A stretch of DNA of 64,000 bases. Origin: Thermoanaerobaculia bacterium. GTDB taxonomy: Bacteria > Acidobacteriota > Thermoanaerobaculia > UBA5066. Under the pieces are notes generated by a model, which saw nothing but the letters and a program-made list of their open reading frames with translations, was not told where the DNA came from and did no database searches. The position numbers and the translations under genes were made by a program. Each line of letters opens with the position of its first letter. Position 1 is the first letter of the stretch. Shown here one piece after another: positions 1-64,000 of this stretch. Location of the stretch: contig CAWFJJ010000005.1 in assembly GCA_963816185.1 (NCBI GenBank), positions 192,001-256,000 of the forward strand, written 5' to 3'.

Positions 1-2
1 TC

Positions 3-581
3 GGCGCCGGGTCCCCGCGTTCCGGCCCGTTCCTGGGGAGTCTGATGCCCGTCCTCGGCGAGATCGCGAGCCACAAGCGATTCCAGTCGTGCGGGGCCGC
101 CCGCCCTCGCTTCACCGGTCACCTCCTTCTCTTGTGGGGCTTCGTGGGGGCCGCCGTCACGTCCGGCCTCCTGGTCGTCGGAATCTACGTCCAGAAGCTG
201 CCGATGCCGCTCGCCCTCTCGCATCCTTACAAGATTCTGGGCAACGTGTCGGCGGTGCTGCTCGTCGTCGGGGGCGGCTGGCTGGTCGCGACCCGGCTCG
301 GGAATCGGGCGGCGACCGGCGCGTCGACCGCCTTCGACGCCTACTTCCTCACGATGGTGGTCCTCGTCATCGTCACCGGGGTCCTCGCCGAGGTGGCGCG
401 CCTCGCGCTCTCGCCCTCCTTCGCGGTCGCCATCTACATCACGCATCTGGGGGTGGTGCTGAATCTCTTCATCACCTTCCCGTATTCGAAGTTCTCACAC
501 CTTCTTTACCGCTCCATCGCCATGCTCCACCAGCGCATGGCCGACGTTGGTGAGCGCAGCATCGCTGGACACGCCCAATAG
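3..581 (+). CDS. qmoC: QmoC-like membrane subunit of the quinone-interacting oxidoreductase, 3' part (5' truncated by window)
   Basis: Frame open from window start; multi-TM protein with 'GHLLLLWGF', 'HPYKILGN', '[11 protein letters not shown]'; directly upstream of sat. Confidence 0.8.
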
Positions 582-598
582 GAAAGGAGAACGTCACG

Positions 599-1864
599 AT
601 GTCAAGACTCGTTCCTCCCCATGGAAGCAAGGCCCTCCGACCGCTCCTCCTGAGCGGAAAGGAGTGCGAAGAGGAGATCCGGAAGGCGCGCTCGCTCAAG
701 AAAGTCCCGATGACGAGCCGCGAGACCTCGGACCTGATCATGATGGGAATCGGAGCCTTCACGCCCCTTCCGGGGTTCATGGGCTACGACGACTGGAAAG
801 GCTGCTGCGACGACTACAAGCTCGCCTCCCAGAAGAACCTCTTCTGGCCCATTCCTATCACGCTCTCGGCCGAGCCCGACCTGGGTGACTCGATCAAGAC
901 CGGCGAAGAGGTCGCTCTCTGGGACACCGAGACCGACGCCCTCATGGGCACCATGAAGGTGACGGAGAAGTACGTCATCGAAAAGGAATTCGAGTGCAAG
1001 CAGGTGTTCCGCACCGTCGACACCAAGCACCCGGGCGTCCAGAAGGTCATGGCCCAGCCGCCGGTCAACCTGGCGGGTCCGGTGAAGGTGGTCTCCGAGT
1101 CGTATTACCCCGAGATGTTCAAGGGGATCTATCAGCGTCCCGCCGAGGCCCGGAAGAACTTCGAGGACAGGAACTGGACCACGGTGGCCGCCCTGCAGCT
1201 TCGCAACCCCATGCACGGCTCCCATGCCTACCTCGCGTGGATCGCGATCGAGGTCTGCGACGGCGTCTACATCCACCAGCTCGTCGGCAAGCTCAAGGAA
1301 GGCGACATTCCCGCCGACGTTCGCGTGCGCGCAATCGACGCCCTAGTCAACAAGTATTTCCGCAAGGAGCGCGTAATCCAGGGCGGCTACCCCATGGAGA
1401 TGCGCTACGCCGGTCCGCGTGAAGCGCTCCTGCACGCCGTCTTCCGCCAGAACTATGGCTGCTCGCACCTCATCGTGGGGCGCGATCACGCCGGCGTCGG
1501 CGACTACTACGGCCCGTTCGACGCCCAGACGATCTTCCACGAGATCCCGTCGGACGCCCTGGCGCTCAAGCCTCTGCCGCTCGACTGGACGTTCTATTGC
1601 TACGAGTGCGGAAGCATGGCCTCGATGAAGACCTGCCCCCACGAGAGCAAGGCCGTCATAGACGAAAACGGCAAGTACAAGGGCGGCGCTCGCCTGCTGC
1701 TCTCCGGCACCCTCCTCCGGAAGCTCATGAGCGAAGGCAAGCCCGTGCCGTCCGAGTTCTCGAAGCCCGAGGTAATTGCCATCCTGAAGGAGTACTACGA
1801 CAAGCTCGAGGATAAGGTGGAGATCAAGCTCCACGGCGCGGCGACGGGGGACGTCAAGAGGTAG
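599..1864 (+). CDS. sat: Sulfate adenylyltransferase (ATP sulfurylase, dissimilatory type)
   Basis: '[10 protein letters not shown]', '[34 protein letters not shown]', Zn motif CxxC...CPH, 'LSGT'; RBS AGGAG. Confidence 0.97.
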
Positions 1865-1894
1865 TCGAAGACCTCGCCACTGAAGCCTCAGCTC

Positions 1895-1941
1895 CTCGAC
1901 GCATGCGTTCCAGCGGGACGCGTGCGTCGAGTTTTTCTTTT
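1895..1941 (+). terminator. Intrinsic terminator after sat
   Basis: 17-bp stem ctcgacgcatgcgttcc / gggacgcgtgcgtcgag followed by tttttctttt. Confidence 0.85.
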
Positions 1942-2007
1942 GCGAAATGCACGATTCGCAATTTGCCCATACTCCAACTTGACAACTATGGGATTGGGCA
2001 CTACGTT
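1940..2007 (+). promoter_or_regulatory. Sigma70-type promoter with overlapping inverted repeats upstream of the Rrf2 gene
   Basis: TTGACA (1979-1984)-17 nt-TACGTT (2002-2007); TTGCGAA-N8-TTCGCAA at 1940-1961; cccata...tatggg flanks the -35. Confidence 0.65.
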
Positions 2008-2013
2008 GCGCTT

Positions 2014-2499
2014 GTGAAACTCGGTACACGCCCGCGTTACGCGCTCCGGATGATGCTCGAGATCGCCCGGCTCGGCGGGCAGAACGCCCCGGTGAGCCTG
2101 ACCACCGTCTCCGGGCACAGTCACCTCTCGCGAGGGTATCTCGAGCAGCTGGCGCTCGCGCTCAGAACCCGGGGCCTGCTCAAGGGCGTGTGCGGGAAGC
2201 AGGGCGGCTATCGCCTCGCCCGCGGCCCCGATGAGATCACGATCGGAGAGATCTTCGAGGCGGCGATGGGTCCCCTCAACATCGTCGAGTGCGTCAGCGA
2301 TCCGCTTTCGTGCATGCGCAGCGAGTCTTGCGAATGCCGTCCGGTCTATCAGCTGATGAACCGGCGTATCACCGAGGTGCTGCACGGTTTCACGCTTGCC
2401 CAGATGCTCGACCCGGGATGGGCGCAGGCGATGAAGGCTGACGCGGTTTCGGCGGGACCAACGGAGAGTCCGATCGCCGGGCGCGGTACGGGAGGGTAA
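2014..2499 (+). CDS. Rrf2/IscR-family transcriptional regulator, probably Fe-S binding
   Basis: 'RYALRMML', 'SRGYLEQL', 'GKQGGYRLAR', Cys cluster 'ECVSDPLSCMRSESC'; GTG start at 2014. Confidence 0.92.
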   Translation: MKLGTRPRYALRMMLEIARLGGQNAPVSLTTVSGHSHLSRGYLEQLALALRTRGLLKGVCGKQGGYRLARGPDEITIGEIFEAAMGPLNIVECVSDPLSCMRSESCECRPVYQLMNRRITEVLHGFTLAQMLDPGWAQAMKADAVSAGPTESPIAGRGTGG

Positions 2500-2503
2500 T
2501 GCG

Positions 2504-3031
2504 ATGGTGGAAAAGAGAGTCGGGGATCACGTCATCAAGCTCGTCCGCGGCGACATCACGGACCTCGCGGTGGACGCGTTCGTCTACGACCTCACGGCCG
2601 ACTGCAAGCTGGGCTCGGGTTACGGCGGCGCGATCTCCACGCGCGGCGGGAAGGTCGTGCAGGACCAGCTCAACGCGGTCGGCACCCTGAACACCGGGGA
2701 GGCCGCCGTCACGACCGCCGGGAACCTGAAGGCCAAGTTCATCATCCACGTGAACGGCCCCAAGTTCCACGAGCCGGACACGCGCGGCAAGCTCGCACGA
2801 TCGGTGGAGAGCGCCCTGAAGAAGGCGGAGGAGAAGGGCCTCGACACGGTCGCCTTCCCGCCGATCGGGACAGGGCTCTACCAGGTGCCGCCGGACCTGT
2901 GCGCGAGCGTCCTTTTGGACACCGTGAAGGGGTACCTCGGCGGAAAGACCCGTCTCAAGGAGGTTCTCTTCGTCGCCGTCGACTCGCGCGAGTACAAGCC
3001 TTTTGCGGCTGCCTTGGAAGGGGGGGCGTGA
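2504..3031 (+). CDS. Macro domain protein with degenerate catalytic loop
   Basis: 'GDIT', 'IIHVNGP', 'AFPPIGTGLY'; the usual NAAN is replaced by YDLT. Confidence 0.85.
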   Translation: MVEKRVGDHVIKLVRGDITDLAVDAFVYDLTADCKLGSGYGGAISTRGGKVVQDQLNAVGTLNTGEAAVTTAGNLKAKFIIHVNGPKFHEPDTRGKLARSVESALKKAEEKGLDTVAFPPIGTGLYQVPPDLCASVLLDTVKGYLGGKTRLKEVLFVAVDSREYKPFAAALEGGA

Positions 3032-3032
3032 C

Positions 3033-3719
3033 ATGCCCGCCACCGAGCCCTCCCGTTTGCTGCACTCGGTCGAGATCATCCACTGGACTGCTCTCGGCGT
3101 AATGGCCATGGTCTACCTCCTGCGCATCCGCTGGCTGCTCTCCTTCCGCGCCACACGCGACCGCCAGACGCCGAGTGCGCCGTCCCGCACCGGCGCCCAG
3201 AGAGGGGCCATGTACTCGCTGGCCAACGTCATGATGCCCTGGGCGATGGAGAGCACCCGGCGGGGGTTTCCCTTCTACCTGACCTTCGTGCTGTTCCATC
3301 TCGGCGTCGTGGCCGGCATTTCCCTCGCGTTCCTTTCCACGATCTCCCGATCGTTCCTGCAGATTTCCGCGGTGGCCACGGTCACACTCTCCCTGCTCGT
3401 CGCCGCATTCCTCATCGGCCTTTACCGCATCGCGCGCCGGCTGCTCCGCCGCGTCATGCGGCTGATCTCGACCCCGGACGACTACTTCTCCGTCGCGCTC
3501 CTGACCTCGTGGTTCCTGCTCGGGGCCTTCGCCGAGCTGCACCTCCTCGGCAAAGTCGGCGGAGAGGGCGTGATGGTGGCGTACCTGCTCCTCACGAGCT
3601 TCTTCCTGCTTTACGTCCCGTTCTCGAAGATCTCGCACTACCTCTACTACCCGTTCACCCGGATCTGGCTCGGGCGGACGCTGGGTCACCGCGGGGTCTT
3701 CCCGCTCTTGAGAGGATGA
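3033..3719 (+). CDS. NarI/TmcC/HmcE/DsrM-like membrane cytochrome b subunit
   Basis: About five TM helices; 'FHLGV', 'RLISTPDDYFS', 'PFSKISHY'; adjacent to a CCG-domain subunit. Confidence 0.8.
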   Translation: MPATEPSRLLHSVEIIHWTALGVMAMVYLLRIRWLLSFRATRDRQTPSAPSRTGAQRGAMYSLANVMMPWAMESTRRGFPFYLTFVLFHLGVVAGISLAFLSTISRSFLQISAVATVTLSLLVAAFLIGLYRIARRLLRRVMRLISTPDDYFSVALLTSWFLLGAFAELHLLGKVGGEGVMVAYLLLTSFFLLYVPFSKISHYLYYPFTRIWLGRTLGHRGVFPLLRG

Positions 3720-3729
3720 GGAGATCACC

Positions 3730-5487
3730 ATGAGCGCGAACGACAGCACCTACAAGATCCAGGCGATGCGGGATCTGCTCGCCAAGAAGCTGACGCGGCC
3801 CGTCGTCGGCTCCCTGGTCGGCTGCGTCCACTGCGGGATGTGCAACGAGGCGTGCCACTACGTCATGACGCATCCCGAAGACCCGAAGATGACGCCTTCG
3901 TTCAAGGCCGACCAGCTCCGCAAGCTGTTCAAGTACAACTTCGACTGGACGGGCAAGGTGTTCCCCTGGTGGGTCGGGGCGAAGGAGCCGTTGACCGACG
4001 CCGATCTCGACGTGCTCAAGGACATCGCCTTCGGGACGTGCACCAACTGCCGCCGCTGCACCTTCAACTGCCCCATGGGGGTCGACACCGCGGTGCTCAA
4101 CCGTGTCATGCGCGGCCTGCTCGCCTCGGTCGGCGTGATGCCCGAAGGCGTCCGCGTCGTTTCCAAGGACCAGTGGGAGATCGGCAACCAGATGGGCGTT
4201 CTCAAGGAGGACTACCTGGAGACGCTCGACTGGATGTCCGAAGAGCTCGTGAAGGAAGTCAACGACCCGAATGCGCGCATTCCCGTCGACAAGCCGAACT
4301 GCGACGTGATCTACACCATCAACCCACGCGAGGCAAAGTACGATCCGCGCACGATCTCGGCCGCGGCCAAGATCTTCTGGGCGGCCGGAGAGAGCTGGAC
4401 CATGCCTTCCGAGGGCTGGGACCAGACCAACTTCGGGCTGTTCTCCGGCGACGACGCCCTCGGCGGCGCCGCCGCCCGCCGCGTCTACGAGAAGATGAAG
4501 GAGCTGAACGCCAAGAGGATCGTGATCTCGGAGTGCGGTCACGGTTACCGCTCGACGCGCTGCGAGGGACCCAACTGGGCGGGGATCGACCAGAATTTCG
4601 AGATGGAGAGCTCCATCTTCACGATGCTCCGGTATCTCAAGGACGGGCGCATCAAAGTCGATCAGGCGAAGCTCCGGGAACGCGTGACCTATCACGACTC
4701 CTGCAATCTGGCCCGCTCGTGCGGCATCACCGAGGAGCCGCGCGAGCTGTTGCGGGCCGTGGCGACCGACTTCGTCGAGATGGTTCCCAACCGCGCCGAG
4801 AATTTCTGCTGCACGGGCGGCGGCGGAGCGATGTCGATGTCGGAGTACACGCCCCGGCGCCTGAAGTCGGCGAAGGTCAAGGCCGACCAGATCGCGGCGA
4901 CCGGCGCGAAGATCGTCGTCACCTCGTGCCACAACTGTGTCGACGGGCTAAACGACCTGATCAAGCACTACAAGCTCGGCTGCGAGGTGAAACAGCTCGT
5001 GGACCTCGTTGCCGATGCACTCATCATCCCGGAATGCGCGGTGATGAGACGACCGAAGGCGGTGGTGGAGATGCCGAAACCTGCACAGGCGTTGAAAGAG
5101 AGGCGGATCCTGGTGGTGGACGACGAGGCCGACATCCGGACGTTCCTCAGGACGGTCCTCGAGGATGCCGGTGCCGAAGTCTACGAGGCCGCCGATGGCA
5201 ACCAGGCCCTCGCCCAGGCCCGCAAGTACAAGCCCGACCTGATCACCCTCGACCTGTCGATGGAGCACAAGGACGGCATCGAGACGTTCGCCGAGCTGCG
5301 CTCCGACGACGCACTCGCGGGAATCCCGGTTTGCGTCGTCACCGGCCACCCGGAGTTCCGCCAGGTTCTCTATTCCCGCGCCGTGCCTCCGCCCGACGGA
5401 TACATGGACAAGCCGATCAAGGAAGACGAGCTGGTCGAGAACGTGTGGCGCATCCTCGGACTCCACAATCACAAGGTCCATGCCTGA
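3730..5487 (+). CDS. TmcB/HmcF/DsrK-like Fe-S CCG-domain oxidoreductase fused to a C-terminal receiver domain
   Basis: CVHCGMCNEAC and CTNCRRCTFNCP; 'ECGH', 'YHDSCN', 'CCTGGGG', 'CHNC'; from about 5104 'RILVVDD...PDLITLDLSM...VVTG...DKP'. Confidence 0.88.
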   Translation: MSANDSTYKIQAMRDLLAKKLTRPVVGSLVGCVHCGMCNEACHYVMTHPEDPKMTPSFKADQLRKLFKYNFDWTGKVFPWWVGAKEPLTDADLDVLKDIAFGTCTNCRRCTFNCPMGVDTAVLNRVMRGLLASVGVMPEGVRVVSKDQWEIGNQMGVLKEDYLETLDWMSEELVKEVNDPNARIPVDKPNCDVIYTINPREAKYDPRTISAAAKIFWAAGESWTMPSEGWDQTNFGLFSGDDALGGAAARRVYEKMKELNAKRIVISECGHGYRSTRCEGPNWAGIDQNFEMESSIFTMLRYLKDGRIKVDQAKLRERVTYHDSCNLARSCGITEEPRELLRAVATDFVEMVPNRAENFCCTGGGGAMSMSEYTPRRLKSAKVKADQIAATGAKIVVTSCHNCVDGLNDLIKHYKLGCEVKQLVDLVADALIIPECAVMRRPKAVVEMPKPAQALKERRILVVDDEADIRTFLRTVLEDAGAEVYEAADGNQALAQARKYKPDLITLDLSMEHKDGIETFAELRSDDALAGIPVCVVTGHPEFRQVLYSRAVPPPDGYMDKPIKEDELVENVWRILGLHNHKVHA

Positions 5488-5526
5488 CACGGCGGGCGCC
5501 GCCTCGGAAGGAACAGGGAGGCCCCT

Positions 5527-6951
5527 GTGACGGAGCGGTGTCGCGAGTACTTCGAGGAGATGCCGTGTTACGTCTCGGTGCACGACCGCGACCTTCGCAT
5601 CGTGGCCGCGAACCGGCGATTCCGCGAAGACTTCGGCGACGCCGTCGGCGCGTTGTGCTACCAGGCCTACAAGGGACGTCACGAGGTCTGTCCGGATTGC
5701 CCCGTGCAGCAGACCTTCCGGGAAGGCCGGGGTCAGATCAGCGAGCAAACCCTCGTCGCCAAGAGCGGCGAGCACGTACCTGTTCGCGTCTGGACGACGC
5801 CGATCCTCGATGCGAAAGGGCAGGTCGGGGCCGTCATGGAGATGCACACCGACCTCCGCCCGTTCAAGGCTCTGGAGGCCCGGCTGGAGCGGACGCAGGC
5901 GCGCTACGCGCAGCTTTTCGAGGAGGTTCCGTGCTTCATCTCCGTGCAAGGCCGAGACCGGATCATCCAGCACGCGAACCGGAGGTTTCGGGAGACTTTC
6001 GGCGACGCCGTCGGGAAGCACTGCTGGCGCGTTTACAAGCACCGCGATGAGCCGTGCCTCGTCTGTACGCCGCAGCCCACGTTCGACACCGGAGCGCCGA
6101 CCGAGCACGAGGAGGTCGTGGTCTCCCTGTCGGGCCGGACGATGCACGTAAGGTGCACGAGCGCGCCCGTTCGCAACTCGTCCGGGAAGGTGGAGGCGAT
6201 CATCGAGATGTCGACCGATATCACGCCCCTCCGGGAGCTGCAGTCCCAGCTCACGTCGATCGGCCTCCTCGTCGGGTCGATCTCCCATGGAATCAAGGGG
6301 CTTCTCACCGGGCTCGACGGGGGGATGTATCTGGTCAATTCGGGCTTCGAGAAGGACCGGCCCGACCGGGTCAGGCAGGGCTGGGCGATGGTGCAGCGCA
6401 ACGTCGAGCGGATCCGGTCCATGGTGCTCGACATCCTCTACTACGCCAAGGATCGAGAGCTCGAGGTTGCGCCCATCGAAGTCGAGCAGCTCGCTGTTGA
6501 GGTCGTCGAGTCCATGCAGAAGCGCGCCGGCGACGTCGACGTCGCTCTTTCCCTAGAAATCGAGCCGCAGGTCGGCGTGCTGGCCGGCGACGCCAAGGCG
6601 GTGCGGGCGATGCTCGTCAACATCCTCGAGAACTCGCTGGACGCCTGCCGCGCGGACACCGCCAAGACGGTTCATCGCGTCGAGTTCAGGGTGAAACGCT
6701 CGCCGCCGTGGCTCCTCTTCGAGATCGAGGACAACGGGATCGGAATGGACCGGGAGACCCGCGAGAAACTGTTCTCTCTCTTCTTCTCGTCGAAGGGGGT
6801 CAGCGGGACGGGGCTGGGTCTCTTCATCTCGAACAAGATCGCCGACAAGCACGGGGGCGGCATCGAGGTCGACTCGGAGCCGGGCCGCGGCAGTCGCTTC
6901 GCTGTCCGACTGCCGCTGGAGGCGCGTCCCAGCACCCAACCCGAGGAATGA
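5527..6951 (+). CDS. Soluble PAS-PAS sensor histidine kinase with Cys-rich PAS domains
   Basis: Two PAS-like repeats; H-box 'SISHGIKG'; 'NILENSLDA', 'DNGIG', 'GTGLGL'; no TM segments. Confidence 0.9.
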   Translation: MTERCREYFEEMPCYVSVHDRDLRIVAANRRFREDFGDAVGALCYQAYKGRHEVCPDCPVQQTFREGRGQISEQTLVAKSGEHVPVRVWTTPILDAKGQVGAVMEMHTDLRPFKALEARLERTQARYAQLFEEVPCFISVQGRDRIIQHANRRFRETFGDAVGKHCWRVYKHRDEPCLVCTPQPTFDTGAPTEHEEVVVSLSGRTMHVRCTSAPVRNSSGKVEAIIEMSTDITPLRELQSQLTSIGLLVGSISHGIKGLLTGLDGGMYLVNSGFEKDRPDRVRQGWAMVQRNVERIRSMVLDILYYAKDRELEVAPIEVEQLAVEVVESMQKRAGDVDVALSLEIEPQVGVLAGDAKAVRAMLVNILENSLDACRADTAKTVHRVEFRVKRSPPWLLFEIEDNGIGMDRETREKLFSLFFSSKGVSGTGLGLFISNKIADKHGGGIEVDSEPGRGSRFAVRLPLEARPSTQPEE

Positions 6952-6979
6952 GGGGACCGGCGCGAACCGAGGGGGAGCG

Positions 6980-7387
6980 ATGGCGGAGAAGAGAGTCCTC
7001 ATCGTCGACGACGACCCCGACGTCGTGGCCTACGTCACGTCCTTTCTCGAAGATCAGGGCTATGTCGCGCGATCGGCGGGCGACGCAGCCAGGGCCCTCG
7101 CCGTTCTCTCGAGTTATCGTCCCGACGCGATCCTGGTCGATGTGCTGATGCCCGGAAAGTCCGGACTCGACCTCCTCGTCACGCTGCGCCGCGACCCGCG
7201 CTGGCAGGACCTCCCGCTCGTCGTCGTCACCGGCATGGACCAGATTCTCGAGAAAGATTGTCAGTCGTACCTGCTCTCGCACGAGGGCATCAGCGGCCCG
7301 GACGCCGTGCTCGGCAAGCCCATCGACCGAAAGGCGCTCCTCGCCGTCCTCGCCTACGTCTGCGACCGTCTCCCTGCGCCTCGATGA
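6980..7387 (+). CDS. Single-domain response regulator (receiver only)
   Basis: 'VLIVDDD', 'DVLMPGKSG', 'VVTG', 'GKP'. Confidence 0.92.
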   Translation: MAEKRVLIVDDDPDVVAYVTSFLEDQGYVARSAGDAARALAVLSSYRPDAILVDVLMPGKSGLDLLVTLRRDPRWQDLPLVVVTGMDQILEKDCQSYLLSHEGISGPDAVLGKPIDRKALLAVLAYVCDRLPAPR

Positions 7388-7557
7388 TCGAGAGCGGGGA
7401 GGACCTTGGATGGTTACCGCCCCGACGCGACCCGGTCTGGAGACGGGACGTCACGGGAACGTAACAGACGGGTGCGGCGTGTGGCGCATCGGTGCTCCCC
7501 CGGACGAGAGAGAGGCCGCAATTGCAGACAGATCATCGGGCATGACGTGGACGGAGG

Positions 7558-7572
7558 CGGCATCAGGTTTGC
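7558..7572 (+). promoter_or_regulatory. Putative sigma54 -24/-12 promoter
   Basis: CGGCAT-N5-TTGC (GG-N10-GC) about 40 nt before the 7615 start, in a 230-bp intergenic gap. Confidence 0.6.
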
Positions 7573-7614
7573 GTTGAAGGAATTAGGCGCCGCTGAAGGT
7601 CTGCCGGAGGCCAC

Positions 7615-8010
7615 ATGACACAGCGAAGTGCAGTCGTCATCGACGACGAGCCGGACATCACTGCCTACCTCAGCGCCCTCCTTTCCGATCACGGCTGGAG
7701 GGTCCGTACCGCGAACGGAGTCGAGCAGGGGCTCAGACTCCTGGCCTTAGAGCGACCGGACGCGGTCCTCCTCGACCTCATGATGCCGGACCGAGGGGGT
7801 CTCACCGCTCTCGTGGCCATCCGAAAGGACCCTTCCCTCGCGGGGCTGCCGGTCGTCATCGTGAGCGGCATCCAGGAGAAGCTCACGTCCGACTACCACG
7901 CCTTCCTCGCCCGCGCCAAGCACCACCGGCCCGATGCCTATCTCGACAAGCCGGTCAACCCCAAGGAGCTGCTCCAGACCCTGGACAAGCTGGTCGCCGC
8001 AGCGGTCTGA
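7615..8010 (+). CDS. Single-domain response regulator
   Basis: 'VVIDDE', 'LDLMMPDRGG', 'IVSG', 'DKP'; RBS GGAGG. Confidence 0.92.
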   Translation: MTQRSAVVIDDEPDITAYLSALLSDHGWRVRTANGVEQGLRLLALERPDAVLLDLMMPDRGGLTALVAIRKDPSLAGLPVVIVSGIQEKLTSDYHAFLARAKHHRPDAYLDKPVNPKELLQTLDKLVAAAV

Positions 8011-8041
8011 GCAGGATCCTCACCGAATCGCGGCGAAGCCG

Positions 8042-9541
8042 ATGCCGATCATCTTCCTCTGTAGCGTGCCCTTCGGTGGCGGCGAGAGACTCGCCCGCCG
8101 CCTCGCCGCAAAGCTGGACTATGCCTACCTGAGCCGCGAGGACGTCGTCGCCAAGGCCAACGAGTGCGGCATCCCCGTGGGCAAGCTCGAGGTGGCCATG
8201 GTCAAGAAGCCCGCGGTGCGCGAGCGCCTGGCCCGCCTCAAGGAGCGATACCTCGCCGTCGCGACAGCGACGATTTGCGAGAGGGCCGCCGAAGGGGACC
8301 TCGTGTATCACGGGCGCGCCGGCCATTTCCTTCTTCCGGGCGTCTCGCACGTCGTCCGCGTTCGCGTCATCCCGGAGCACGGCGAACGCCTCGAGACCGT
8401 GATACAGCGGACAAAGCTGCCGCGCGAGAAAGCGGAGGATTTCCTTCGCAACATCGACGCCGACATACACGACTGGGTGCAGTTCGTCCACGGCGTCGAC
8501 ATGGACGACCTCCGCCGCTACGACCTCGTGGTCAACCTGGAGAACATCAGCGTCGAGAACGCCGCCATGGCGCTCTGCGGCATCGCCGACCTGCCCGACT
8601 TCAAGCCGACGCCGGCGAGCCGGAAAGCGATGGAGGAGCGGCTCCTGCAAGCCCGCGCCCGAATCCGGCTGGCTCTCGACGAACGGACCGCCGAGTCGGA
8701 CTTGACGGTCCGCTCGAGCGATGGCGTCGTCACGGTCACGTACGTGCCCCGCCAGTCCGCCGTGGCGACGGCGATTCCGGAGGTCCTTCGCGATCTGCCC
8801 GGCTGCCGGGCGGTCCGCTGCACCGTCGCGAGCACCAACATCCTCTGGATTCAGGAAGAGTTCCGCCCGGACGCCGAAACATTGCCGCAGATCAACGAGC
8901 TCGCCCGGCGCTGGGGGGCGGCCGTAGAGCTCGTCCGCTACCGGACAGAGGCGGCTTCGGAGGCTGCACTCGCTCCGCACGCGGCCGGGCCGCTGCCGAG
9001 GCCGCCCGATGGCGGCGTGGAGGACGACGACGTCGAGACGGTTTCGACGTCCGAGCGAGACTTCCGCGAAACGCTGGAGCTCTTCGTCCACGAAGGGCGC
9101 TCCGGGGGAAGCCAGAGCGTCTCGGGAGGACCCGACCGGCTTCTCGCGGCGATCAATCCGGACATCAGCTACAGCCTCATGGTCCTGGGCGACGTCTTCC
9201 TCGACAGGCCGTCGGCCGCGCGCACCCGCATGGCGCGAGATCTGGCCAATTTCCTCGCGAGAAAGGTGAAGGCGCCGGTGATCGGGACCGCCGAGCTGTC
9301 CGCGAGGCTCCGCTTCAGCTTTGGCCAGGGAATCAAAGTCGCCGCGGCGCTGCTCGTCATCGTCGGCCTCTACGTGCTCATCTTCCACTACCAGGAGCCG
9401 CTCCTCGACGTGCTCGGCGGCGCTTACCACAAGAAACAGCCCTGGGCCGCTCCGGTCCTGGTGGCGCTCGTCGCGCCCACCGTGGCCGCGCTGTACGGGA
9501 TGGTGGCCTCGGCGCTTCTCAGGCTGATACGGCTGGAGTGA
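8042..9541 (+). CDS. Cytidylate-kinase-like domain protein with BON-like middle region and C-terminal two-TM module
   Basis: 'GGGERLARRLAAKLDY', 'VYHGRAGHFLL', 'YDLVVNL'; hydrophobic C-terminus. Confidence 0.75.
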   Translation: MPIIFLCSVPFGGGERLARRLAAKLDYAYLSREDVVAKANECGIPVGKLEVAMVKKPAVRERLARLKERYLAVATATICERAAEGDLVYHGRAGHFLLPGVSHVVRVRVIPEHGERLETVIQRTKLPREKAEDFLRNIDADIHDWVQFVHGVDMDDLRRYDLVVNLENISVENAAMALCGIADLPDFKPTPASRKAMEERLLQARARIRLALDERTAESDLTVRSSDGVVTVTYVPRQSAVATAIPEVLRDLPGCRAVRCTVASTNILWIQEEFRPDAETLPQINELARRWGAAVELVRYRTEAASEAALAPHAAGPLPRPPDGGVEDDDVETVSTSERDFRETLELFVHEGRSGGSQSVSGGPDRLLAAINPDISYSLMVLGDVFLDRPSAARTRMARDLANFLARKVKAPVIGTAELSARLRFSFGQGIKVAAALLVIVGLYVLIFHYQEPLLDVLGGAYHKKQPWAAPVLVALVAPTVAALYGMVASALLRLIRLE

Positions 9542-9588
9542 GCGCGTGAGAGTCACCTTCCGCCTTCGATCCGACAAGGAGACGTGAA

Positions 9589-10665
9589 ATGCCCTCTGTG
9601 TTCGGCGACGTCTTCGTTCAGATCTCCTGGACGACCGCGCTCCTCGTCATCCTGCTCGGCTTCATCGGGGGAGTGCTGAGCGGCTTCATCGGCAGCGGGG
9701 GCGCCTTCTTCATGACGCCCGGCATGATGAACCTCGGCATCTCGGGCGTCGTCGCGGTCGGAAGCAACATCACGCACAAGTTCGGCAAGGCGCTCATCGG
9801 CGCTCGAAAGCACGCCCAGATGGGCAATGTCGACAAGCGCTTGGCGATGTATCTCCTCGTCACCGCGATCGCGGGGGTGCGACTCGCGGTCTGGATCAAC
9901 AGCAAGCTGTTCTCCGGCGGAGGCAAAGGCGCGGGGGCCGACCTCTACATCAGCACCGTCTTCATCACCATCCTGACGTTCGTCGGAATCTCGATGCTCC
10001 GCGATGCGATGCGCTCGACCTCGGAAGGCCAGGGCCCGTCACGCCGCATCATCGAGTTCCTCGCGCGGCTCAACCTCAAGCCGATCATCCGGTTCCCCGT
10101 GTCGGACGTGGACCTCTCTCTCTGGGTCGTGCTTCCCGTCGGCCTGGCGACCGGCTATCTGGCGGGCACCATCGGCGTCGGCGGCTTCATCGGGGTGCCC
10201 GCGATGATCTACATCTTCGGCATCCCCACGGCCGTGGCGGCCGGAACCGAGCTCTACCTCGCCATCTTCATGGGGGCCTTCGGCGCGCTGAATTACGCCT
10301 ACGAGGGGTGCGTCGATCTGCGCCTGACGTGCCTGCTGTTCCTCGGCTCGCTGTTGGGGGTCTACATCGGCGCGTACGGGGTCAAGGTCGTGAGCGAGCG
10401 CTACATCCGCCTCGTCACGGGCTTCATCATCCTGTTCTGCGTGGCCAGCCGAGCCGTCAACGTCCCCGTGTACCTGCGCCAACTGGGGGTCGTGAGGTAC
10501 GCCCCGGCCTGGGATCCCTGGTTCAACGGAAGCAGTACGGTGATTCTCTTCGCGGCGGGGATCGGCGGGGCCGCGCTCATCGTCTATGAGGTCTGGAAGG
10601 CCCACAGGGAGCGGCGCAGGATCCAGACGACGCTGCTCGTGAGCAGGGCGGCGACAACGTCCTGA
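9589..10665 (+). CDS. Sulfite exporter TauE/SafE family protein
   Basis: 'GGVLSGFIGSGGAFFMTP', 'GTIGVGGFIGVPAMIY', 'AAGTEL'; multi-TM. Confidence 0.92.
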   Translation: MPSVFGDVFVQISWTTALLVILLGFIGGVLSGFIGSGGAFFMTPGMMNLGISGVVAVGSNITHKFGKALIGARKHAQMGNVDKRLAMYLLVTAIAGVRLAVWINSKLFSGGGKGAGADLYISTVFITILTFVGISMLRDAMRSTSEGQGPSRRIIEFLARLNLKPIIRFPVSDVDLSLWVVLPVGLATGYLAGTIGVGGFIGVPAMIYIFGIPTAVAAGTELYLAIFMGAFGALNYAYEGCVDLRLTCLLFLGSLLGVYIGAYGVKVVSERYIRLVTGFIILFCVASRAVNVPVYLRQLGVVRYAPAWDPWFNGSSTVILFAAGIGGAALIVYEVWKAHRERRRIQTTLLVSRAATTS

Positions 10666-10677
10666 CGGGAGAGATCC

Positions 10678-11088
10678 ATGGAACGTCTCCAGGTGCTGGT
10701 CCTCGACGACGAACCCATCGTGGGCAAGCGGCTGCAGCCGGCTCTCGCCAAGGTCGGCTGCGACGTGGAGGTGTTCGACGCGCCTCGTCCGGCCCTCGAG
10801 CGAATCGAGGCAAAGCGGTTCGACGTCGTGGTGACCGACATTCGGATGGAAGAGATCGACGGCATTCAGGTCCTCGAGAGGGTCCTGGAGCGCTGGCCGG
10901 CCACCCTCGTGATCATGATCACCGGCTACGCCTCCGTCGAGGTCGCCCGAGAGGCCATTGCGAAGGGAGCCTTCGACTTCATCGCGAAACCTTTCAAGCC
11001 GCAGGAGCTTCGGGATGCGATCGCCAAAGCCGCGGATGCGCTCGGCTTCGCGGACGTCGGAAGGGCGGTCGTTCCGGAGGCCCCGTAG
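10678..11088 (+). CDS. Single-domain response regulator (NtrC-like receiver)
   Basis: 'LDDEPIVG', 'TDIRM', 'ITGY', 'AKPF'. Confidence 0.92.
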   Translation: MERLQVLVLDDEPIVGKRLQPALAKVGCDVEVFDAPRPALERIEAKRFDVVVTDIRMEEIDGIQVLERVLERWPATLVIMITGYASVEVAREAIAKGAFDFIAKPFKPQELRDAIAKAADALGFADVGRAVVPEAP

Positions 11089-11096
11089 GGAGGGCC

Positions 11097-12659
11097 ATGC
11101 CCCGAGACGGCTTGGACGCAGCCGCAAGCGGCCCCGACGCGATCAGTGTCGAGCGCGCTTTCCTCAAGCGTCCGAGCATCGGCATCCGGGCGCGACTGGT
11201 CACCAGCTTCCTCTCCTTCGTTTTGTTCGCGGTTGCGGTGACCATCGGGGCCTGGGTTCTGCTCGACCGCCTGGAAGGTCGCCTTCGCTTCCTGGAGGCC
11301 GCCGACCGCTACACGATGGAAATCCAGCAGACGCGACGCTTCGAGAAGAACTACTTCCTCTACGGAACGAACCTCTCCGACGTGCAGGACCACCTCGGAA
11401 ACGCGCGACATCTTCTCGAGGCCGCCGAGACGGATGCCGCTCGGGTGCTGACCTCGACCGAGCTCCGGCGGATGCGCGCCCATCTGAACGGCTACGAGTC
11501 TCTGATCGCGCGCCTCCTCTCCATTCAGGGCGGGCACTCTTCGGCGGACCCCCAGGAAAAGGGGGCCATCGAGACGGAGCTCCGGGACCACGGCTCTCAG
11601 ATGGTCGCCTTCGCCCTCGAGCTGGCCGACAAGGAGCGAAGCAGCGTCAATGCGACCCTCGGCCTCTTCAAGCGCCTTCCCGTGGCCTTTCTCGTATTCC
11701 TGTTCATCTTTTCGGTTTTCGTCGCCAACTTCCTCGCCCGCCAGATCGTCGGGCCTCTTTCTCGCCTCGGAGCCACCACGCAGCGAATCGCGAGCGGCGA
11801 TTTCACGCCCCTCACGCCCCAACGCTGGTACCGAGACGAATTCTCGAACTTTGCAATGGCCCTGAACACGATGATGCGGGAGCTCGCCCATCGGCAGGAG
11901 GTGTTGGTCAATTCGCACAAGCTCACGGCCATCGGAACGCTCACATCGGGGGTGGCCCACGAGCTGAACAACCCGATCAACAACATCACACTGACCGCCG
12001 AGATGCTCAAGGAGGATTACCGTGCCCTCGGGGACGAGCAGCGGCTCGACATGGTCAACGACCTGGTGGAGCAGGCCGGGCGGGCGCGGAAGATCGTGCG
12101 CAACCTGCTCGACTTCGCCCGGCAGAGCGAGATCACGACGCAGAAGCTCGATCTCGCCGAGGTCATCCGGGGTGCCACGGGGCTGGCCGCCAACCAGATC
12201 CGGCTCTCGGGCGCCCGGATTACGCTCGACGTCGCCTCCAACCTCCCCGCGATCCACGGCGACGGTCCGTCCCTGATCCAGGTCTTCGTCAACCTGCTGC
12301 TCAATGCCCTCGACGCGGTCGGAAAAGGGGGCCGGATCCGGATCGCCGCCGAGGGCCGGCAGGAGCCAGGCTGGGTCCGGGTGACGGTGACGGACGACGG
12401 CCAGGGGATCCCTGCTCACGCACTGCCGTACATCTTCGACCCCTTCTTCACGACGAAGCCAAGGGGGAAGGGAACGGGCCTCGGGCTCTCCGTGAGCCTC
12501 GGTATCGTGCGCCAGCACGGAGGTGACATCCGCGTCGAGAGCGAGCCGGGGAAAGGGACGACGGTGACCGTTCTTCTCCCGGCCGCGATGGTACCGGGGT
12601 TGCCCGAGACGGAGTCGCCGCCGGCTACGCCCGCTGCGAAGACTTTGCCACGAGCTTGA
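11097..12659 (+). CDS. Membrane HAMP-domain sensor histidine kinase (NtrB-like)
   Basis: Two TMs around a periplasmic region ('RRFEKNYFLYG'), HAMP, 'AHELNNP', 'NLLLNALDA', 'GTGLGL'. Confidence 0.93.
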   Translation: MPRDGLDAAASGPDAISVERAFLKRPSIGIRARLVTSFLSFVLFAVAVTIGAWVLLDRLEGRLRFLEAADRYTMEIQQTRRFEKNYFLYGTNLSDVQDHLGNARHLLEAAETDAARVLTSTELRRMRAHLNGYESLIARLLSIQGGHSSADPQEKGAIETELRDHGSQMVAFALELADKERSSVNATLGLFKRLPVAFLVFLFIFSVFVANFLARQIVGPLSRLGATTQRIASGDFTPLTPQRWYRDEFSNFAMALNTMMRELAHRQEVLVNSHKLTAIGTLTSGVAHELNNPINNITLTAEMLKEDYRALGDEQRLDMVNDLVEQAGRARKIVRNLLDFARQSEITTQKLDLAEVIRGATGLAANQIRLSGARITLDVASNLPAIHGDGPSLIQVFVNLLLNALDAVGKGGRIRIAAEGRQEPGWVRVTVTDDGQGIPAHALPYIFDPFFTTKPRGKGTGLGLSVSLGIVRQHGGDIRVESEPGKGTTVTVLLPAAMVPGLPETESPPATPAAKTLPRA

Positions 12660-12996
12660 CGAGGTCCTTGAGCTTGAACGGCTTGGTCAGGAATTGAACG
12701 GCGCCGAGCGCGTCCGCTTCGTGGCTGGTCTCGATGGTGGCATACCCCGTGATCACGATGACACGGGTGCCGGGGGCTTTCTCCCTGATGAAGCGCAGCA
12801 CGTCCATGCCGCTCGGCCCGCGCATCTTCACGTCCGTGACCAGAACCCCGAAGGCTTTTTCCTTCAGCCGGTCCATGGCCGCCGTGCTGTCCGTGAAGAC
12901 CTCGACGTAGAAGCCCTCCTTCTCGAGAGCTGGCCGAAGACGGTCCCCGACGATCGGCTCGTCATCCAGGACCATGACATCTCTGTTTGGAGGCAT
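12625..12996 (-). CDS. Single-domain response regulator
   Basis: 'LDDEPIVGDRLRPAL', 'TDVKM', 'ITGY', 'TKPF'; resembles the 10678 protein. Confidence 0.9.
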   Translation of the reverse strand: MPPNRDVMVLDDEPIVGDRLRPALEKEGFYVEVFTDSTAAMDRLKEKAFGVLVTDVKMRGPSGMDVLRFIREKAPGTRVIVITGYATIETSHEADALGAVQFLTKPFKLKDLVKLVAKSSQRA

Positions 12997-13106
12997 CTTC
13001 TCCTCTGGCCGTACGGATCGCGAAGAAGGTATATCACTTCTCTCACGATAGACTGCAGTGCCGCCACGTGGGGAAAACCGGATCTCCAGAGTCCGAGGGT
13101 GCACTC

Positions 13107-14204
13107 GTGTCCTGGTTGAGCCGCGTTCTCCGCAAGCCGTCCGACGGAGATGCCCTCACGCTCCTGAGGCTGCGGACGACGCGCTTCCGCCAGCTCCTCG
13201 GGAGCTATGGGAAGCTTCTGGCGCTTCTCGAGGACGCGGCGGAAAAACAGGGTGGGGGCTTCATCTTCGACAGGCAGTACGTGATCGCCCTCGCCGAACA
13301 GCTTGCCGAGCTGGCCGACGCCGCGGTATACGACCTCAACGTCATCACGTCGCACGAGAATCTGGCGTTCTATGACGTAGCGGAACGACTACGGGACGAC
13401 CTGCGCCGCATCGTCGCGCGGAGATCCGAAAATCCCCCTCTGGCTGAATCCGAAGAAGAGGAGGAATACCGTCTCTTACGATCCGTTCGACGGGCGGTCT
13501 TCCCGTTGACGCTCGCCGACGCGCAGACGGAGCCCTCCCTGCGAGGCTGCAGGACAATTCACGACCTTGTGCATCTCGCCCGAAGTCTCTCCGGCGACGC
13601 CCTGTGTTCGCTGCTGACGGCCCGGCCCGGCGCCGCGAGTGGTCGCGTGCGGTTCGAGGGCTCCGCGGGGCGCGAAGCCCACGTCGTCGTCCTCGCAGGT
13701 TCTCTTCCGTCCGGCTCGCTTGCGCTCTCTGACGTTCCGTCGCGCCCGCTGCGGGCGTTTCTGGACGGCCTGCTGTTTCAACAAGGATCCGTAGGCTCGC
13801 CCCCGCCGGGCCGGCCGACGTGCACACTGGACGCCGCAGCGACGGACGAGCATTGTCTCGTCGTCAGGACTTTGCCAAGCGGGTTCGACATGCTCGACGC
13901 GACGGCGGGCGAGACGCCGGAGACGAACACGGTCTACTGTCGCTTCGCCCCTCGGGGCGAAGACGACCCTGAGGCCGCCCGTGGGACGTTGGCATCCGGC
14001 GTCCTCGCACGCCTGGGCTTCTCGGTGACCGTCACGAGACGTGAGGTGAGCGGCTGGACCCGCGGCCTCGCGTGCTCGGAGACAGGGGAGCGCGTCCGCA
14101 TCCTCGGGGGTCTTTCCCGTCGTCTGGCCGAGGTGAGTCTCGGTGGCTTCTCGCGCGATGAGATCGCGTCGAATGTGGAAGCCTTCGTGCGCGACGGAAC
14201 ATGA
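13107..14204 (+). CDS. Truncated PEP-synthase-like protein (terminal regions only; no ATP-grasp or phospho-His domain)
   Basis: 'RFRQLL...FIFDRQYV', 'CRTIHDLVH' and 'NTVYCRF' correspond to segments of the downstream protein. Confidence 0.6.
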   Translation: MSWLSRVLRKPSDGDALTLLRLRTTRFRQLLGSYGKLLALLEDAAEKQGGGFIFDRQYVIALAEQLAELADAAVYDLNVITSHENLAFYDVAERLRDDLRRIVARRSENPPLAESEEEEEYRLLRSVRRAVFPLTLADAQTEPSLRGCRTIHDLVHLARSLSGDALCSLLTARPGAASGRVRFEGSAGREAHVVVLAGSLPSGSLALSDVPSRPLRAFLDGLLFQQGSVGSPPPGRPTCTLDAAATDEHCLVVRTLPSGFDMLDATAGETPETNTVYCRFAPRGEDDPEAARGTLASGVLARLGFSVTVTRREVSGWTRGLACSETGERVRILGGLSRRLAEVSLGGFSRDEIASNVEAFVRDGT

Positions 14205-14224
14205 AGGCGGAGCGGTTCTGACCG

Positions 14225-16711
14225 ATGAGGCGCGTGCGTCTGATGAAGGCGACTCCGGAGGGCGATCGGCTACGGCACCGCTACCGCGTCCTCAGGCGCT
14301 TGCTCGCGGCCAACAGCGAAATGCTCGAGCTGATGGGTGACCTCGAGGCCGACCTGGCGCACCTCGACCCGGGCGAGCACGGAATCGGTCAACGCGTACT
14401 GCGCCTCCTCGACGGCTCCCTGCTTCTGGCCGAGAACCTGAACATCCTCACCGACGACGCTCATTGCGCCCTCTATGGAGCGCACGCGGAGATCGAAGAC
14501 TCTGTCCGCTCGATTCTTCGTTCCTTTCCAAATCCGGCCGCGCTCCCCTTCATGGTCTCTCTCGAAGAGGCCGGCGTCGAGAGAGCGCGCGAGGTCGGCG
14601 GCAAGGCGGCGAATCTCGGTTCGTTGCGCGCGGTGATGCCGGACGTCGTTCCCAACGGTTTCATCCTCACCACGGCGGCGTACCGCTTCTTCCTGACCGA
14701 GAACAAGCTCCACGAGCCGATTCGCAACCTTCTCAGGGACCTGAGCCTGATCACGGGGCGCCGCCTTTTCAAGGAGCGCACGGCGGCGATCCGCGCGTTG
14801 ATCGGCGCCAGCCCGGTGCCCTCCCGCGTCGTCGAGGCCCTCGATCGGGGCGTGCGGCTCTTCGGCGAGAGCTTGCCTCCGCGCTGGGCCGTCCGTTCGA
14901 GTGCGGTCGGAGAGGACGGGCCGATGAGCTTTGCCGGGCAGTTCGAGACTGTCCTCGACGTCTCCGTTGATCGGCTCGCTTCGGCGTACCGGACCGTGAT
15001 CGCCAGCCGCTATAGCGACCACGCCGTGCTTTACCGGCTGGCGGGCGGCCTCGTGGAGGTCGATACGCCGATGGCCGTGCTCGTGTTGCCCATGCTCGAC
15101 GCACGCGCCGCCGGCGTGCTCTACACCCGCGACCCGGCGGACGAGTCAGCCGACCGGATGCTGATCGACGCCGTCGCAGGCCTCGCCGACGCGATGGTGC
15201 GCGGCGACGAGGCGGCGTCGAGCGTCTTCGCCTTACGCAACCGGCCCGGTGAGATCGAAACGCGACGCGCCGAGGGCAAGTCCGCAACCGGGGGCTCGGC
15301 CCCCGCCGGCTTCCCGCTCGCATCCCGGGAGATCCGGTCTTTGGTCGAGCTGGGCTTGCAGGTGGAAGCGCACGGGCGAAGGCCCCTGGACATCGAGTGG
15401 GTCCTGACCCGCGAAGGCGCATGGAGGGTCTTGCAGTGCCGGCCTCTGCGCTCGTTCGTGGGCGAGTCGCACCCGGGGCCTCTCCTCGGTGCTCCGGATC
15501 CGGTGGCGACGGGCGGCATGACGATCTTCCCCGGCCGCGCCGTGGGGCCCGCTTATCTCGCGCGCACGGTGGACGACCTCCTGTCGGCGCCCGACGCGGC
15601 CATTCTCATCCTTCCTCAGGCCGGGCCCGAGCTCGCAGCCGTGCTGCCGCGCGCGGCAGGCGTGGTCGCCGAGCAGGGCAATCCGGCCGGCCATGCGGCG
15701 GCGCTCATCCGGGAGTTTGCGGTGCCTTCCCTGTTTGGAGTTCCCGACGCCCAGAGACGCCTCGGTCACTCTTCCAGCCTGAGCCTCGACGCGACTCAAC
15801 GTCTCGTCTTCGAAGGTGCACTGTGGCCGGAGGTCCGCGAGCGAGTCCGCAGCAGAATCCGCCATCTTCCCGCGCGTCGCCTGACGAACCCGCTCGTAGA
15901 GCGCGTGCTCGCGCTGAACTTGACGAACCCCCAGGCCGTCACGTTTCGCGCTCGTGCCTGCCGCTCCGTGCACGACATCGTCCGCTTCACCCACGAGAAA
16001 GCGGTCGCCGCGATGTTCGATCTCACCGACGAGGTGGACCGGCAGGGCCGGCACCGGGTCTTCCGGCTCGAGTCGGCGGTTCCTCTGGATCTTTTCATCC
16101 TCGACCTCGGAGCCGCCATTCCGTCCGAAGCCCAGGAGCGGGCCGCGGTCCGGCCGGACGAGATCGCCTCGCCGCCGTTTCAGGCGCTCTGGCGAGGGAT
16201 GACCCGCCCCGGGACCAGCTGGGCGGGCCGCACCAAGGTCAGCGTGAGCGGTTTTCTGTCCGTGCTCGCGACGTCCATCGCGGATCGACCCGCGGGCGCG
16301 CGCGATCTCGGCGGGCGCAGCTACATCATGGTCGCGCCCGACTACGTCAACCTGAACGCCCGGCTCGCGTACCACTTCGCCATGGTGGACGCCTTCGTCT
16401 CGCCGGCCCCGGAGAACAACTTCGTCAACTTCCGTTTTCGCGGCGGCGCGGCGGGGGCCGACCGGCGCAGTCTGAGGGCGCGGTTCCTGTCCGACGTTCT
16501 CTTGCATTCGGGCTTCGGCGTGGACTGTCGGGGGGATCTGGTGACGGCGTGGCTGCGCCGCCATCCCCGCGCAGCCTCGGAGGAGGGACTCGCCACGCTG
16601 GGCGCCTTGATGGCCTGCGCCCGCCAGCTTGACATGCTCGTTTCCAGCGAGGCGGACGCCCGTCACTTCGCGGAGCGTTTTACGGCCGGCGACTACGGTG
16701 CCTTCGCATGA
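14225..16711 (+). CDS. PEP/pyruvate-binding (PPDK_N) plus swivelling phospho-His domain protein
   Basis: 'VGGKAANLG', 'AVRSSAVGED', 'SFAGQFET', 'DIEW', 'LQCRP', 'GNPAGHAAALIRE'; C-terminus is not the usual pyruvate-binding barrel. Confidence 0.85.
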   Translation: MRRVRLMKATPEGDRLRHRYRVLRRLLAANSEMLELMGDLEADLAHLDPGEHGIGQRVLRLLDGSLLLAENLNILTDDAHCALYGAHAEIEDSVRSILRSFPNPAALPFMVSLEEAGVERAREVGGKAANLGSLRAVMPDVVPNGFILTTAAYRFFLTENKLHEPIRNLLRDLSLITGRRLFKERTAAIRALIGASPVPSRVVEALDRGVRLFGESLPPRWAVRSSAVGEDGPMSFAGQFETVLDVSVDRLASAYRTVIASRYSDHAVLYRLAGGLVEVDTPMAVLVLPMLDARAAGVLYTRDPADESADRMLIDAVAGLADAMVRGDEAASSVFALRNRPGEIETRRAEGKSATGGSAPAGFPLASREIRSLVELGLQVEAHGRRPLDIEWVLTREGAWRVLQCRPLRSFVGESHPGPLLGAPDPVATGGMTIFPGRAVGPAYLARTVDDLLSAPDAAILILPQAGPELAAVLPRAAGVVAEQGNPAGHAAALIREFAVPSLFGVPDAQRRLGHSSSLSLDATQRLVFEGALWPEVRERVRSRIRHLPARRLTNPLVERVLALNLTNPQAVTFRARACRSVHDIVRFTHEKAVAAMFDLTDEVDRQGRHRVFRLESAVPLDLFILDLGAAIPSEAQERAAVRPDEIASPPFQALWRGMTRPGTSWAGRTKVSVSGFLSVLATSIADRPAGARDLGGRSYIMVAPDYVNLNARLAYHFAMVDAFVSPAPENNFVNFRFRGGAAGADRRSLRARFLSDVLLHSGFGVDCRGDLVTAWLRRHPRAASEEGLATLGALMACARQLDMLVSSEADARHFAERFTAGDYGAFA

Positions 16712-16757
16712 CCCGCGGCGAGAGGTCGGAGAATCGCCGTGATAGCCTGTTTTTGCG

Positions 16758-17429
16758 ATGCGTCCCGACCAAGCCTCCGGCGTCGCGCTCCTGACCCACT
16801 CTCCATCCGGCGAGCCCGAGGGGTTTCATACCGCCATGGCGCATCTGTACCGCGGCGAGATGCAGCGGATGACGGTGTGGCGAAGCCGGCTCGACGCCAC
16901 GAGCAACTGGGCGATCCTCCTGACGACCGGGATGACGACGTTCACGCTCGGTTCCACGGCCATCCCGCACTACATCATGCTGCTGTGCCTGGCTCTTATC
17001 GGGATCTGCATGGTGATCGAGGCGCGCCGTTATCGGCACATGCTCCACAGCAAGTGGCGTCTGCACGTCCTCGAAGCGAACTACTTCGGCCAGCAGATCC
17101 GCCCGAGCGAGCCGGTGCCGGACCCGGAATGGAGGCAACGTCTCGCCGAGGATCTGAGGAAGCCGACCCTCAGGACGAGCTTGCTGATGGCGTTCCGCCT
17201 CCGGCTGCGTCGCAATTACCTGCTTCTCGTCTATTTCATCAGCGCCGTCTGGCTGACCAAGGTCTTCCTCCACCCGGTCGGCGCGAGAGACGTGTACGAG
17301 TTTCACGGGCGGCTCGCCGTGGGCGAGATGATCGCGAGCTGGATCGTCGCCGTGACCGCCGCGCTCTTCGTCGTGACGTGCACGGTGCTCGCAGCGCTGT
17401 CCCCGAGCGAGGAAGCGATGGAAATCTGA
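16758..17429 (+). CDS. DUF2270 family membrane protein
   Basis: 'HLYRGEM..WRSRLDATSNWA', 'IEARRYR', 'RLRRNY'. Confidence 0.85.
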   Translation: MRPDQASGVALLTHSPSGEPEGFHTAMAHLYRGEMQRMTVWRSRLDATSNWAILLTTGMTTFTLGSTAIPHYIMLLCLALIGICMVIEARRYRHMLHSKWRLHVLEANYFGQQIRPSEPVPDPEWRQRLAEDLRKPTLRTSLLMAFRLRLRRNYLLLVYFISAVWLTKVFLHPVGARDVYEFHGRLAVGEMIASWIVAVTAALFVVTCTVLAALSPSEEAMEI

Positions 17430-17444
17430 GGCGAAGGACGCCGG

Positions 17445-18353
17445 TCAGCGACCCCTCCCTCGCAATCGGCCCTCCTCCGGAGCGACGAGCTTTTCCGGCG
17501 GCGTCTTGACGTCGACGCCAGTGGCCGACGCAATCGTCCAGTCGCCTCCGGACTTCACCATCACCTGCAGGAGGCGCGTTCGGATGACCTTCTCCGCGTC
17601 GACGAAGACCGCCGGGGGGGCCTTGTGAAAACGCGAAACTTCCGCGTCGATCTCCACGATCGCGACGTCCGGCTTGAGGAAGCGAGTCTTCCTCACCTTG
17701 AGGGCGAGGAGGCTGCCCTTGAAGTACGAGGAGAAGAGCTCGGACGTTCGGCGCTCGATCTCGGCGCGGCCTCGAGAGACGGCGCCCAGCACGTCCGTCG
17801 AGGAGCCCTCTTCCTGGAACCGCGCTGCGAAGGCCTTCGCGTCGGCGCGATTCCACGCGTCCTCCTCCGCGTCGACCGCCTTCCGGATCACCGGTTCCTC
17901 GGCGGCCGCGACCGCGTCGGGCAAGAGCACGCCGGGCGGGGAAATCGCGGGGTTTCCTTCGGCCGGCGTCGCGGCAGCAGGCGGCGCGGCGACGGGCGTC
18001 GGCGAGCTTCCACCGGCCGGAGGCTCGTACTCGGAGGAGAGGATCCTGCCGTCGCCCGCGTCGACCATGACCTCTTGAACGCCCCCCTTGTTTTCGAAGC
18101 GCAGGTCGAGCGGCCACGCGAGGCAGCCGTTCACGACCTCGACCCCTGAGGACATGACCGACGCCACCTTCTCCGGCGAGACGGAGGCGATCGCGCGGGC
18201 CTCGGCGTCCCTGGAGGACAGCTTCGCCATGCGCGAGAGGTCCTCCGGTGAGGTCCCCCGAGGCGGGCGAATGGAGCAATCCGGCTTCTGAGCGGCCGCA
18301 AGGGCGGCGGCGAGGGAGAGCAGGCTGGCGGCGGCGAAGAGCGGGCGGCGCAT
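17445..18353 (-). CDS. Secreted protein: PepSY-like domain, Pro/Ala linker, SnoaL/DUF4440-like domain
   Basis: Signal peptide; 'EVMVDAGDGRIL'; 'AWNRADAKAFAARF', 'RFLKPDVAIV'. Confidence 0.7.
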   Translation of the reverse strand: MRRPLFAAASLLSLAAALAAAQKPDCSIRPPRGTSPEDLSRMAKLSSRDAEARAIASVSPEKVASVMSSGVEVVNGCLAWPLDLRFENKGGVQEVMVDAGDGRILSSEYEPPAGGSSPTPVAAPPAAATPAEGNPAISPPGVLLPDAVAAAEEPVIRKAVDAEEDAWNRADAKAFAARFQEEGSSTDVLGAVSRGRAEIERRTSELFSSYFKGSLLALKVRKTRFLKPDVAIVEIDAEVSRFHKAPPAVFVDAEKVIRTRLLQVMVKSGGDWTIASATGVDVKTPPEKLVAPEEGRLRGRGR

Positions 18354-18386
18354 GAACGCTCCTTCCAACATTATGGGCGCGATTCG

Positions 18387-18401
18387 CGGCACACGCCTTG
18401 C
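18387..18401 (+). promoter_or_regulatory. Putative sigma54 promoter
   Basis: CGGCAC-acgcc-TTGC upstream of the 18426 ORF. Confidence 0.55.
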
Positions 18402-18425
18402 GGCGAACCCCCGTCGGAGGCGCGC

Positions 18426-18884
18426 TTGAAGAAAAGTGAAAACAGGACGGTCGGGTACTCGGGGCACCGGGTGGGAACCGCGATCGGCGCCGTGAGCGCG
18501 GGGGTCGCCGGCGCGGCGGCAGGTGCGGCGATGGGCGGCTCGCTCGGGGCGGTCGTCGGCGCTGCCGCGGGTGCCGCGGTCGGCGCGGTCGCCGGCAACA
18601 GCTTCACCTCGGAGTTCGATGCCGAGGAGGAAGCGGCCTACTGGAGCGATCAGTATCAGTTCCGCCCGTACTATCGCTCGGGGACGACGTTCGCGGACTA
18701 CGAGCCCGCCTATCGCTACGGATGGGAGAGCGCGCGCCGCCCGGAGTTCAAACGCCGGACGTTCGAGGAGATCGAGGACGAGCTGGCCGCCGAGTGGCGC
18801 CGGGAGCGGAACGCCGTCGCCGACGACTGGAGGCTCTATCGCGAGGCCGTGCGGGACGCCTGGCACCGGATCCGGTACGGGTGA
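18426..18884 (+). CDS. Glycine-zipper hypothetical protein
   Basis: GxxxG run followed by 'YEPAYRYGWE...AVRDAW'; TTG start preceded by GGAGG. Confidence 0.7.
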   Translation: MKKSENRTVGYSGHRVGTAIGAVSAGVAGAAAGAAMGGSLGAVVGAAAGAAVGAVAGNSFTSEFDAEEEAAYWSDQYQFRPYYRSGTTFADYEPAYRYGWESARRPEFKRRTFEEIEDELAAEWRRERNAVADDWRLYREAVRDAWHRIRYG

Positions 18885-18918
18885 CGCCGCCCCCGCGTTC
18901 TCGTCGTAACCTCGGCAC

Positions 18919-19398
18919 GTGGTGCCGCCTTCCGACGAACGGTTCATGCGCGACGCCCTCGGCTCGGCCCGGAGGGCTCTGGTACACGGGGACGTGCCGG
19001 TCGGCGCTGCCGTGGTGAAGGACGGATTCGTGATCGCGCGCGGGCGGAACGCACGGGAGAGAGACGGCGATCCCACGGCCCACGCCGAGATCGTGGCCAT
19101 CCGGCGCGCGGCGAAGAAGCTCGGCTCATGGCGGCTCTCAGGCTGCACGCTGTATGTCACGCTCGAGCCCTGCGCCATGTGCGCGGGGGCGATGGTCCTC
19201 GCGCGCCTCCCGCGCCTCGTCTACGGAGCGGCGGACCCGAAAGCGGGATTCACCGGATCGCTCGGAGATCTCGTTCGCCATCCCCGGCTCAACCACCGGG
19301 TGGACGTCACGGCGGGCGTCCTCGAGGCAGAATGCGGCAGAATCCTCGTGGAGTTCTTCCGTGACCGACGAGCCGAAAAGCCCCGCACGGCACGCTGA
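18919..19398 (+). CDS. tadA: tRNA adenosine(34) deaminase
   Basis: 'DPTAHAE', 'LYVTLEPCAMCAGA', 'DPKAG', 'LNH'. Confidence 0.95.
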   Translation: MVPPSDERFMRDALGSARRALVHGDVPVGAAVVKDGFVIARGRNARERDGDPTAHAEIVAIRRAAKKLGSWRLSGCTLYVTLEPCAMCAGAMVLARLPRLVYGAADPKAGFTGSLGDLVRHPRLNHRVDVTAGVLEAECGRILVEFFRDRRAEKPRTAR

Positions 19399-20110
19399 CA
19401 CGCCTTTCGACGCACCCGAGGCGCCCGCCCTGCGCTGCCCGTCGTGCGGTGCGGCGGCCACGGAGGGCGACCGGGCGTGCGGGCACTGCGGCTCGCTCCT
19501 GTCGACACGCCGATGCGCGGTCTGCTTCGCGCTCTCGCCCCGGGATGCCGAGCGTTGCGTGAGATGCGGGGCGCTGCTCCCGGCCGAGGCGCTGAAGCCG
19601 GCCGCAGGCACATGTCCCGACTGCCGGCAGCCGCTCGTCTCGCGGACAGCGGGAGTCGTGGGCTTCTCCGAGTGCGCCCGGTGCGGCGGGCTCTTTCTCG
19701 GACAGGAGGCCTTCGAGGCGGTCGCGAAGGACGCCGACGCGCGTCAAAAGGTCCGCGCGTTCGACGAGATCCCGCGGAAAGGGGCCGAGGCCGAGCCGGG
19801 CTTTCACTACCGCCCGTGCCCCGTGTGCCACAAGCTGATGAACCGGTCGAATTATGGAAGCGGCTCGGGCGTCATCGTGGACGTCTGCGGACCGCACGGC
19901 GTCTTTTTCGACAGAGGCGAGCTCACGCGCATCGTGGATTTCCTCGAGAATGGCGGTTGGGACCGGGTCAAGAAGCGCGAGAAGGAGAGGATGGAAGAGG
20001 AAATCTCCGCCTTGGAAAGCAGGCAGACGGGAGCGCTCGACCTTCGGGCGAGTCCCGGCGGCGGGCTGTCGGAGATCATCGGGTTTCTCGCGTCGATCCG
20101 GAATTCTTGA
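19361..20110 (+). CDS. Multi zinc-ribbon (DZR / zf-TFIIB) protein
   Basis: Repeated CxxC pairs; 'VDVCGPHGVFFDRGEL'. Confidence 0.8.
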   Translation: MTDEPKSPARHADTPFDAPEAPALRCPSCGAAATEGDRACGHCGSLLSTRRCAVCFALSPRDAERCVRCGALLPAEALKPAAGTCPDCRQPLVSRTAGVVGFSECARCGGLFLGQEAFEAVAKDADARQKVRAFDEIPRKGAEAEPGFHYRPCPVCHKLMNRSNYGSGSGVIVDVCGPHGVFFDRGELTRIVDFLENGGWDRVKKREKERMEEEISALESRQTGALDLRASPGGGLSEIIGFLASIRNS

Positions 20111-20249
20111 GGTTCCAAGAGACGAGTTCCTCGAAACAAGCGCAGCGCGGCGTCCCTAAACCCTTCTAAGAACTCTTCTCTGAGAACTCGCCTTCTGTCT
20201 TCTTGACGCCCCGGCAGGTTCGGGAGATCCTCCTTTTTCCGCCGTGCGC

Positions 20250-20339
20250 GGACAGGTGTCCGAGTGGTTTAAGGAACACGGTTGGAAGCCGTGCGTAGCC
20301 GAAAGGTTACCGTGGGTTCGAATCCCACCCTGTCCGCCA
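20250..20339 (+). tRNA. tRNA-Ser(GGA)
   Basis: GGACAGG/CCTGTCC acceptor stem, anticodon arm cacgg-ttGGAag-ccgtg, long variable arm, GTTCGAATC, 3' CCA. Confidence 0.96.
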
Positions 20340-20365
20340 TCGTTTTACTCCCGGGAGAAAAGATC

Positions 20366-20381
20366 CGGCACGTCTTTCGCA
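20366..20381 (+). promoter_or_regulatory. Putative sigma54 promoter
   Basis: CGGCACGTCTTTCGCA (GG-N10-GC) upstream of 20429. Confidence 0.5.
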
Positions 20382-20428
20382 CTCCCCGGCGTGGTGCCCG
20401 TTGGCGGTGCCGGAAAGGGGTCTGTCTG

Positions 20429-20902
20429 ATGAAGAACGCGCTCCGGTCGACCTTCGCCTGCCTTGCCGCCTCTCTCGCCCTCTGCCTCGCCGCGCCGAAC
20501 GCGGCGGCCGCGGGAGGTCCGCTGCTCGAGAAAGAGATCGAGGTCCCGCGTGCAACGCGCATCCCGCTCGACATGACCTGGGAGAAGTGCGCGCTCGTCG
20601 ACGTCGAGACGCAGAACGACCCGTCCGACAAGACGGTCCAGGCGGCGAAGGAGCACGACCCGAAGGACCTCACGTTTCTCCTCGTTCGCTTCCGTTACAA
20701 GAACACGGACTGGATCGACCACCGCGTGCGCCTTCGCGCCGTATTGCTCGACGCCTCGGGAAACGTCGTCGCGGACGCCGGCCGCACAGGCACGATGGAC
20801 AAGGCTCAGACCGACGACACGCTGAGTTTTCCGATGAAGGTGAGGACCGTCGACTGGGCGAACGCCCGGAAGATGAAGGTCACCGCGAGCTTTCTGAAGT
20901 AG
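20429..20902 (+). CDS. Secreted hypothetical protein (paralog of 60984-61442)
   Basis: Signal peptide; shares motifs with the 60984 protein. Confidence 0.75.
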   Translation: MKNALRSTFACLAASLALCLAAPNAAAAGGPLLEKEIEVPRATRIPLDMTWEKCALVDVETQNDPSDKTVQAAKEHDPKDLTFLLVRFRYKNTDWIDHRVRLRAVLLDASGNVVADAGRTGTMDKAQTDDTLSFPMKVRTVDWANARKMKVTASFLK

Positions 20903-20935
20903 CGGACCGTATAATCTGCCGTTCCGATCGGCCGC

Positions 20936-21025
20936 GGTGAGGTGCTGGAGTGGTTGATCAGGACGGTCTCGAAAACCGTTTTACCCGGAAGGGTAACGTG
21001 GGTTCGAATCCCACCCTCACCGCCA
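20936..21025 (+). tRNA. tRNA-Ser(CGA)
   Basis: GGTGAGG/CCTCACC acceptor stem, acggt-ctCGAaa-accgt, long variable arm, CCA; TATAAT at 20910-20915. Confidence 0.96.
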
Positions 21026-21032
21026 CTTCGAC

Positions 21033-22631
21033 TCAGCGCGCGGCGAGCTCGGGCTCGAAGAGGCGGTCTCGGTCGGCGATCGCCGCGAAGGCGACGTCGT
21101 CCACGTATCCCGACTCGACCATGCGCGCGAGCCGCCAGAAATCCTCGACGTGCCCGCGGATGCGCGCTTCGGCGTAGTCGCGAGAGACTTCGTTGTCGAT
21201 CAGGAACGGCCAGTCGGACGACTGGAGCAGCAGGGCCTGCCGCTCGAGGGCCGCGAAGAGCGGCGCCGGAATCGCCCCGCGCCGGTCCTCGAACCTTTCC
21301 AGGGCGCGTTCGGCCGCATCCACCTCGCGCCAGTACGGGATCGTGTGGTCGTTCCACCAGACCTGAAAGTCGCCTCCGCGTCCCCACGTGCCGGGCGGCA
21401 GGCGGAGGACGACGGGAGGAGGCGCGGCCGCGAGCGCCTCGGAAGCGGTGCGCGGCACGACACGCTCGCTCCCGGCGAGCCGGGTGAAGACCTCCTCGAG
21501 GAAGTCCACGCCCTCGAACCACCAGTGGCCGAACAGCTCGAAGTCGAACATCGCGACGACGACCGGCGCGTCGCCGTCGGGCAGGGGCGGTGCGCTCTCG
21601 AGCAGCTTGATGAAGTGGTCGGCATGCGACGCGAGGGCGGCGGCGACGGCGCCGCGCTCGTAAGGGAGCTTGTCGGGGAGGTCGAGGTTCGAATCCGTGA
21701 CGCGCCAGTAGCGGTGGCCGCTCGGGGCGCGTTTCTTGTGGAACTCGAGGTAGCGCCCGTCGCCGGGATAGCCGATCTTGCCGGACCACACCTGCTGCGA
21801 AGAGAGCGGGTCTCGCGCGAAGACGCCGACGCGCTCGCCGTGCGCGGCGCGAACCGCGTAGATGCGGTAAGGAGTCCCGCCGCTCGGCGGCAGGTCGACC
21901 TGGCCCCCGTAAGCGGGGACGACCCGCCCGCCCGTGACGAGATGCGTCTCCACGAAGAAATACTTCAAGCCGCGCGCGGCGAGGAAATCCTCGAGACCGC
22001 ATCGATCCTCGACGTGCCCGTCTGCGGGCGAGGTCCACGGTCCGCCCGGCCGGTACGCGCACTCGGGCAACCAGATGCCCCGCGCTTCGCGCCTAAAATG
22101 GCGCCGGTGCGCCGCGAGGCCGGCGTCGAGCTGGCGGTCGATCGCGCGGTCGTTCGGGAGGAGAGGCAGAAACCCGTGCGTGGCCGCCGAGGCGATCATC
22201 TCGAGGGCGCCGCGCTCGGCGAGGGCGTGGAAGGACGGGGTGAGGCCGCCCTCTCGCCCGGCGAAATCCGAACGCAGGCCTTCGTAGAAGGCCGACCAGA
22301 ACCCGGCGACGGACGTGGCCTGGGCGTCGCCGCTTGCGGAGAGCCGTGCCTCGTCCTCCCGGGCCGCGCGCGTGCGCTGCGCGAGATAGTCCTCGAATCC
22401 CCGCGTGAAGCGCTCGTCCGCGAGCTGTTCGGAGAGAACGGGCGTCATCCCGACCGTGGCCTTGAAGGGAATTCCGGCTGCGAGCAGCCGTTCGACCGCG
22501 ATGAGGAACGGTTGGTACGTCTCGGCCGCGGCTTCGTAAAGCCAGTTCGCGCCATGCGGCCACGTGCCGTGTCCGAGCACGTCCGGAATGTGGCCGTGCA
22601 GCACGAGGACGAGCGTCACGGGTGGCCGCAT
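21033..22631 (-). CDS. GH57 1,4-alpha-glucan branching enzyme (DUF1957)
   Basis: 'LHGHIP', 'GIWLPECAY', 'DFELFGHWWFEG', 'LQSSDWPF'. Confidence 0.92.
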   Translation of the reverse strand: MRPPVTLVLVLHGHIPDVLGHGTWPHGANWLYEAAAETYQPFLIAVERLLAAGIPFKATVGMTPVLSEQLADERFTRGFEDYLAQRTRAAREDEARLSASGDAQATSVAGFWSAFYEGLRSDFAGREGGLTPSFHALAERGALEMIASAATHGFLPLLPNDRAIDRQLDAGLAAHRRHFRREARGIWLPECAYRPGGPWTSPADGHVEDRCGLEDFLAARGLKYFFVETHLVTGGRVVPAYGGQVDLPPSGGTPYRIYAVRAAHGERVGVFARDPLSSQQVWSGKIGYPGDGRYLEFHKKRAPSGHRYWRVTDSNLDLPDKLPYERGAVAAALASHADHFIKLLESAPPLPDGDAPVVVAMFDFELFGHWWFEGVDFLEEVFTRLAGSERVVPRTASEALAAAPPPVVLRLPPGTWGRGGDFQVWWNDHTIPYWREVDAAERALERFEDRRGAIPAPLFAALERQALLLQSSDWPFLIDNEVSRDYAEARIRGHVEDFWRLARMVESGYVDDVAFAAIADRDRLFEPELAAR

Positions 22632-22645
22632 GAAGGGCCGCGATT

Positions 22646-24796
22646 CTACGCCGGGGCCTGCCGGGCTCTCCGAAGGCTCGCAGGTGACGACGCGGGGCCG
22701 GGCGGGCGGAAGCGCACCCAGCCGTCTTCCGGGATCGCCTCCTGCGTGCGGCCGTCCGCGTCGAGCAGCGCGATCCGGAACGAAAGCGCGGCCCGTGCGC
22801 CGAGGGAGCAGGGCAGCCGCACCTCGAGCACTCGTTCCAGCCCCACCCGGAGGCCGCCGTCGCCGGTCACGCCGGGCGAAAGGTGCAGATCCGTCGAAAC
22901 GGGAGCGTCGCCGTCGCCCGGCGGCTGGATCTCGACGCGCAACGTCCGGCCATGAAAGACCGACGCATCCGTCTCGGGGTCGAGCCTGAGGAAGAGCGTG
23001 TCGCCCGCCGCGGACGCGCCGAAGAGAACCTGTTTCACGAGACCCGCGCTGCGGTGCATCGTGCCGCGGCTTCCGCCCCTGACGCAGCCCGCGCCCGCCC
23101 AGTCCGCATCACCGGCGAGGCCGTCCACCGCCGGCCAGAGCGCGCTTCCGGGCGGCATGACCTCGGGCCCGTGGAGGGGGTCGACGGGCTCCAGGAGCTC
23201 GGGCGGCACGGGACGCGCGGCTGCGCGGTACGCGGCGACGAGGTGCTTGCGAAACAGCGCGTCGAAGACCGCATCATGCGCCGAGGAGTGGTCGTCGCCG
23301 AGCCACCAGAACCAGTCGGACGCTTCGGCGGCGAAGAGCGCGGCCTTGGCCGCAGCCGGCGTCGCGTCGCCGCTCAGGACCTCGGCGGGGGAAACCACGG
23401 GCGCGGCGGCGATCTTTCCCCCGAGAGCCTCCCGCGCGGTATGGAGGAGGCTCCAGGCTTTGTTCTTCGGAGGCGCGCCGATCCACGTGGCGAGGTTCCC
23501 GTCGACCCACGACCCCGCGACGACGCGTTCGAGGCTCGCGGGCGGAGCCGTGAGGCGTTGGAGCGCCTCCGAGGGCGTCACGACCTCGAAGTCCTGCCGC
23601 GCCGCGAGCGCCGCCGCGAGAGCGCGCAGGAACGGCGCGCCGTTGTCGGGATACGCCTCCCATGCGTTCTCGCCGTCGAGGATCACGGGGACCGTGAGCT
23701 CGGCCTCGGGCGCGGCCTCACGGATCGAGAGCAGGCGGGCGACGAAGTCGGCCGCGGCGTCGCCGGGATCCCACGTCGCGTACGAAAAGCCGATCCGGTC
23801 CGAGAGGACGCGGTCGCGGAAGAAGATGGCGGGCGACGGGACGCCTGCGAGACGCCACGGGCGGAACACCGTGCGCGCGCGGTCGCCCTCGCCGAAGTCG
23901 CGCTTTCCGGCCGGCAGCGACTGCAGGAGGACGGCCTCGTCCGACGCCGTCCACGCGACGCCGGCCTCTCCGAGCAGCGCGAGCGTGCCCTCCGAGAGCG
24001 CCCCCTCGGGCGGCCACATCCCGCGCGGGCGGAAGCCGAAGTACTTTTCGAACGTCCCGAGGCCGAGCGCGAGCTGCGACCGCGCGTCGTCGGAGTGCGA
24101 GAAGCGAGGCACTGGAACCGGCAGGTCGGGACGCGCATCGCGGCCCGCGCTCGAGTCCAGGAGGAGCGGCAGGATCGGGTGGTGGTAGGGGCTCGTCGCG
24201 GCCTCGACCAGTCCCGACTCGAAGGCGCTCTTCCACGCGGGGATCACGCGGGAGAGGAACGCCGCCTGGTGGTCGAGGAGCGCGTTCTTTTCCGTCTCGG
24301 TGAAGCCGTGCCCGCGCTTGCGCAGGTGGACGATGAGTTGATCCTTCTGGAGGGCGGGCCCCGACCACGCGAGGTGGAACAGGACCACGAGGTCCGTGAG
24401 GTCGGAGGGGGAGAGCGCTTCTCCCTCGTCGGCGCGCTTCTGGAGATCCGCGAGGCGCGGAAACCTCTCGAGGATCCGCGGGTGGACGGCGAAGAAATTC
24501 TGTCGGGCGAAGCGTACGGCGGCCGAATCCCACTCCGTCGCGGGTGTCCTCGCGACGTCGAGGAACGCATCCGAACCGCCTCGCGCGAGGAGGTCGATCT
24601 GGTCGAGAAGGGCGGGCACGAGGTTCGCGGTGTGGTGGATGCGCGGCTCCTCCGAGAGGAGAGCGGGCAGGTCGAAGTAGTCCTTCAGGGCGTGGAGGCG
24701 CACCCACGGGAGCGCGGGCGGCACGCCGTCGAACGTCGGATACCACGGCTGGTGGAAGTGCCAGAGGAAGACGACGCGGAGAGGCGGAGCGGTCAC
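22646..24796 (-). CDS. GH57 amylopullulanase/alpha-amylase
   Basis: 'WHFHQPWY', 'HPILPLL', 'GMWPPEG', 'ILDGENAWE', 'AEASDWFWW'. Confidence 0.92.
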   Translation of the reverse strand: MTAPPLRVVFLWHFHQPWYPTFDGVPPALPWVRLHALKDYFDLPALLSEEPRIHHTANLVPALLDQIDLLARGGSDAFLDVARTPATEWDSAAVRFARQNFFAVHPRILERFPRLADLQKRADEGEALSPSDLTDLVVLFHLAWSGPALQKDQLIVHLRKRGHGFTETEKNALLDHQAAFLSRVIPAWKSAFESGLVEAATSPYHHPILPLLLDSSAGRDARPDLPVPVPRFSHSDDARSQLALGLGTFEKYFGFRPRGMWPPEGALSEGTLALLGEAGVAWTASDEAVLLQSLPAGKRDFGEGDRARTVFRPWRLAGVPSPAIFFRDRVLSDRIGFSYATWDPGDAAADFVARLLSIREAAPEAELTVPVILDGENAWEAYPDNGAPFLRALAAALAARQDFEVVTPSEALQRLTAPPASLERVVAGSWVDGNLATWIGAPPKNKAWSLLHTAREALGGKIAAAPVVSPAEVLSGDATPAAAKAALFAAEASDWFWWLGDDHSSAHDAVFDALFRKHLVAAYRAAARPVPPELLEPVDPLHGPEVMPPGSALWPAVDGLAGDADWAGAGCVRGGSRGTMHRSAGLVKQVLFGASAAGDTLFLRLDPETDASVFHGRTLRVEIQPPGDGDAPVSTDLHLSPGVTGDGGLRVGLERVLEVRLPCSLGARAALSFRIALLDADGRTQEAIPEDGWVRFRPPGPASSPASLRRARQAPA

Positions 24797-24864
24797 GCAC
24801 CCCCCTTTTATCGTCCGGGGCGGGCGGACACAAGTTGCGGCCGGCTGCTAGAATCCGCATCCCC

Positions 24865-24988
24865 GGGCCCCCGGATGAGTTCGGGTCCCGCGCGACGGTC
24901 CCCTCCGAACCGTGTCAGGTCCGGAAGGAAGCAGCACTCAGGAGAAAGGCCCGGGCGCCGCGGATCGCCCGGACTCATCGGGGGGCTC
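24865..24988 (+). ncRNA. ffs: Signal recognition particle RNA (4.5S)
   Basis: Helix 8 'gtgtcaggtccggaaggaagcagcac'; long closing stem; TAGAAT upstream, T-run downstream; precedes dnaX. Confidence 0.93.
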
Positions 24989-25017
24989 GGGCCCTTTTTT
25001 TCGAGTACAGTCTCGAC

Positions 25018-26932
25018 GTGACCGACCAGGCCTCCTACGTTCCCCTCGCCCGCAAATGGCGGCCCCGCAGGTTCGCGGACGTCGTGGGGCAGGACGAGAT
25101 CGTCCGCGCGCTCACGAACGCGGTTTCCGCCGACCGGCTCGCGCACGCGTACCTCTTTTCGGGGCCGCGCGGGGTCGGCAAGACGACGACGGCGCGCCTC
25201 CTCGCGGCCGCGATCAACTGCAGCTCGTCCGACCGGCCGACGGCGACTCCGTGCGGGATTTGCGCGTCTTGCGTGGAGGTGCTCGAGGGCCGCTCTCTGG
25301 ACACGCTCGAGATCGACGGCGCCACGCACGGCAAAGTGGACCAGGCGCGCGATCTCATCGAAGTCGTGGCGTACGCGCCCTCGCGTGACCGCCGGAAGGT
25401 GTTCATCATCGACGAGGTCCACGCGATCTCCTCGGCCGCCTTTCAGGCCCTCCTGAAGACTCTCGAAGAGCCGCCGTCTCACGCAGTCTTCATCCTGGCG
25501 ACGACCGAGAGGCACAAGATTCCCGCGACGATCCTGTCCCGCTGCCAGCGTTTCGACTTCCGCCGCCTCACGGACGACGAGGTCGCCGGGCGCCTCGAGG
25601 ACATCGCCCTCCGCGAGGACTTCGAGGTCGTCGACGCGGGGCAGGAGGCAAAGGGAGGGAAGCCCATCGTGGAGCGAACGGCGCTGGCCGCGCTCGCCGC
25701 GGCGGCCACGGGCAGCCTCCGGGACGGCCTCTCGCTCTTCGACCAGGCGGCCGCGCGCTCCGGCGGCGGCGTCCGGGCGGAAGACGTCGCGGCGCTTCTC
25801 GGCGCGCCCGACCGCACGGCGCTCGTCACGCTCCTCGGAGCGGTGCTGGCCTCCGACCGGATCGGCGTCTTCAAGGGCTGCGCCGAGCTCGAGGCCGCAG
25901 GCGCCGAGCCTCGAGCCACGCTCCACGACCTCACCGCGCTCGTGCGCGGCGCCGTGCGCCTCGCCGCCGACCCGTCGGCGCCGCCGCCGACGGGCCTCTC
26001 GGAGGAAGGCGCGGAGCGGGTGCGCGAATTCGCGCGCCTCACGCCCTACGCGACGCTCCTCCGCCTCCTCTCCCTCCTGTCGGAGTCCGACGGGACGCTG
26101 CGCCGCTCGGACGTGCCTGCCCTCGCCTTCGAGGTCCTGCTCCTGAAGGTCGCGGAGCTGCCTCGGCTCGTGCCGATAGAAGAAATTCTTGCCGGGAGGA
26201 TCCCCGCGCCACCCGGAGCGCCTGGCGCGTCGAGCGTGGGCGGGGCAGCGGGCGGCGGCGCCGGGGGATTTTCTTCGAAAGGTGATTTGGCCGCGGAGCG
26301 CAACGCGGGCGGCTCGCGTGCGAGCGGCGTCCCCGCGCCGCCCCGTCCCCCTCTTCCCCTTCTAAGAAGAAGCTACGGACGTTGCCGTCGCATCGCCAAA
26401 GCACGCCGCGCACCGCGCCCACAGTCTGCCGTCCGAAGCAGAAAATTCCTCCTCTTCCGACGTCCCCCGATTCGTCGGCCTGACGCCGCTGGAGATCGTT
26501 CCCGATCCCGTGCCGACGCCCGATCCCGCGGGCGCATTCCGCGCGGCCGTCGAGAAGAGGCACTCGCAGCTCGGGGCCGTCCTCGACGACGCGTCCATTC
26601 GGCTCGAAGGCAAGGACGTTTTCATCTCGCTCGACCCTCCGAGCATCGTGACCGAAAAGCGCCTCGCCGAGCCCGCGATGGCGAAGGTGCTCGAGGAAGC
26701 TGCGGTCGCCGTCCTCGGGAAGGGCGCGAAGGTGTCCGTCGAGAGCGTGACCCCGCCCGCGGGCGATCTCACGGCGGCCGCGGCCGTCGCCGACCCCCAG
26801 ACGCTCGAAAGAGAGCATCTGAAAATGAAGGTTGCGACCGACGAACGCGTGAAAAGGATGATGGATCTCTTCGGGGGCGAGATCGCCGAGGTGAAACGCG
26901 ACGGCGGGCCCGACCGGGCGAAAGGCCGCTGA
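25018..26932 (+). CDS. dnaX: DNA polymerase III subunit gamma/tau, frameshifted in the linker near 26340-26400
   Basis: 'LARKWRP', 'GPRGVGKTT', 'CGICASC', 'IIDEVH', 'SRC'; tau-like C-terminus ('DERVKRMMDLFGGEI') lies in another frame ending at 26932. Confidence 0.9.
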
Positions 26933-26935
26933 GAA

Positions 26936-27544
26936 GTGGCCGGCCTCCCGGCGTTCGACCGGCTCGTGGCCGCGCTCGAGAAGCTGCCGGGCATCGGTCC
27001 GAAGAGCGCGCGCCGGCTCGCGTACCACCTCCTGGCCGCGCCCGAGTACGACGCCGGGGCGCTCACGGCCGCGCTGGCCGAGGCGCGGGCGCGCACGCGC
27101 TCGTGCTCGGTCTGCCACGCCCTCACCGAGGCCGATCCGTGCGCGATCTGCTCGGACTCGTCGCGCGACCTTCGCCTCCTCGCGGTCGTGGAGGACGCGG
27201 CCGACGCGGACGTCCTCGAGAGGACGCACGAGTTCCGGGGCCGCTACCACGTGCTGGGCGGGGCGCTCGCGCCCTTGCGCGGCATCGGGCCGGACGACCT
27301 CAACGTCGCCGATCTCCTCGTGCGCGTCGAGTCTCCGGCCGCCGGCGAAAGCGTGGAGGAGGTCGTTCTGGCGACGAATCCGAACGTCGAGGGCGAGTCC
27401 ACGGCCCTCTACCTGGCCCGCCGCCTCAAGCCGCTCGGGGTGAAGGTGACGCGCCTCGCTCTGGGCCTTCCGGTGGGCGCCGCGCTCGAGTTCGCGGACG
27501 AGGTGACCCTCGGGAGGTCCCTCTCGGGCCGCCGGGAGATCTGA
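26936..27544 (+). CDS. recR: Recombination mediator RecR
   Basis: 'LPGIGPKSARRLA', C4 zinc finger, TOPRIM 'LATNPNVEGE'. Confidence 0.97.
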   Translation: MAGLPAFDRLVAALEKLPGIGPKSARRLAYHLLAAPEYDAGALTAALAEARARTRSCSVCHALTEADPCAICSDSSRDLRLLAVVEDAADADVLERTHEFRGRYHVLGGALAPLRGIGPDDLNVADLLVRVESPAAGESVEEVVLATNPNVEGESTALYLARRLKPLGVKVTRLALGLPVGAALEFADEVTLGRSLSGRREI

Positions 27545-27570
27545 TCGGTTAGACTTGCGTGTAAAAGCGC

Positions 27571-28065
27571 ATGTCGGATTTCATTCTTTTTGACGAGGAG
27601 TTTCATCAGATCAAGGACGTCATCGGACGCCTGAAGGCGGATGCCCAGGCGAAAGTCGTCTTCATCGTCGACAAGAACGGACAACAGATCGCCGCCCAGG
27701 GCGACATTCAATCCCTCGACACGACGTCGCTCGCGTCGCTCACCGCCGGCAACGTCGCCGCGACGGATGGCCTCGCGCGGCTCATCGGCGAAAAGGAATT
27801 CCCCGTCCTCTTTCACGAAGGCGAGCGCGACAACGTCTATATCTCGATCGTCGGCCAGCGCGTCATCCTCGTCGTCATCTTCGACGAGCGCTCGTCTCTC
27901 GGCCTCGTGCGGCTGCGAGTGCGCAAAGCGAACGGCGAGCTCGAGCGCATCTTCGACACGATCCAGAGGAAGGTCGAGAGCGAAAAAACGCGCCGCCAGG
28001 AGGGCTACGACTCGCCGTTCGCCGAGATCACAGACGAAGACATCGACAGCCTTTTCCGCGAGTAG
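27571..28065 (+). CDS. mglB: Roadblock/LC7 GTPase-activating protein MglB
   Basis: 'SLASLTAGNVAAT', 'SLGLVRLRV', 'FAEITDEDIDSLF'. Confidence 0.95.
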   Translation: MSDFILFDEEFHQIKDVIGRLKADAQAKVVFIVDKNGQQIAAQGDIQSLDTTSLASLTAGNVAATDGLARLIGEKEFPVLFHEGERDNVYISIVGQRVILVVIFDERSSLGLVRLRVRKANGELERIFDTIQRKVESEKTRRQEGYDSPFAEITDEDIDSLFRE

Positions 28066-28071
28066 CCGCGC

Positions 28072-28656
28072 ATGACGTTCATCAACTACGCCGCGCGGGA
28101 GATCAACTGCAAGATCGTCTACTACGGACCCGGCCTCTGCGGGAAGACCACGAACCTGCAGTACATCTACGACCGCACGAACCCCGCCGCCAAGGGCAAG
28201 CTCATCTCGCTCGCCACCGAGACGGACCGGACTCTCTTCTTCGATTTCCTCCCGCTCGACCTCGGCACCGTCCGCGGCTTCAAGACGCGCTTCCACCTCT
28301 ACACGGTGCCCGGGCAGGTCTTCTACGACGCGAGCCGCAAGCTCATCCTGAAGGGCGTCGACGGCGTCGTCTTCGTGGCCGACTCGCAGGAAGCGCGCAT
28401 GGACGCGAACGTCGAGTCGCTCCAGAACCTCGAGAAGAACCTCGTCGATCACGGGTTCGACCTGCAGGCGATTCCATACGTCCTGCAGCTCAACAAGCGC
28501 GACCTGCCGACGGCCATTCCCGCCGAGGAGCTCTACCGCCAGCTCAATTTCAAGGGAGAGCCCACGTTCGAGGCGACCGCCCCGACCGGCCAGGGCGTCT
28601 TCGACACGCTCAAGGCCGTGGCGAAGCAGGTTCTGATGGAGCTGCGGAAGAAATAG
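28072..28656 (+). CDS. mglA: Small Ras-like GTPase MglA
   Basis: '[12 protein letters not shown]', 'RTLFFDFLP', 'TVPGQ', 'NKRD'. Confidence 0.97.
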
Positions 28657-28729
28657 CCGGAGCGGCGAAGCTTCCACGGTCCTGGCTCATGTTTGACTCC
28701 CCATCCTCGAAAGCTCGGCATTGATTCCC

Positions 28730-29607
28730 GTGCTGAGGCGCCTGTCGCACCCTCCCCTTCGCTGGCGCGGTTCTACTCTCGGTCTTGCTCCCGGCCTGCG
28801 CGCGCAGGGTGGCGCCGCCGGTGGAGAGCCCGACGGAATCGATCTCGGCGGGCGTCACGCATCGCATCGTGGTGCGGTCCCAGCCGACACCCCTCGTGAT
28901 GCACATCGTGGAGATCGATCTCGAGAAGGCGCCGGGCACCTTGAAGGTGGCCGCGAATCAGTCGGTCCCGGACGGAAGCCTGATCGCCACGACGGTCAGC
29001 CAGCTCGCGGCGAAAGCTGATTTTTCCGTAGCCGTGAACGCGAACTTCTTCCAGGTGCCGGGCGGCCGGTATCCGAAGGAGGGCGATCGCGCGAAGGCCG
29101 TCGGAGGAGTGATCCTCGAGGGCCGGACGGTTTCGCCGAAGGGCCCGGAACACGGCCTCATCAATGCGGGACTCTGCATCGAGGGACGGAACGTGCGCGT
29201 CGAAAAGGGCTTCGAGTGTCGCGGCGCGACGTGCGGTCTCGCGTCCGGTCCGCTCCTGCTCTGGCGGGGAGAGCCGGTCGACACGGGCCTCGCGGACAGG
29301 ATCTTCAGATCTCCGCGCCATCCGCGCACCGCGTTTGGGGTGGACTCGGCCCGCCGGAAGGTCTGGCTGATCGTCGCGGACGGGCGGCAGGAGGGTGTGA
29401 GCGAAGGCGCGACGCTGGACGAGCTGAAGCAGACGCTGAAAGAAGCTCGGCGCCGTCGACGCCCTCAACCTCGACGGCGGCGGCTCCTCCACCCTCGTCG
29501 CCCGCGTGAACGGAACCCTCCGAGTCCTCAACGTGCCCGTCCACGAGAGGATCCCGGGCCGCGAGCGGCCGGTCGTGACGGCTCTGGGGATGACCGAAAG
29601 GGAGTAA
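28730..29607 (+). CDS. Phosphodiester glycosidase (NAGPA) family lipoprotein, two apparent frameshifts (about 28740 and 29442)
   Basis: Lipobox-like 'LLPAC'; 'VNANFF', 'HPRTAFG', 'DGRQ'; 'ALNLDGGGSS' in a shifted frame ending TAA 29607. Confidence 0.8.
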
Positions 29608-29649
29608 CAGACCTCGAGCAGCCGATCTGCTTGTGCTACGATGTGCGTC

Positions 29650-29925
29650 ATGAGCGACGGCGTGAACGTGCGCGACCTGCGGCAGAACCTGAGCGTCCAT
29701 CTGCGCCTCGTCAAGGCCGGGCGGACGCTGCGGGTCCTCGAGCGCGGGCGCCCCGTCGCGCTCCTCACGCCGCTTCCGGGGCACGGGAGCGCGCTGGAAC
29801 GGCTCGTCTCGTCCGGCCGCGCGGTGCCCCCGAGGCTCGAGCTCGCCGAGCTGTCTCCCCCGCGGGCGGTGGAGGGGAGCCTGACGGCGAGCGAGGCGCT
29901 CCGCCAGCAGCGCGACGAGCGGTGA
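29650..29925 (+). CDS. Phd/YefM-family antitoxin
   Basis: 'VNVRDLRQNLS...RGRPVALL'; GTGA overlap with PIN gene. Confidence 0.88.
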   Translation: MSDGVNVRDLRQNLSVHLRLVKAGRTLRVLERGRPVALLTPLPGHGSALERLVSSGRAVPPRLELAELSPPRAVEGSLTASEALRQQRDER

Positions 29926-30329
29926 CGGCCGAGCTCGTCTATCTCGACTCGTCGGCGCTCGTGAAGCTCGTCGTGCGCGAGGCGGAGAGCGACGCCGTGC
30001 GCGCCTGGCTGGTGGAGCACGCGGCGACCGTCACCTCGGCGCTCGCCGTGACGGAGGTGCGGCGGGCCGTCTCTCGCCTCTCGCCGCAGCGCGGTCTCCT
30101 GGACCGTGCGCGGCTCGTGCTGGACGGCGTCGCGTTGCTCGCCGTGAACCACGACATCCTCGAGAGGGCCGTGCGGCTCGCGCCCAAGGAGCTCCGGACG
30201 CTGGACGCGATCCACATCGCGTCGGCCCTCTCGCTTGGAACCGACCTCCTCGCCTTCGTCTCGTACGACGACCGTCAGGGGGCGGCCGCCCGCAGGGCGG
30301 GTCTGCCGCTCGTCCGGCCGGGCACGTGA
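29922..30329 (+). CDS. vapC: VapC PIN-domain toxin
   Basis: 'YLDSSALVKL', 'LRTLDAIHIASA', 'SYDDR'. Confidence 0.9.
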   Translation: MTAELVYLDSSALVKLVVREAESDAVRAWLVEHAATVTSALAVTEVRRAVSRLSPQRGLLDRARLVLDGVALLAVNHDILERAVRLAPKELRTLDAIHIASALSLGTDLLAFVSYDDRQGAAARRAGLPLVRPGT

Positions 30330-30372
30330 GGAATGGCTCAGCGTTTCGGCGGCGGTCAAAACGCGGGACGAA

Positions 30373-30817
30373 TCAGCGCTTCGAGACCTTCGAAGCGGCC
30401 TCGAGCACCCGGACCTCGATCTCCTTAACACGCGTGAGGCCGGCGGTCGGTCGTCACGAAAGCCGACGCTCCGGCGGCGAGAGCGGTGGCGAGGTGGATG
30501 GCATCTGCAGTCCGCACGTCATACCGGGCGCGAAGGCCGGCGGCGCGCCGGGCGATGTCCATGTCGACGTCCAGGACGACGACGCCGGCCGATTCCGCGA
30601 AAAGGCTCTCGTAACGCCGCACGAGAGCGTCGTCCTCCCTGCGCATTGCCCCGGTGAGCACTTCCAGCACGGCAATCACCGACGTGACCGCTGTCGCGCG
30701 TCCCTCTTCGATCTCGCGAAAGATGGGCTCGACGGCGGGAAGAAACGCTGGATTCTGCTCGATCCAGAGGATCCAAGGGCCTGTATCGAGTGCGAGGACG
30801 GGGAGAGCGCGGCTCAC
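30373..30817 (-). CDS. vapC: Second PIN-domain toxin (apparent frameshift near 30440)
   Basis: 'ALDTGPWI', 'RTADAIHLATA', 'FVTTDR'; a one-base correction gives 'LTRVKEIEVRVL' to TGA 30373. Confidence 0.8.
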
Positions 30818-31041
30818 CAGCCTTCGCGCTCGCGATCGACGTATTTTTGGACGTCGACGCCCCGCCAGATCTCGGCACCGACCCCGCGGAAGTCGTTGAC
30901 GGTGTACTTGCGCGGCCTCGTCAAGGCCTCGGCGAGAAGGACCTGGGCCTCTGCGGCAACGGAACGACCTTCACGCTTCGCCTGCTTTTTCAGCTTCTGA
31001 TAGAGGCCGTCGGGGAAGTTCTTGACGTTGAGGGTCGCCAT
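30814..31041 (-). CDS. FitA/Arc-like ribbon-helix-helix antitoxin
   Basis: 'MATLNVKNFPDGLYQKLKKQAKREGRSV'; RBS GGAGG; overlaps PIN gene start. Confidence 0.88.
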   Translation of the reverse strand: MATLNVKNFPDGLYQKLKKQAKREGRSVAAEAQVLLAEALTRPRKYTVNDFRGVGAEIWRGVDVQKYVDREREGW

Positions 31042-31119
31042 GGGCGTTCCTCCAAAACGCCTCCATTCTACCTCCTTCTCGTTCCGCGCTCGGATGGCCG
31101 CCCGGGGGTCCATGGCCAG

Positions 31120-31248
31120 CGGGCGTTCGGCTCCGAGCACGAGGCCGTTCACATTTCGAACATCGAAACGCGTGTCCTTCCGAGCCTGACGATCCTGCCG
31201 TTCGACGTTGCGGTCGCGCGCGTTTATGGGCGGATCGTCGTTGGTTGA
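31120..31248 (+). pseudogene. Internal fragment of a third VapC/PIN gene
   Basis: 'HISNIETRVLPSLTILPFDVAVARVYGRI' is a typical mid-PIN segment; termini missing. Confidence 0.55.
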
Positions 31249-31836
31249 TCCTCAACCTGTCAGAATCGGCTTCAACATGCACCGAAGGAAGGACCTGTCA
31301 GCTATGCGCCGCGCCCTGGACGAGGCCGTACCGCGACCGGCCCAAGACGCGAAGCAGGAGGACAAAAAGAACTACGCTGAGAGACTTTCTAACGCGCTCG
31401 CGACTATGGTTGCGAATGGCCTGCGCGTCGATTTGGGGGCATCACGCCAGAGAAGGATGGAACCCGACAGGAGAACCGTGCCCGAACGGCGAAGGCGACC
31501 AAGAAACTCGATGTGAACTACAGTACGACCGATCTGGGACTCGGTCTAGGAGTCTCGATCAAGACGATAAATTTCCGCGACGGTAAGTCGGGGCGATATA
31601 CGAAGAACTTCACTCGAGTCGACAACGAGTTAAGGGCGGAAGCGATCGACTACCACGTCAGGCAGCCGTTCGCCGTGCTCGTGGGGCTGGTTTTCCTCCC
31701 ATACGACGCCTGCGAGGATGGCCGAACGACTCACTCGTCTTTCGGTGGCGCCGTCAGAGTGTTCCATTACCGGGCTAATCGCACCGATACGACGAAGGAG
31801 GCTCAGTGAAACGCCCCGGGTTCTCCGGAGACCTGT

Positions 31837-33068
<1,232 letters not shown>

Positions 33069-33478
33069 GGCTCCATCCTCTCAAGTGTTGGAGCCTCCGG
33101 AAATGCCGGGGCGATTCACAGCTCTTTGAGCGCGTCTTCGTCGGCCTGTACAAGTATGACGGGCCGAAGAGGGGCGAAGTCTTCTTCTTTGATGTGATGG
33201 AGAGTCCACCGAAGCAGGGGCCGCCGCGACCCGCGAAGCGGCTGACCCTGAATGAAGTCATCGCTGAGACGACGAGTGAATTCGAGAGGCGAAACGATAC
33301 CAGGTTCGAGTGGGACGACGGCGATGTCGATACGACGCCACCATCCGATGACGTCGCCGGCGACGAGGAGTAATCCTTGAGTGATTGCCGGAGAAAGAAA
33401 GGCCTCTGGACCGTCGTGCTCCAGAGAGTTCCACCACTCGTTTCCACTGGTCTTGACGTTCGGAGCAAAGGCCGGTAG

Positions 33479-34326
33479 GTGAGAGGACTCGACATCCTCG
33501 CCCGCACGCTCTCGTCGGCCCGAAGAAAGGACCAGTTCGGGAACGAGTGGCAGTTGAGTCTCGCAGTGACCATCATTCGAAGGTGGCTTGCTGGGGAATC
33601 TTTTTCGACCTTCTCCAGACATCGGCCCTCTTTCGGGAGCACGTGTCTGAGTTATCGGTGGTATTTGGCGTCAACCACGAGATGCGGGACTTCAAGAACA
33701 ACCGAAAGAAGGACCTTGATCTTGTGGTTGCTCGCCCACGTGGGGACGGCGAGAAATTCGATGCCCGATCCTTTGGCGATCTCGTGGAAACGTACCAGAT
33801 CGAGCTCACGCCCGAAGAACGCGCCTCGCTCGCCGCACTTCCGGCGTTTTACGAGGGGCCGGTAGGGACCGTCCAGATTGCGCTCGAGGCAAAGGCGTGT
33901 ATGACCGCGCACGTAAAGGCGCTTCCAGGCTCTATGACGAGCTGAACTCGAGTCAGCAGACGATCCATGGAGCCGCGGACGAGGCCGTGGCTGTGGGATT
34001 CGTGATGATTAATGCCGCGACTTCGTTCCTGAGCCCGGGTAAGAACCGATTTGATCTCAGAAAGGCCAAGCCTGACGTATCGCCACATAGTCAGCCAGGG
34101 GTGACTGAGAAGGTCGTAGAAAAACTCAGCGAAATGGACCGGCGCTCCAAGACAGGAGAGTCGGGATTCGACGCATTGGGCATTGCAGTGATTGACTGCA
34201 AGAACGACAGATCGCCGGTCACCCTGGTCCAGGCCATCCCGCGCCGAGGCGGGCGACATCTACAACTACGAGTCGATGATTCGTCGGGTCGCCCAGCTTT
34301 ACGAGGCGAGGTTCAGGACGATTTAG
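33479..34326 (+). CDS. Second putative PD-(D/E)xK endonuclease, about three apparent frameshifts
   Basis: Stitched frames: 'WQ..SRSDHHSK', 'KDLDLVV', 'IALEAKA', 'RLYDEL', 'YESMIRRVAQLYEARF'; convergent with vsr-dcm. Confidence 0.55.
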
Positions 34327-34744
34327 AAAGCCCGTTCGTAAGCTTGCGGACAGCGCTGGCTAGTCGCTCTTCGACCTGACACTCCCATACGACTACCGCC
34401 GTGAAACCCTGGCGGCGGAGCTTCGCGATAGCGCGAGCGTCCCGACGCCGGTTCTCCGAGAACTTCTTCGTCCAGAAGGTCCGATTTCGTTTTGGAACCG
34501 TGGCTCTGACGCAACCCGGGTGACCATGCCAGAAGCACCCGTGAACGAAAACCGCCCATTTTTTCGAACGGTTCGCCATGTCTGGCGAACCAGGCAAGTC
34601 ACGGTTCTCCGTCCTGAAGGCGTGGCCGAGTGAACGGAGGATTCCTCGAACCGTGATTTCCGCCGACGTCCCGCGTTGGCGAATGTGACCCATTCGAATG
34701 GACGTTCTGGAGTCGACCTCGAGGTCGTCTCGTCGAAGGTTCAC
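34313..34744 (-). CDS. vsr: Very short patch repair endonuclease
   Basis: 'DLPGSPD', 'FVHGCFWHGH', 'FWTKKF', 'VVWECQ'. Confidence 0.93.
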   Translation of the reverse strand: MNLRRDDLEVDSRTSIRMGHIRQRGTSAEITVRGILRSLGHAFRTENRDLPGSPDMANRSKKWAVFVHGCFWHGHPGCVRATVPKRNRTFWTKKFSENRRRDARAIAKLRRQGFTAVVVWECQVEERLASAVRKLTNGLSKSS

Positions 34745-34766
34745 GGGCGACGCTCGGCTTGATCCT

Positions 34767-36047
34767 TCAAACTGCGACGCTGAGACCCTCGCGCATCCGC
34801 GCCAAGTGATTCTCGACGGCGCGCAGGAATCCTTCTGGAAAATGTAGGGAGCTCGATCGCGCCCTAGAGAGAAACCCCGCAGTCGCCTTCACCGAGAGGG
34901 GCTCCACGGGAAACCGGAGAAACTCGTCTAGCGGGGGTGAACGTCGGCGCTTCGGCCATCTGGACACCCGCGCGGCATGTCGACCGTTGCCGACGTTCCA
35001 TGCGGCCCGAGGCCAAGACTGCCCTAGGCGGTGAGTCACGTCGCCGGAGGGGTCGTACTTCCCGGGTCGTCTGAGCCGCCTCCCGATCCACTCGGCGACG
35101 TCAACCGTGACCGCATTGCCGACGAGCTTCCATCGATGACCGGCGCGTGCCACCTCCTCGGCAGGTCTCGGTCCAATCAGCCGGGAAGCCTTGCATCCGC
35201 TCACAGTCCGCTAACGTCGGGCTTTCCGATGAAGCCCGACGGGAAAGAGAATAGCCGGGGGGGAGGGAATCCCGATCGTGGAGCCACCCTTGAGTGTCGG
35301 AACAGCGTTCACCGCCCAACCCAACCCACGGATCCCCTCGGTCCAGTAGAAGCCGCAGGCGACGGGCTCACGAGGAACCTGCTCGGGCTCACCGACATCG
35401 TCGACCAGAAGCACATCGCGGGGGTCTTCTTCCAGGCACGCGAGAAGATAAACGCGTTCACGGCGCTGTGGGAGGCCGAATGCTCTCGAATCGACGACTC
35501 GGTACGCCCACCGATAGCCGAGGTCTTCGAGGCTTGAGATGATCACGTCCAGCGCACGACCTCCGCCTAGCTGGAGCATGAAGGGCACGTTCTCCAATAG
35601 CACGAATGGAACCGGCTGGCGCTCGAGGATGCGGAAGATCTCACCGACGAGGCTAGATCTAGCCCCGGTGATCCCCTCCGTTCGCCCAGCCTGACTAAGG
35701 TCCTGGCAGGGAAAGCCGGCCACGAGAAGGTCGGTTCCATTCGGCAGGCGTACGACATCCCGCACATCGGGCGTAATCGGAATGCCGGGGAAGCGGCTCC
35801 TCAGCACGCTTGCGGCCGCCTCATCGAGCTCGCACAGCAGTCTGGTTTTGTGCCCCGACCGATGTAGGCCCCGTTCGATGCCACCGACGCCCGCGAAAAG
35901 GCCCACGACACCCAGCTCCCGAGTCTGTCTTTCCGAGCCCGAGGCCTTCCGAAAGGACCGAGACTTCTTCGCGGCAGGGAAGGAAAGAACCAGCTGTCTC
36001 CCTCCTTCTGCTCTAGTAGGGGAGTCGGGAACCCGCTTGCCAGCCAT
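34767..36047 (-). CDS. dcm: DNA cytosine-5 methyltransferase, apparent frameshifts near 35170-35250
   Basis: Motifs 'LFAGVGG', 'GFPCQD', 'ENV', 'QRRERVY'; 'ERMQGFP' and 'GNAV' in shifted frames. Confidence 0.9.
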
Positions 36048-36091
36048 GTCGTCCCAAACAGTATCTCAGTTTCGAACGGCCGTGAGGGCCC

Positions 36092-37234
36092 CTACGTCCC
36101 CTTCTTGTACAGGTACGCCGACTCCAGCGTCCTGACGCCCTCGCTGTCGCCGACGACGTGTTTGCCGCCGCTCCAGATGGCGGCGCCGGCGGTTCTGCCC
36201 TTCGCGTCGACGGCGTAGTAGCTGACGTTGAACCTCGGGCGGCCTTTCTCGTCGCGGTGGTGGGGGACTTTGTGCGTCTTCTCGTCGATGCGCTTGAGGG
36301 CGAGGAGGCACGCCTCCTCGGGACTCTTCCCCTGCCGCATGAACTCGACGACCGTATGCGAGCCGCAGGTGACGAGGTTCGCCTCTCCGCGTCCCGTGGA
36401 TCCGCAGCTCCCGACGCCGTTCTCGCTGTAGATGCCCGCGCCGACCACGGCCGAGTCTCCGACGCGGCCCGGCATCTTGAAGTAAAGGCCGGACGTCGTC
36501 GTGACGCCCACGAGATCGCCTTTCGCGCTCCTCACGGACATGTGGATCGTGCCCTGCGGCCGGAAGTACTCGTTGCCGTTCTTCCGGATGAACTCCTTGA
36601 TGTCGGGATCCTCGGCTTCCTTGCCGGCCTCGATCCAGTCGTCCGCGTCCGAGAGGCGCTCTTTCCAGTAGAGCCAGATCTTCCGGCTCTTCGCCGTCAG
36701 GAGGTCCTCGACGGGGAAGCCGTGCGCCGTCGCGAACTTCCGTGCGCCCTCGCCGACGAGGAAGACGCGGTCGGTCCTGTCCATGACGAGCTTCGCGACC
36801 TTCGACGGCGTCTTGACGCCCTCGAGCGCGCCCACGGCGCCGGCCCGCATCGTGCGGCCGTCCATGACGCACGCGTCGAGCTGCACGACGCCTTCCTCGT
36901 TCGGGATGCCGCCGTACCCGACGCTCATGTCGTTCGGGTCCAGCTCGTTGATGTTCACGCCCACGATCGCGGCATCCAGCGGGTCGTAGCCCTGGATGAG
37001 CGCCTGCCGTGCGGCCTTCGCGGCCTCGACGCCGTTCGCGGACGTCACGAGGACGTAGGAAGAGGAGGATTCTGCTTCCCGAGCGGGCTGCTGCGCCGCA
37101 GCCGCACCGGTTGACGGTGGGGCCTGGCCACGCAGTCTTTCTTCGAAGGGGGAAGAGGGGAGAAGGCTCGCGGCGCCGGCCGCGGTGGCTGCGGTTGCGG
37201 CCGCCTTCAGGAAGCGGCGGCGGGAGGTGGACAT
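36092..37234 (-). CDS. Glycosylasparaginase / asparaginase-2 (Ntn hydrolase) with Tat signal
   Basis: 'SRRRFLK'; 'SVGYGG', 'LDACVMDG', 'GTI', 'TTSG', 'GRVGDS', 'TGRGE'. Confidence 0.9.
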   Translation of the reverse strand: MSTSRRRFLKAAATAATAAGAASLLPSSPFEERLRGQAPPSTGAAAAQQPAREAESSSSYVLVTSANGVEAAKAARQALIQGYDPLDAAIVGVNINELDPNDMSVGYGGIPNEEGVVQLDACVMDGRTMRAGAVGALEGVKTPSKVAKLVMDRTDRVFLVGEGARKFATAHGFPVEDLLTAKSRKIWLYWKERLSDADDWIEAGKEAEDPDIKEFIRKNGNEYFRPQGTIHMSVRSAKGDLVGVTTTSGLYFKMPGRVGDSAVVGAGIYSENGVGSCGSTGRGEANLVTCGSHTVVEFMRQGKSPEEACLLALKRIDEKTHKVPHHRDEKGRPRFNVSYYAVDAKGRTAGAAIWSGGKHVVGDSEGVRTLESAYLYKKGT

Positions 37235-37352
37235 CGGCAGCTGCCTTTCTCGGCGCGTTTCGACCGCGCCGTTGCGAAAGCGTCATTCACCTTCTAAGTA
37301 GATCTTCTTTTCTCCTGGCTCACCGAGACGGCGACAGGAGACGACGCTGGCG

Positions 37353-37763
37353 TCACTCCTCCGGCAGCTCGGCTTCTTCCTCTTCCGCCCGCACGCCGCC
37401 CGGGAGCGCGTACTTCATCACGATGTCGCCGAGGTGCTGCGAGAAGGCCGAGCGGGGCAGAACCTGGTCGCAGCCCGCCTTCTCGCCCTTCTCGAGAAGA
37501 TCCTTCCTCACGTGCTCGTAGTAGCCCACGACGGCGATGCCTCTCGTCTTCGGGTTCTTCTTCAGGGCCGCGATCGCGGTGAAGGGGTCGTCGCGGAGCG
37601 CGAGGTCGACGATGACGAGGCCCACGCGCCCGGATTCGGCCTTGGCCGCGAGCTGAGCGGATTTTTCGATGAAGATGCCGTTCGCCTGCGCGGATTTCAG
37701 CGTGTGGTCGATCTTGGTCTTCCAGAACAAATCGTCCGCCAGGACGAGGACCGTGGGGTTCAT
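37353..37763 (-). CDS. Atypical CheY-like receiver protein
   Basis: 'VLADDLF', 'LVIVDL', 'AGCDQVLPRS'. Confidence 0.7.
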   Translation of the reverse strand: MNPTVLVLADDLFWKTKIDHTLKSAQANGIFIEKSAQLAAKAESGRVGLVIVDLALRDDPFTAIAALKKNPKTRGIAVVGYYEHVRKDLLEKGEKAGCDQVLPRSAFSQHLGDIVMKYALPGGVRAEEEEAELPEE

Positions 37764-37930
37764 GGAATGCCTCCTCGGGCGACAGCTCGAACCTGTGATT
37801 CGGCATGGGCTTGCGATGGATCGAGCAGGGACAGTATAGGCCCGTCGCGGGCCGGTCACAGGTTCGACAAGTCGCCTCGGGGGATGTCAGACTCCCCGCC
37901 AGTTTTTCGAGGGACCAGGAGGACACACGG

Positions 37931-39960
<2,030 letters not shown>

Positions 39961-39999
39961 GGTCCCTCGTTTCCGGTCATCGGGGCGCGGGTCGTCAGG

Positions 40000-40329
40000 G
40001 TGAATTTTCTTAGAGTGGAAGAGGGAAGAAGAGAACGGGCGAAGCGCCTGCGGCTGGCATCGGCGATCGTCGGCACGCTGGTTTTCCTGGCTCTTTACTT
40101 CGTAGACCCGGCCACATCGTCCTTTGCGCCGCCGTGTCTCTTCACGGCGCTCTTCGGAGTCCGCTGCCCCGGCTGCGGCAGCCTGCGCGCGCTGCACGCG
40201 CTCGCTCATGGCGACCTGAAAGCGGCGCTCGCCTTCAATGCGCCCCTCGCTTATGTCCTGCCGCTCGCAGGCGCTTTCCTCCTTTATTCCCTTCTAAGAA
40301 GATCTTCTTCTTCCGGCTCTTCTCTTTAG
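40000..40329 (+). CDS. DUF2752 family membrane protein
   Basis: 'PCLF...CPGCGSLRALHAL...FN'. Confidence 0.82.
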   Translation: MNFLRVEEGRRERAKRLRLASAIVGTLVFLALYFVDPATSSFAPPCLFTALFGVRCPGCGSLRALHALAHGDLKAALAFNAPLAYVLPLAGAFLLYSLLRRSSSSGSSL

Positions 40330-40518
40330 CTTCCTTTCTCCGCCTGATCTGAGCCGGGGACGCACGCCTCGCCGCTTTCGTTCAGGTGTCCCTTTTCGGC
40401 GGCACGAAAGCGTGCAGGGATGTGTGGCATCACGGGTTTTCCAGTGTTTTTCCGGGCCTGTCGATTGCACTGTAGAGGATGTCCCCGAAAGAAACCGGGG
40501 CAGAAAGAGAGGCCGATC

Positions 40519-40974
40519 ATGAAGACCCTGATGCGTACCTTGACGCTGTCCGCCGCGGCCCTCGCGGCCCTGGTGGCGGCCCCGAAGTCCGATGCCCAGC
40601 AATTCCGACACGGCGGGGCGCGCGAAACGTTCCGTGGAAACTCCGGTCACGGCGGAAGCTTCCGCGGAGGCGACTTCCGTGGACGCGAATTCCGCGGGCA
40701 CGAGTTCCGTGGAGGCGACTTCCGAGGTCGCGAATTCCGAGGATACGGCTGGCACAACCGGGGATTCGTTCGCCCGCCGGCCTTCTTCTACGGCCACCGC
40801 TACGTCTCTCCGTTCCGCGTCTTCGCCGGCAGCCGCTTCTACTCGTACTGCCCGGGTCCCGGCTACATCTACGTCGACGACCTCGGCTGGGTCTTCCCGC
40901 CCTTCCTCGGCGCCGTCTGGGTTCCCGCGCACATCAACGGGTTCGGCGTCCGGGTCCGCGGCTTCTGGCGTTGA
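40519..40974 (+). CDS. Secreted Arg/Gly/Phe-rich repeat protein
   Basis: Signal peptide; xxFRG repeats; aromatic C-terminus 'WVPAH...VRGFWR'. Confidence 0.7.
   Translation: MKTLMRTLTLSAAALAALVAAPKSDAQQFRHGGARETFRGNSGHGGSFRGGDFRGREFRGHEFRGGDFRGREFRGYGWHNRGFVRPPAFFYGHRYVSPFRVFAGSRFYSYCPGPGYIYVDDLGWVFPPFLGAVWVPAHINGFGVRVRGFWR
40660..40743 (+). repeat. 15-bp coding tandem repeat, about 5.5 copies
   Basis: ttccgcggaggcgac ttccgtggacgcgaa ttccgcgggcacgag ttccgtggaggcgac ttccgaggtcgcgaa ttccgagga. Confidence 0.9.
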
Positions 40975-40997
40975 GTCTGCTTCCCTCGGACCGCACG

Positions 40998-41033
40998 GAG
41001 CGCCGCCTCGAGAGGGGCGGCGCTCTCGTCTTT
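40998..41033 (+). terminator. Hairpin terminator between convergent genes
   Basis: gagcgccgcctc-GAGA-ggggcggcgctc followed by tcgtcttt. Confidence 0.7.
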
Positions 41034-41038
41034 GATGC

Positions 41039-42097
41039 TCAGGCGCCGCTCTCGCGCGCGAGAAGATCGCGCTTGCGCCGGATCCCCCACCGATAGCCGC
41101 CCAGCCCGCCGTCCCCCCGGACGACTCGATGGCACGGCACGACGAGCGCCGCGGGGTTCCTGGCGCAGGCCGAGGCGACCGCACGCACGGCGGACGGACG
41201 TCCGATCGTCGCGGCGATCTCGCCATAGGAACGCGTCTCGCCACGCGGAATCGTGCGCAGCGCCTCGAAGACGCGCCGCTGAAAGGTCGTGGCGCGCAGG
41301 TCGAGCGGGATACCGGAGAGATCGACGTCGCCGCCGAGCGAGCGCACGATGAGCTCCGTCCAATCGCCGAGCGCCCCGGGAGCCGGCTCGAGGAGGGCTT
41401 CGGGATATTCGCGCCGAAGAGCTTCCGCGAGCTCCCGGTCGGAATTCCCGAGCGTGACGGCGCAGACGCCTCGATCCGTCGCGGCGACGAGGAGCCGGCC
41501 GAGCGGCGTGGGAACGCTTCTGTACCGGATGTGGAGGCCGCGCCCTCCGCGCTGATAACGTCCCGGCGTCATGCCGAGATGCCGGGGTGCCTGGGCGTAC
41601 GTGCGGCTGCTCGACCCGTACCCGGCCTCGAAGCTGGCGGAGGCGACGCTCGTCCCATCCCTCAGCAGCGCCTTGAGCCGGTCGGCGCGCTGTGCGTCCG
41701 CGTAGCGCTTCGGTGTGACACCGACGAGCTTCTTGAAGACGCGTTGGAGATGGAACGGCGACAGCCCTGCGGCGCGGGAAAGAACCCGGAGCGGCACCGG
41801 AACGTCACCGTGCGATTCGAGGAACGCAATGGCGCGGCGTACGGCGCGGACGGCCGAGGCCGGCTCGGCGCTTTGCGGGCGGCACCGGAGACAGGCACGG
41901 TAGCCGGCGGCCTCGGCTCCGCCGGGGTCCGCGAAGAAGGTCACGTTCTCGCGCTTCGGCCGGCGGGCCGCGCAGGACGGGCGGCAGTAGACGCCCGTCG
42001 TCGAGACCGCGAAGACGAAGAGACCGTCGGAGGCGGCGTCGCGCGCGAGAACCGCGTTCCAGGCGCGGGCGGGATCTGGAGGAGGGGGCGAGGACAT
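41039..42097 (-). CDS. ada: Bifunctional Ada regulator / O6-methylguanine-DNA methyltransferase
   Basis: 'TTGVYCRPSC', 'YRACLRC', AraC-type HTH, 'VPCHRVV'. Confidence 0.96.
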   Translation of the reverse strand: MSSPPPPDPARAWNAVLARDAASDGLFVFAVSTTGVYCRPSCAARRPKRENVTFFADPGGAEAAGYRACLRCRPQSAEPASAVRAVRRAIAFLESHGDVPVPLRVLSRAAGLSPFHLQRVFKKLVGVTPKRYADAQRADRLKALLRDGTSVASASFEAGYGSSSRTYAQAPRHLGMTPGRYQRGGRGLHIRYRSVPTPLGRLLVAATDRGVCAVTLGNSDRELAEALRREYPEALLEPAPGALGDWTELIVRSLGGDVDLSGIPLDLRATTFQRRVFEALRTIPRGETRSYGEIAATIGRPSAVRAVASACARNPAALVVPCHRVVRGDGGLGGYRWGIRRKRDLLARESGA

Positions 42098-42175
42098 CGC
42101 GGTGATCATCATGCCGGGAAGATGGGGCGGTGCGCGCCTCCTCTCTCCCCGGATCTTGCGGTCAAACTCGCGAGG

Positions 42176-42871
42176 TCACGAGCGCTTGAAAAGGGGCAAG
42201 AGCGTCGGTTCGAGGCGACGGTACAGGGCGGCCGTCGCCTCGACGTCTCCCCGGCAGTAGTCGGCGATCTCCCGGATGCGACCCTGCCGGTAAAGGTCGC
42301 CCACGGCATAGCCATGCATCTCTTCGCTTTTCGGAGAGGGGATCCCGAACGCGACGCAGGCGGCGTGGAGGTGGGCTGCTGGTCCCGTGCGACGGCGCCT
42401 TGGAAACTGAGCATTCCATGCAGATCGACGTGCGTCTCGATCGAGTATCGATAGCCGAGAAGATTCTTAGAAGGTGAGAGACCGTGAATGGCGCTGCTCA
42501 CGGAGAGGAAAGGCCCGTCGAACGCGCGGCCGTTGAAGGAGACGAAGCGGTCGAACTTGAGAGCGTTCGCCCAAAACTCGCGAGAGCATCGTCGGCTCTT
42601 CGCACGCGACGAAGTCGAAGAGCCCGTCCTCGGCGAGGTGCGCCTCGCGCCGCCCGGTCGCCTCGTGCCAGACGAACCCGCGCCCGGTCTCCGGATTCGT
42701 CATGCCGATCACGATGACTTTCCCCGTATAAGGAGAGAGCGCTCCGCCCTCTTTCCTTCTCAGAAAATCTTCGTGATCTTCGGCCCGTCGCGTGAGCTTC
42801 TCGCGCTGCAGCGCATCCAGCTCGAGCCACGGAAACGACACCGTTTCGATGTCGAAGACGACCGTCTTCAC
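42176..42871 (-). CDS. PolB-like 3'-5' exonuclease (DEDDy), two apparent frameshifts
   Basis: 'FDIET', 'FNGRAFD', 'HVDL', 'YCRGDV' spread over three frames. Confidence 0.82.
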
Positions 42872-42881
42872 GGGAGGGAGC

Positions 42882-43718
42882 TTACTTCGGGACAGTTGCC
42901 GGCGGCGTCGGCACTGCGGGCTGCGGCAGGACGACGCCGAGACGTTCGGCGAGCCAGGCGAAGGCAGCCTGCTTCGCTTCGGGATGCTCGCGGAAGACGG
43001 CGAGATCGTGTGCGCTGCCGGGGAAGAGAAGCATGCGTCGAGGCTCCTCGACGGAGGCCAGCAGGCGCCGCGCGGAGTCCGCGCGGCCGGGATCGTCCTC
43101 GCAGGCAAGGAGCAGCGCCGCGCGCGGCGTGACCTTCTTCCCGCCGGCGAGCGGAAGAACGCGCGGCTCGTTCACGGAAATCGCCACGGCGGCGTCCACG
43201 AGCCTCTCCGACGACGCGAGGAGCGCGAGATACCCGCCGACCGAGAGGCCGACCGCCGCGGTGCGCGGAGACTTCGTTCTCAACCAGGCGGCGGCGGCCT
43301 CCACGTCGCGCGGGAAGCCCGCCGGGTCCCTGAGGAGACTCGGGGAGATCTGGAGCGCCCGACCGGCCTTCTTCGTCGACTCGCCGTGAGCGCGCAGGTC
43401 GAAGGAAAGCGTCGCGAATCCCCGCTCGTGGAGCTCCTCGGCGAAGGGCTCCCATTCGCGCCGCTCGCGCGAGAAGTCGTGGATGAGGAGGACGCCCGGA
43501 GCTTTCGCGTTTCCCTCGACCGGGCGCCAGGACGACGCGAGCGCGACGCCGTCGGCCGTCCGGATCGTGACGCGGAAGGGGTCCACCGGGCGCGGCACCG
43601 GCGTGGGCTCGGGCGCCCTCCTCTTTCTTCTCTTCGCGTCTGCGGCTCCGCTCGAAAGGAGCGCGAGCACGGCGACCGCGGCGATCGCTCGCCGGTGGGC
43701 GGGCCGGAGACCGGTCAC
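42882..43718 (-). CDS. Exported alpha/beta hydrolase
   Basis: Signal-like N-terminus; 'DLRAHGES', 'GLSVGG', 'GSAHD'. Confidence 0.8.
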   Translation of the reverse strand: MTGLRPAHRRAIAAVAVLALLSSGAADAKRRKRRAPEPTPVPRPVDPFRVTIRTADGVALASSWRPVEGNAKAPGVLLIHDFSRERREWEPFAEELHERGFATLSFDLRAHGESTKKAGRALQISPSLLRDPAGFPRDVEAAAAWLRTKSPRTAAVGLSVGGYLALLASSERLVDAAVAISVNEPRVLPLAGGKKVTPRAALLLACEDDPGRADSARRLLASVEEPRRMLLFPGSAHDLAVFREHPEAKQAAFAWLAERLGVVLPQPAVPTPPATVPK

Positions 43719-44740
43719 TTCGGCTTGAAGCCGCTGCCGAGCGCGAAGAGGACGTGGTCGTGGACGTAGTGCGTGAGAAGGAACGAGAGCACGACCGCGT
43801 AGTAGCTTGGCTCCGCCGGCAGGTGCAGGACGACGGTGAGGAGCAGGATCACGAGCGTGGCCCCGGTCGTCAGCAGGAGATTCCAGCCGTAGTAGCGGAA
43901 GAACTTCCCGGGCTGCGCCATCTTCCTCACGAACGTGGCTCCGGCGGCGGCATTGTCCTGCCGGAGGATGAGGTACGTGAGCCCGAGGTACTGGAACGAA
44001 TGCCACGCGTTGAAGCCCTGGAAGGAGATCGAGAGCTCCGGCAGGCGAGGGACGAGGAGGGCCACGACGACGGTGAGCGCCATGAAGAAGGCATACGGCG
44101 CCGCGAGCTCGCGGCGGCGGATCTGGTTCGCGGTGAAAACGATCCACGCGGCGATCAGTGCCGCCGTGAAGACGGCGAAGGAGTCGGCGAACCATGCGTG
44201 CTTCAGGAAGGCGGGGAACCAGAGAGTCGTCTCGCCGATGCGGAACGTGCCGGCGACGTGCCGGTACATCGCATAGCTGTAGAGCGACGTGATGACGACC
44301 GAGAAGTCGAGAAGGCGCTGCCATGGACGCGCGGCGCCACCCTTCTCACGATAGAGGTAACCGATGTACGAGGCCTGGTCGCACACGTGAATCGAGGCCC
44401 ACGTGAAGAAGAACGTGAGAAGCCACGGAAAGGCGTAGACGGTGCCGAGGATGACGCCGACCGGAACGATCACCACGGGCGCCCAGGTGAGCGCCGGGTG
44501 GATCTGCCGGAAGCGCGGCTCGAAGACCGTCTTCAGGAAGGTCGCGTACATGTGCGGGCCGCCGATGAGAAGCGTGATGAGGAGGTCCACGCCCCCCGCG
44601 GTCGTTTTTCCGAGCGAGTGAACGAGAAGCGGGACGGCCACGATGGCCGCCGACAACGTCAGGACGATGAGGTCCCAGCGCGGATTCGCGATCCACTGCG
44701 AGGGCTGGGAACGGGCCAGAGCCTGCGCTTCGGCGTTCAT
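43715..44740 (-). CDS. Multi-TM protein with four spaced His motifs (possible membrane metalloenzyme)
   Basis: 'GPHMYAT', 'IHVCDQ', 'WHSFQY', 'THYVHDH' in or near TM helices. Confidence 0.6.
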   Translation of the reverse strand: MNAEAQALARSQPSQWIANPRWDLIVLTLSAAIVAVPLLVHSLGKTTAGGVDLLITLLIGGPHMYATFLKTVFEPRFRQIHPALTWAPVVIVPVGVILGTVYAFPWLLTFFFTWASIHVCDQASYIGYLYREKGGAARPWQRLLDFSVVITSLYSYAMYRHVAGTFRIGETTLWFPAFLKHAWFADSFAVFTAALIAAWIVFTANQIRRRELAAPYAFFMALTVVVALLVPRLPELSISFQGFNAWHSFQYLGLTYLILRQDNAAAGATFVRKMAQPGKFFRYYGWNLLLTTGATLVILLLTVVLHLPAEPSYYAVVLSFLLTHYVHDHVLFALGSGFKPK

Positions 44741-44828
44741 GGTGATCGCGGGCCGAGTGGCGCCGGGCCCGGCGGCGCGAGTGTAGCAAAGGGAAGAAAC
44801 GCCTCTGGACGGGCGTTAAGATCGATGC

Positions 44829-45821
44829 GTGAGCACGCACGCGATCGCACGTCCTGTACCCGTCGACCCGTCGCTCGACCTCGAGGCGGCCATTCGCCGC
44901 CTCAAGAAGGAGCGAGACGCAGTCGTCCTGGCGCACTACTACCAGGAGTCCGAGATCCAGGACCTCGCCGATTTCGTGGGCGACTCGCTCGAGCTGGCGA
45001 GACGCGGGACGCAGGCTTCGGCACCGGTCATCGCGTTCGCGGGCGTCCACTTCATGGCCGAGACGTCGAAGATCCTCACGCCGGAAAAGACGGTCGTGGT
45101 GCCGGACCTCGAGGCCGGCTGCTCGCTCGCGGACGGCTGTCCGGCGCCGCTCTTCGGCGAGTGGCTGAAGAAATACCCCGGCCACACGGTCGTCAGCTAC
45201 ATCAACTGCTCGGCGGGCGTGAAGGCTCTCTCGGACGTCATCGTGACGTCGTCTTCGGCCGAGGTCATCCTGAGGCAGATCCCCGATCCGGTCGTGTTCG
45301 CGCCGGATCGGAACCTCGCCGCGTGGCTCGAGAAGAAGCTGAATCGCACCTTCGTGGTGTGGCCGGGAACGTGCATCGTGCACGAGACGTTCTCGGAGAA
45401 GAAGCTCGTCGACCTCATGACACGCCATCCCGGCGCGGAGGTCATCGCGCACCCGGAATGCGAAGAGCGGATCCTGCGCTACGCGGCCGTCGTGGCCTCC
45501 ACCTCGGGACTCCTGAAGCACGTCGTGACGTCGCCGAAGGACGCGTTCATCGTGGCGACGGAGGAAGGGATCCTCCACCAGATGCGCCGGGCGGCGCCGG
45601 GCAAGACGCTCATCCCCGCCCCGCCGGACGCGGACTGCGCGTGCAACACGTGCCCGCACATGAAGCGCAACACGCTCGAGAAGCTGTATCTCTGCCTGCG
45701 CGACCTTAAGCCTTCGATCGAAGTTCCCGAAGACGTGAGAGTCAAGGCGAAGCGCTCCATCGACCGGATGCTCGAGATGACGGCCGGTATGACGCTGACC
45801 CCCGTCGGCTCGCGCTCTTGA
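44829..45821 (+). CDS. nadA: Quinolinate synthase
   Basis: 'LAHYYQ', 'GDSL', 'GVHFMAE', 'GCSLA', 'CIVH', 'AHPEC', 'CPHMK'. Confidence 0.97.
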   Translation: MSTHAIARPVPVDPSLDLEAAIRRLKKERDAVVLAHYYQESEIQDLADFVGDSLELARRGTQASAPVIAFAGVHFMAETSKILTPEKTVVVPDLEAGCSLADGCPAPLFGEWLKKYPGHTVVSYINCSAGVKALSDVIVTSSSAEVILRQIPDPVVFAPDRNLAAWLEKKLNRTFVVWPGTCIVHETFSEKKLVDLMTRHPGAEVIAHPECEERILRYAAVVASTSGLLKHVVTSPKDAFIVATEEGILHQMRRAAPGKTLIPAPPDADCACNTCPHMKRNTLEKLYLCLRDLKPSIEVPEDVRVKAKRSIDRMLEMTAGMTLTPVGSRS

Positions 45822-46987
45822 GGGAGGAGCGCCGCCCGCCGCTCGAAGGGATCGTCGTCCTCGACCTGTCGCGCGTCCTGGCCGGGCCGGTCGCGACGAT
45901 GGTCCTCGCGGACCTCGGCGCGCGCATCGTGAAGGTCGAGGATCCGCGCGGCGGCGACTTTTCGCGCGGATGGAAACCGCCCGTGCTCGACGGCGAGTCG
46001 GCCTACTTCCTGTCCGTGAACCGGCGAAAGGAATCGGCCGCCGTGGATCTCGGGTCGGAAGCGGGCGGTGAGTTCGTGCGCCGCTGGGCCGCGAAGGCGG
46101 ACGTTCTCGTCGAGAACTTCCTTCCCGGCGCGCTCGAGAGGCGTGGTCTCGGAGTCGAGACGCTGCGCGCGCTCAATCCGCGCCTCGTCGTCTGCTCGAT
46201 CTCGGGCGCGGGAGACGTGGGGCCGGAAGCAGGCGAGCCGGGGTTCGACCTCCTCGCCCAGGGCGCGACGGGGCTCATGTGGATCACGGGGCCGCCGGAC
46301 GATGGCCCTCAGAAGGTGGGAGTCGCGGTCGTCGACGTGCTCGCCGGCTGGTCCGCGGTGACGGCGATCCTCGGCGCGCTCCATGCGCGCGAGCGCGACG
46401 GAAAGGGAGCCCACGTGAAGACGAACCTCATCTCGACGGGTCTCGCCGCGCTCGTCAACGTCTCGGGCTCGGCGCTCGTGACCGGCCGCGAGGCCATGCG
46501 CCATGGCAATTCCCACGCGACGATCGAGCCGTATCGCGCCTTCGAGGCTTCGAATGGCGGATTCCTGCTCGCCGTCGGGACGGATCGGCAGTTCGAGTCT
46601 CTGTGCGAGAAGGTCCTCGGGCGGAAGGACATCTCGAAGGACGCGCGCTTCTCGACGAATGCCGCGCGCGTGGTCAACCGCAAGGACCTCGTCCCCATTC
46701 TCGCGTCTCTCTTCGAAAAAGAGCCGCGTGCGATCTGGCTCCAACGTTGCAAGGCTGCCGGGATTCCCGCCGGCCCCGTGGCGGGCGTGCTCGAGGCGAT
46801 TCGATCTCCTCAGGCGACGGCGCTGGGATCGGTCCTCGAGACGACCCGCGACGGACGGACGGTGCCCACGATTCGGCCGCCTTTTTTCCTCGACGGTTTC
46901 GCCGACCCCGCGCCCGCCGCCCCTCCGCGTCTCGGGGAGGACACCGAAAGACTCTTCGCGGAGGTCGGACTCGCTCCGCCTTCCTGA
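45818..46987 (+). CDS. CaiB/BaiF family III CoA-transferase
   Basis: 'DLSRVLAGP', 'LADLGA', 'NRRKES', 'ENF', 'PPRLGEDT'. Confidence 0.93.
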   Translation: MREERRPPLEGIVVLDLSRVLAGPVATMVLADLGARIVKVEDPRGGDFSRGWKPPVLDGESAYFLSVNRRKESAAVDLGSEAGGEFVRRWAAKADVLVENFLPGALERRGLGVETLRALNPRLVVCSISGAGDVGPEAGEPGFDLLAQGATGLMWITGPPDDGPQKVGVAVVDVLAGWSAVTAILGALHARERDGKGAHVKTNLISTGLAALVNVSGSALVTGREAMRHGNSHATIEPYRAFEASNGGFLLAVGTDRQFESLCEKVLGRKDISKDARFSTNAARVVNRKDLVPILASLFEKEPRAIWLQRCKAAGIPAGPVAGVLEAIRSPQATALGSVLETTRDGRTVPTIRPPFFLDGFADPAPAAPPRLGEDTERLFAEVGLAPPS

Positions 46988-47038
46988 CCTTCCTCGGTTC
47001 GACCCAGCGACCTGGCACCGCTGGTATTCTCCGCGCGG

Positions 47039-47641
47039 ATGAAGGTCGCGTTCATCGGTACACACGGCGTCGGGAAGACCACCCTCTGCTACGACCTCGC
47101 GGCGGCCCTGAAGAAGAGGGATCTGACCGTGGAGCTCGTTCGGGAGGTCGCGCGCGAGTGCCCGCTGCCCATCAACCAGGACACGACGCTCAAGGCTCAG
47201 GCCTGGATTCTGCACACGCAGATCGCCTGGGAGCTGCAGGCCGAAGCGAAGGCGGACGTCGTGTTCTGCGACCGCGCCGTCCTCGACAATTTCTGCTACA
47301 TGCGGCGTGCGTTCACGGGCGCCCCTGCCGAATCGATCCTCGAGGAGCTTGTCCGGAGCTGGACGAAGACGTACGACGCGCTCTTCAAGGTTCCGATCGT
47401 CGGCGATCCGCGCTTCGACGGCGTACGCGACACGGACCTCAAGTTCCAGCGAGAGATTGACGGCGCGATCGAACAAACGCTCGCCGTCTGGGGCGTCCCG
47501 CACGTCCCGCTCGATCCGGCCCGACGCGGCGAGTGGGGAGCGCTCGTCCTCGACGCGCTCCTCCCGCGCCTCCGACCACAGGAGCTGCTCTTCCCGGAGC
47601 CGGGAGAGCGCCTTACCACCACGGGGGTCCCCGATGCCTGA
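47039..47641 (+). CDS. P-loop NTPase (AAA_28 / NadR kinase-like)
   Basis: 'GTHGVGKTT', 'EVAR', 'CDR'. Confidence 0.8.
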   Translation: MKVAFIGTHGVGKTTLCYDLAAALKKRDLTVELVREVARECPLPINQDTTLKAQAWILHTQIAWELQAEAKADVVFCDRAVLDNFCYMRRAFTGAPAESILEELVRSWTKTYDALFKVPIVGDPRFDGVRDTDLKFQREIDGAIEQTLAVWGVPHVPLDPARRGEWGALVLDALLPRLRPQELLFPEPGERLTTTGVPDA

Positions 47642-48569
47642 AACGACGTCCCTCGGCGTGAACGAACGCGCCCGCCACCTCGAAACACTCGCAGCCACGC
47701 CCGCCGCTCTCAGGGCCGCGCTCCGCGGCGTGCCTCGCAAGCTCCTCTTGTTCACGCCTGCGCCGGGCAAGTGGTCGATCCTCGAGATCCTGTGCCATCT
47801 GCGCGACATGGAGAGGGAGGGCTACCTCGAGAGGTACACGCGGATCCTCGCCGAAAACGAGCCGCGCCTTCCCGACCTGAACGGCGATGCGCTCGCGATC
47901 GAGCGCGATTACCGGGGGCAGAAAGCGGGGGACGTCCTGCGCGACTGGATGCGCCTGCGCCGCGAGAGCCTCCGGCTCCTCAAGAAGTCGAAGCCCGAGC
48001 AATGGCGCCGCGCGGGGTTCCACGAGACCGCGGGCCGGCTCACGATCGACGACCTCGTCGTGCGGCATGCGGTGGGCAACGACATCGCGCATCTCGCCCA
48101 GATCGATGCGATCAAGCGCCGGGCGGCCCTTCTCGAACGCCTCTCGGCCGCCCCCGCCGCGCTCACAGCCGCCCTGAAGGGCGTGCCCGACGACGTCCTG
48201 CGGCGCCGACCGCCGACCGGGAAGTGGTCGATGATCGAGAACGCCGCCCACGTGCGCGACATCGAGCGCATCTACCAGGAGCGCTTCTCGAAGGTGGCGT
48301 TCTCCGAAAGACCGGCGTTCTGGATGCTGGACAACGACCGGGCCGCAGCCCAATTGAAGTACGGGGAGTCCGATCCCGCAGCCGTCGCGAAGGAGTTCCG
48401 GCGGCTGAGGGAGGACACGCTGGTGCTTCTGCGCGCACTGCCCGACGCGGCCTGGCGGCGCATGGGCCTCCACCCGAAGCGCGGCGAGCTGACCCTCGAG
48501 CAGCTCGCCGCGGTCCTCGCGGGCCACGACGACAACCACATCGGAAAGATCCGGGAGCTGCGGGGATAA
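47634..48569 (+). CDS. Tandem DinB-domain protein
   Basis: Repeats 'GKWSILEILCHLRD' and 'GKWSMIENAAHVRD'; terminal 'HDDNH'. Confidence 0.88.
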   Translation: MPETTSLGVNERARHLETLAATPAALRAALRGVPRKLLLFTPAPGKWSILEILCHLRDMEREGYLERYTRILAENEPRLPDLNGDALAIERDYRGQKAGDVLRDWMRLRRESLRLLKKSKPEQWRRAGFHETAGRLTIDDLVVRHAVGNDIAHLAQIDAIKRRAALLERLSAAPAALTAALKGVPDDVLRRRPPTGKWSMIENAAHVRDIERIYQERFSKVAFSERPAFWMLDNDRAAAQLKYGESDPAAVAKEFRRLREDTLVLLRALPDAAWRRMGLHPKRGELTLEQLAAVLAGHDDNHIGKIRELRG

Positions 48570-48579
48570 AGAACGCGTG

Positions 48580-48680
48580 GTCGTCTCGCGCGAGCGGTAT
48601 ACCCTCCTCCTTCGCGCGTGAACTCGCTTCGCTCAGACAGCACGCGCGTGCGTCGGAGGGCATACCGCCCCGCGCTCGAC
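48580..48680. repeat. Long imperfect palindrome (REP/MITE-like)
   Basis: gcggtataccctcc pairs with ggagggcataccgc; cgcgcgtg with cacgcgcg; loop contains ctcgcttcgctc. Confidence 0.65.
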
Positions 48681-48682
48681 TC

Positions 48683-48710
48683 TTGACAAATCAATTTTCA
48701 TTGATATATT
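48683..48710 (+). promoter_or_regulatory. arsR promoter with putative ArsR operator
   Basis: TTGACA-16 nt-TATATT with ATCAA-N6-TTGAT (48690-48705) between the boxes. Confidence 0.75.
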
Positions 48711-48716
48711 GAAGGC

Positions 48717-49112
48717 ATGGCAGGACCGGCCATTCCAGCGAGGAAGACTCAATACCGCTTGGATGTTGCTCGACTCGCCCGCCTTTTCCATGCCCTGTCG
48801 GACGAGACGCGACTGAAGATCGTGGAACGGCTGCTTTTGGGTGAGCAGTGTGTCTGTAACCTCATGGAAATGCTAGCGTTAGGGCAATCGCATCTGTCGT
48901 TTCACATGAAGAGCCTGAAGGCTGCCGGGCTCGTGACCGACCGCCGCGACGGGCGCTGGATCCACTACTCCTTGAACCCCGAATCCCTCGGGGAGATCCA
49001 GGAATTCGTGGGAGCGGTCAACGAGAAGGCCACGCGGCTGGACGCCGCTCGCTGCTGCGAAGAGGAAAAGAAGACCTCGGTGGGACAACTCTACGGTTTC
49101 TCACTTTTCTAA
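48717..49112 (+). CDS. arsR: ArsR/SmtB metalloregulator
   Basis: 'FHALSDETRL', 'EQCVCNL', 'SFHMKSL', 'GRWIHYSL', C-terminal CC. Confidence 0.92.
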   Translation: MAGPAIPARKTQYRLDVARLARLFHALSDETRLKIVERLLLGEQCVCNLMEMLALGQSHLSFHMKSLKAAGLVTDRRDGRWIHYSLNPESLGEIQEFVGAVNEKATRLDAARCCEEEKKTSVGQLYGFSLF

Positions 49113-49113
49113 G

Positions 49114-49131
49114 AATCAAGAATTCTTGATT
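49114..49131. promoter_or_regulatory. Second putative ArsR operator
   Basis: Perfect palindrome aatcaagaattcttgatt with the same ATCAA-N6-TTGAT core. Confidence 0.7.
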
Positions 49132-49145
49132 AATTGGAGGACCCT

Positions 49146-49964
49146 GTGGCTGAAACGAGCATCAAGGACGTAGTCAAGGAGAAATACGGAGAAGCCGCCC
49201 GGCGGGCCGCGGCCGAAGGCGCGTCGTGCTGCGCCCCCGCGTGCTGCGGCGGGGAAAAAGACCCCATTACTTCGGATCTCTATTCTCTTTCGGAAACCGC
49301 AGGCCTCCCGACCGCGGCGGTGTCGGCCTCGCTCGGGTGCGGCAACCCGACGGCCCTCGCGAGTCTGAACGCGGGCGACACGGTCCTCGACCTCGGCTCG
49401 GGCGGCGGCATCGACGTTCTCCTTTCGGCTCGCCGTGTCGGCCCCACCGGGAAGGTCTACGGCCTCGACATGACGGACGACATGCTCGCCCTCGCCCGCG
49501 AGAACCAGCGGAAGGCGGGCGTGACAAACGTGGAGTTCCTCAAGGGCGAGCTCGAGAACATCCCGCTCCCCGACGGGAGTATCGACGTCATCATCTCGAA
49601 CTGCGTCGTGAACCTCTCGGCCGACAAGGACCGCGCGCTGACCGAGGCGTTCCGCGTCCTCAAGCCGGGCGGGCGGTTCGCGGTGTCGGACGTCGTCGTG
49701 AGAGGCGAAGTCCCGGCCGACGTCCGGAAGAACGTCGAGCTCTGGATCGGCTGCCTCGCGGGCGCTCTCGAGGAGAAGGATTTCGAGGCGAAGCTGAAGA
49801 AAGCGGGCTTCACGGACGTCGCGATCGTGCCGACGCGCGTCTACACGATCGCGGACGCGCAGGATTTCCTCTCGGCTGCGGGGATCGACGTGGACGCGAT
49901 TGGACCACTCGTCGATGGCAAGTTCATGAGCGCGTTCGTTCGAGCGACGAAGCCGGCGGTGTAG
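49146..49964 (+). CDS. arsM: Arsenite S-adenosylmethionine methyltransferase
   Basis: 'CCAPACC', 'SLGCGNP', '[10 protein letters not shown]', 'SNCVVNL', 'WIGCLAGA'. Confidence 0.95.
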
Positions 49965-49974
49965 GGAAGAGCAT

Positions 49975-51072
49975 GTGAGCGAAGCGTCCGCGCCGAAGCG
50001 CCTGAACGTCTTCGAGCGCTACCTCACCCTCTGGGTCGCTCTCTGCATGGTCGCCGGAGTGACGATCGGAAAGCTCCTTCCGGGCCTGACCGGCGCGATC
50101 CGCGGGCTCGAGTTCGGCGAGGGGAGCCAGATCAACGTCGCGATCGCGGTCCTGATCTGGCTGATGGTCTACCCGATGATGCTCAAGATCGATTTCACGA
50201 GCATTCTCGGCGTGAGAAAGAAGCCGAAGGGTCTTCTCGTGACCCTCTTCGTGAACTGGCTCGTCAAGCCGTTCTCGATGGCCTTCCTGGCCTGGCTTTT
50301 CTTCAAGCATGTCTTCGCGGGCCTCATCGCGCCCGGTCTCGCCGACCAGTACATCGCGGGGGCCATCATCCTGGCCGCGGCCCCCTGCACGGCGATGGTT
50401 TTCGTCTGGTCGTACCTCACCGACGGCGACCCGGCCTACACGCTGGTCCAGGTCTCCGTGAACGACCTGATCATGCTCGTCCTGTTCGCGCCGATCGTCA
50501 CGCTCCTCGTAAGCGGTGCGAGCAACCTGACCGTGCCGGTGAAGGTCCTGATCACCAGCGTGATCTCGTTCATCGTCATCCCGCTGGTTCTCGGGAGCCT
50601 GAGCCGGACGATTCTCCTCCGCGCGAAGGGCGTCGAGTGGTTCGAGACCCGCTTCCTGGCCTTCTTCCACCCGGTCACGGTGATCGCGCTCCTCGCGACG
50701 CTCGTCCTCATCTTCGCGTTCCAGGCCGACAACCTCCTGACGCACTGGTTCCACGTCGTCCTCATCGCCATCCCGCTCCTGATCCAGGTCTACTTCAACT
50801 CCGGACTCACGTACGGCCTGATGAAGCTTCTGAGGGTTCCGCACAACGTGGCGGCTCCGGGCGCACTCATCGGCGCGAGCAACTTCTTCGAGCTGGCGGT
50901 CGCGACCGCGATCGCCCTTTACGGGCCGGGCTCCGGCGCGGCGCTCGCCACGGTGGTTGGTGTCCTCGTCGAAGTCCCCGTGATGCTCTCCGTCTGTGCC
51001 GCGTGCAACCGCACCCGAGCCTGGTTTCCGCCGCCCGCTCCGGCGGTGGCCCCGGCCGGAGGGATGCGGTGA
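49975..51072 (+). CDS. acr3: ACR3 arsenite efflux transporter
   Basis: 'ERYLTLWV', '[10 protein letters not shown]', 'SNFFELAVA', 'VEVPVM'. Confidence 0.96.
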
Positions 51073-51467
51073 AGACCGGCGGGCTCCTCTTCCTGTGTGT
51101 GGCGAATTCGGCCCGGAGCCAGATGGCAGAAGGGCTGGCGCGCGCGCGCTTCGGGGACGCCGTACGCGTGCAGAGTGCCGGCTCGGACGCCGCTGGCGTG
51201 AACCCGCTCGCGGTGAAGGCTCTCGCGGAGCTCGGGATCGACATCTCGCTCCAGACCTCCAAGACCGTCGACACGATCGATCCTTCGACTGTCGATACCG
51301 TCGTCACGCTCTGCGCCGAAGAGGTCTGCCCGGTCTATCTGTCGAAGGCGCAGCGCCTGCACTGGCCGCTTCCGGATCCGACGGCCGGAGGCGGTTCGGA
51401 GGAGGAGCAGCTCAACCGGTTCCGCCGAACGCGGGACGAGATCCGCGCGCGCCTCGAGACCTTGTAA
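51069..51467 (+). CDS. arsC: Arsenate reductase (LMW-PTPase fold)
   Basis: '[16 protein letters not shown]', 'LCAEEVCP', 'HWPLPDP'. Confidence 0.93.
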
Positions 51468-53282
51468 CTACGGGTTCTCGGACACGCAGACGCGGTCGCG
51501 CCCCTCCTGCTTGGCTCGATAGAGGGCGACGTCGGCGTTTTGCATGAGGACGTCGCGGCTCGAGCCGTTCTCCGGATAGGTCGCCACCCCCAGAGACAGG
51601 GTCACGGGATCCAGAACCCGCGTTCCGTGCTGCACGCGCAGCTGTCTCGCGGCCTCCCGGATCTCCTCGGCCCGCTGCACCGCGGTCTCTCGGGAGGCGT
51701 CCTGCAGAAGGATCGTGAACTCCTCCCCCCCGTAGCGGCAGGCGATGTCACCGGCTCGGATCCGCCGCTGCAGGAACGAGCCCAGATCCCGCAGAAGCGC
51801 ATCGCCGGCATCGTGACCGAAGGTATCGTTGAAGGTCTTGAAGTGGTCGATGTCCACCATGAGGATGCCGAGCACCTTGCCTTGGCGTTCGGCGCGGCGC
51901 AGCTCCCGCGTCAAGGACTCTTCCATGTAACGGCGGTTGAATAGGCCGGTGAGGGGATCCCGCACGGACAGGTGTTGAAGGGTCTCCTGCAGCTTCAGCT
52001 TGGCCAGAGCCAGACCCAGATGCTCTCCCACCCGGACTCCGAGGTGCTGACGGGCATCCCATCGCTCCGGGTCGGCGGACGCGAGCAGAAGGTGGAGCGT
52101 CCCGAGAGCCGCCCCATGGGCCATCATGGGCACGCACAGGTAGGCGGCGTGTCCGTCCGTCACGTGTCTGCATCGCAGGCCGGCCTCGATGTCCGACCGA
52201 CCGTGGATTCGTCCTCGCCGCAGGCTCCAGCAGTCGTCCGGGGAGAAGACGCTTTCGCCGACGGGCTTGTCTCCCCACGCGGCAACGGCCTCGACCGTCT
52301 GGCCTGACTCTCCGAAGACGAGCAGGGCTCCGGAATCCTCCGGAAACAGCTGCCTCGCGAAGACCTGAAACCCCGTGTGGGCCTCTGCGCTCGTGTTGCA
52401 GCTCTGCAGGAGATCGCCCATCTGACCGAGCAGGTTGATCTCGGCGTTGCGATGCTCGAGCTCCCGTCCCCAGAGCATCAGGCGATCGTTGGCGTGCTGG
52501 AGCTCCAGGGTCCGTTCCGCCACCGTAGCTTCCAGCTCCTTCCGCTCCGTGATGTCGAAGAAAAGCCCGCTGATGTACTCCACCCTGCCCGCTTCGTCGC
52601 AGACGATGTGGCTCCTCTCGTGGATCCAGACGGGTCTTCCATTCGCGGATCTCACGCGATACTCCCGAACGTAGGCCCGGCTGGTCCTCAGGGCCTGGAG
52701 AAAAGCTCCTCTCGCGGCTTCGCGGTCTTCCTCCCAGATCAGATCCGTCCACTTCATCCCGTGAGGACCGAATGACGTCTGGGCGTAGCCGATCAGCGCC
52801 TCCACCTTCCGGTCGAAGAGGTCGATCGTGCCGTCGACATACCCCTTGAACGTGACGGCCGGGATGTTGTCGACCACGATTCTGAAGTCCTGCTCGGCCT
52901 TGTGAAGACTCTGCTCGAGACTCTTCCGGTCCGTGACGTCGAAGAACAGGCCGGTGATGCATTCGATCCTGCCGCCGGGATCACAGACGATGTGACTCCG
53001 CTCGTGGACCCAGACGTGATTCCCGGACCTGGCGCTGATCCGGTACTCGCGGGTGTAGGCCTTTCCGGCCTTGAGCGCGGCGAGGAAAGCTTCCTTGGCG
53101 GCACCGCGATCCGAGTCGAGGATCAGATCCGTCCACTTCCGCTCCCGGGTCTCGAACTCTTCCTTGGTGTAGCCGGTCATGGCCTCCACCTTCCGGTCGA
53201 AGAGATCGATGGTCCCGTCGGCGTAACCTCGAAAGAGAACGGCCGGAATGTCGGCGAGAATCGCGTCAAAGTCCCAGCTCAT
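51468..53282 (-). CDS. PAS-PAS-GAF-GGDEF diguanylate cyclase
   Basis: Two very similar PAS repeats; 'DIDHFKTFND', RxxD 'RAGD', 'GGEEF'. Confidence 0.93.
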   Translation of the reverse strand: MSWDFDAILADIPAVLFRGYADGTIDLFDRKVEAMTGYTKEEFETRERKWTDLILDSDRGAAKEAFLAALKAGKAYTREYRISARSGNHVWVHERSHIVCDPGGRIECITGLFFDVTDRKSLEQSLHKAEQDFRIVVDNIPAVTFKGYVDGTIDLFDRKVEALIGYAQTSFGPHGMKWTDLIWEEDREAARGAFLQALRTSRAYVREYRVRSANGRPVWIHERSHIVCDEAGRVEYISGLFFDITERKELEATVAERTLELQHANDRLMLWGRELEHRNAEINLLGQMGDLLQSCNTSAEAHTGFQVFARQLFPEDSGALLVFGESGQTVEAVAAWGDKPVGESVFSPDDCWSLRRGRIHGRSDIEAGLRCRHVTDGHAAYLCVPMMAHGAALGTLHLLLASADPERWDARQHLGVRVGEHLGLALAKLKLQETLQHLSVRDPLTGLFNRRYMEESLTRELRRAERQGKVLGILMVDIDHFKTFNDTFGHDAGDALLRDLGSFLQRRIRAGDIACRYGGEEFTILLQDASRETAVQRAEEIREAARQLRVQHGTRVLDPVTLSLGVATYPENGSSRDVLMQNADVALYRAKQEGRDRVCVSENP

Positions 53283-53457
53283 TCCCGCCAGAATAGGAAG
53301 ATCGATCCGGACCCGCAAGCGAGCAGGGCCGAGGACATCTCAAGTGCCGAGTCTTTCTTGGCCAGCCATGAGCCCGGACCTTTCCGTTTGTCGCATGTCT
53401 CAAGGAAAGCGGAGCGCTGCAGACAGCGAGGACAGCCCCCGCCGAGGAGAGAACGCC

Positions 53458-56211
53458 ATGAAGAGACTCGCCGTCGTTCTCGCCCTGCTCCTCCCGGCGG
53501 CCGGTCTGGCTCAGCTCCCGCCGGTCATCAAGTACACCATCCCAGGCGTCGTGAATGCTGGCGGCCTGAACAACACCCGATTCGTGTCCGATCTCGCACT
53601 CACGAACCCGGGCTCGTCTTCGGCAAACCTGCTCCTTTCGTTCGTGCCGGAAGAAGACCTCGACGATCTCGAGGTCAGCCTGTCCGGGGGGAAGACGATC
53701 GTGTGGCGAAACGTCCTCCAGCAGCTCTGGGGCGGTGCCGAGACCGCCGGCGCGGTCGTCGTCAGGTCCGACCAGCCGCTCCTCGTCCGGGCGCGGACCT
53801 ACAACACGGCCGCGGGCGGCACCTACGGCGTCGCGCTGCCCGTCTACGATTCGGACCGCTTCATCTCGCCGGGAGCGGGCGCGCACAGCCTCTGGGTGAG
53901 CCAGAGCGCCGACTCGAAGGCCGGCTACCGGACGAACATCGCCGTTCTCTTCCCCGACGCCGACGGTGGCGCAGCGACCGTGATCGTGTTCGACGCCGAC
54001 GGCAGGTCCCTGGGCCAGCAGGACTATTCGCTGTCTTCGGCCGGATTCCAGCAGTTCGGCGTCGGGAGCTTCGCGGGCGCCGCGCCGGTCGCGCGGGCCG
54101 AGATCCAGGTGGGCCGCGGGCACGCCGCCGGCTACTCCGTCGTCGTGGACAACGTCACGGGCGACAGCTCGCTCTTCACGTTCGAGCCGCTCCCGGCCGG
54201 GGCACAGGACGTCCTCGTCAACGGTGTGGCGCGTGCGAACGGACGCAACAGCACGTTCTTTCGGACAGACGGGCGCTTCTTCAACCCGGGCGAGACCGAC
54301 GCGACGGTGACGGTCACGTTTCACGCGAACCAGACCAGCAACCCCTCGCCGGTCACGCGCGACTTCGTCATTCCCGCAGGGAAGATCCGGGACATCGTCG
54401 ACGTCCTCGACTCCCTGCTGGGCCTGCCGGTGGGCTCGGCCGGGGCCTTGCGGTTCACGTCCGACTCCGCGGTCGCGATCCTCTGCCGGACGAGCAATGT
54501 CGATCCGGCGGGCGTCAAGCCGGGCACCTTCGGCGCGCAGCAGAAGCCCACGCCGGTTCTCTCGTTCCTGATGTCGGCCGACACGGGGGCGGTCGTCACG
54601 GGCATTCGTCAGAACGCGACGTTCCGGACGAACATCGGCTTTGCCGCGGGCGCGGACGGTGCCATGTACTCCCTGACACTCAAGCATCCGTCTGGTGCGA
54701 CGGTCGCCACCGCGTCCGGCTCTCTCGGAGCCTTCGGCTGGATGCAGCCGAACGTCGCGGACCTCTTCCCGGGGACGACGATTCCCGAGGACGCGACGCT
54801 TCTCGTACGGGTCACCTCCGGAAGCGTCGACGTGTTCGATTCCTCGATCGACAACGCCTCCGGAGACCCGGTCGTCACTCCGATCGTGCCTCTGCCCGCG
54901 GACATCCCTTCCGCAGCGACGATAGGGCCTGAAGGGGGGAGCGTGAGATCCGACGATGGCCGGCTGACCGTCAAGGTCCCCGCCGGGGCGCTCTCCTCGT
55001 CGGCGAGCGTCGGTCTCCAGACCGCTCCGAACACCGCGCCCAATGGTGTCGGGTCCGGGTACTCGCTTACCGTCGGCGGCGCGTCCTTCGCGAAGGCACC
55101 GCTCGCGTCCCTCCGCTACAGCGCCAGAGACCTCGTCGGCAGCGGCCCGGAACACCTCATGCTGGCCTATCAGTCGGCAGGCACGCTCTACGCTCTAAGA
55201 GGCTCGACCCGCGACACGTCGACGCGGACGCTCTGGACTCCTCTGCTCGGTGCTCCCTTCGGAGCGAAATCGACGCTCTCGAAAGGATCGAGGGAGACCC
55301 TGACGAAGGACTCGGGAGCGGCTATCGCCCCGATCCTGGACTTCACGATCACTCCGGGGAAGGCCGGAGTGCTCAGCGGGAGGTCCGTCCAATTCAAGTT
55401 GACGGGGACCCATGTTCTCAGCGATGGGACGCTCGCACCCGTGGACTTGACGACCGGCACCACGTGGGAGCTTCAACCTTCGGGAGCGCCGGGGAATCTT
55501 CTCGCCCTTGGTGATACTGCAACGTACGTGGCACCTCAGGCGGTGAGCTGTGTGCAGCCCCTCAAGGTGGTCTTCCACCGCAACATCGATGGGATGAACT
55601 ACGTCGGCTGGGCCGAGATCACCCTCCTTCCGCGCGTGTGGGAGCTTCTCGCGAGCGCGGTGGTGAGGGCCGACCATTGCAAGGTCGCGGGTAATTCCCC
55701 GAGCTTCACATTGATGACGGACCTGATGAGAATGGAGATGACTCTGATCGAGACGGCTGATGGTTTCCAGTTCACGGAGGGAATACAGGCATCGATCGTC
55801 AGCAAAGGATCGTATGCATCGGATTTCCTCTGTCCGTCGAAAGGCTGCGCAAATTTCTGGAAGGCTGAACCGAAGACCGACTTGAATTTCTATGGCGGAG
55901 TCCTGGCCGACGGCGGGTGGGACAACACCGCCGGCACCTTCCTTATGCGGAATTTTGGTCTGGTCCTCGGCGGCGGGATACAGTATGAATGGGGTTATTG
56001 TCAGGGGGGCTTTGGGAGGGGAATGCTGCCGGGGATGGGCGGCCTGGAAAATTTGGGAGTCAGCTTCTCTCCTCCCGACCCGAATGGCGACTGCAAGACG
56101 GAAATGAAGCTTACGTGGCAGGACTATCGGGATTTGCTAGGTGTGCCCGTCACGAAGAAGGACGTGTACTACGGGACCGAATACCTCCTAGTTCTGGAAC
56201 CGAGCGATTGA
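53458..56211 (+). CDS. Large secreted multidomain protein (repeated beta-rich modules, ZU5-like segment, divergent C-terminus)
   Basis: Signal peptide; duplicated module ('FVSDLALTNPG'/'FRTDGRFFNPG', 'YRTNI'/'FRTNI', 'VVDNVTGD'/'IDNASGD'); 'IGPEGGSVRSDDGRLTVKVPAGAL'. Confidence 0.75.
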   Translation: MKRLAVVLALLLPAAGLAQLPPVIKYTIPGVVNAGGLNNTRFVSDLALTNPGSSSANLLLSFVPEEDLDDLEVSLSGGKTIVWRNVLQQLWGGAETAGAVVVRSDQPLLVRARTYNTAAGGTYGVALPVYDSDRFISPGAGAHSLWVSQSADSKAGYRTNIAVLFPDADGGAATVIVFDADGRSLGQQDYSLSSAGFQQFGVGSFAGAAPVARAEIQVGRGHAAGYSVVVDNVTGDSSLFTFEPLPAGAQDVLVNGVARANGRNSTFFRTDGRFFNPGETDATVTVTFHANQTSNPSPVTRDFVIPAGKIRDIVDVLDSLLGLPVGSAGALRFTSDSAVAILCRTSNVDPAGVKPGTFGAQQKPTPVLSFLMSADTGAVVTGIRQNATFRTNIGFAAGADGAMYSLTLKHPSGATVATASGSLGAFGWMQPNVADLFPGTTIPEDATLLVRVTSGSVDVFDSSIDNASGDPVVTPIVPLPADIPSAATIGPEGGSVRSDDGRLTVKVPAGALSSSASVGLQTAPNTAPNGVGSGYSLTVGGASFAKAPLASLRYSARDLVGSGPEHLMLAYQSAGTLYALRGSTRDTSTRTLWTPLLGAPFGAKSTLSKGSRETLTKDSGAAIAPILDFTITPGKAGVLSGRSVQFKLTGTHVLSDGTLAPVDLTTGTTWELQPSGAPGNLLALGDTATYVAPQAVSCVQPLKVVFHRNIDGMNYVGWAEITLLPRVWELLASAVVRADHCKVAGNSPSFTLMTDLMRMEMTLIETADGFQFTEGIQASIVSKGSYASDFLCPSKGCANFWKAEPKTDLNFYGGVLADGGWDNTAGTFLMRNFGLVLGGGIQYEWGYCQGGFGRGMLPGMGGLENLGVSFSPPDPNGDCKTEMKLTWQDYRDLLGVPVTKKDVYYGTEYLLVLEPSD

Positions 56212-56238
56212 CTTCGGCCTGGCGAGGGATCCCGCCCC

Positions 56239-57323
56239 TCACGCCAGCAGCCGAAAGGCGAGCGCGGCCACGAGGCCGGCCACCGGCAGCGTGACGACCC
56301 ACGCGAGAAGCATCTCCCGCACGGTTCGCCAATGGACCTTGCTTTCTCTCGACTCGGCGCCGATCCCGATGATCGCGCCCGAAGACACGTGGGTCGTCGA
56401 GACGGGGACGGCCCAGAGCGAGGCGGCGCTCACGAGCGCCGAGGTCGTGAGGTTCGCGAGCAGCCCGTCGTCGTGCGAGATCCGTGTCACTTTCCTCGCG
56501 AGCGTCTCCGTGACGCGGAAGCCGCCGAGGACGCTGCCGAGACTCATCGCCACGGCGACGAGCGCGTAGAAACCGAAGGAGGAGATGCCGAGTCCCGCCG
56601 TCGCCGGCGATGCCGAGAGCGAGGATCTTCGGCGTGTCGTTGAGGCCGCGGAAGAAGCATGTCGCGCCCGCAGAGGTCCAGTGCAGGGAGTCGAGGAGCC
56701 CTACGCGGACGAGCGTCTCGGGCGGGCAGTCGGAAGCCGCTACCAGGTCCAGGGCGGGCAAGGGAGACGACGAGCGCGGCGCCGACCGAGGCCGGAAGCG
56801 GCTCGCGCCGCTCGACGCAGACGCAGAATGGGTGCGCGCGGCGAAAGACCGGCAGGGCGACGGGCGCGAGAAGGAGCACGAGCGCCAGGGAGATCACGGG
56901 CGAGAGCGCGAGCGGGAGCACGACCTTTCTCGCGACGGCTGCCCACGCGACGCCCGAAGCGCCCACGACGGCGAGGCCCGCGCCGCAAAGGGCGCCGGTC
57001 AGCGCGTGCGTCGTCGAGACGGGAAGCCCCGTGCGGTTCGCGATCAGAAGCCACGCGATCGCGCCGCACGCGACCGAGAGGAGGAACGCGTTTCCCTCGA
57101 ACGGCTTCACGAGGAAGCCCTTGCCGCTGAACGTCGCGACGAGCCCCTGGGAAAGGAACGCGGCCGCGAGGCCTCCCGCGAAGGTCCACGCGGTGCCCCA
57201 AATCACCGCGGCTTGGTACCGCGTCGTGCCCGAGCCGACGAGCGTGGCGATACCCTTCGACACGTCGTTCGCGCCGTTCGCGAACGCGAGACCGAGCGTC
57301 AGGAGCACGAGGACGAGGCCCAT
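56239..57323 (-). CDS. PiT family inorganic phosphate/oxyanion transporter, two apparent frameshifts (about 56755 and 56600)
   Basis: 'NGANDVSKGIATL', 'LPVSTTHAL', 'GLNDTPK', 'PVSTTHV', 'AWVVTLP'; TGATG-coupled to the upstream gene. Confidence 0.88.
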
Positions 57324-59821
57324 CAGCAACAGCCCGTCCCGTCGGTGCCCGGTGCGCAGCACGCATAGCCGGCGCGCTCCTCGCCCGGCTCGAGGATCGC
57401 GAAGAATCCTTTGTACGGGGGATGCGAGAGCTTCGCGACGGTGTCGGTGCACACTTCGTAGGCCTCGTTGCGGGGGAACTGGTGGCCCTCCTCGTCGACG
57501 AACGCCTTGCCCGGCCCGAGGTAAACGGCCCGGTGGCCCTTGAAGACGCAGCCCGAGGTCTTCTCGAACTTGAACCCGCGCACCGTGACTGAAAAGAACG
57601 GATAACCCTCGACGTCCTTCCAGTAGCTCTTCTTCAGGATCTCGAGGCCGTAGAAGCCGGCTCGTTCGAGGCCCGCGAGGAAGCCCTCCTGCGTGAGCGC
57701 GCCGACGAGGCACTCTCCCCAGAGCCGCGGGTTCGTCTTGAGGTGCGGAGGCACGTCCGTCTCCGAGACGATGTCCGAGATCACGATGCGACCGTGATCC
57801 TTCAGGACGCGCCAGATCTCTTCGAACACGCGCGGCTTGTCGGGCGAAAGGTTCACGACGCAGTTCGAGGTGACGAGGTCGACCGTCTTCGATTCCACCG
57901 GAATCTCCTCGAGGAATCCTTCGCGGAACTCGACGACGTCGTACCCGAGCGCCGCGGCAACCTTCGGCTTGTTCTCGTGCGCGACCGACAACATCCGATC
58001 CGTCATGTCGACGCCGATCGCCTTGCCAGTCTTGCCGACGAGTTTCGCCGCGATGAAGACGTCGATGCCGGCCCCGGAGCCGAGGTCGACGACGGTCTCG
58101 CCTTCCCTGATGAGAGCCGTCGTCATGGGCGAGCCGCAGCCGTAGAAGCGGTCGAGGACGTCCTTCGGGATGTGGGAGACGGCGGAGTCGTCGTACTTCG
58201 TCGGGCAGCACAGCTCGGGCTGCGGCGTCTCGGCGGCGGCGCCGTAGAACTCGCGCATCTTCGCGCGCGGCTTGTCGACGTCGAACGAGAGGACGCAGTT
58301 GGAGTGGAGCGTGAGGACGGGTTCCTCGGCGAGCGCCCCGTCGGCGGTTCCGCAGGCGATGGCGCCTTCCCCCATCGCGTGGAGGACGAGCGGCGCGTCG
58401 TACCCGGAGCGCGCGTTCTTTCGCGCGCGCTTCTCGCGGCCGAGCGCCGTCATGACTCTCTTCGTGAGCGCGACGGAAATCGGGTAGTACGGATCGGCAC
58501 CGAGGAAGTCGCCGCCGGAGAAACACCAGGCGTGCTCGAGGTCCCCGCCCCCCGTGAAGAAGCGGAAGGGGTCGGCACTCGCCGCGGGCTTTCGCGCGAG
58601 CGTCGCGCCACGGAGCGTCCGGATGACCGGCGACGTCTCGAGGATTTCCGCGAGGTCCTGCCGCGTCGCGTCGCCGCAGACGAGCGCGGGCTCGTTTGCG
58701 AGAGCCGCCGTCGGGTAGACCACACCGTCCGCGTAGACGCAGATCGAGTCCCAGCCCGCGTTCCCGAGGTCGTACTTGACGCCCGGGACGCCGTTCACAC
58801 GCCGCTTGATCGCCTCGAGGTTGTCGAGCGTCGTTCCCTCGCGTCCCGCGGCGTCCGCGACGGCGAGGACGGCCTTGAGAAGCACGAGGTTCTCGGGGAA
58901 GAAGCCGTTCGCGCTCTCGGCCGCGCGGCCTCGTCTGTGACTCCACATGAGATGCTGGCTCTTCGCACCGACTCGCTTGACGAGAGCCGGGATCTCGGCG
59001 AGCTCGGAAAGGTTCGCTTCGGTCGGGACCGTCGTCAGCGAGACGTCGAAACCCAGATCCGCGAGAAGCTTCGCGCCGTCGAGCGCCTTCACGAAGGTGC
59101 CCGCCCCGCGGACCTCGTCGTTCGTCTCGGGGCTGGCCCCGTCGATCGAAACCTGAAACTTCACGCGGGAGCGGTCGAGGGATTCGAGGCCTTTCTTCGC
59201 GGCGCCCGAAAAGACGGTCGCGTTCGTGAGGATGATCATCTCGGCGCCGTGCGTTCGGGTCGCGCGGTTCGCGAGGTCGAAAAGGTCCCTTCTCAGGAAC
59301 GGCTCGCCGCCCGTGACGTAGAGGCGCTCCATTCCGAGCTGCACCGCGCGGTCGACGAGCCGCACGAGGGCCTCGGGGTCGCTGCCCCGCGAGCCGTCCG
59401 GGCCCGACGAGACGAGGCAGTGCGTGCACGTGAGGTTGCACGCGTTGTTGATGTGCAGCCACAGCTCGCGGAGCCCGGCCGGCTCGATGAGAGCGGCGCG
59501 GCCGGGGTAGGGCTCGCGGACGAACGGGGCGTCCGACAGCAGACCGGCGCGATCGAGGGCGCGGAGGAAGTCGTGCACCTGGAGCCACGCCTTTCCCGCT
59601 TCGAGCTGACGGTCGAAGGCCCATCGTGCGACACAGGTTCCGAATGCGAGAGGTGCGCCGGTCTCCTCGGCCGCGCGGATCGCACGAAGCAGCTCTCCGC
59701 CGCGGGCGTCGACGGCAATCCAGTTGGGCGCCTCGTGGTCGACGGCGTAGAGGATGTCGTCTTCCGTGAACGTGTAGAGCGCGGGGACGTGGAGCGGAGT
59801 CCGCTCCTGAAGAACGGTCAT
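57323..59821 (-). CDS. Fusion: RRE/PqqD-like N-terminus, radical SAM, Cys-less SPASM-like region, ArsM/AS3MT-like methyltransferase
   Basis: 'CNLTCTHC', 'TGGEPFL', 'VSIDG'; then 'LCCP', 'FYGCGSP', 'DLGSGAGID', 'SNCVVNL', 'WGECLVGA', tail 'CCAPGTDGTGCC'; one continuous frame; RBS AGGAGG. Confidence 0.9.
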   Translation of the reverse strand: MTVLQERTPLHVPALYTFTEDDILYAVDHEAPNWIAVDARGGELLRAIRAAEETGAPLAFGTCVARWAFDRQLEAGKAWLQVHDFLRALDRAGLLSDAPFVREPYPGRAALIEPAGLRELWLHINNACNLTCTHCLVSSGPDGSRGSDPEALVRLVDRAVQLGMERLYVTGGEPFLRRDLFDLANRATRTHGAEMIILTNATVFSGAAKKGLESLDRSRVKFQVSIDGASPETNDEVRGAGTFVKALDGAKLLADLGFDVSLTTVPTEANLSELAEIPALVKRVGAKSQHLMWSHRRGRAAESANGFFPENLVLLKAVLAVADAAGREGTTLDNLEAIKRRVNGVPGVKYDLGNAGWDSICVYADGVVYPTAALANEPALVCGDATRQDLAEILETSPVIRTLRGATLARKPAASADPFRFFTGGGDLEHAWCFSGGDFLGADPYYPISVALTKRVMTALGREKRARKNARSGYDAPLVLHAMGEGAIACGTADGALAEEPVLTLHSNCVLSFDVDKPRAKMREFYGAAAETPQPELCCPTKYDDSAVSHIPKDVLDRFYGCGSPMTTALIREGETVVDLGSGAGIDVFIAAKLVGKTGKAIGVDMTDRMLSVAHENKPKVAAALGYDVVEFREGFLEEIPVESKTVDLVTSNCVVNLSPDKPRVFEEIWRVLKDHGRIVISDIVSETDVPPHLKTNPRLWGECLVGALTQEGFLAGLERAGFYGLEILKKSYWKDVEGYPFFSVTVRGFKFEKTSGCVFKGHRAVYLGPGKAFVDEEGHQFPRNEAYEVCTDTVAKLSHPPYKGFFAILEPGEERAGYACCAPGTDGTGCC

Positions 59822-59866
59822 CGCCAACCTCCTGGAATTTCGGGTCCCGGGCCGCGGGGAAAGGCG

Positions 59867-60559
59867 TCAGACGGCGGTCGCGGCGGGAGGCGCGCGAGCT
59901 GGCGAGACCGGGCGGGGCGCGTGCGTTCGCGCCAGGCGAACGCGCGCAGGAGCTTCCGGGACCGGGCGCAGCGAGTCGAGAAGCGCTGCGAGCTCTGGGT
60001 CGAGGCTCGGCTCCGACGCGAGGAAGGCGAGGTCGGACGGGCTGTCGACGTCTGCAAGCACGTCCAGAAGAGCCGCGTCGGGAGCGTTACGAACGAGAGC
60101 CGAAAAAACGTCCGCCGTTCGCCACGTCACCTTGTCGAACAGCTCCGAGAGGTTCGTCCCCACCCGAGACCCGATCAGCCAGACGCCGCCGTCCGGCGAC
60201 GGGCCGAGAACGACGTCCCGCGTCTCGAGAGCGTGGAAAGCGGCGGAGAGCTGCGTCCCGGAGAGGCCGGGCACGTCTCCGGGGACGGCGACGATCTCGG
60301 CGTAGCCCGCGGCACGCGCGTCCTCGAACGCGTTCCTCAGTCGCTCGCCGAATCCAAGGCCGCGCTGCGGCAGAATCCGCGCCGCTTCCGGCGCCGAGGC
60401 GGCGCTCGCGCAAATCAGGTCGACGCCGAGAGCTCGTGCCGCTGCGGCCACGCGCTGGATCGAGAACGCGAACAGCAGGCCGCCCCCCGGCATGCTCTTC
60501 ACGGCCCCCTCCTGGAGAGGTGATCTCGAGAACAGCAGGATGCAGCGGGACCCTCTCAC
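59867..60559 (-). CDS. DUF2064 / TIGR04282-like transferase (CofC-like; arsenosugar-cluster-associated family)
   Basis: 'QRGLGFGERL', 'GDVP', 'VVLGPSPDGGVWLIG', 'DVDSPSDL'. Confidence 0.88.
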   Translation of the reverse strand: MRGSRCILLFSRSPLQEGAVKSMPGGGLLFAFSIQRVAAAARALGVDLICASAASAPEAARILPQRGLGFGERLRNAFEDARAAGYAEIVAVPGDVPGLSGTQLSAAFHALETRDVVLGPSPDGGVWLIGSRVGTNLSELFDKVTWRTADVFSALVRNAPDAALLDVLADVDSPSDLAFLASEPSLDPELAALLDSLRPVPEAPARVRLARTHAPRPVSPARAPPAATAV

Positions 60560-60712
60560 GTGCCTGACTTCTGAATGCTAATACGGCCCGCCGACATTCC
60601 CCGGATCCGCTTCCGGAGAACGTTTTGTGGATTCTGAAACCTTTTCGGGCTGTTTGCGTCTTCTTACTTGAAGCGTGGCCCCCGGGGGCGGAAAAAGGTG
60701 AACGAGGGGATC

Positions 60713-60979
60713 ATGGAATCGGCCGTAGAACTTCACGAGGCGAGAGTCCTGAGGGCAGGAATCGAAATGCGAGAGGCGGAATTGGCTTCCCTTCGCGGCG
60801 ATGCTCCCTCGGCCGACGGCGCGCGGCGCGCCGAAGAGGTCACGAGAGAGATCGAGCGCCTCAAGGACGACTATCGCCGGGTCCTTGCGCGCCAGGCCGA
60901 CGAGGACTATTGCCGCCGCCGCACGGAATGGCGCGCCCAGCAGGGCGGCCGCGGCCGGCGCACCAGCGCCTGCGCCTGA
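60713..60979 (+). CDS. Small coiled-coil hypothetical protein
   Basis: RBS GAGGGG, 88 codons, charged helical composition. Confidence 0.5.
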   Translation: MESAVELHEARVLRAGIEMREAELASLRGDAPSADGARRAEEVTREIERLKDDYRRVLARQADEDYCRRRTEWRAQQGGRGRRTSACA

Positions 60980-60983
60980 CGCG

Positions 60984-61442
60984 CTACTTCCTCGAGATGT
61001 CGAAGCTGATCTTGATCGTCCTTGCGACCTTGTAGTCGTTCGTGACCATCTTCACGAACATCATGTTCGTGTCGTCGAGCTTGCCCTTGTCGAGCGTGGC
61101 CGTGCGGTCGTTCTCCCCGAAGGGCTTGCCGTCCCTGCCACCGGGAATGGTGACGACGTACTTGCACTTGTAATCCTTGTCACGGTCCCGGTTCGAGTAG
61201 TGAAACTCCACCACCATCGTGTGCGTGTCTTTCAGGTCCTTCTCGGCCTTGTGGAAGTCGTCCGAGTCCGGCCAGTGCCGGATGCGGAAGGAATCGATCG
61301 TGACGTCGCCGACCTTGATTCCGACCTTGATGTCCTTGTCGCCCGTGAAGGGATAGCTGCGCTCGAATTTTCCCGTCTGGGCGTAACCCGGCGAGGGCAG
61401 TAGGAGCGCTGCGGCGAGAGCGGCGAGGCCGAACCGGTTCAT
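60984..61442 (-). CDS. Secreted hypothetical protein (paralog of 20429-20902)
   Basis: Signal peptide; RBS GGAGG; 'RTATLDKGKLDDT'. Confidence 0.78.
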   Translation of the reverse strand: MNRFGLAALAAALLLPSPGYAQTGKFERSYPFTGDKDIKVGIKVGDVTIDSFRIRHWPDSDDFHKAEKDLKDTHTMVVEFHYSNRDRDKDYKCKYVVTIPGGRDGKPFGENDRTATLDKGKLDDTNMMFVKMVTNDYKVARTIKISFDISRK

Positions 61443-61466
61443 GAGGGACCTCCGTGGGCGCGGATC

Positions 61467-62378
61467 TTAGCGCCCGCCGCCGAGGGATTCGTAGACCGTG
61501 AGGAGCGCCTGGGTGCCGTCCTCGGAGCGGCCTGAGGCCTCGAGCGCCGCCAGGAGCTGATGGACGAGAGCCGTGCCGGGGAGGGGGATCCCCCGTGCGC
61601 GGGCCGACTTCAGGACGATCGCGAGGTCCTTCTGCTGGTGCTTGACCGCGAAGGCGGGCTTGAAATCGCGGTCGATCATCTTCTTTCCGAGGACCTCGAG
61701 CGCCCAGGAGTTGGCGGCGCCCGAAGTGAGAGCTTCGTGGAGCTTCGCCAGAGGAAGGCCGCTCTTCGCGGCGAAGGCGAGTGCCTCCGAGACTCCCATG
61801 AGGTTGTTCGCCACAAGGATCTGGTTCGCCGCCTTGCCGAGCTGGCCGGCGCCCGAGGGTCCGAGCGCCGTCAGGCGGCGGCCCATCGCCTCGAAAACGG
61901 GCCGCGCCTTCTCGAGCGCCGCGACGTCTCCGCCGACGAAGAACGTGAGAGTCCCCTCGATCGCGCCCTTTTGTCCGCCCGACACCGGCGCATCCAGGAA
62001 GGGGATGCCTTTTTCCAGGAGCCGCGCCGCGATCGCGCGCGCGGCCTCTGCGGCGATCGTCGAGCAGTCGACGGCGATCGCGCCCTTTCGCGCGCCTTGA
62101 GCGGTGCCGGACGTGCCGAGGTGGACGTCCTCGACCTCGGGCGCATCCGGGACGCACGAGACGATGACGTCGGCGCCCTCCGCGGCGGCGGCCGGTGTTT
62201 CCGCGGCACGCGCCTCGTGCCCCTCCGCCGAGAGAGCGCGCGCGAACGCTTCCGCTTTCCCGGGAGTCCGCGTCGCGACGGCGAGCGGGAAGCCGGCCTT
62301 CGCGAGGTTCCGGGCCATGCCCTGGCCCATCGTGCCGAGTCCGATGAAGGCGACGTGCAAACGAGAGGGTTCACTCAT
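61467..62378 (-). CDS. NAD-dependent beta-hydroxyacid dehydrogenase (GarR/MmsB family)
   Basis: 'FIGLGTMG', 'DAPVSGG', 'KAANQ', 'KDL'. Confidence 0.93.
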   Translation of the reverse strand: MSEPSRLHVAFIGLGTMGQGMARNLAKAGFPLAVATRTPGKAEAFARALSAEGHEARAAETPAAAAEGADVIVSCVPDAPEVEDVHLGTSGTAQGARKGAIAVDCSTIAAEAARAIAARLLEKGIPFLDAPVSGGQKGAIEGTLTFFVGGDVAALEKARPVFEAMGRRLTALGPSGAGQLGKAANQILVANNLMGVSEALAFAAKSGLPLAKLHEALTSGAANSWALEVLGKKMIDRDFKPAFAVKHQQKDLAIVLKSARARGIPLPGTALVHQLLAALEASGRSEDGTQALLTVYESLGGGR

Positions 62379-62414
62379 GGTGGAAATGAGTTTAGTTCCT
62401 GCTACCATTTCCCC

Positions 62415-62999
62415 GTGAAGCCGGGAGTCGACGCGATACACGCGGCCGGGGCGGCTGCGGTCCTCGCGGTGGTGTCGCTCGCTCACCTCCCCGTTGCCCG
62501 ATTCCTGCACTACCTTTCATTCTCAGGCGACGTGGACGTGGGGCGCCTCTTGTGGTTCGCGCCTGCCGCGGTCCTCGGTGCGTTTCTGTTCGAGCGCATC
62601 GTCCGGGGTACGTTCTACGGCTGGCTCCGGAAGAAGCTCCCGGCCGGAATGGCCGCGCCCGTCGTCGCCGCGGTCGGCGCGGTGCCGGTCGCGGCGCTTC
62701 GACTGTGGCTGGCCCCGCGTTTCGAGGCTCCGCCGCTCCTCGCGATGGTGCACGCCTATCTCGTCGCGTTCGCTCTCGGGCTCGGCCTCGCGTGGCTCGC
62801 GCTCGGGACAGGCGCCACGTGGCCCGGCGGCGCCGCGCTCGCGGTGATCTGGCTCGTGAAAGGAACGGTCCCGGTCGCTTTTCACGGGCGTCCCGTCCCC
62901 GTTCTCGAGCTCCTGGCAGCGGCTCTGGGAGCCGTCGCCGTGGCGTTCGTCCTGAAGAAGCCGCTCGCCCCGCACCGCGACGCGCTGTGGGGCGCGTGA
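62415..62999 (+). CDS. Membrane protein with degenerate CPBP/Abi-like motifs
   Basis: Multi-TM; 'FERIVRG' resembles EExxFRG without the second Glu. Confidence 0.5.
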   Translation: MKPGVDAIHAAGAAAVLAVVSLAHLPVARFLHYLSFSGDVDVGRLLWFAPAAVLGAFLFERIVRGTFYGWLRKKLPAGMAAPVVAAVGAVPVAALRLWLAPRFEAPPLLAMVHAYLVAFALGLGLAWLALGTGATWPGGAALAVIWLVKGTVPVAFHGRPVPVLELLAAALGAVAVAFVLKKPLAPHRDALWGA

Positions 63000-63016
63000 G
63001 AGTGGAGGTGTCCCCG

Positions 63017-63586
63017 ATGAGCGCGGTTCCCTCGCGTCTCAGACAGCTCGACCTCTTCCTCGAAGAGCCGCCGTCCCCCGCCGAGCTGGGTGCGGAGCAG
63101 GGGGCGCTCCAGGCTCGCTACGATTCCCTCGCGGGGGAGTGGAAGCTCCCGCGTGCCCGCGTCGTCCTCTCGACGCGCCGCGCGACCGGAGGGGTCATCA
63201 CGTACGGCCCGCCGCACGTGATCCGCGTGTCGAGCCACATGTCCTTGGAGGACCGCCTTCAGACGCTGCTGCACGAGACCGCCCACGCCATCTGCTTCGC
63301 GCGCTGGGGCGTCGCGGAGGGCCACTCGCCGCGCTTCTGGTCCGTCGCGCGAAAGCTGGGCGTCGTCCGGAAGGTCGCCCCGGAGACCGAGCGCCTGCGC
63401 CGTTTGCGCGAGGCGAACGCGCGTTACGCGTATCGCTGCCCGGGATGCACGGCGGAGTGGACGCGGCGCACTCCCTTCGGACGCGCGCGCCTCTGCGCTT
63501 CGTGTGAGCGCGCGGGCCGTCCGGCCCGCCTCATTCTCGTCCGGCGCCCGAAGCCGGCGCGCCGGCGGGCGGCGCCGAGACGCTGA
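63017..63586 (+). CDS. SprT-like zinc metalloprotease
   Basis: 'TLLHETAH', 'GHSPRF', zinc ribbon 'CPGC...CASC'. Confidence 0.88.
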   Translation: MSAVPSRLRQLDLFLEEPPSPAELGAEQGALQARYDSLAGEWKLPRARVVLSTRRATGGVITYGPPHVIRVSSHMSLEDRLQTLLHETAHAICFARWGVAEGHSPRFWSVARKLGVVRKVAPETERLRRLREANARYAYRCPGCTAEWTRRTPFGRARLCASCERAGRPARLILVRRPKPARRRAAPRR

Positions 63587-64000
63587 GCGGCGCGTCCAGC
63601 TTGAAGACGGGCACGAGGCCGACGGTCTCGTCGAAATAAGGCGTCCGACGATAGAAGAAGCGGCGGCGGGCCCGCGCGTCGCCGGCGAACTTCGGATCCT
63701 TCAGCTTCTCTTCCCACTCCGCCTTCAGCGCCGGATCCTTCGCGAGCATCGCCTTCGCGAGGGGATCGAGCACGCGCGTGTCCATGTACTCCTTCTCCTC
63801 GAGGCACGAGGAGAGCTCGCCCCACGCAAAGAGGGAGTCGGGGCTCTCGGGCTCGAGAAGGGCGATCGCGACGTTCGCGAGCTCCGTGTCGAGCGGCACG
63901 TAGAGCGAGCCGGCCGGGATGACGCGCGTCTCGACCGCGCGCGAGATCTTCGCCTCGACGCGGACGCGGCCCTGATACGAAGTCTTCGCGAAGACGACCG
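63531..64000 (-). CDS. C-terminal part of a probable M14 zinc carboxypeptidase-family protein (5' outside window)
   Basis: 'GSLYVPL...LLEPESPDSLFAWG...DPALKAEW...FFYRR'; catalytic domain not visible. Confidence 0.6.
   Translation of the reverse strand, partial: VVFAKTSYQGRVRVEAKISRAVETRVIPAGSLYVPLDTELANVAIALLEPESPDSLFAWGELSSCLEEKEYMDTRVLDPLAKAMLAKDPALKAEWEEKLKDPKFAGDARARRRFFYRRTPYFDETVGLVPVFKLDAPLSVSAPPAGAPASGAGRE

Follow-up and report, generated by a model that had tools for sequence, protein, structure and literature searches.

The gene at 3730..5487 on the forward strand of the window, by which we mean the whole 64,000-nucleotide stretch of Thermoanaerobaculia DNA that was analysed, was found to encode a 585-residue protein in which a catalytic domain of the HdrD/DsrK/HmcF/TmcB type is followed by a variable linker of ~22 residues and a canonical receiver. 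The same fusion occurs beside its own sensor kinase in many phyla of uncultured bacteria, and thus the enzyme, on the evidence of its sequence and gene neighbourhood, is probably coupled directly to a signalling pathway. With a probability of roughly 0.5, we propose that the protein is the catalytic subunit of a two-subunit DsrMK-like quinol:protein-(tri)sulfide oxidoreductase and that this subunit is switched by the adjacent kinase. The parts of the fusion gene are as follows.

3730..5037, forward strand: catalytic HdrD/DsrK/HmcF/TmcB-like domain, aa 1-436 (Pfam, NCBIfam, alignment)
3823-3855 and 4039-4071, forward strand: two 4Fe-4S motifs (translation, alignment)
4528-4542, forward strand: SECGH motif (alignment)
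4702-4938, forward strand: five-Cys CCG motif, written CCT, with C325, C360, C361, C400 and C403
5038..5103, forward strand: variable linker, aa 437-458, containing an in-frame GGAG-ATG at 5067-5073
5104..5487, forward strand: receiver (aa 459-576, nt about 5104-5457; Pfam Response_reg), short tail and stop
5251-5253, forward strand: phospho-acceptor D508 (alignment)
5410-5412, forward strand: K561 (alignment)

A preliminary description of this DNA had placed enzyme and receiver in one frame. The gene indeed opens with ATG and runs as a single open frame with neither stop nor frame break, the linker included, and Pfam assigned Fer4_8 to residues 31-118 (4.3e-09), CCG to 319-404 (2.2e-14), and Response_reg to 460-572 (2e-21). 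The window has a G+C content of 66.7%, and the gene is overlapped by long spurious ORFs such as those at 3840-6050 (+) and 3655-4932 (-); thus the assignment of the frame rests on the domain matches and conservation, not on ORF length. Among 351 relatives, we examined the best 80 loci, all taken from species-representative genomes; both parts were encoded by one ORF in 71 of them, and one further locus was fused but cut by a contig end, so that the homologues are not always two genes. In the protein database, PF00072 was present in 119 of the 120 best clusters, and several fragments crossed the enzyme-receiver junction (e.g. P0123 and P0126). The fusion is therefore not an assembly artefact, and it represents a widespread family rather than a peculiarity of the source genome, occurring in uncultured lineages labelled Acidobacteriota, Myxococcota, Planctomycetota, Ignavibacteriota, Gemmatimonadota, and others.

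The two ferredoxin motifs noted in the preliminary description were readily visible in the translation as CX2CX2CX3C at C32-C42 and C104-C114, and each of their cysteines (C32, C35, C38, C42, C104, C107, C110, and C114) was present in 71/71 aligned sequences. The plural CCG domains of that description, however, had to be reduced to one, as Pfam detected a single CCG and the degenerate first CCG-like half retained the SECGH cysteine (C269) alone. This arrangement is the one given for DsrK, HmcF, and TmcB in the available part of 10.1101/2023.08.03.551783, where these proteins are characterized by one CCG motif and a Cys in T/GECGH, the latter being all that is left of the degenerate first half, and where the non-cubane cluster motif is defined by five cysteines as CXnCCGXnCX2C. 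In the fusion family, the CCG-motif cysteines C325, C360, C361, C400, and C403 and the SECGH Cys were likewise invariant (71/71), with Thr instead of Gly after the CC pair (Ser in P0121), and E268, C269, G270, and H271 were invariant across the fusion family and the HmcF, TmcB-like, and DsrK representatives. The mean identity over the 71 sequences was 73% for the catalytic part versus 59% for the receiver, as expected of an enzyme under constraint.

The receiver reported at about 5104-5487 proved complete, with D464, D465, D508, T538, Y558, and K561 all in place. D508 and K561 were kept in 71/71 sequences, D464 and D465 in 70/71, T538 in 69/71 (Ser in the other two), and Y558 in at least 90% of the family. 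Its Response_reg score was 76.7 bits against a cut-off of 30.2 (PF00072), and its best NCBIfam family was DVU0259_DivK at 73 bits versus a cut-off of 160; no paper on DVU0258, DVU0259, or DVU0260 turned up in a literature search. In the AlphaFold2 model, the pLDDT was 84-96 over most of the domain, and a Foldseek search of this predicted model against the PDB matched the receiver to DivK, RR468, CheY, and Spo0F, with TM-scores, normalised to the target, of 0.87-0.90 for DivK, RR468, and Spo0F. As had been supposed, such catalytic subunits normally carry no signalling domain: none of the reference-like HmcF, TmcB, and DsrK representatives had a receiver.

The linker varied from 12 to 58 residues among the 71 sequences with a mean identity of 26%, and residues 436-450 of the model, belonging to the tether, had a pLDDT below 50. 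A GGAG-ATG had been pointed out here as a potential internal start. It is present in frame, the GGAG at 5067-5070 directly abutting the ATG at 5071-5073 (codon 448) with a spacer of 0 nt, but as a conserved start it was rejected since a Met anywhere in the linker was found in only 21/71 aligned homologues; it may serve as an internal start in the source genome alone. The monomer prediction gave good domains, but with a pTM of 0.55 and a disordered tether it did not place the receiver confidently against the enzyme, and a complex prediction of receiver residues 455-585 against catalytic residues 1-436, run without controls, scored 0.00 and weighs neither way.

The fusion gene lies within a conserved cassette with small intergenic gaps, in the order (rrf2)-macro-cytochrome-b anchor-fusion-soluble double-PAS kinase-single receiver. 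The features surrounding it in the window are listed below.

1895..1931, forward strand: terminator-like hairpin after sat, with a 17-bp stem and T tail (pattern match only)
1903..2499, forward strand: Rrf2-family regulator with a C-terminal Cys cluster (Pfam Rrf2 1.8e-28; NCBIfam rrf2_super 97.5 bits vs cut-off 73.3)
2504..3031, forward strand: macro-domain protein, ADP-ribose-binding / O-acetyl-ADP-ribose deacetylase-like (Pfam Macro 6.1e-26)
3033..3719, forward strand: membrane anchor, HmcE/TmcC-like NarI-type cytochrome b (NCBIfam TmcC 8.2e-13, HmcE 1.6e-12)
5527..6951, forward strand: soluble PAS-PAS histidine kinase without a hydrophobic segment (Pfam PAS_4, PAS_9, HATPase_c)
6980..7387, forward strand: single-domain receiver REC_A, 28 nt after the kinase (Pfam Response_reg 1.8e-19)
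7615..8010, forward strand: second single-domain receiver REC_B, after a 227-nt gap (Pfam Response_reg 3.4e-18)

The hairpin probably separates sat from the cassette, although the 1500-12900 region holds 2 terminator-like sites against a shuffled-sequence mean of 5.9; a promoter scan of the same region found none. As the Rrf2 domain does not begin until ORF codon 39-42, translation of rrf2 probably starts near 2014. The macro gene starts 4 nt past rrf2 and ends 1 nt short of the ATG of the anchor, whose ORF as listed opens at TTG 3003. Counting for each neighbour the loci in which it could be assessed, the macro gene was upstream of the fusion in 73/73, the anchor was present in 75/75, and rrf2 was upstream in 33/67. 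The matches of the anchor to NCBIfam were weak (about 48 bits, far below the TmcC and HmcE cut-offs). It has about 5 hydrophobic segments, and since only two His are invariant in 65 homologues (H89 and H202, numbered from ATG 3033), it may bind one haem rather than two as in DsrM.

The PAS kinase announced directly downstream was recognized as such by Pfam, and in 62 of the 67 assessable loci it lay directly 3' of the fusion. Its phospho-His, H254, was invariant in 62 homologues, and each of the two PAS domains carried four conserved Cys, with C44, C55, C58, C166, C177, and C180 at 100%, C136 at 98%, and C14 at 85% in the same alignment; the PAS domains are probably redox- or metal-sensing. 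A receiver followed the kinase in 51/62 loci, and in the more distant loci this REC_A-type free receiver had the VPPPxGYxxKP motif in common with the fused receiver. A REC_B-type receiver was near the cassette in only some loci, on either side and either strand, and its link to the cassette is looser. There is no DNA-binding response regulator in the conserved cassette, in which the enzyme is the only effector domain joined to a receiver.

The receiver was absent in three of the 80 loci (L013, L054, and L068), which occupied separate branches within the fused clade, and all three lacked the kinase as well, whereas the kinase was missing in only 2 of the 64 receiver-bearing loci (Fisher p = 2e-4). 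In L013, the trio of macro, anchor, and enzyme genes adjoined unrelated genes. Since receiver and kinase are lost together while the trio persists, the trio forms the core, and receiver and kinase behave as one add-on control unit.

The fusion family formed its own clade in the tree (SH-aLRT 100%) and fell on the side of the superfamily that contains HmcF and TmcB (SH-aLRT 93), while DsrK representatives formed a separate clade. Judged from its motifs, the fusion is a member of the HdrD/DsrK/HmcF/TmcB superfamily with the signature of the DsrK/HmcF/TmcB group. It scored below cut-off in each of the corresponding NCBIfam families, namely HmcF (NF045711; 343.7 bits vs 750, 1.6e-102), TmcB (NF045724; 314.7 vs 735, 7.7e-94), and DsrK (NF045796; 231.9 vs 400), and therefore its substrate cannot be transferred from them by orthology; a true HmcF representative, P0149, scored 926.6 bits and fell in another clade. 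A separate DsrK-like gene (27-31% identical) lies near the cassette in several genomes (at least 7 ORFs), so the fusion module is an additional module and not DsrK itself.

The best NCBIfam matches, HmcF of HmcABCDEF and TmcB of TmcABCD from Desulfovibrio, share with the fusion the two 4Fe-4S motifs, the single CCG, the (S/T/G)ECGH Cys, and a NarI-type cytochrome b partner. Unlike those systems, the cassette has no multihaem cytochrome c and no HmcBCD, TmcA- or TmcD-like genes, and the fusion differs from HmcF and TmcB in having CCT or CCS for CCG and a C-terminal receiver. DsrMK(JOP) likewise combines a cytochrome b with an HdrD-like subunit of the same catalytic signature, and methanogen HdrED combines a cytochrome b anchor with a cytoplasmic ferredoxin/CCG subunit. 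According to the available part of 10.1101/2023.08.03.551783, DsrMKJOP is a menadiol:DsrC-trisulfide oxidoreductase and HdrED reduces a disulfide with quinone-like (methanophenazine) electrons; from the same source, the dihaem DsrM would need four His in place of the two invariant in our anchor, and HdrD has two complete CCG motifs, compared with the one CCG and SECGH remnant of the fusion, which has a receiver where HdrD has none.

A precedent at the operon level, which supports the regulation of the enzyme, is found in Desulfovibrio (Nitratidesulfovibrio) vulgaris Hildenborough, whose hmcF-rrf1-rrf2 genes provide the same three components as the window, where two of them are joined. There, hmc expression is reported to be affected by rrf2 and by rrf1 (DVU_0530), which encodes a receiver protein; the adjacency of rrf1 and hmcF follows from the consecutive locus tags DVU_0530 and DVU_0531. 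In D. vulgaris the genes are separate and the effect is on expression, whereas the receiver of the fusion is covalently tethered and has its own dedicated kinase. Regulators of the CheB, PleD, and RpfG type also unite receiver and enzyme in one polypeptide adjoined by a dedicated kinase. Their receivers, however, are N-terminal and their outputs are signalling or modifying enzymes, while the receiver of the fusion is C-terminal and is joined to an iron-sulfur subunit from a respiratory-type complex of the membrane.

What the sequences show is the anatomy of the fusion, its conservation, its cassette, and the shared loss of kinase and receiver; in the mechanism we propose, we infer which substrate is used, that phosphate is transferred to the receiver, and in which direction and with what effect the regulation runs. 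The fusion would act on the cytoplasmic side as the catalytic subunit of a minimal membrane redox module of two subunits, the other being the upstream NarI-type cytochrome b, with an architecture as in DsrMK, HdrED, HmcEF, and TmcBC. Electrons would pass from menaquinol via haem b and the two cubane 4Fe-4S clusters to one non-cubane CCG cluster, helped by the SECGH Cys, and finally to the di- or trisulfide of a protein, in all likelihood a DsrC-type one. The co-transcribed soluble kinase would phosphorylate D508 in the receiver held at the C-terminus by the flexible tether, and the phosphorylated receiver would alter the activity of the catalytic domain or its access to partners, so that electron flow between the quinone pool and a cytoplasmic thiol/sulfur carrier could be throttled post-translationally. 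The paralogous free receiver downstream might share or compete for the phosphoryl group. In sulfur-respiring organisms, little is understood of how electron flow is controlled at the meeting point of the quinone pool and the cytoplasmic DsrC-type carrier, and such control as is known acts on transcription; a receiver joined to the catalytic subunit and served by its own redox-type kinase would, if the proposal holds, provide a direct post-translational valve, or a sensor, at the quinone/DsrC step. For Desulfovibrio, it would also raise the hypothesis that single receivers of the Rrf1 type act through binding to subunits of the HmcF/TmcB type, and the invariant macro-domain partner hints at a further layer. 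No description of a fusion of an HdrD/HmcF/TmcB/DsrK protein with a receiver was found in the openly accessible literature, including term searches in PMC2702500, PMC10504309, and PMC4215793.

The regulated-enzyme reading is weakened by the C-terminal position of the receiver, which is usual for hybrid kinases and phosphorelay intermediates and not for regulators of enzyme output, as well as by the lack of confident docking in the AlphaFold2 model. The C-terminal position would suit a module that is not the target of the phosphorelay but its sensory input or membrane scaffold, sensing how reduced the quinone pool or a cytoplasmic thiol/sulfur carrier is. The tethered receiver could then keep the soluble kinase, which lacks any membrane segment, at the membrane, or the module could set the gain or loss of phosphate by the receiver, with one or more free receivers carrying the output elsewhere. 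Such free single-domain receivers in 51/62 loci, belonging with the fused one to the same VPPPxGYxxKP subfamily, are as expected for a branched pathway or phosphate sink, and the four invariant Cys of each PAS domain are conceivable targets of an HdrD-like thiol/disulfide enzyme. The persistence of the trio in three independent lineages that have neither the receiver, the kinase, nor the free receiver, however, shows that the redox module has an independent function; moreover, its catalytic residues are invariant, its catalytic domain is more conserved than the signalling parts, and the conserved cassette encodes no downstream output domain. We regard this reading, the leading alternative, as unlikely.

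The DsrMK-like assignment of the regulated enzyme has to be weighed against a second alternative, in which the regulatory anatomy is the same but the chemistry is that of an HdrD/GlpC/EtfD-type quinone-linked oxidoreductase not directed at DsrC, its donor or acceptor being, for example, an electron-transfer flavoprotein, another small thiol protein, or a low-molecular-weight disulfide. The best match to the whole model was EtfD of M. smegmatis (9ojn; E 1.7e-12, Foldseek against the PDB), an electron-transfer protein unrelated to sulfur, and the best PDB matches comprised EtfD, LutA, and many receivers, with no DsrK, HmcF, or TmcB structure among the matches listed (50 Foldseek rows and the best 60 of 209 PDB sequence matches). 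Together with this match, the anchor with only two invariant His, the scores below the cut-offs of all the sulfur-specific families, and the adjacency of sulfur genes in only a minority of the 80 loci, most of which had none within 8 kb, weaken the DsrMK-like reading, and haem-biosynthesis genes flanked the cassette in L013 and L046. On the other hand, the single CCG and (S/T/G)ECGH Cys, which constitute the DsrK/HmcF/TmcB signature in the available part of 10.1101/2023.08.03.551783, are invariant in the family, and its position in the tree is on the HmcF/TmcB side. The cassette, moreover, adjoins sulfur genes in the window, where NCBIfam identified qmoC and sat directly upstream, and in several other loci: sat and/or qmoC flank L001, L021, and L040, DsrK-like genes occur in 11 loci (L004, L009, L010, L015, L036, L040, L043, L047, L049, L056, and L066), three of them confirmed as DsrK-like by NCBIfam, and L043 holds DsrC and a DsrL-like gene. 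Furthermore, P0128, the closest relative without a receiver, has a DsrC-fold domain at the same C-terminal position. As proof of the substrate this domain was rejected, for it contains no cysteine at all, and it shows only an affinity of the clade for DsrC-fold partners. Considering this evidence, a chemistry not directed at DsrC appears quite improbable.

A bolder variant of the sensory alternative would be an enzyme-catalysed redox sensor. The module would oxidise or reduce the four-Cys sites of the PAS domains, as thiols or Fe-S, with electrons of the quinone pool, the tethered receiver docking the kinase beside the CCG active site and the whole complex being the input of the phosphorelay. 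In ArcB, the cysteines are oxidised directly by quinone, and the variant, if true, would be the protein-catalysed counterpart of that reaction; we consider it very unlikely.

Finally, it is hardly credible that two genes were joined by a sequencing or assembly indel, or that the receiver is normally made separately from the internal ATG 5071. Such a reading could draw on the GGAG-ATG within the linker, on three of the 80 loci (L047, L073, and L079) whose receiver is in another frame or follows a stop, and on many short receiver-only database entries 57-77% identical to the fused receiver. Against it, 71 independent assemblies from many phyla maintain one frame across a linker of such variable length. 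In L047 and L073 the receiver is set off by a simple frameshift and lacks a start codon, and in L079 the receiver itself contains a frameshift as well; no spacer separates the GGAG from the Met, which is not conserved; and most of the short entries, which may be fragments, come from contigs of about 1 kb. In the database, which carries no genomic context, split genes, contig-end fragments, and paralogous free receivers are indistinguishable among these entries; at least one of them, P0359, appears to share its contig with a full-length fusion, as judged only by an equal longest-contig figure (33389). Existing pipelines name the fusion proteins 'response regulator' or 'Fe-S oxidoreductase/CheY-like chemotaxis protein'.

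The gene at 3730-5487 of the window was found to be an unbroken open reading frame (ORF) of 585 amino acids, starting 10 nt after the stop codon of the upstream gene and with GGAGA, a good ribosome-binding site, 7 nt 5' of its ATG. It lies within a cassette of genes on one strand with short gaps.

The cassette and its surroundings in the window
1895-1931 (+), strong terminator-like hairpin with a 17-bp stem, 3' of sat, overlapping the opening codons of the rrf2 ORF as listed
1903-2499 (+), Rrf2 regulator with a Cys cluster
2504-3031 (+), macro-domain protein (ADP-ribose-binding / O-acetyl-ADP-ribose deacetylase-like)
3033-3719 (+), HmcE/TmcC-like membrane protein of NarI type (the anchor)
3730-5487 (+), enzyme-receiver fusion
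5527-6951 (+), soluble PAS-PAS histidine kinase
6980-7387 (+), single receiver REC_A
7615-8010 (+), receiver REC_B, beyond a 227-nt gap

Domains of the fusion protein (Pfam)
Residues 31-118, ferredoxin-type dicluster region
Residues 319-404, single CCG domain
Residues 460-572, receiver (2e-21)

Because the G+C content of the window is 66.7% and long spurious ORFs overlap the fusion and kinase genes in other frames (3840-6050 (+), 3655-4932 (-) and 4948-6288 (-), typical high-G+C artefacts), the frame of the fusion was established from its domains and its conservation rather than its length. As the Rrf2 domain does not start before codon 39-42 of the listed ORF, the true rrf2 start probably lies near 2014.

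The preliminary description, made from the sequence alone, had proposed a respiratory enzyme subunit fused to a receiver, and two surveys bore this out. Searching about 5.8 billion proteins gave 3705 matches, and among the best 120 clusters inspected (68-100% identity, mostly 577-628 aa), 119 carried PF00072, the sole exception, an entry of 501 aa, lying on a contig of 3 kb. When one genome per species was scanned, 351 relatives were obtained and the 80 best loci retained; these all come from metagenome-assembled genomes (MAGs), with the labels Acidobacteriota, Myxococcota or 'Deltaproteobacteria', Planctomycetota, Ignavibacteriota, Gemmatimonadota, Zixibacteria, Calditrichota, Fibrobacterota and others. 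Enzyme and receiver share a single ORF in 71 of these 80 loci; one further locus is fused but interrupted by a contig end, two contigs end before the receiver, and the receiver is absent from three loci (L013, L054 and L068). In the remaining three it lies out of frame or beyond a stop: L047 has one linker frameshift and a receiver without a start codon, L073 multiple frameshifts, and L079 a linker stop with a Met ahead of the receiver, plus a frameshift within the receiver. The linker spans 12-58 residues with a mean identity of 26%, as against 73% for the catalytic part and 59% for the receiver (71 sequences). From the ORF, the locus survey and the linker it therefore follows that the homologs are not always two genes, and that the window gene, as read in the assembly, has neither a stop nor an indel in its linker. 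The GGAG-ATG described in the linker is indeed present and in frame (5067-5073, codon 448); no spacer separates the GGAG from the ATG, and a linker Met is not conserved, 21/71 homologues having one anywhere in the linker. An AlphaFold2 model, with pLDDT below 50 for residues 436-450 and a pTM of 0.55, thus predicted two well-folded domains joined by a flexible tether. That the fusion is an artefact is extremely improbable on these counts; the feature is genuine, part of a family that is widespread and apparently undescribed. No published description of the enzyme-receiver fusion was found in the literature searched, and automatic annotation assigns family members the names 'response regulator' or 'Fe-S oxidoreductase/CheY-like'.

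For the N-terminal 436 residues, NCBIfam ranked HmcF first (1.6e-102), followed by TmcB (7.7e-94) and DsrK (1.1e-68), with all scores far below the cut-offs (343.7 vs 750, 314.7 vs 735 and 231.9 vs 400 bits, respectively). Since neither these cut-offs nor the operon partners are matched, the fusion stands outside the HmcF, TmcB and DsrK equivalogs. All eight cubane-cluster Cys residues and the CCG-motif residues C325, C360, C361, C400 and C403 are present in 71/71 sequences. Of the CCG domains described in the plural, Pfam recognized one; the first CCG half is degenerate, yet retains an invariant SECGH (E268, C269, G270, H271) that aligns with the equivalent motif of the database representatives P0149 (HmcF), P0160 (near-TmcB), and P0146 and P0204 (DsrK). 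[quoted passage not shown] The small difference is that the family reads CCT where the motif is CCG, and the fused representative P0121 reads CCS.

P0121 (53% identity) was the one further full-length fused protein among 1.84 billion representatives from 50% clustering, and the next full-length relatives were unfused. The closest non-receiver relative, P0128 (549 aa, 45% identity), carries at the receiver's C-terminal position a DsrC-fold domain with zero cysteines. A quick IQ-TREE analysis of 69 catalytic domains, receiver removed (the window, 28 of 77 receiver-associated loci picked for diversity, 3 receiver-less loci and 37 representatives; SH-aLRT support only, midpoint root), placed the fused family in one clade (SH-aLRT 100), separate from those of HmcF/TmcB (100) and DsrK, within a larger group of fused family and HmcF/TmcB (93). 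The three receiver-less loci fall on three separate branches within the fused clade, which fits three independent receiver losses, a tree without an outgroup being unable alone to separate loss from gain. The branching departs from the MAG phylum labels, with Planctomycetota- and Spirochaetota-labelled sequences among Acidobacteriota, a hint of lateral transfer, of mis-binning or of both; the window's closest relative, L001 (89% identity), is labelled Acidithiobacillales.

The receiver retains D464 and D465 in 70/71 sequences, D508 and K561 in 71/71, T538 in 69/71 and Y558 in at least 90% of homologues, and its fold matches stand-alone DivK, RR468, CheY and Spo0F (target-normalised TM-scores of 0.87-0.90). 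Its alpha4-beta5 region is unusually conserved (TGxPE...R...Y.R.VPPPxGYxDKP). The VPPPxGYxxKP motif also occurs in the free receiver 3' of the kinase in many distant loci, and in that 3' of a DsrK-like paralogue (L004, L010, L015 and L049, among others); the window's REC_A and REC_B diverge more (33-34% identity).

Among those of the best 80 of 351 relatives with enough flanking DNA, the anchor is upstream of the fusion in 75/75 loci and the macro-domain gene directly 5' of the anchor in 73/73, the receiver-less three included. Rrf2 is upstream in 33/67, the PAS kinase downstream in 62/67, and a receiver 3' of the kinase in 51/62. The five kinase-less loci comprise all three receiver-less ones plus L066 and L079 (joint absence of receiver and kinase, Fisher p = 2e-4 when the three loci with frameshifts or splits are classed with the receiver-bearing ones). 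In L013, unrelated genes (a split class-III aminotransferase) lie 3' of the receiver-less enzyme, and delta-aminolevulinate dehydratase is encoded upstream. Macro-domain protein, anchor and catalytic subunit form an invariant core trio, and receiver, kinase and free receiver are present or absent together. In the anchor, about five segments are hydrophobic and just two His residues are invariant. We know of no connection of macro domains to HdrD-type complexes. Further downstream, the stretch 7934-12659 (+) encodes a cytidylate-kinase-like protein of 535 aa whose C-terminus is hydrophobic, a permease of the TauE/SafE sulfite-exporter family, a third single receiver and a HAMP histidine kinase, a block shared, among the best 80 loci, only with L001.

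The PAS-PAS kinase has no hydrophobic segments, and H254 is invariant in 62 homologues. In the same alignment, C14 (85%), C44, C55 and C58 (100%) of the first PAS domain and C136 (98%), C166, C177 and C180 (100%) of the second share the spacing C-x29-C-x10-C-x2-C. A structure search found no close solved structure for these domains; the sites might hold an Fe-S cluster or a metal, or serve as a thiol switch.

No DNA-binding response regulator is encoded in the cassette, and the most conserved part of the fusion is the catalytic domain. Because of these two features, the invariant trio and the co-varying signalling parts, we favour, with a probability of roughly 0.5, that phosphorylation would control a DsrMK-like quinol:protein-(tri)sulfide oxidoreductase; by analogy, the module may work like DsrMK, HdrED, HmcEF and TmcBC. 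In D. vulgaris, according to three accounts, rrf1 (DVU_0530, a receiver protein) and rrf2 adjoin hmcF (DVU_0531) and influence hmc expression (10.1101/2023.11.02.564894; 10.64898/2026.06.30.735679; PMC10920352). There the genes are separate, and the window gene is therefore the fused counterpart of this known neighbourhood; the analogy suggests that such receivers may act on the HmcF-type subunit itself. The mirror image, in which a branched phosphorelay would use the redox module as its sensor or membrane scaffold, accounts equally well for the receiver's C-terminal position, for a kinase that is soluble and rich in Cys, and for the free receivers being paralogous; we consider it possible though doubtful.

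A substrate other than sulfur, compatible with phosphorylation control and with the sensor or scaffold role alike, appears unlikely. In most of the best 80 loci no sulfur genes were found within the 8-kb flanks. The first gene of the window is qmoC, present as its C-terminal part (NCBIfam 9.4e-53) and followed by sat (461 bits vs a cut-off of 387), and the remainder of the window is unrelated to sulfur; L001, L021 and L040 likewise have sat and/or qmoC beside the cassette. A DsrK-like gene, 27-36% identical to the fusion's catalytic domain, lies at most 8 kb away in 11 loci (L004, L009, L010, L015, L036, L040, L043, L047, L049, L056 and L066); those of L015, L040 and L043 have DsrK as their best NCBIfam family and score 313-321 bits, under the cut-off of 400, and a NarI-type gene precedes those of L010 and L040. 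A scan of 64 flanking ORFs in 9 loci found dsrC and a DsrL-like gene in L043, a QmoB-like gene in L040 and a multihaem c3/Fer4_11/NrfD set in L005. Near the cassette, a second module, in which a DsrM-like and a DsrK-like gene are accompanied by a single receiver as a separate gene, was observed in the loci below and in L004, L036, L049 and L066.

Second modules
L015, 14030-17107 (-)
L040, 11657-15086 (+)
L043, 11594-14549 (-)
L010, 11404-14445 (+)

Since in L004, L010, L015 and L049 the receiver of this module carries VPPPxGYxxKP, the pairing of HdrD-type subunits with this type of receiver is recurrent.

Elsewhere in the window, a Roadblock/LC7 protein followed by a small Arf/Ras-like GTPase is encoded at 27571-28653 (+), a pair that resembles MglB/MglA. 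An IS-type integrase (rve; 31840-32751 (-)), a truncated-looking C-5 cytosine methylase (35214-36047 (-)) and an OPT oligopeptide transporter (37805-39957 (+)) were also noted, the last as two neighbouring ORFs that cover profile positions 1-99 and 315-622, a split that may reflect a frameshift.
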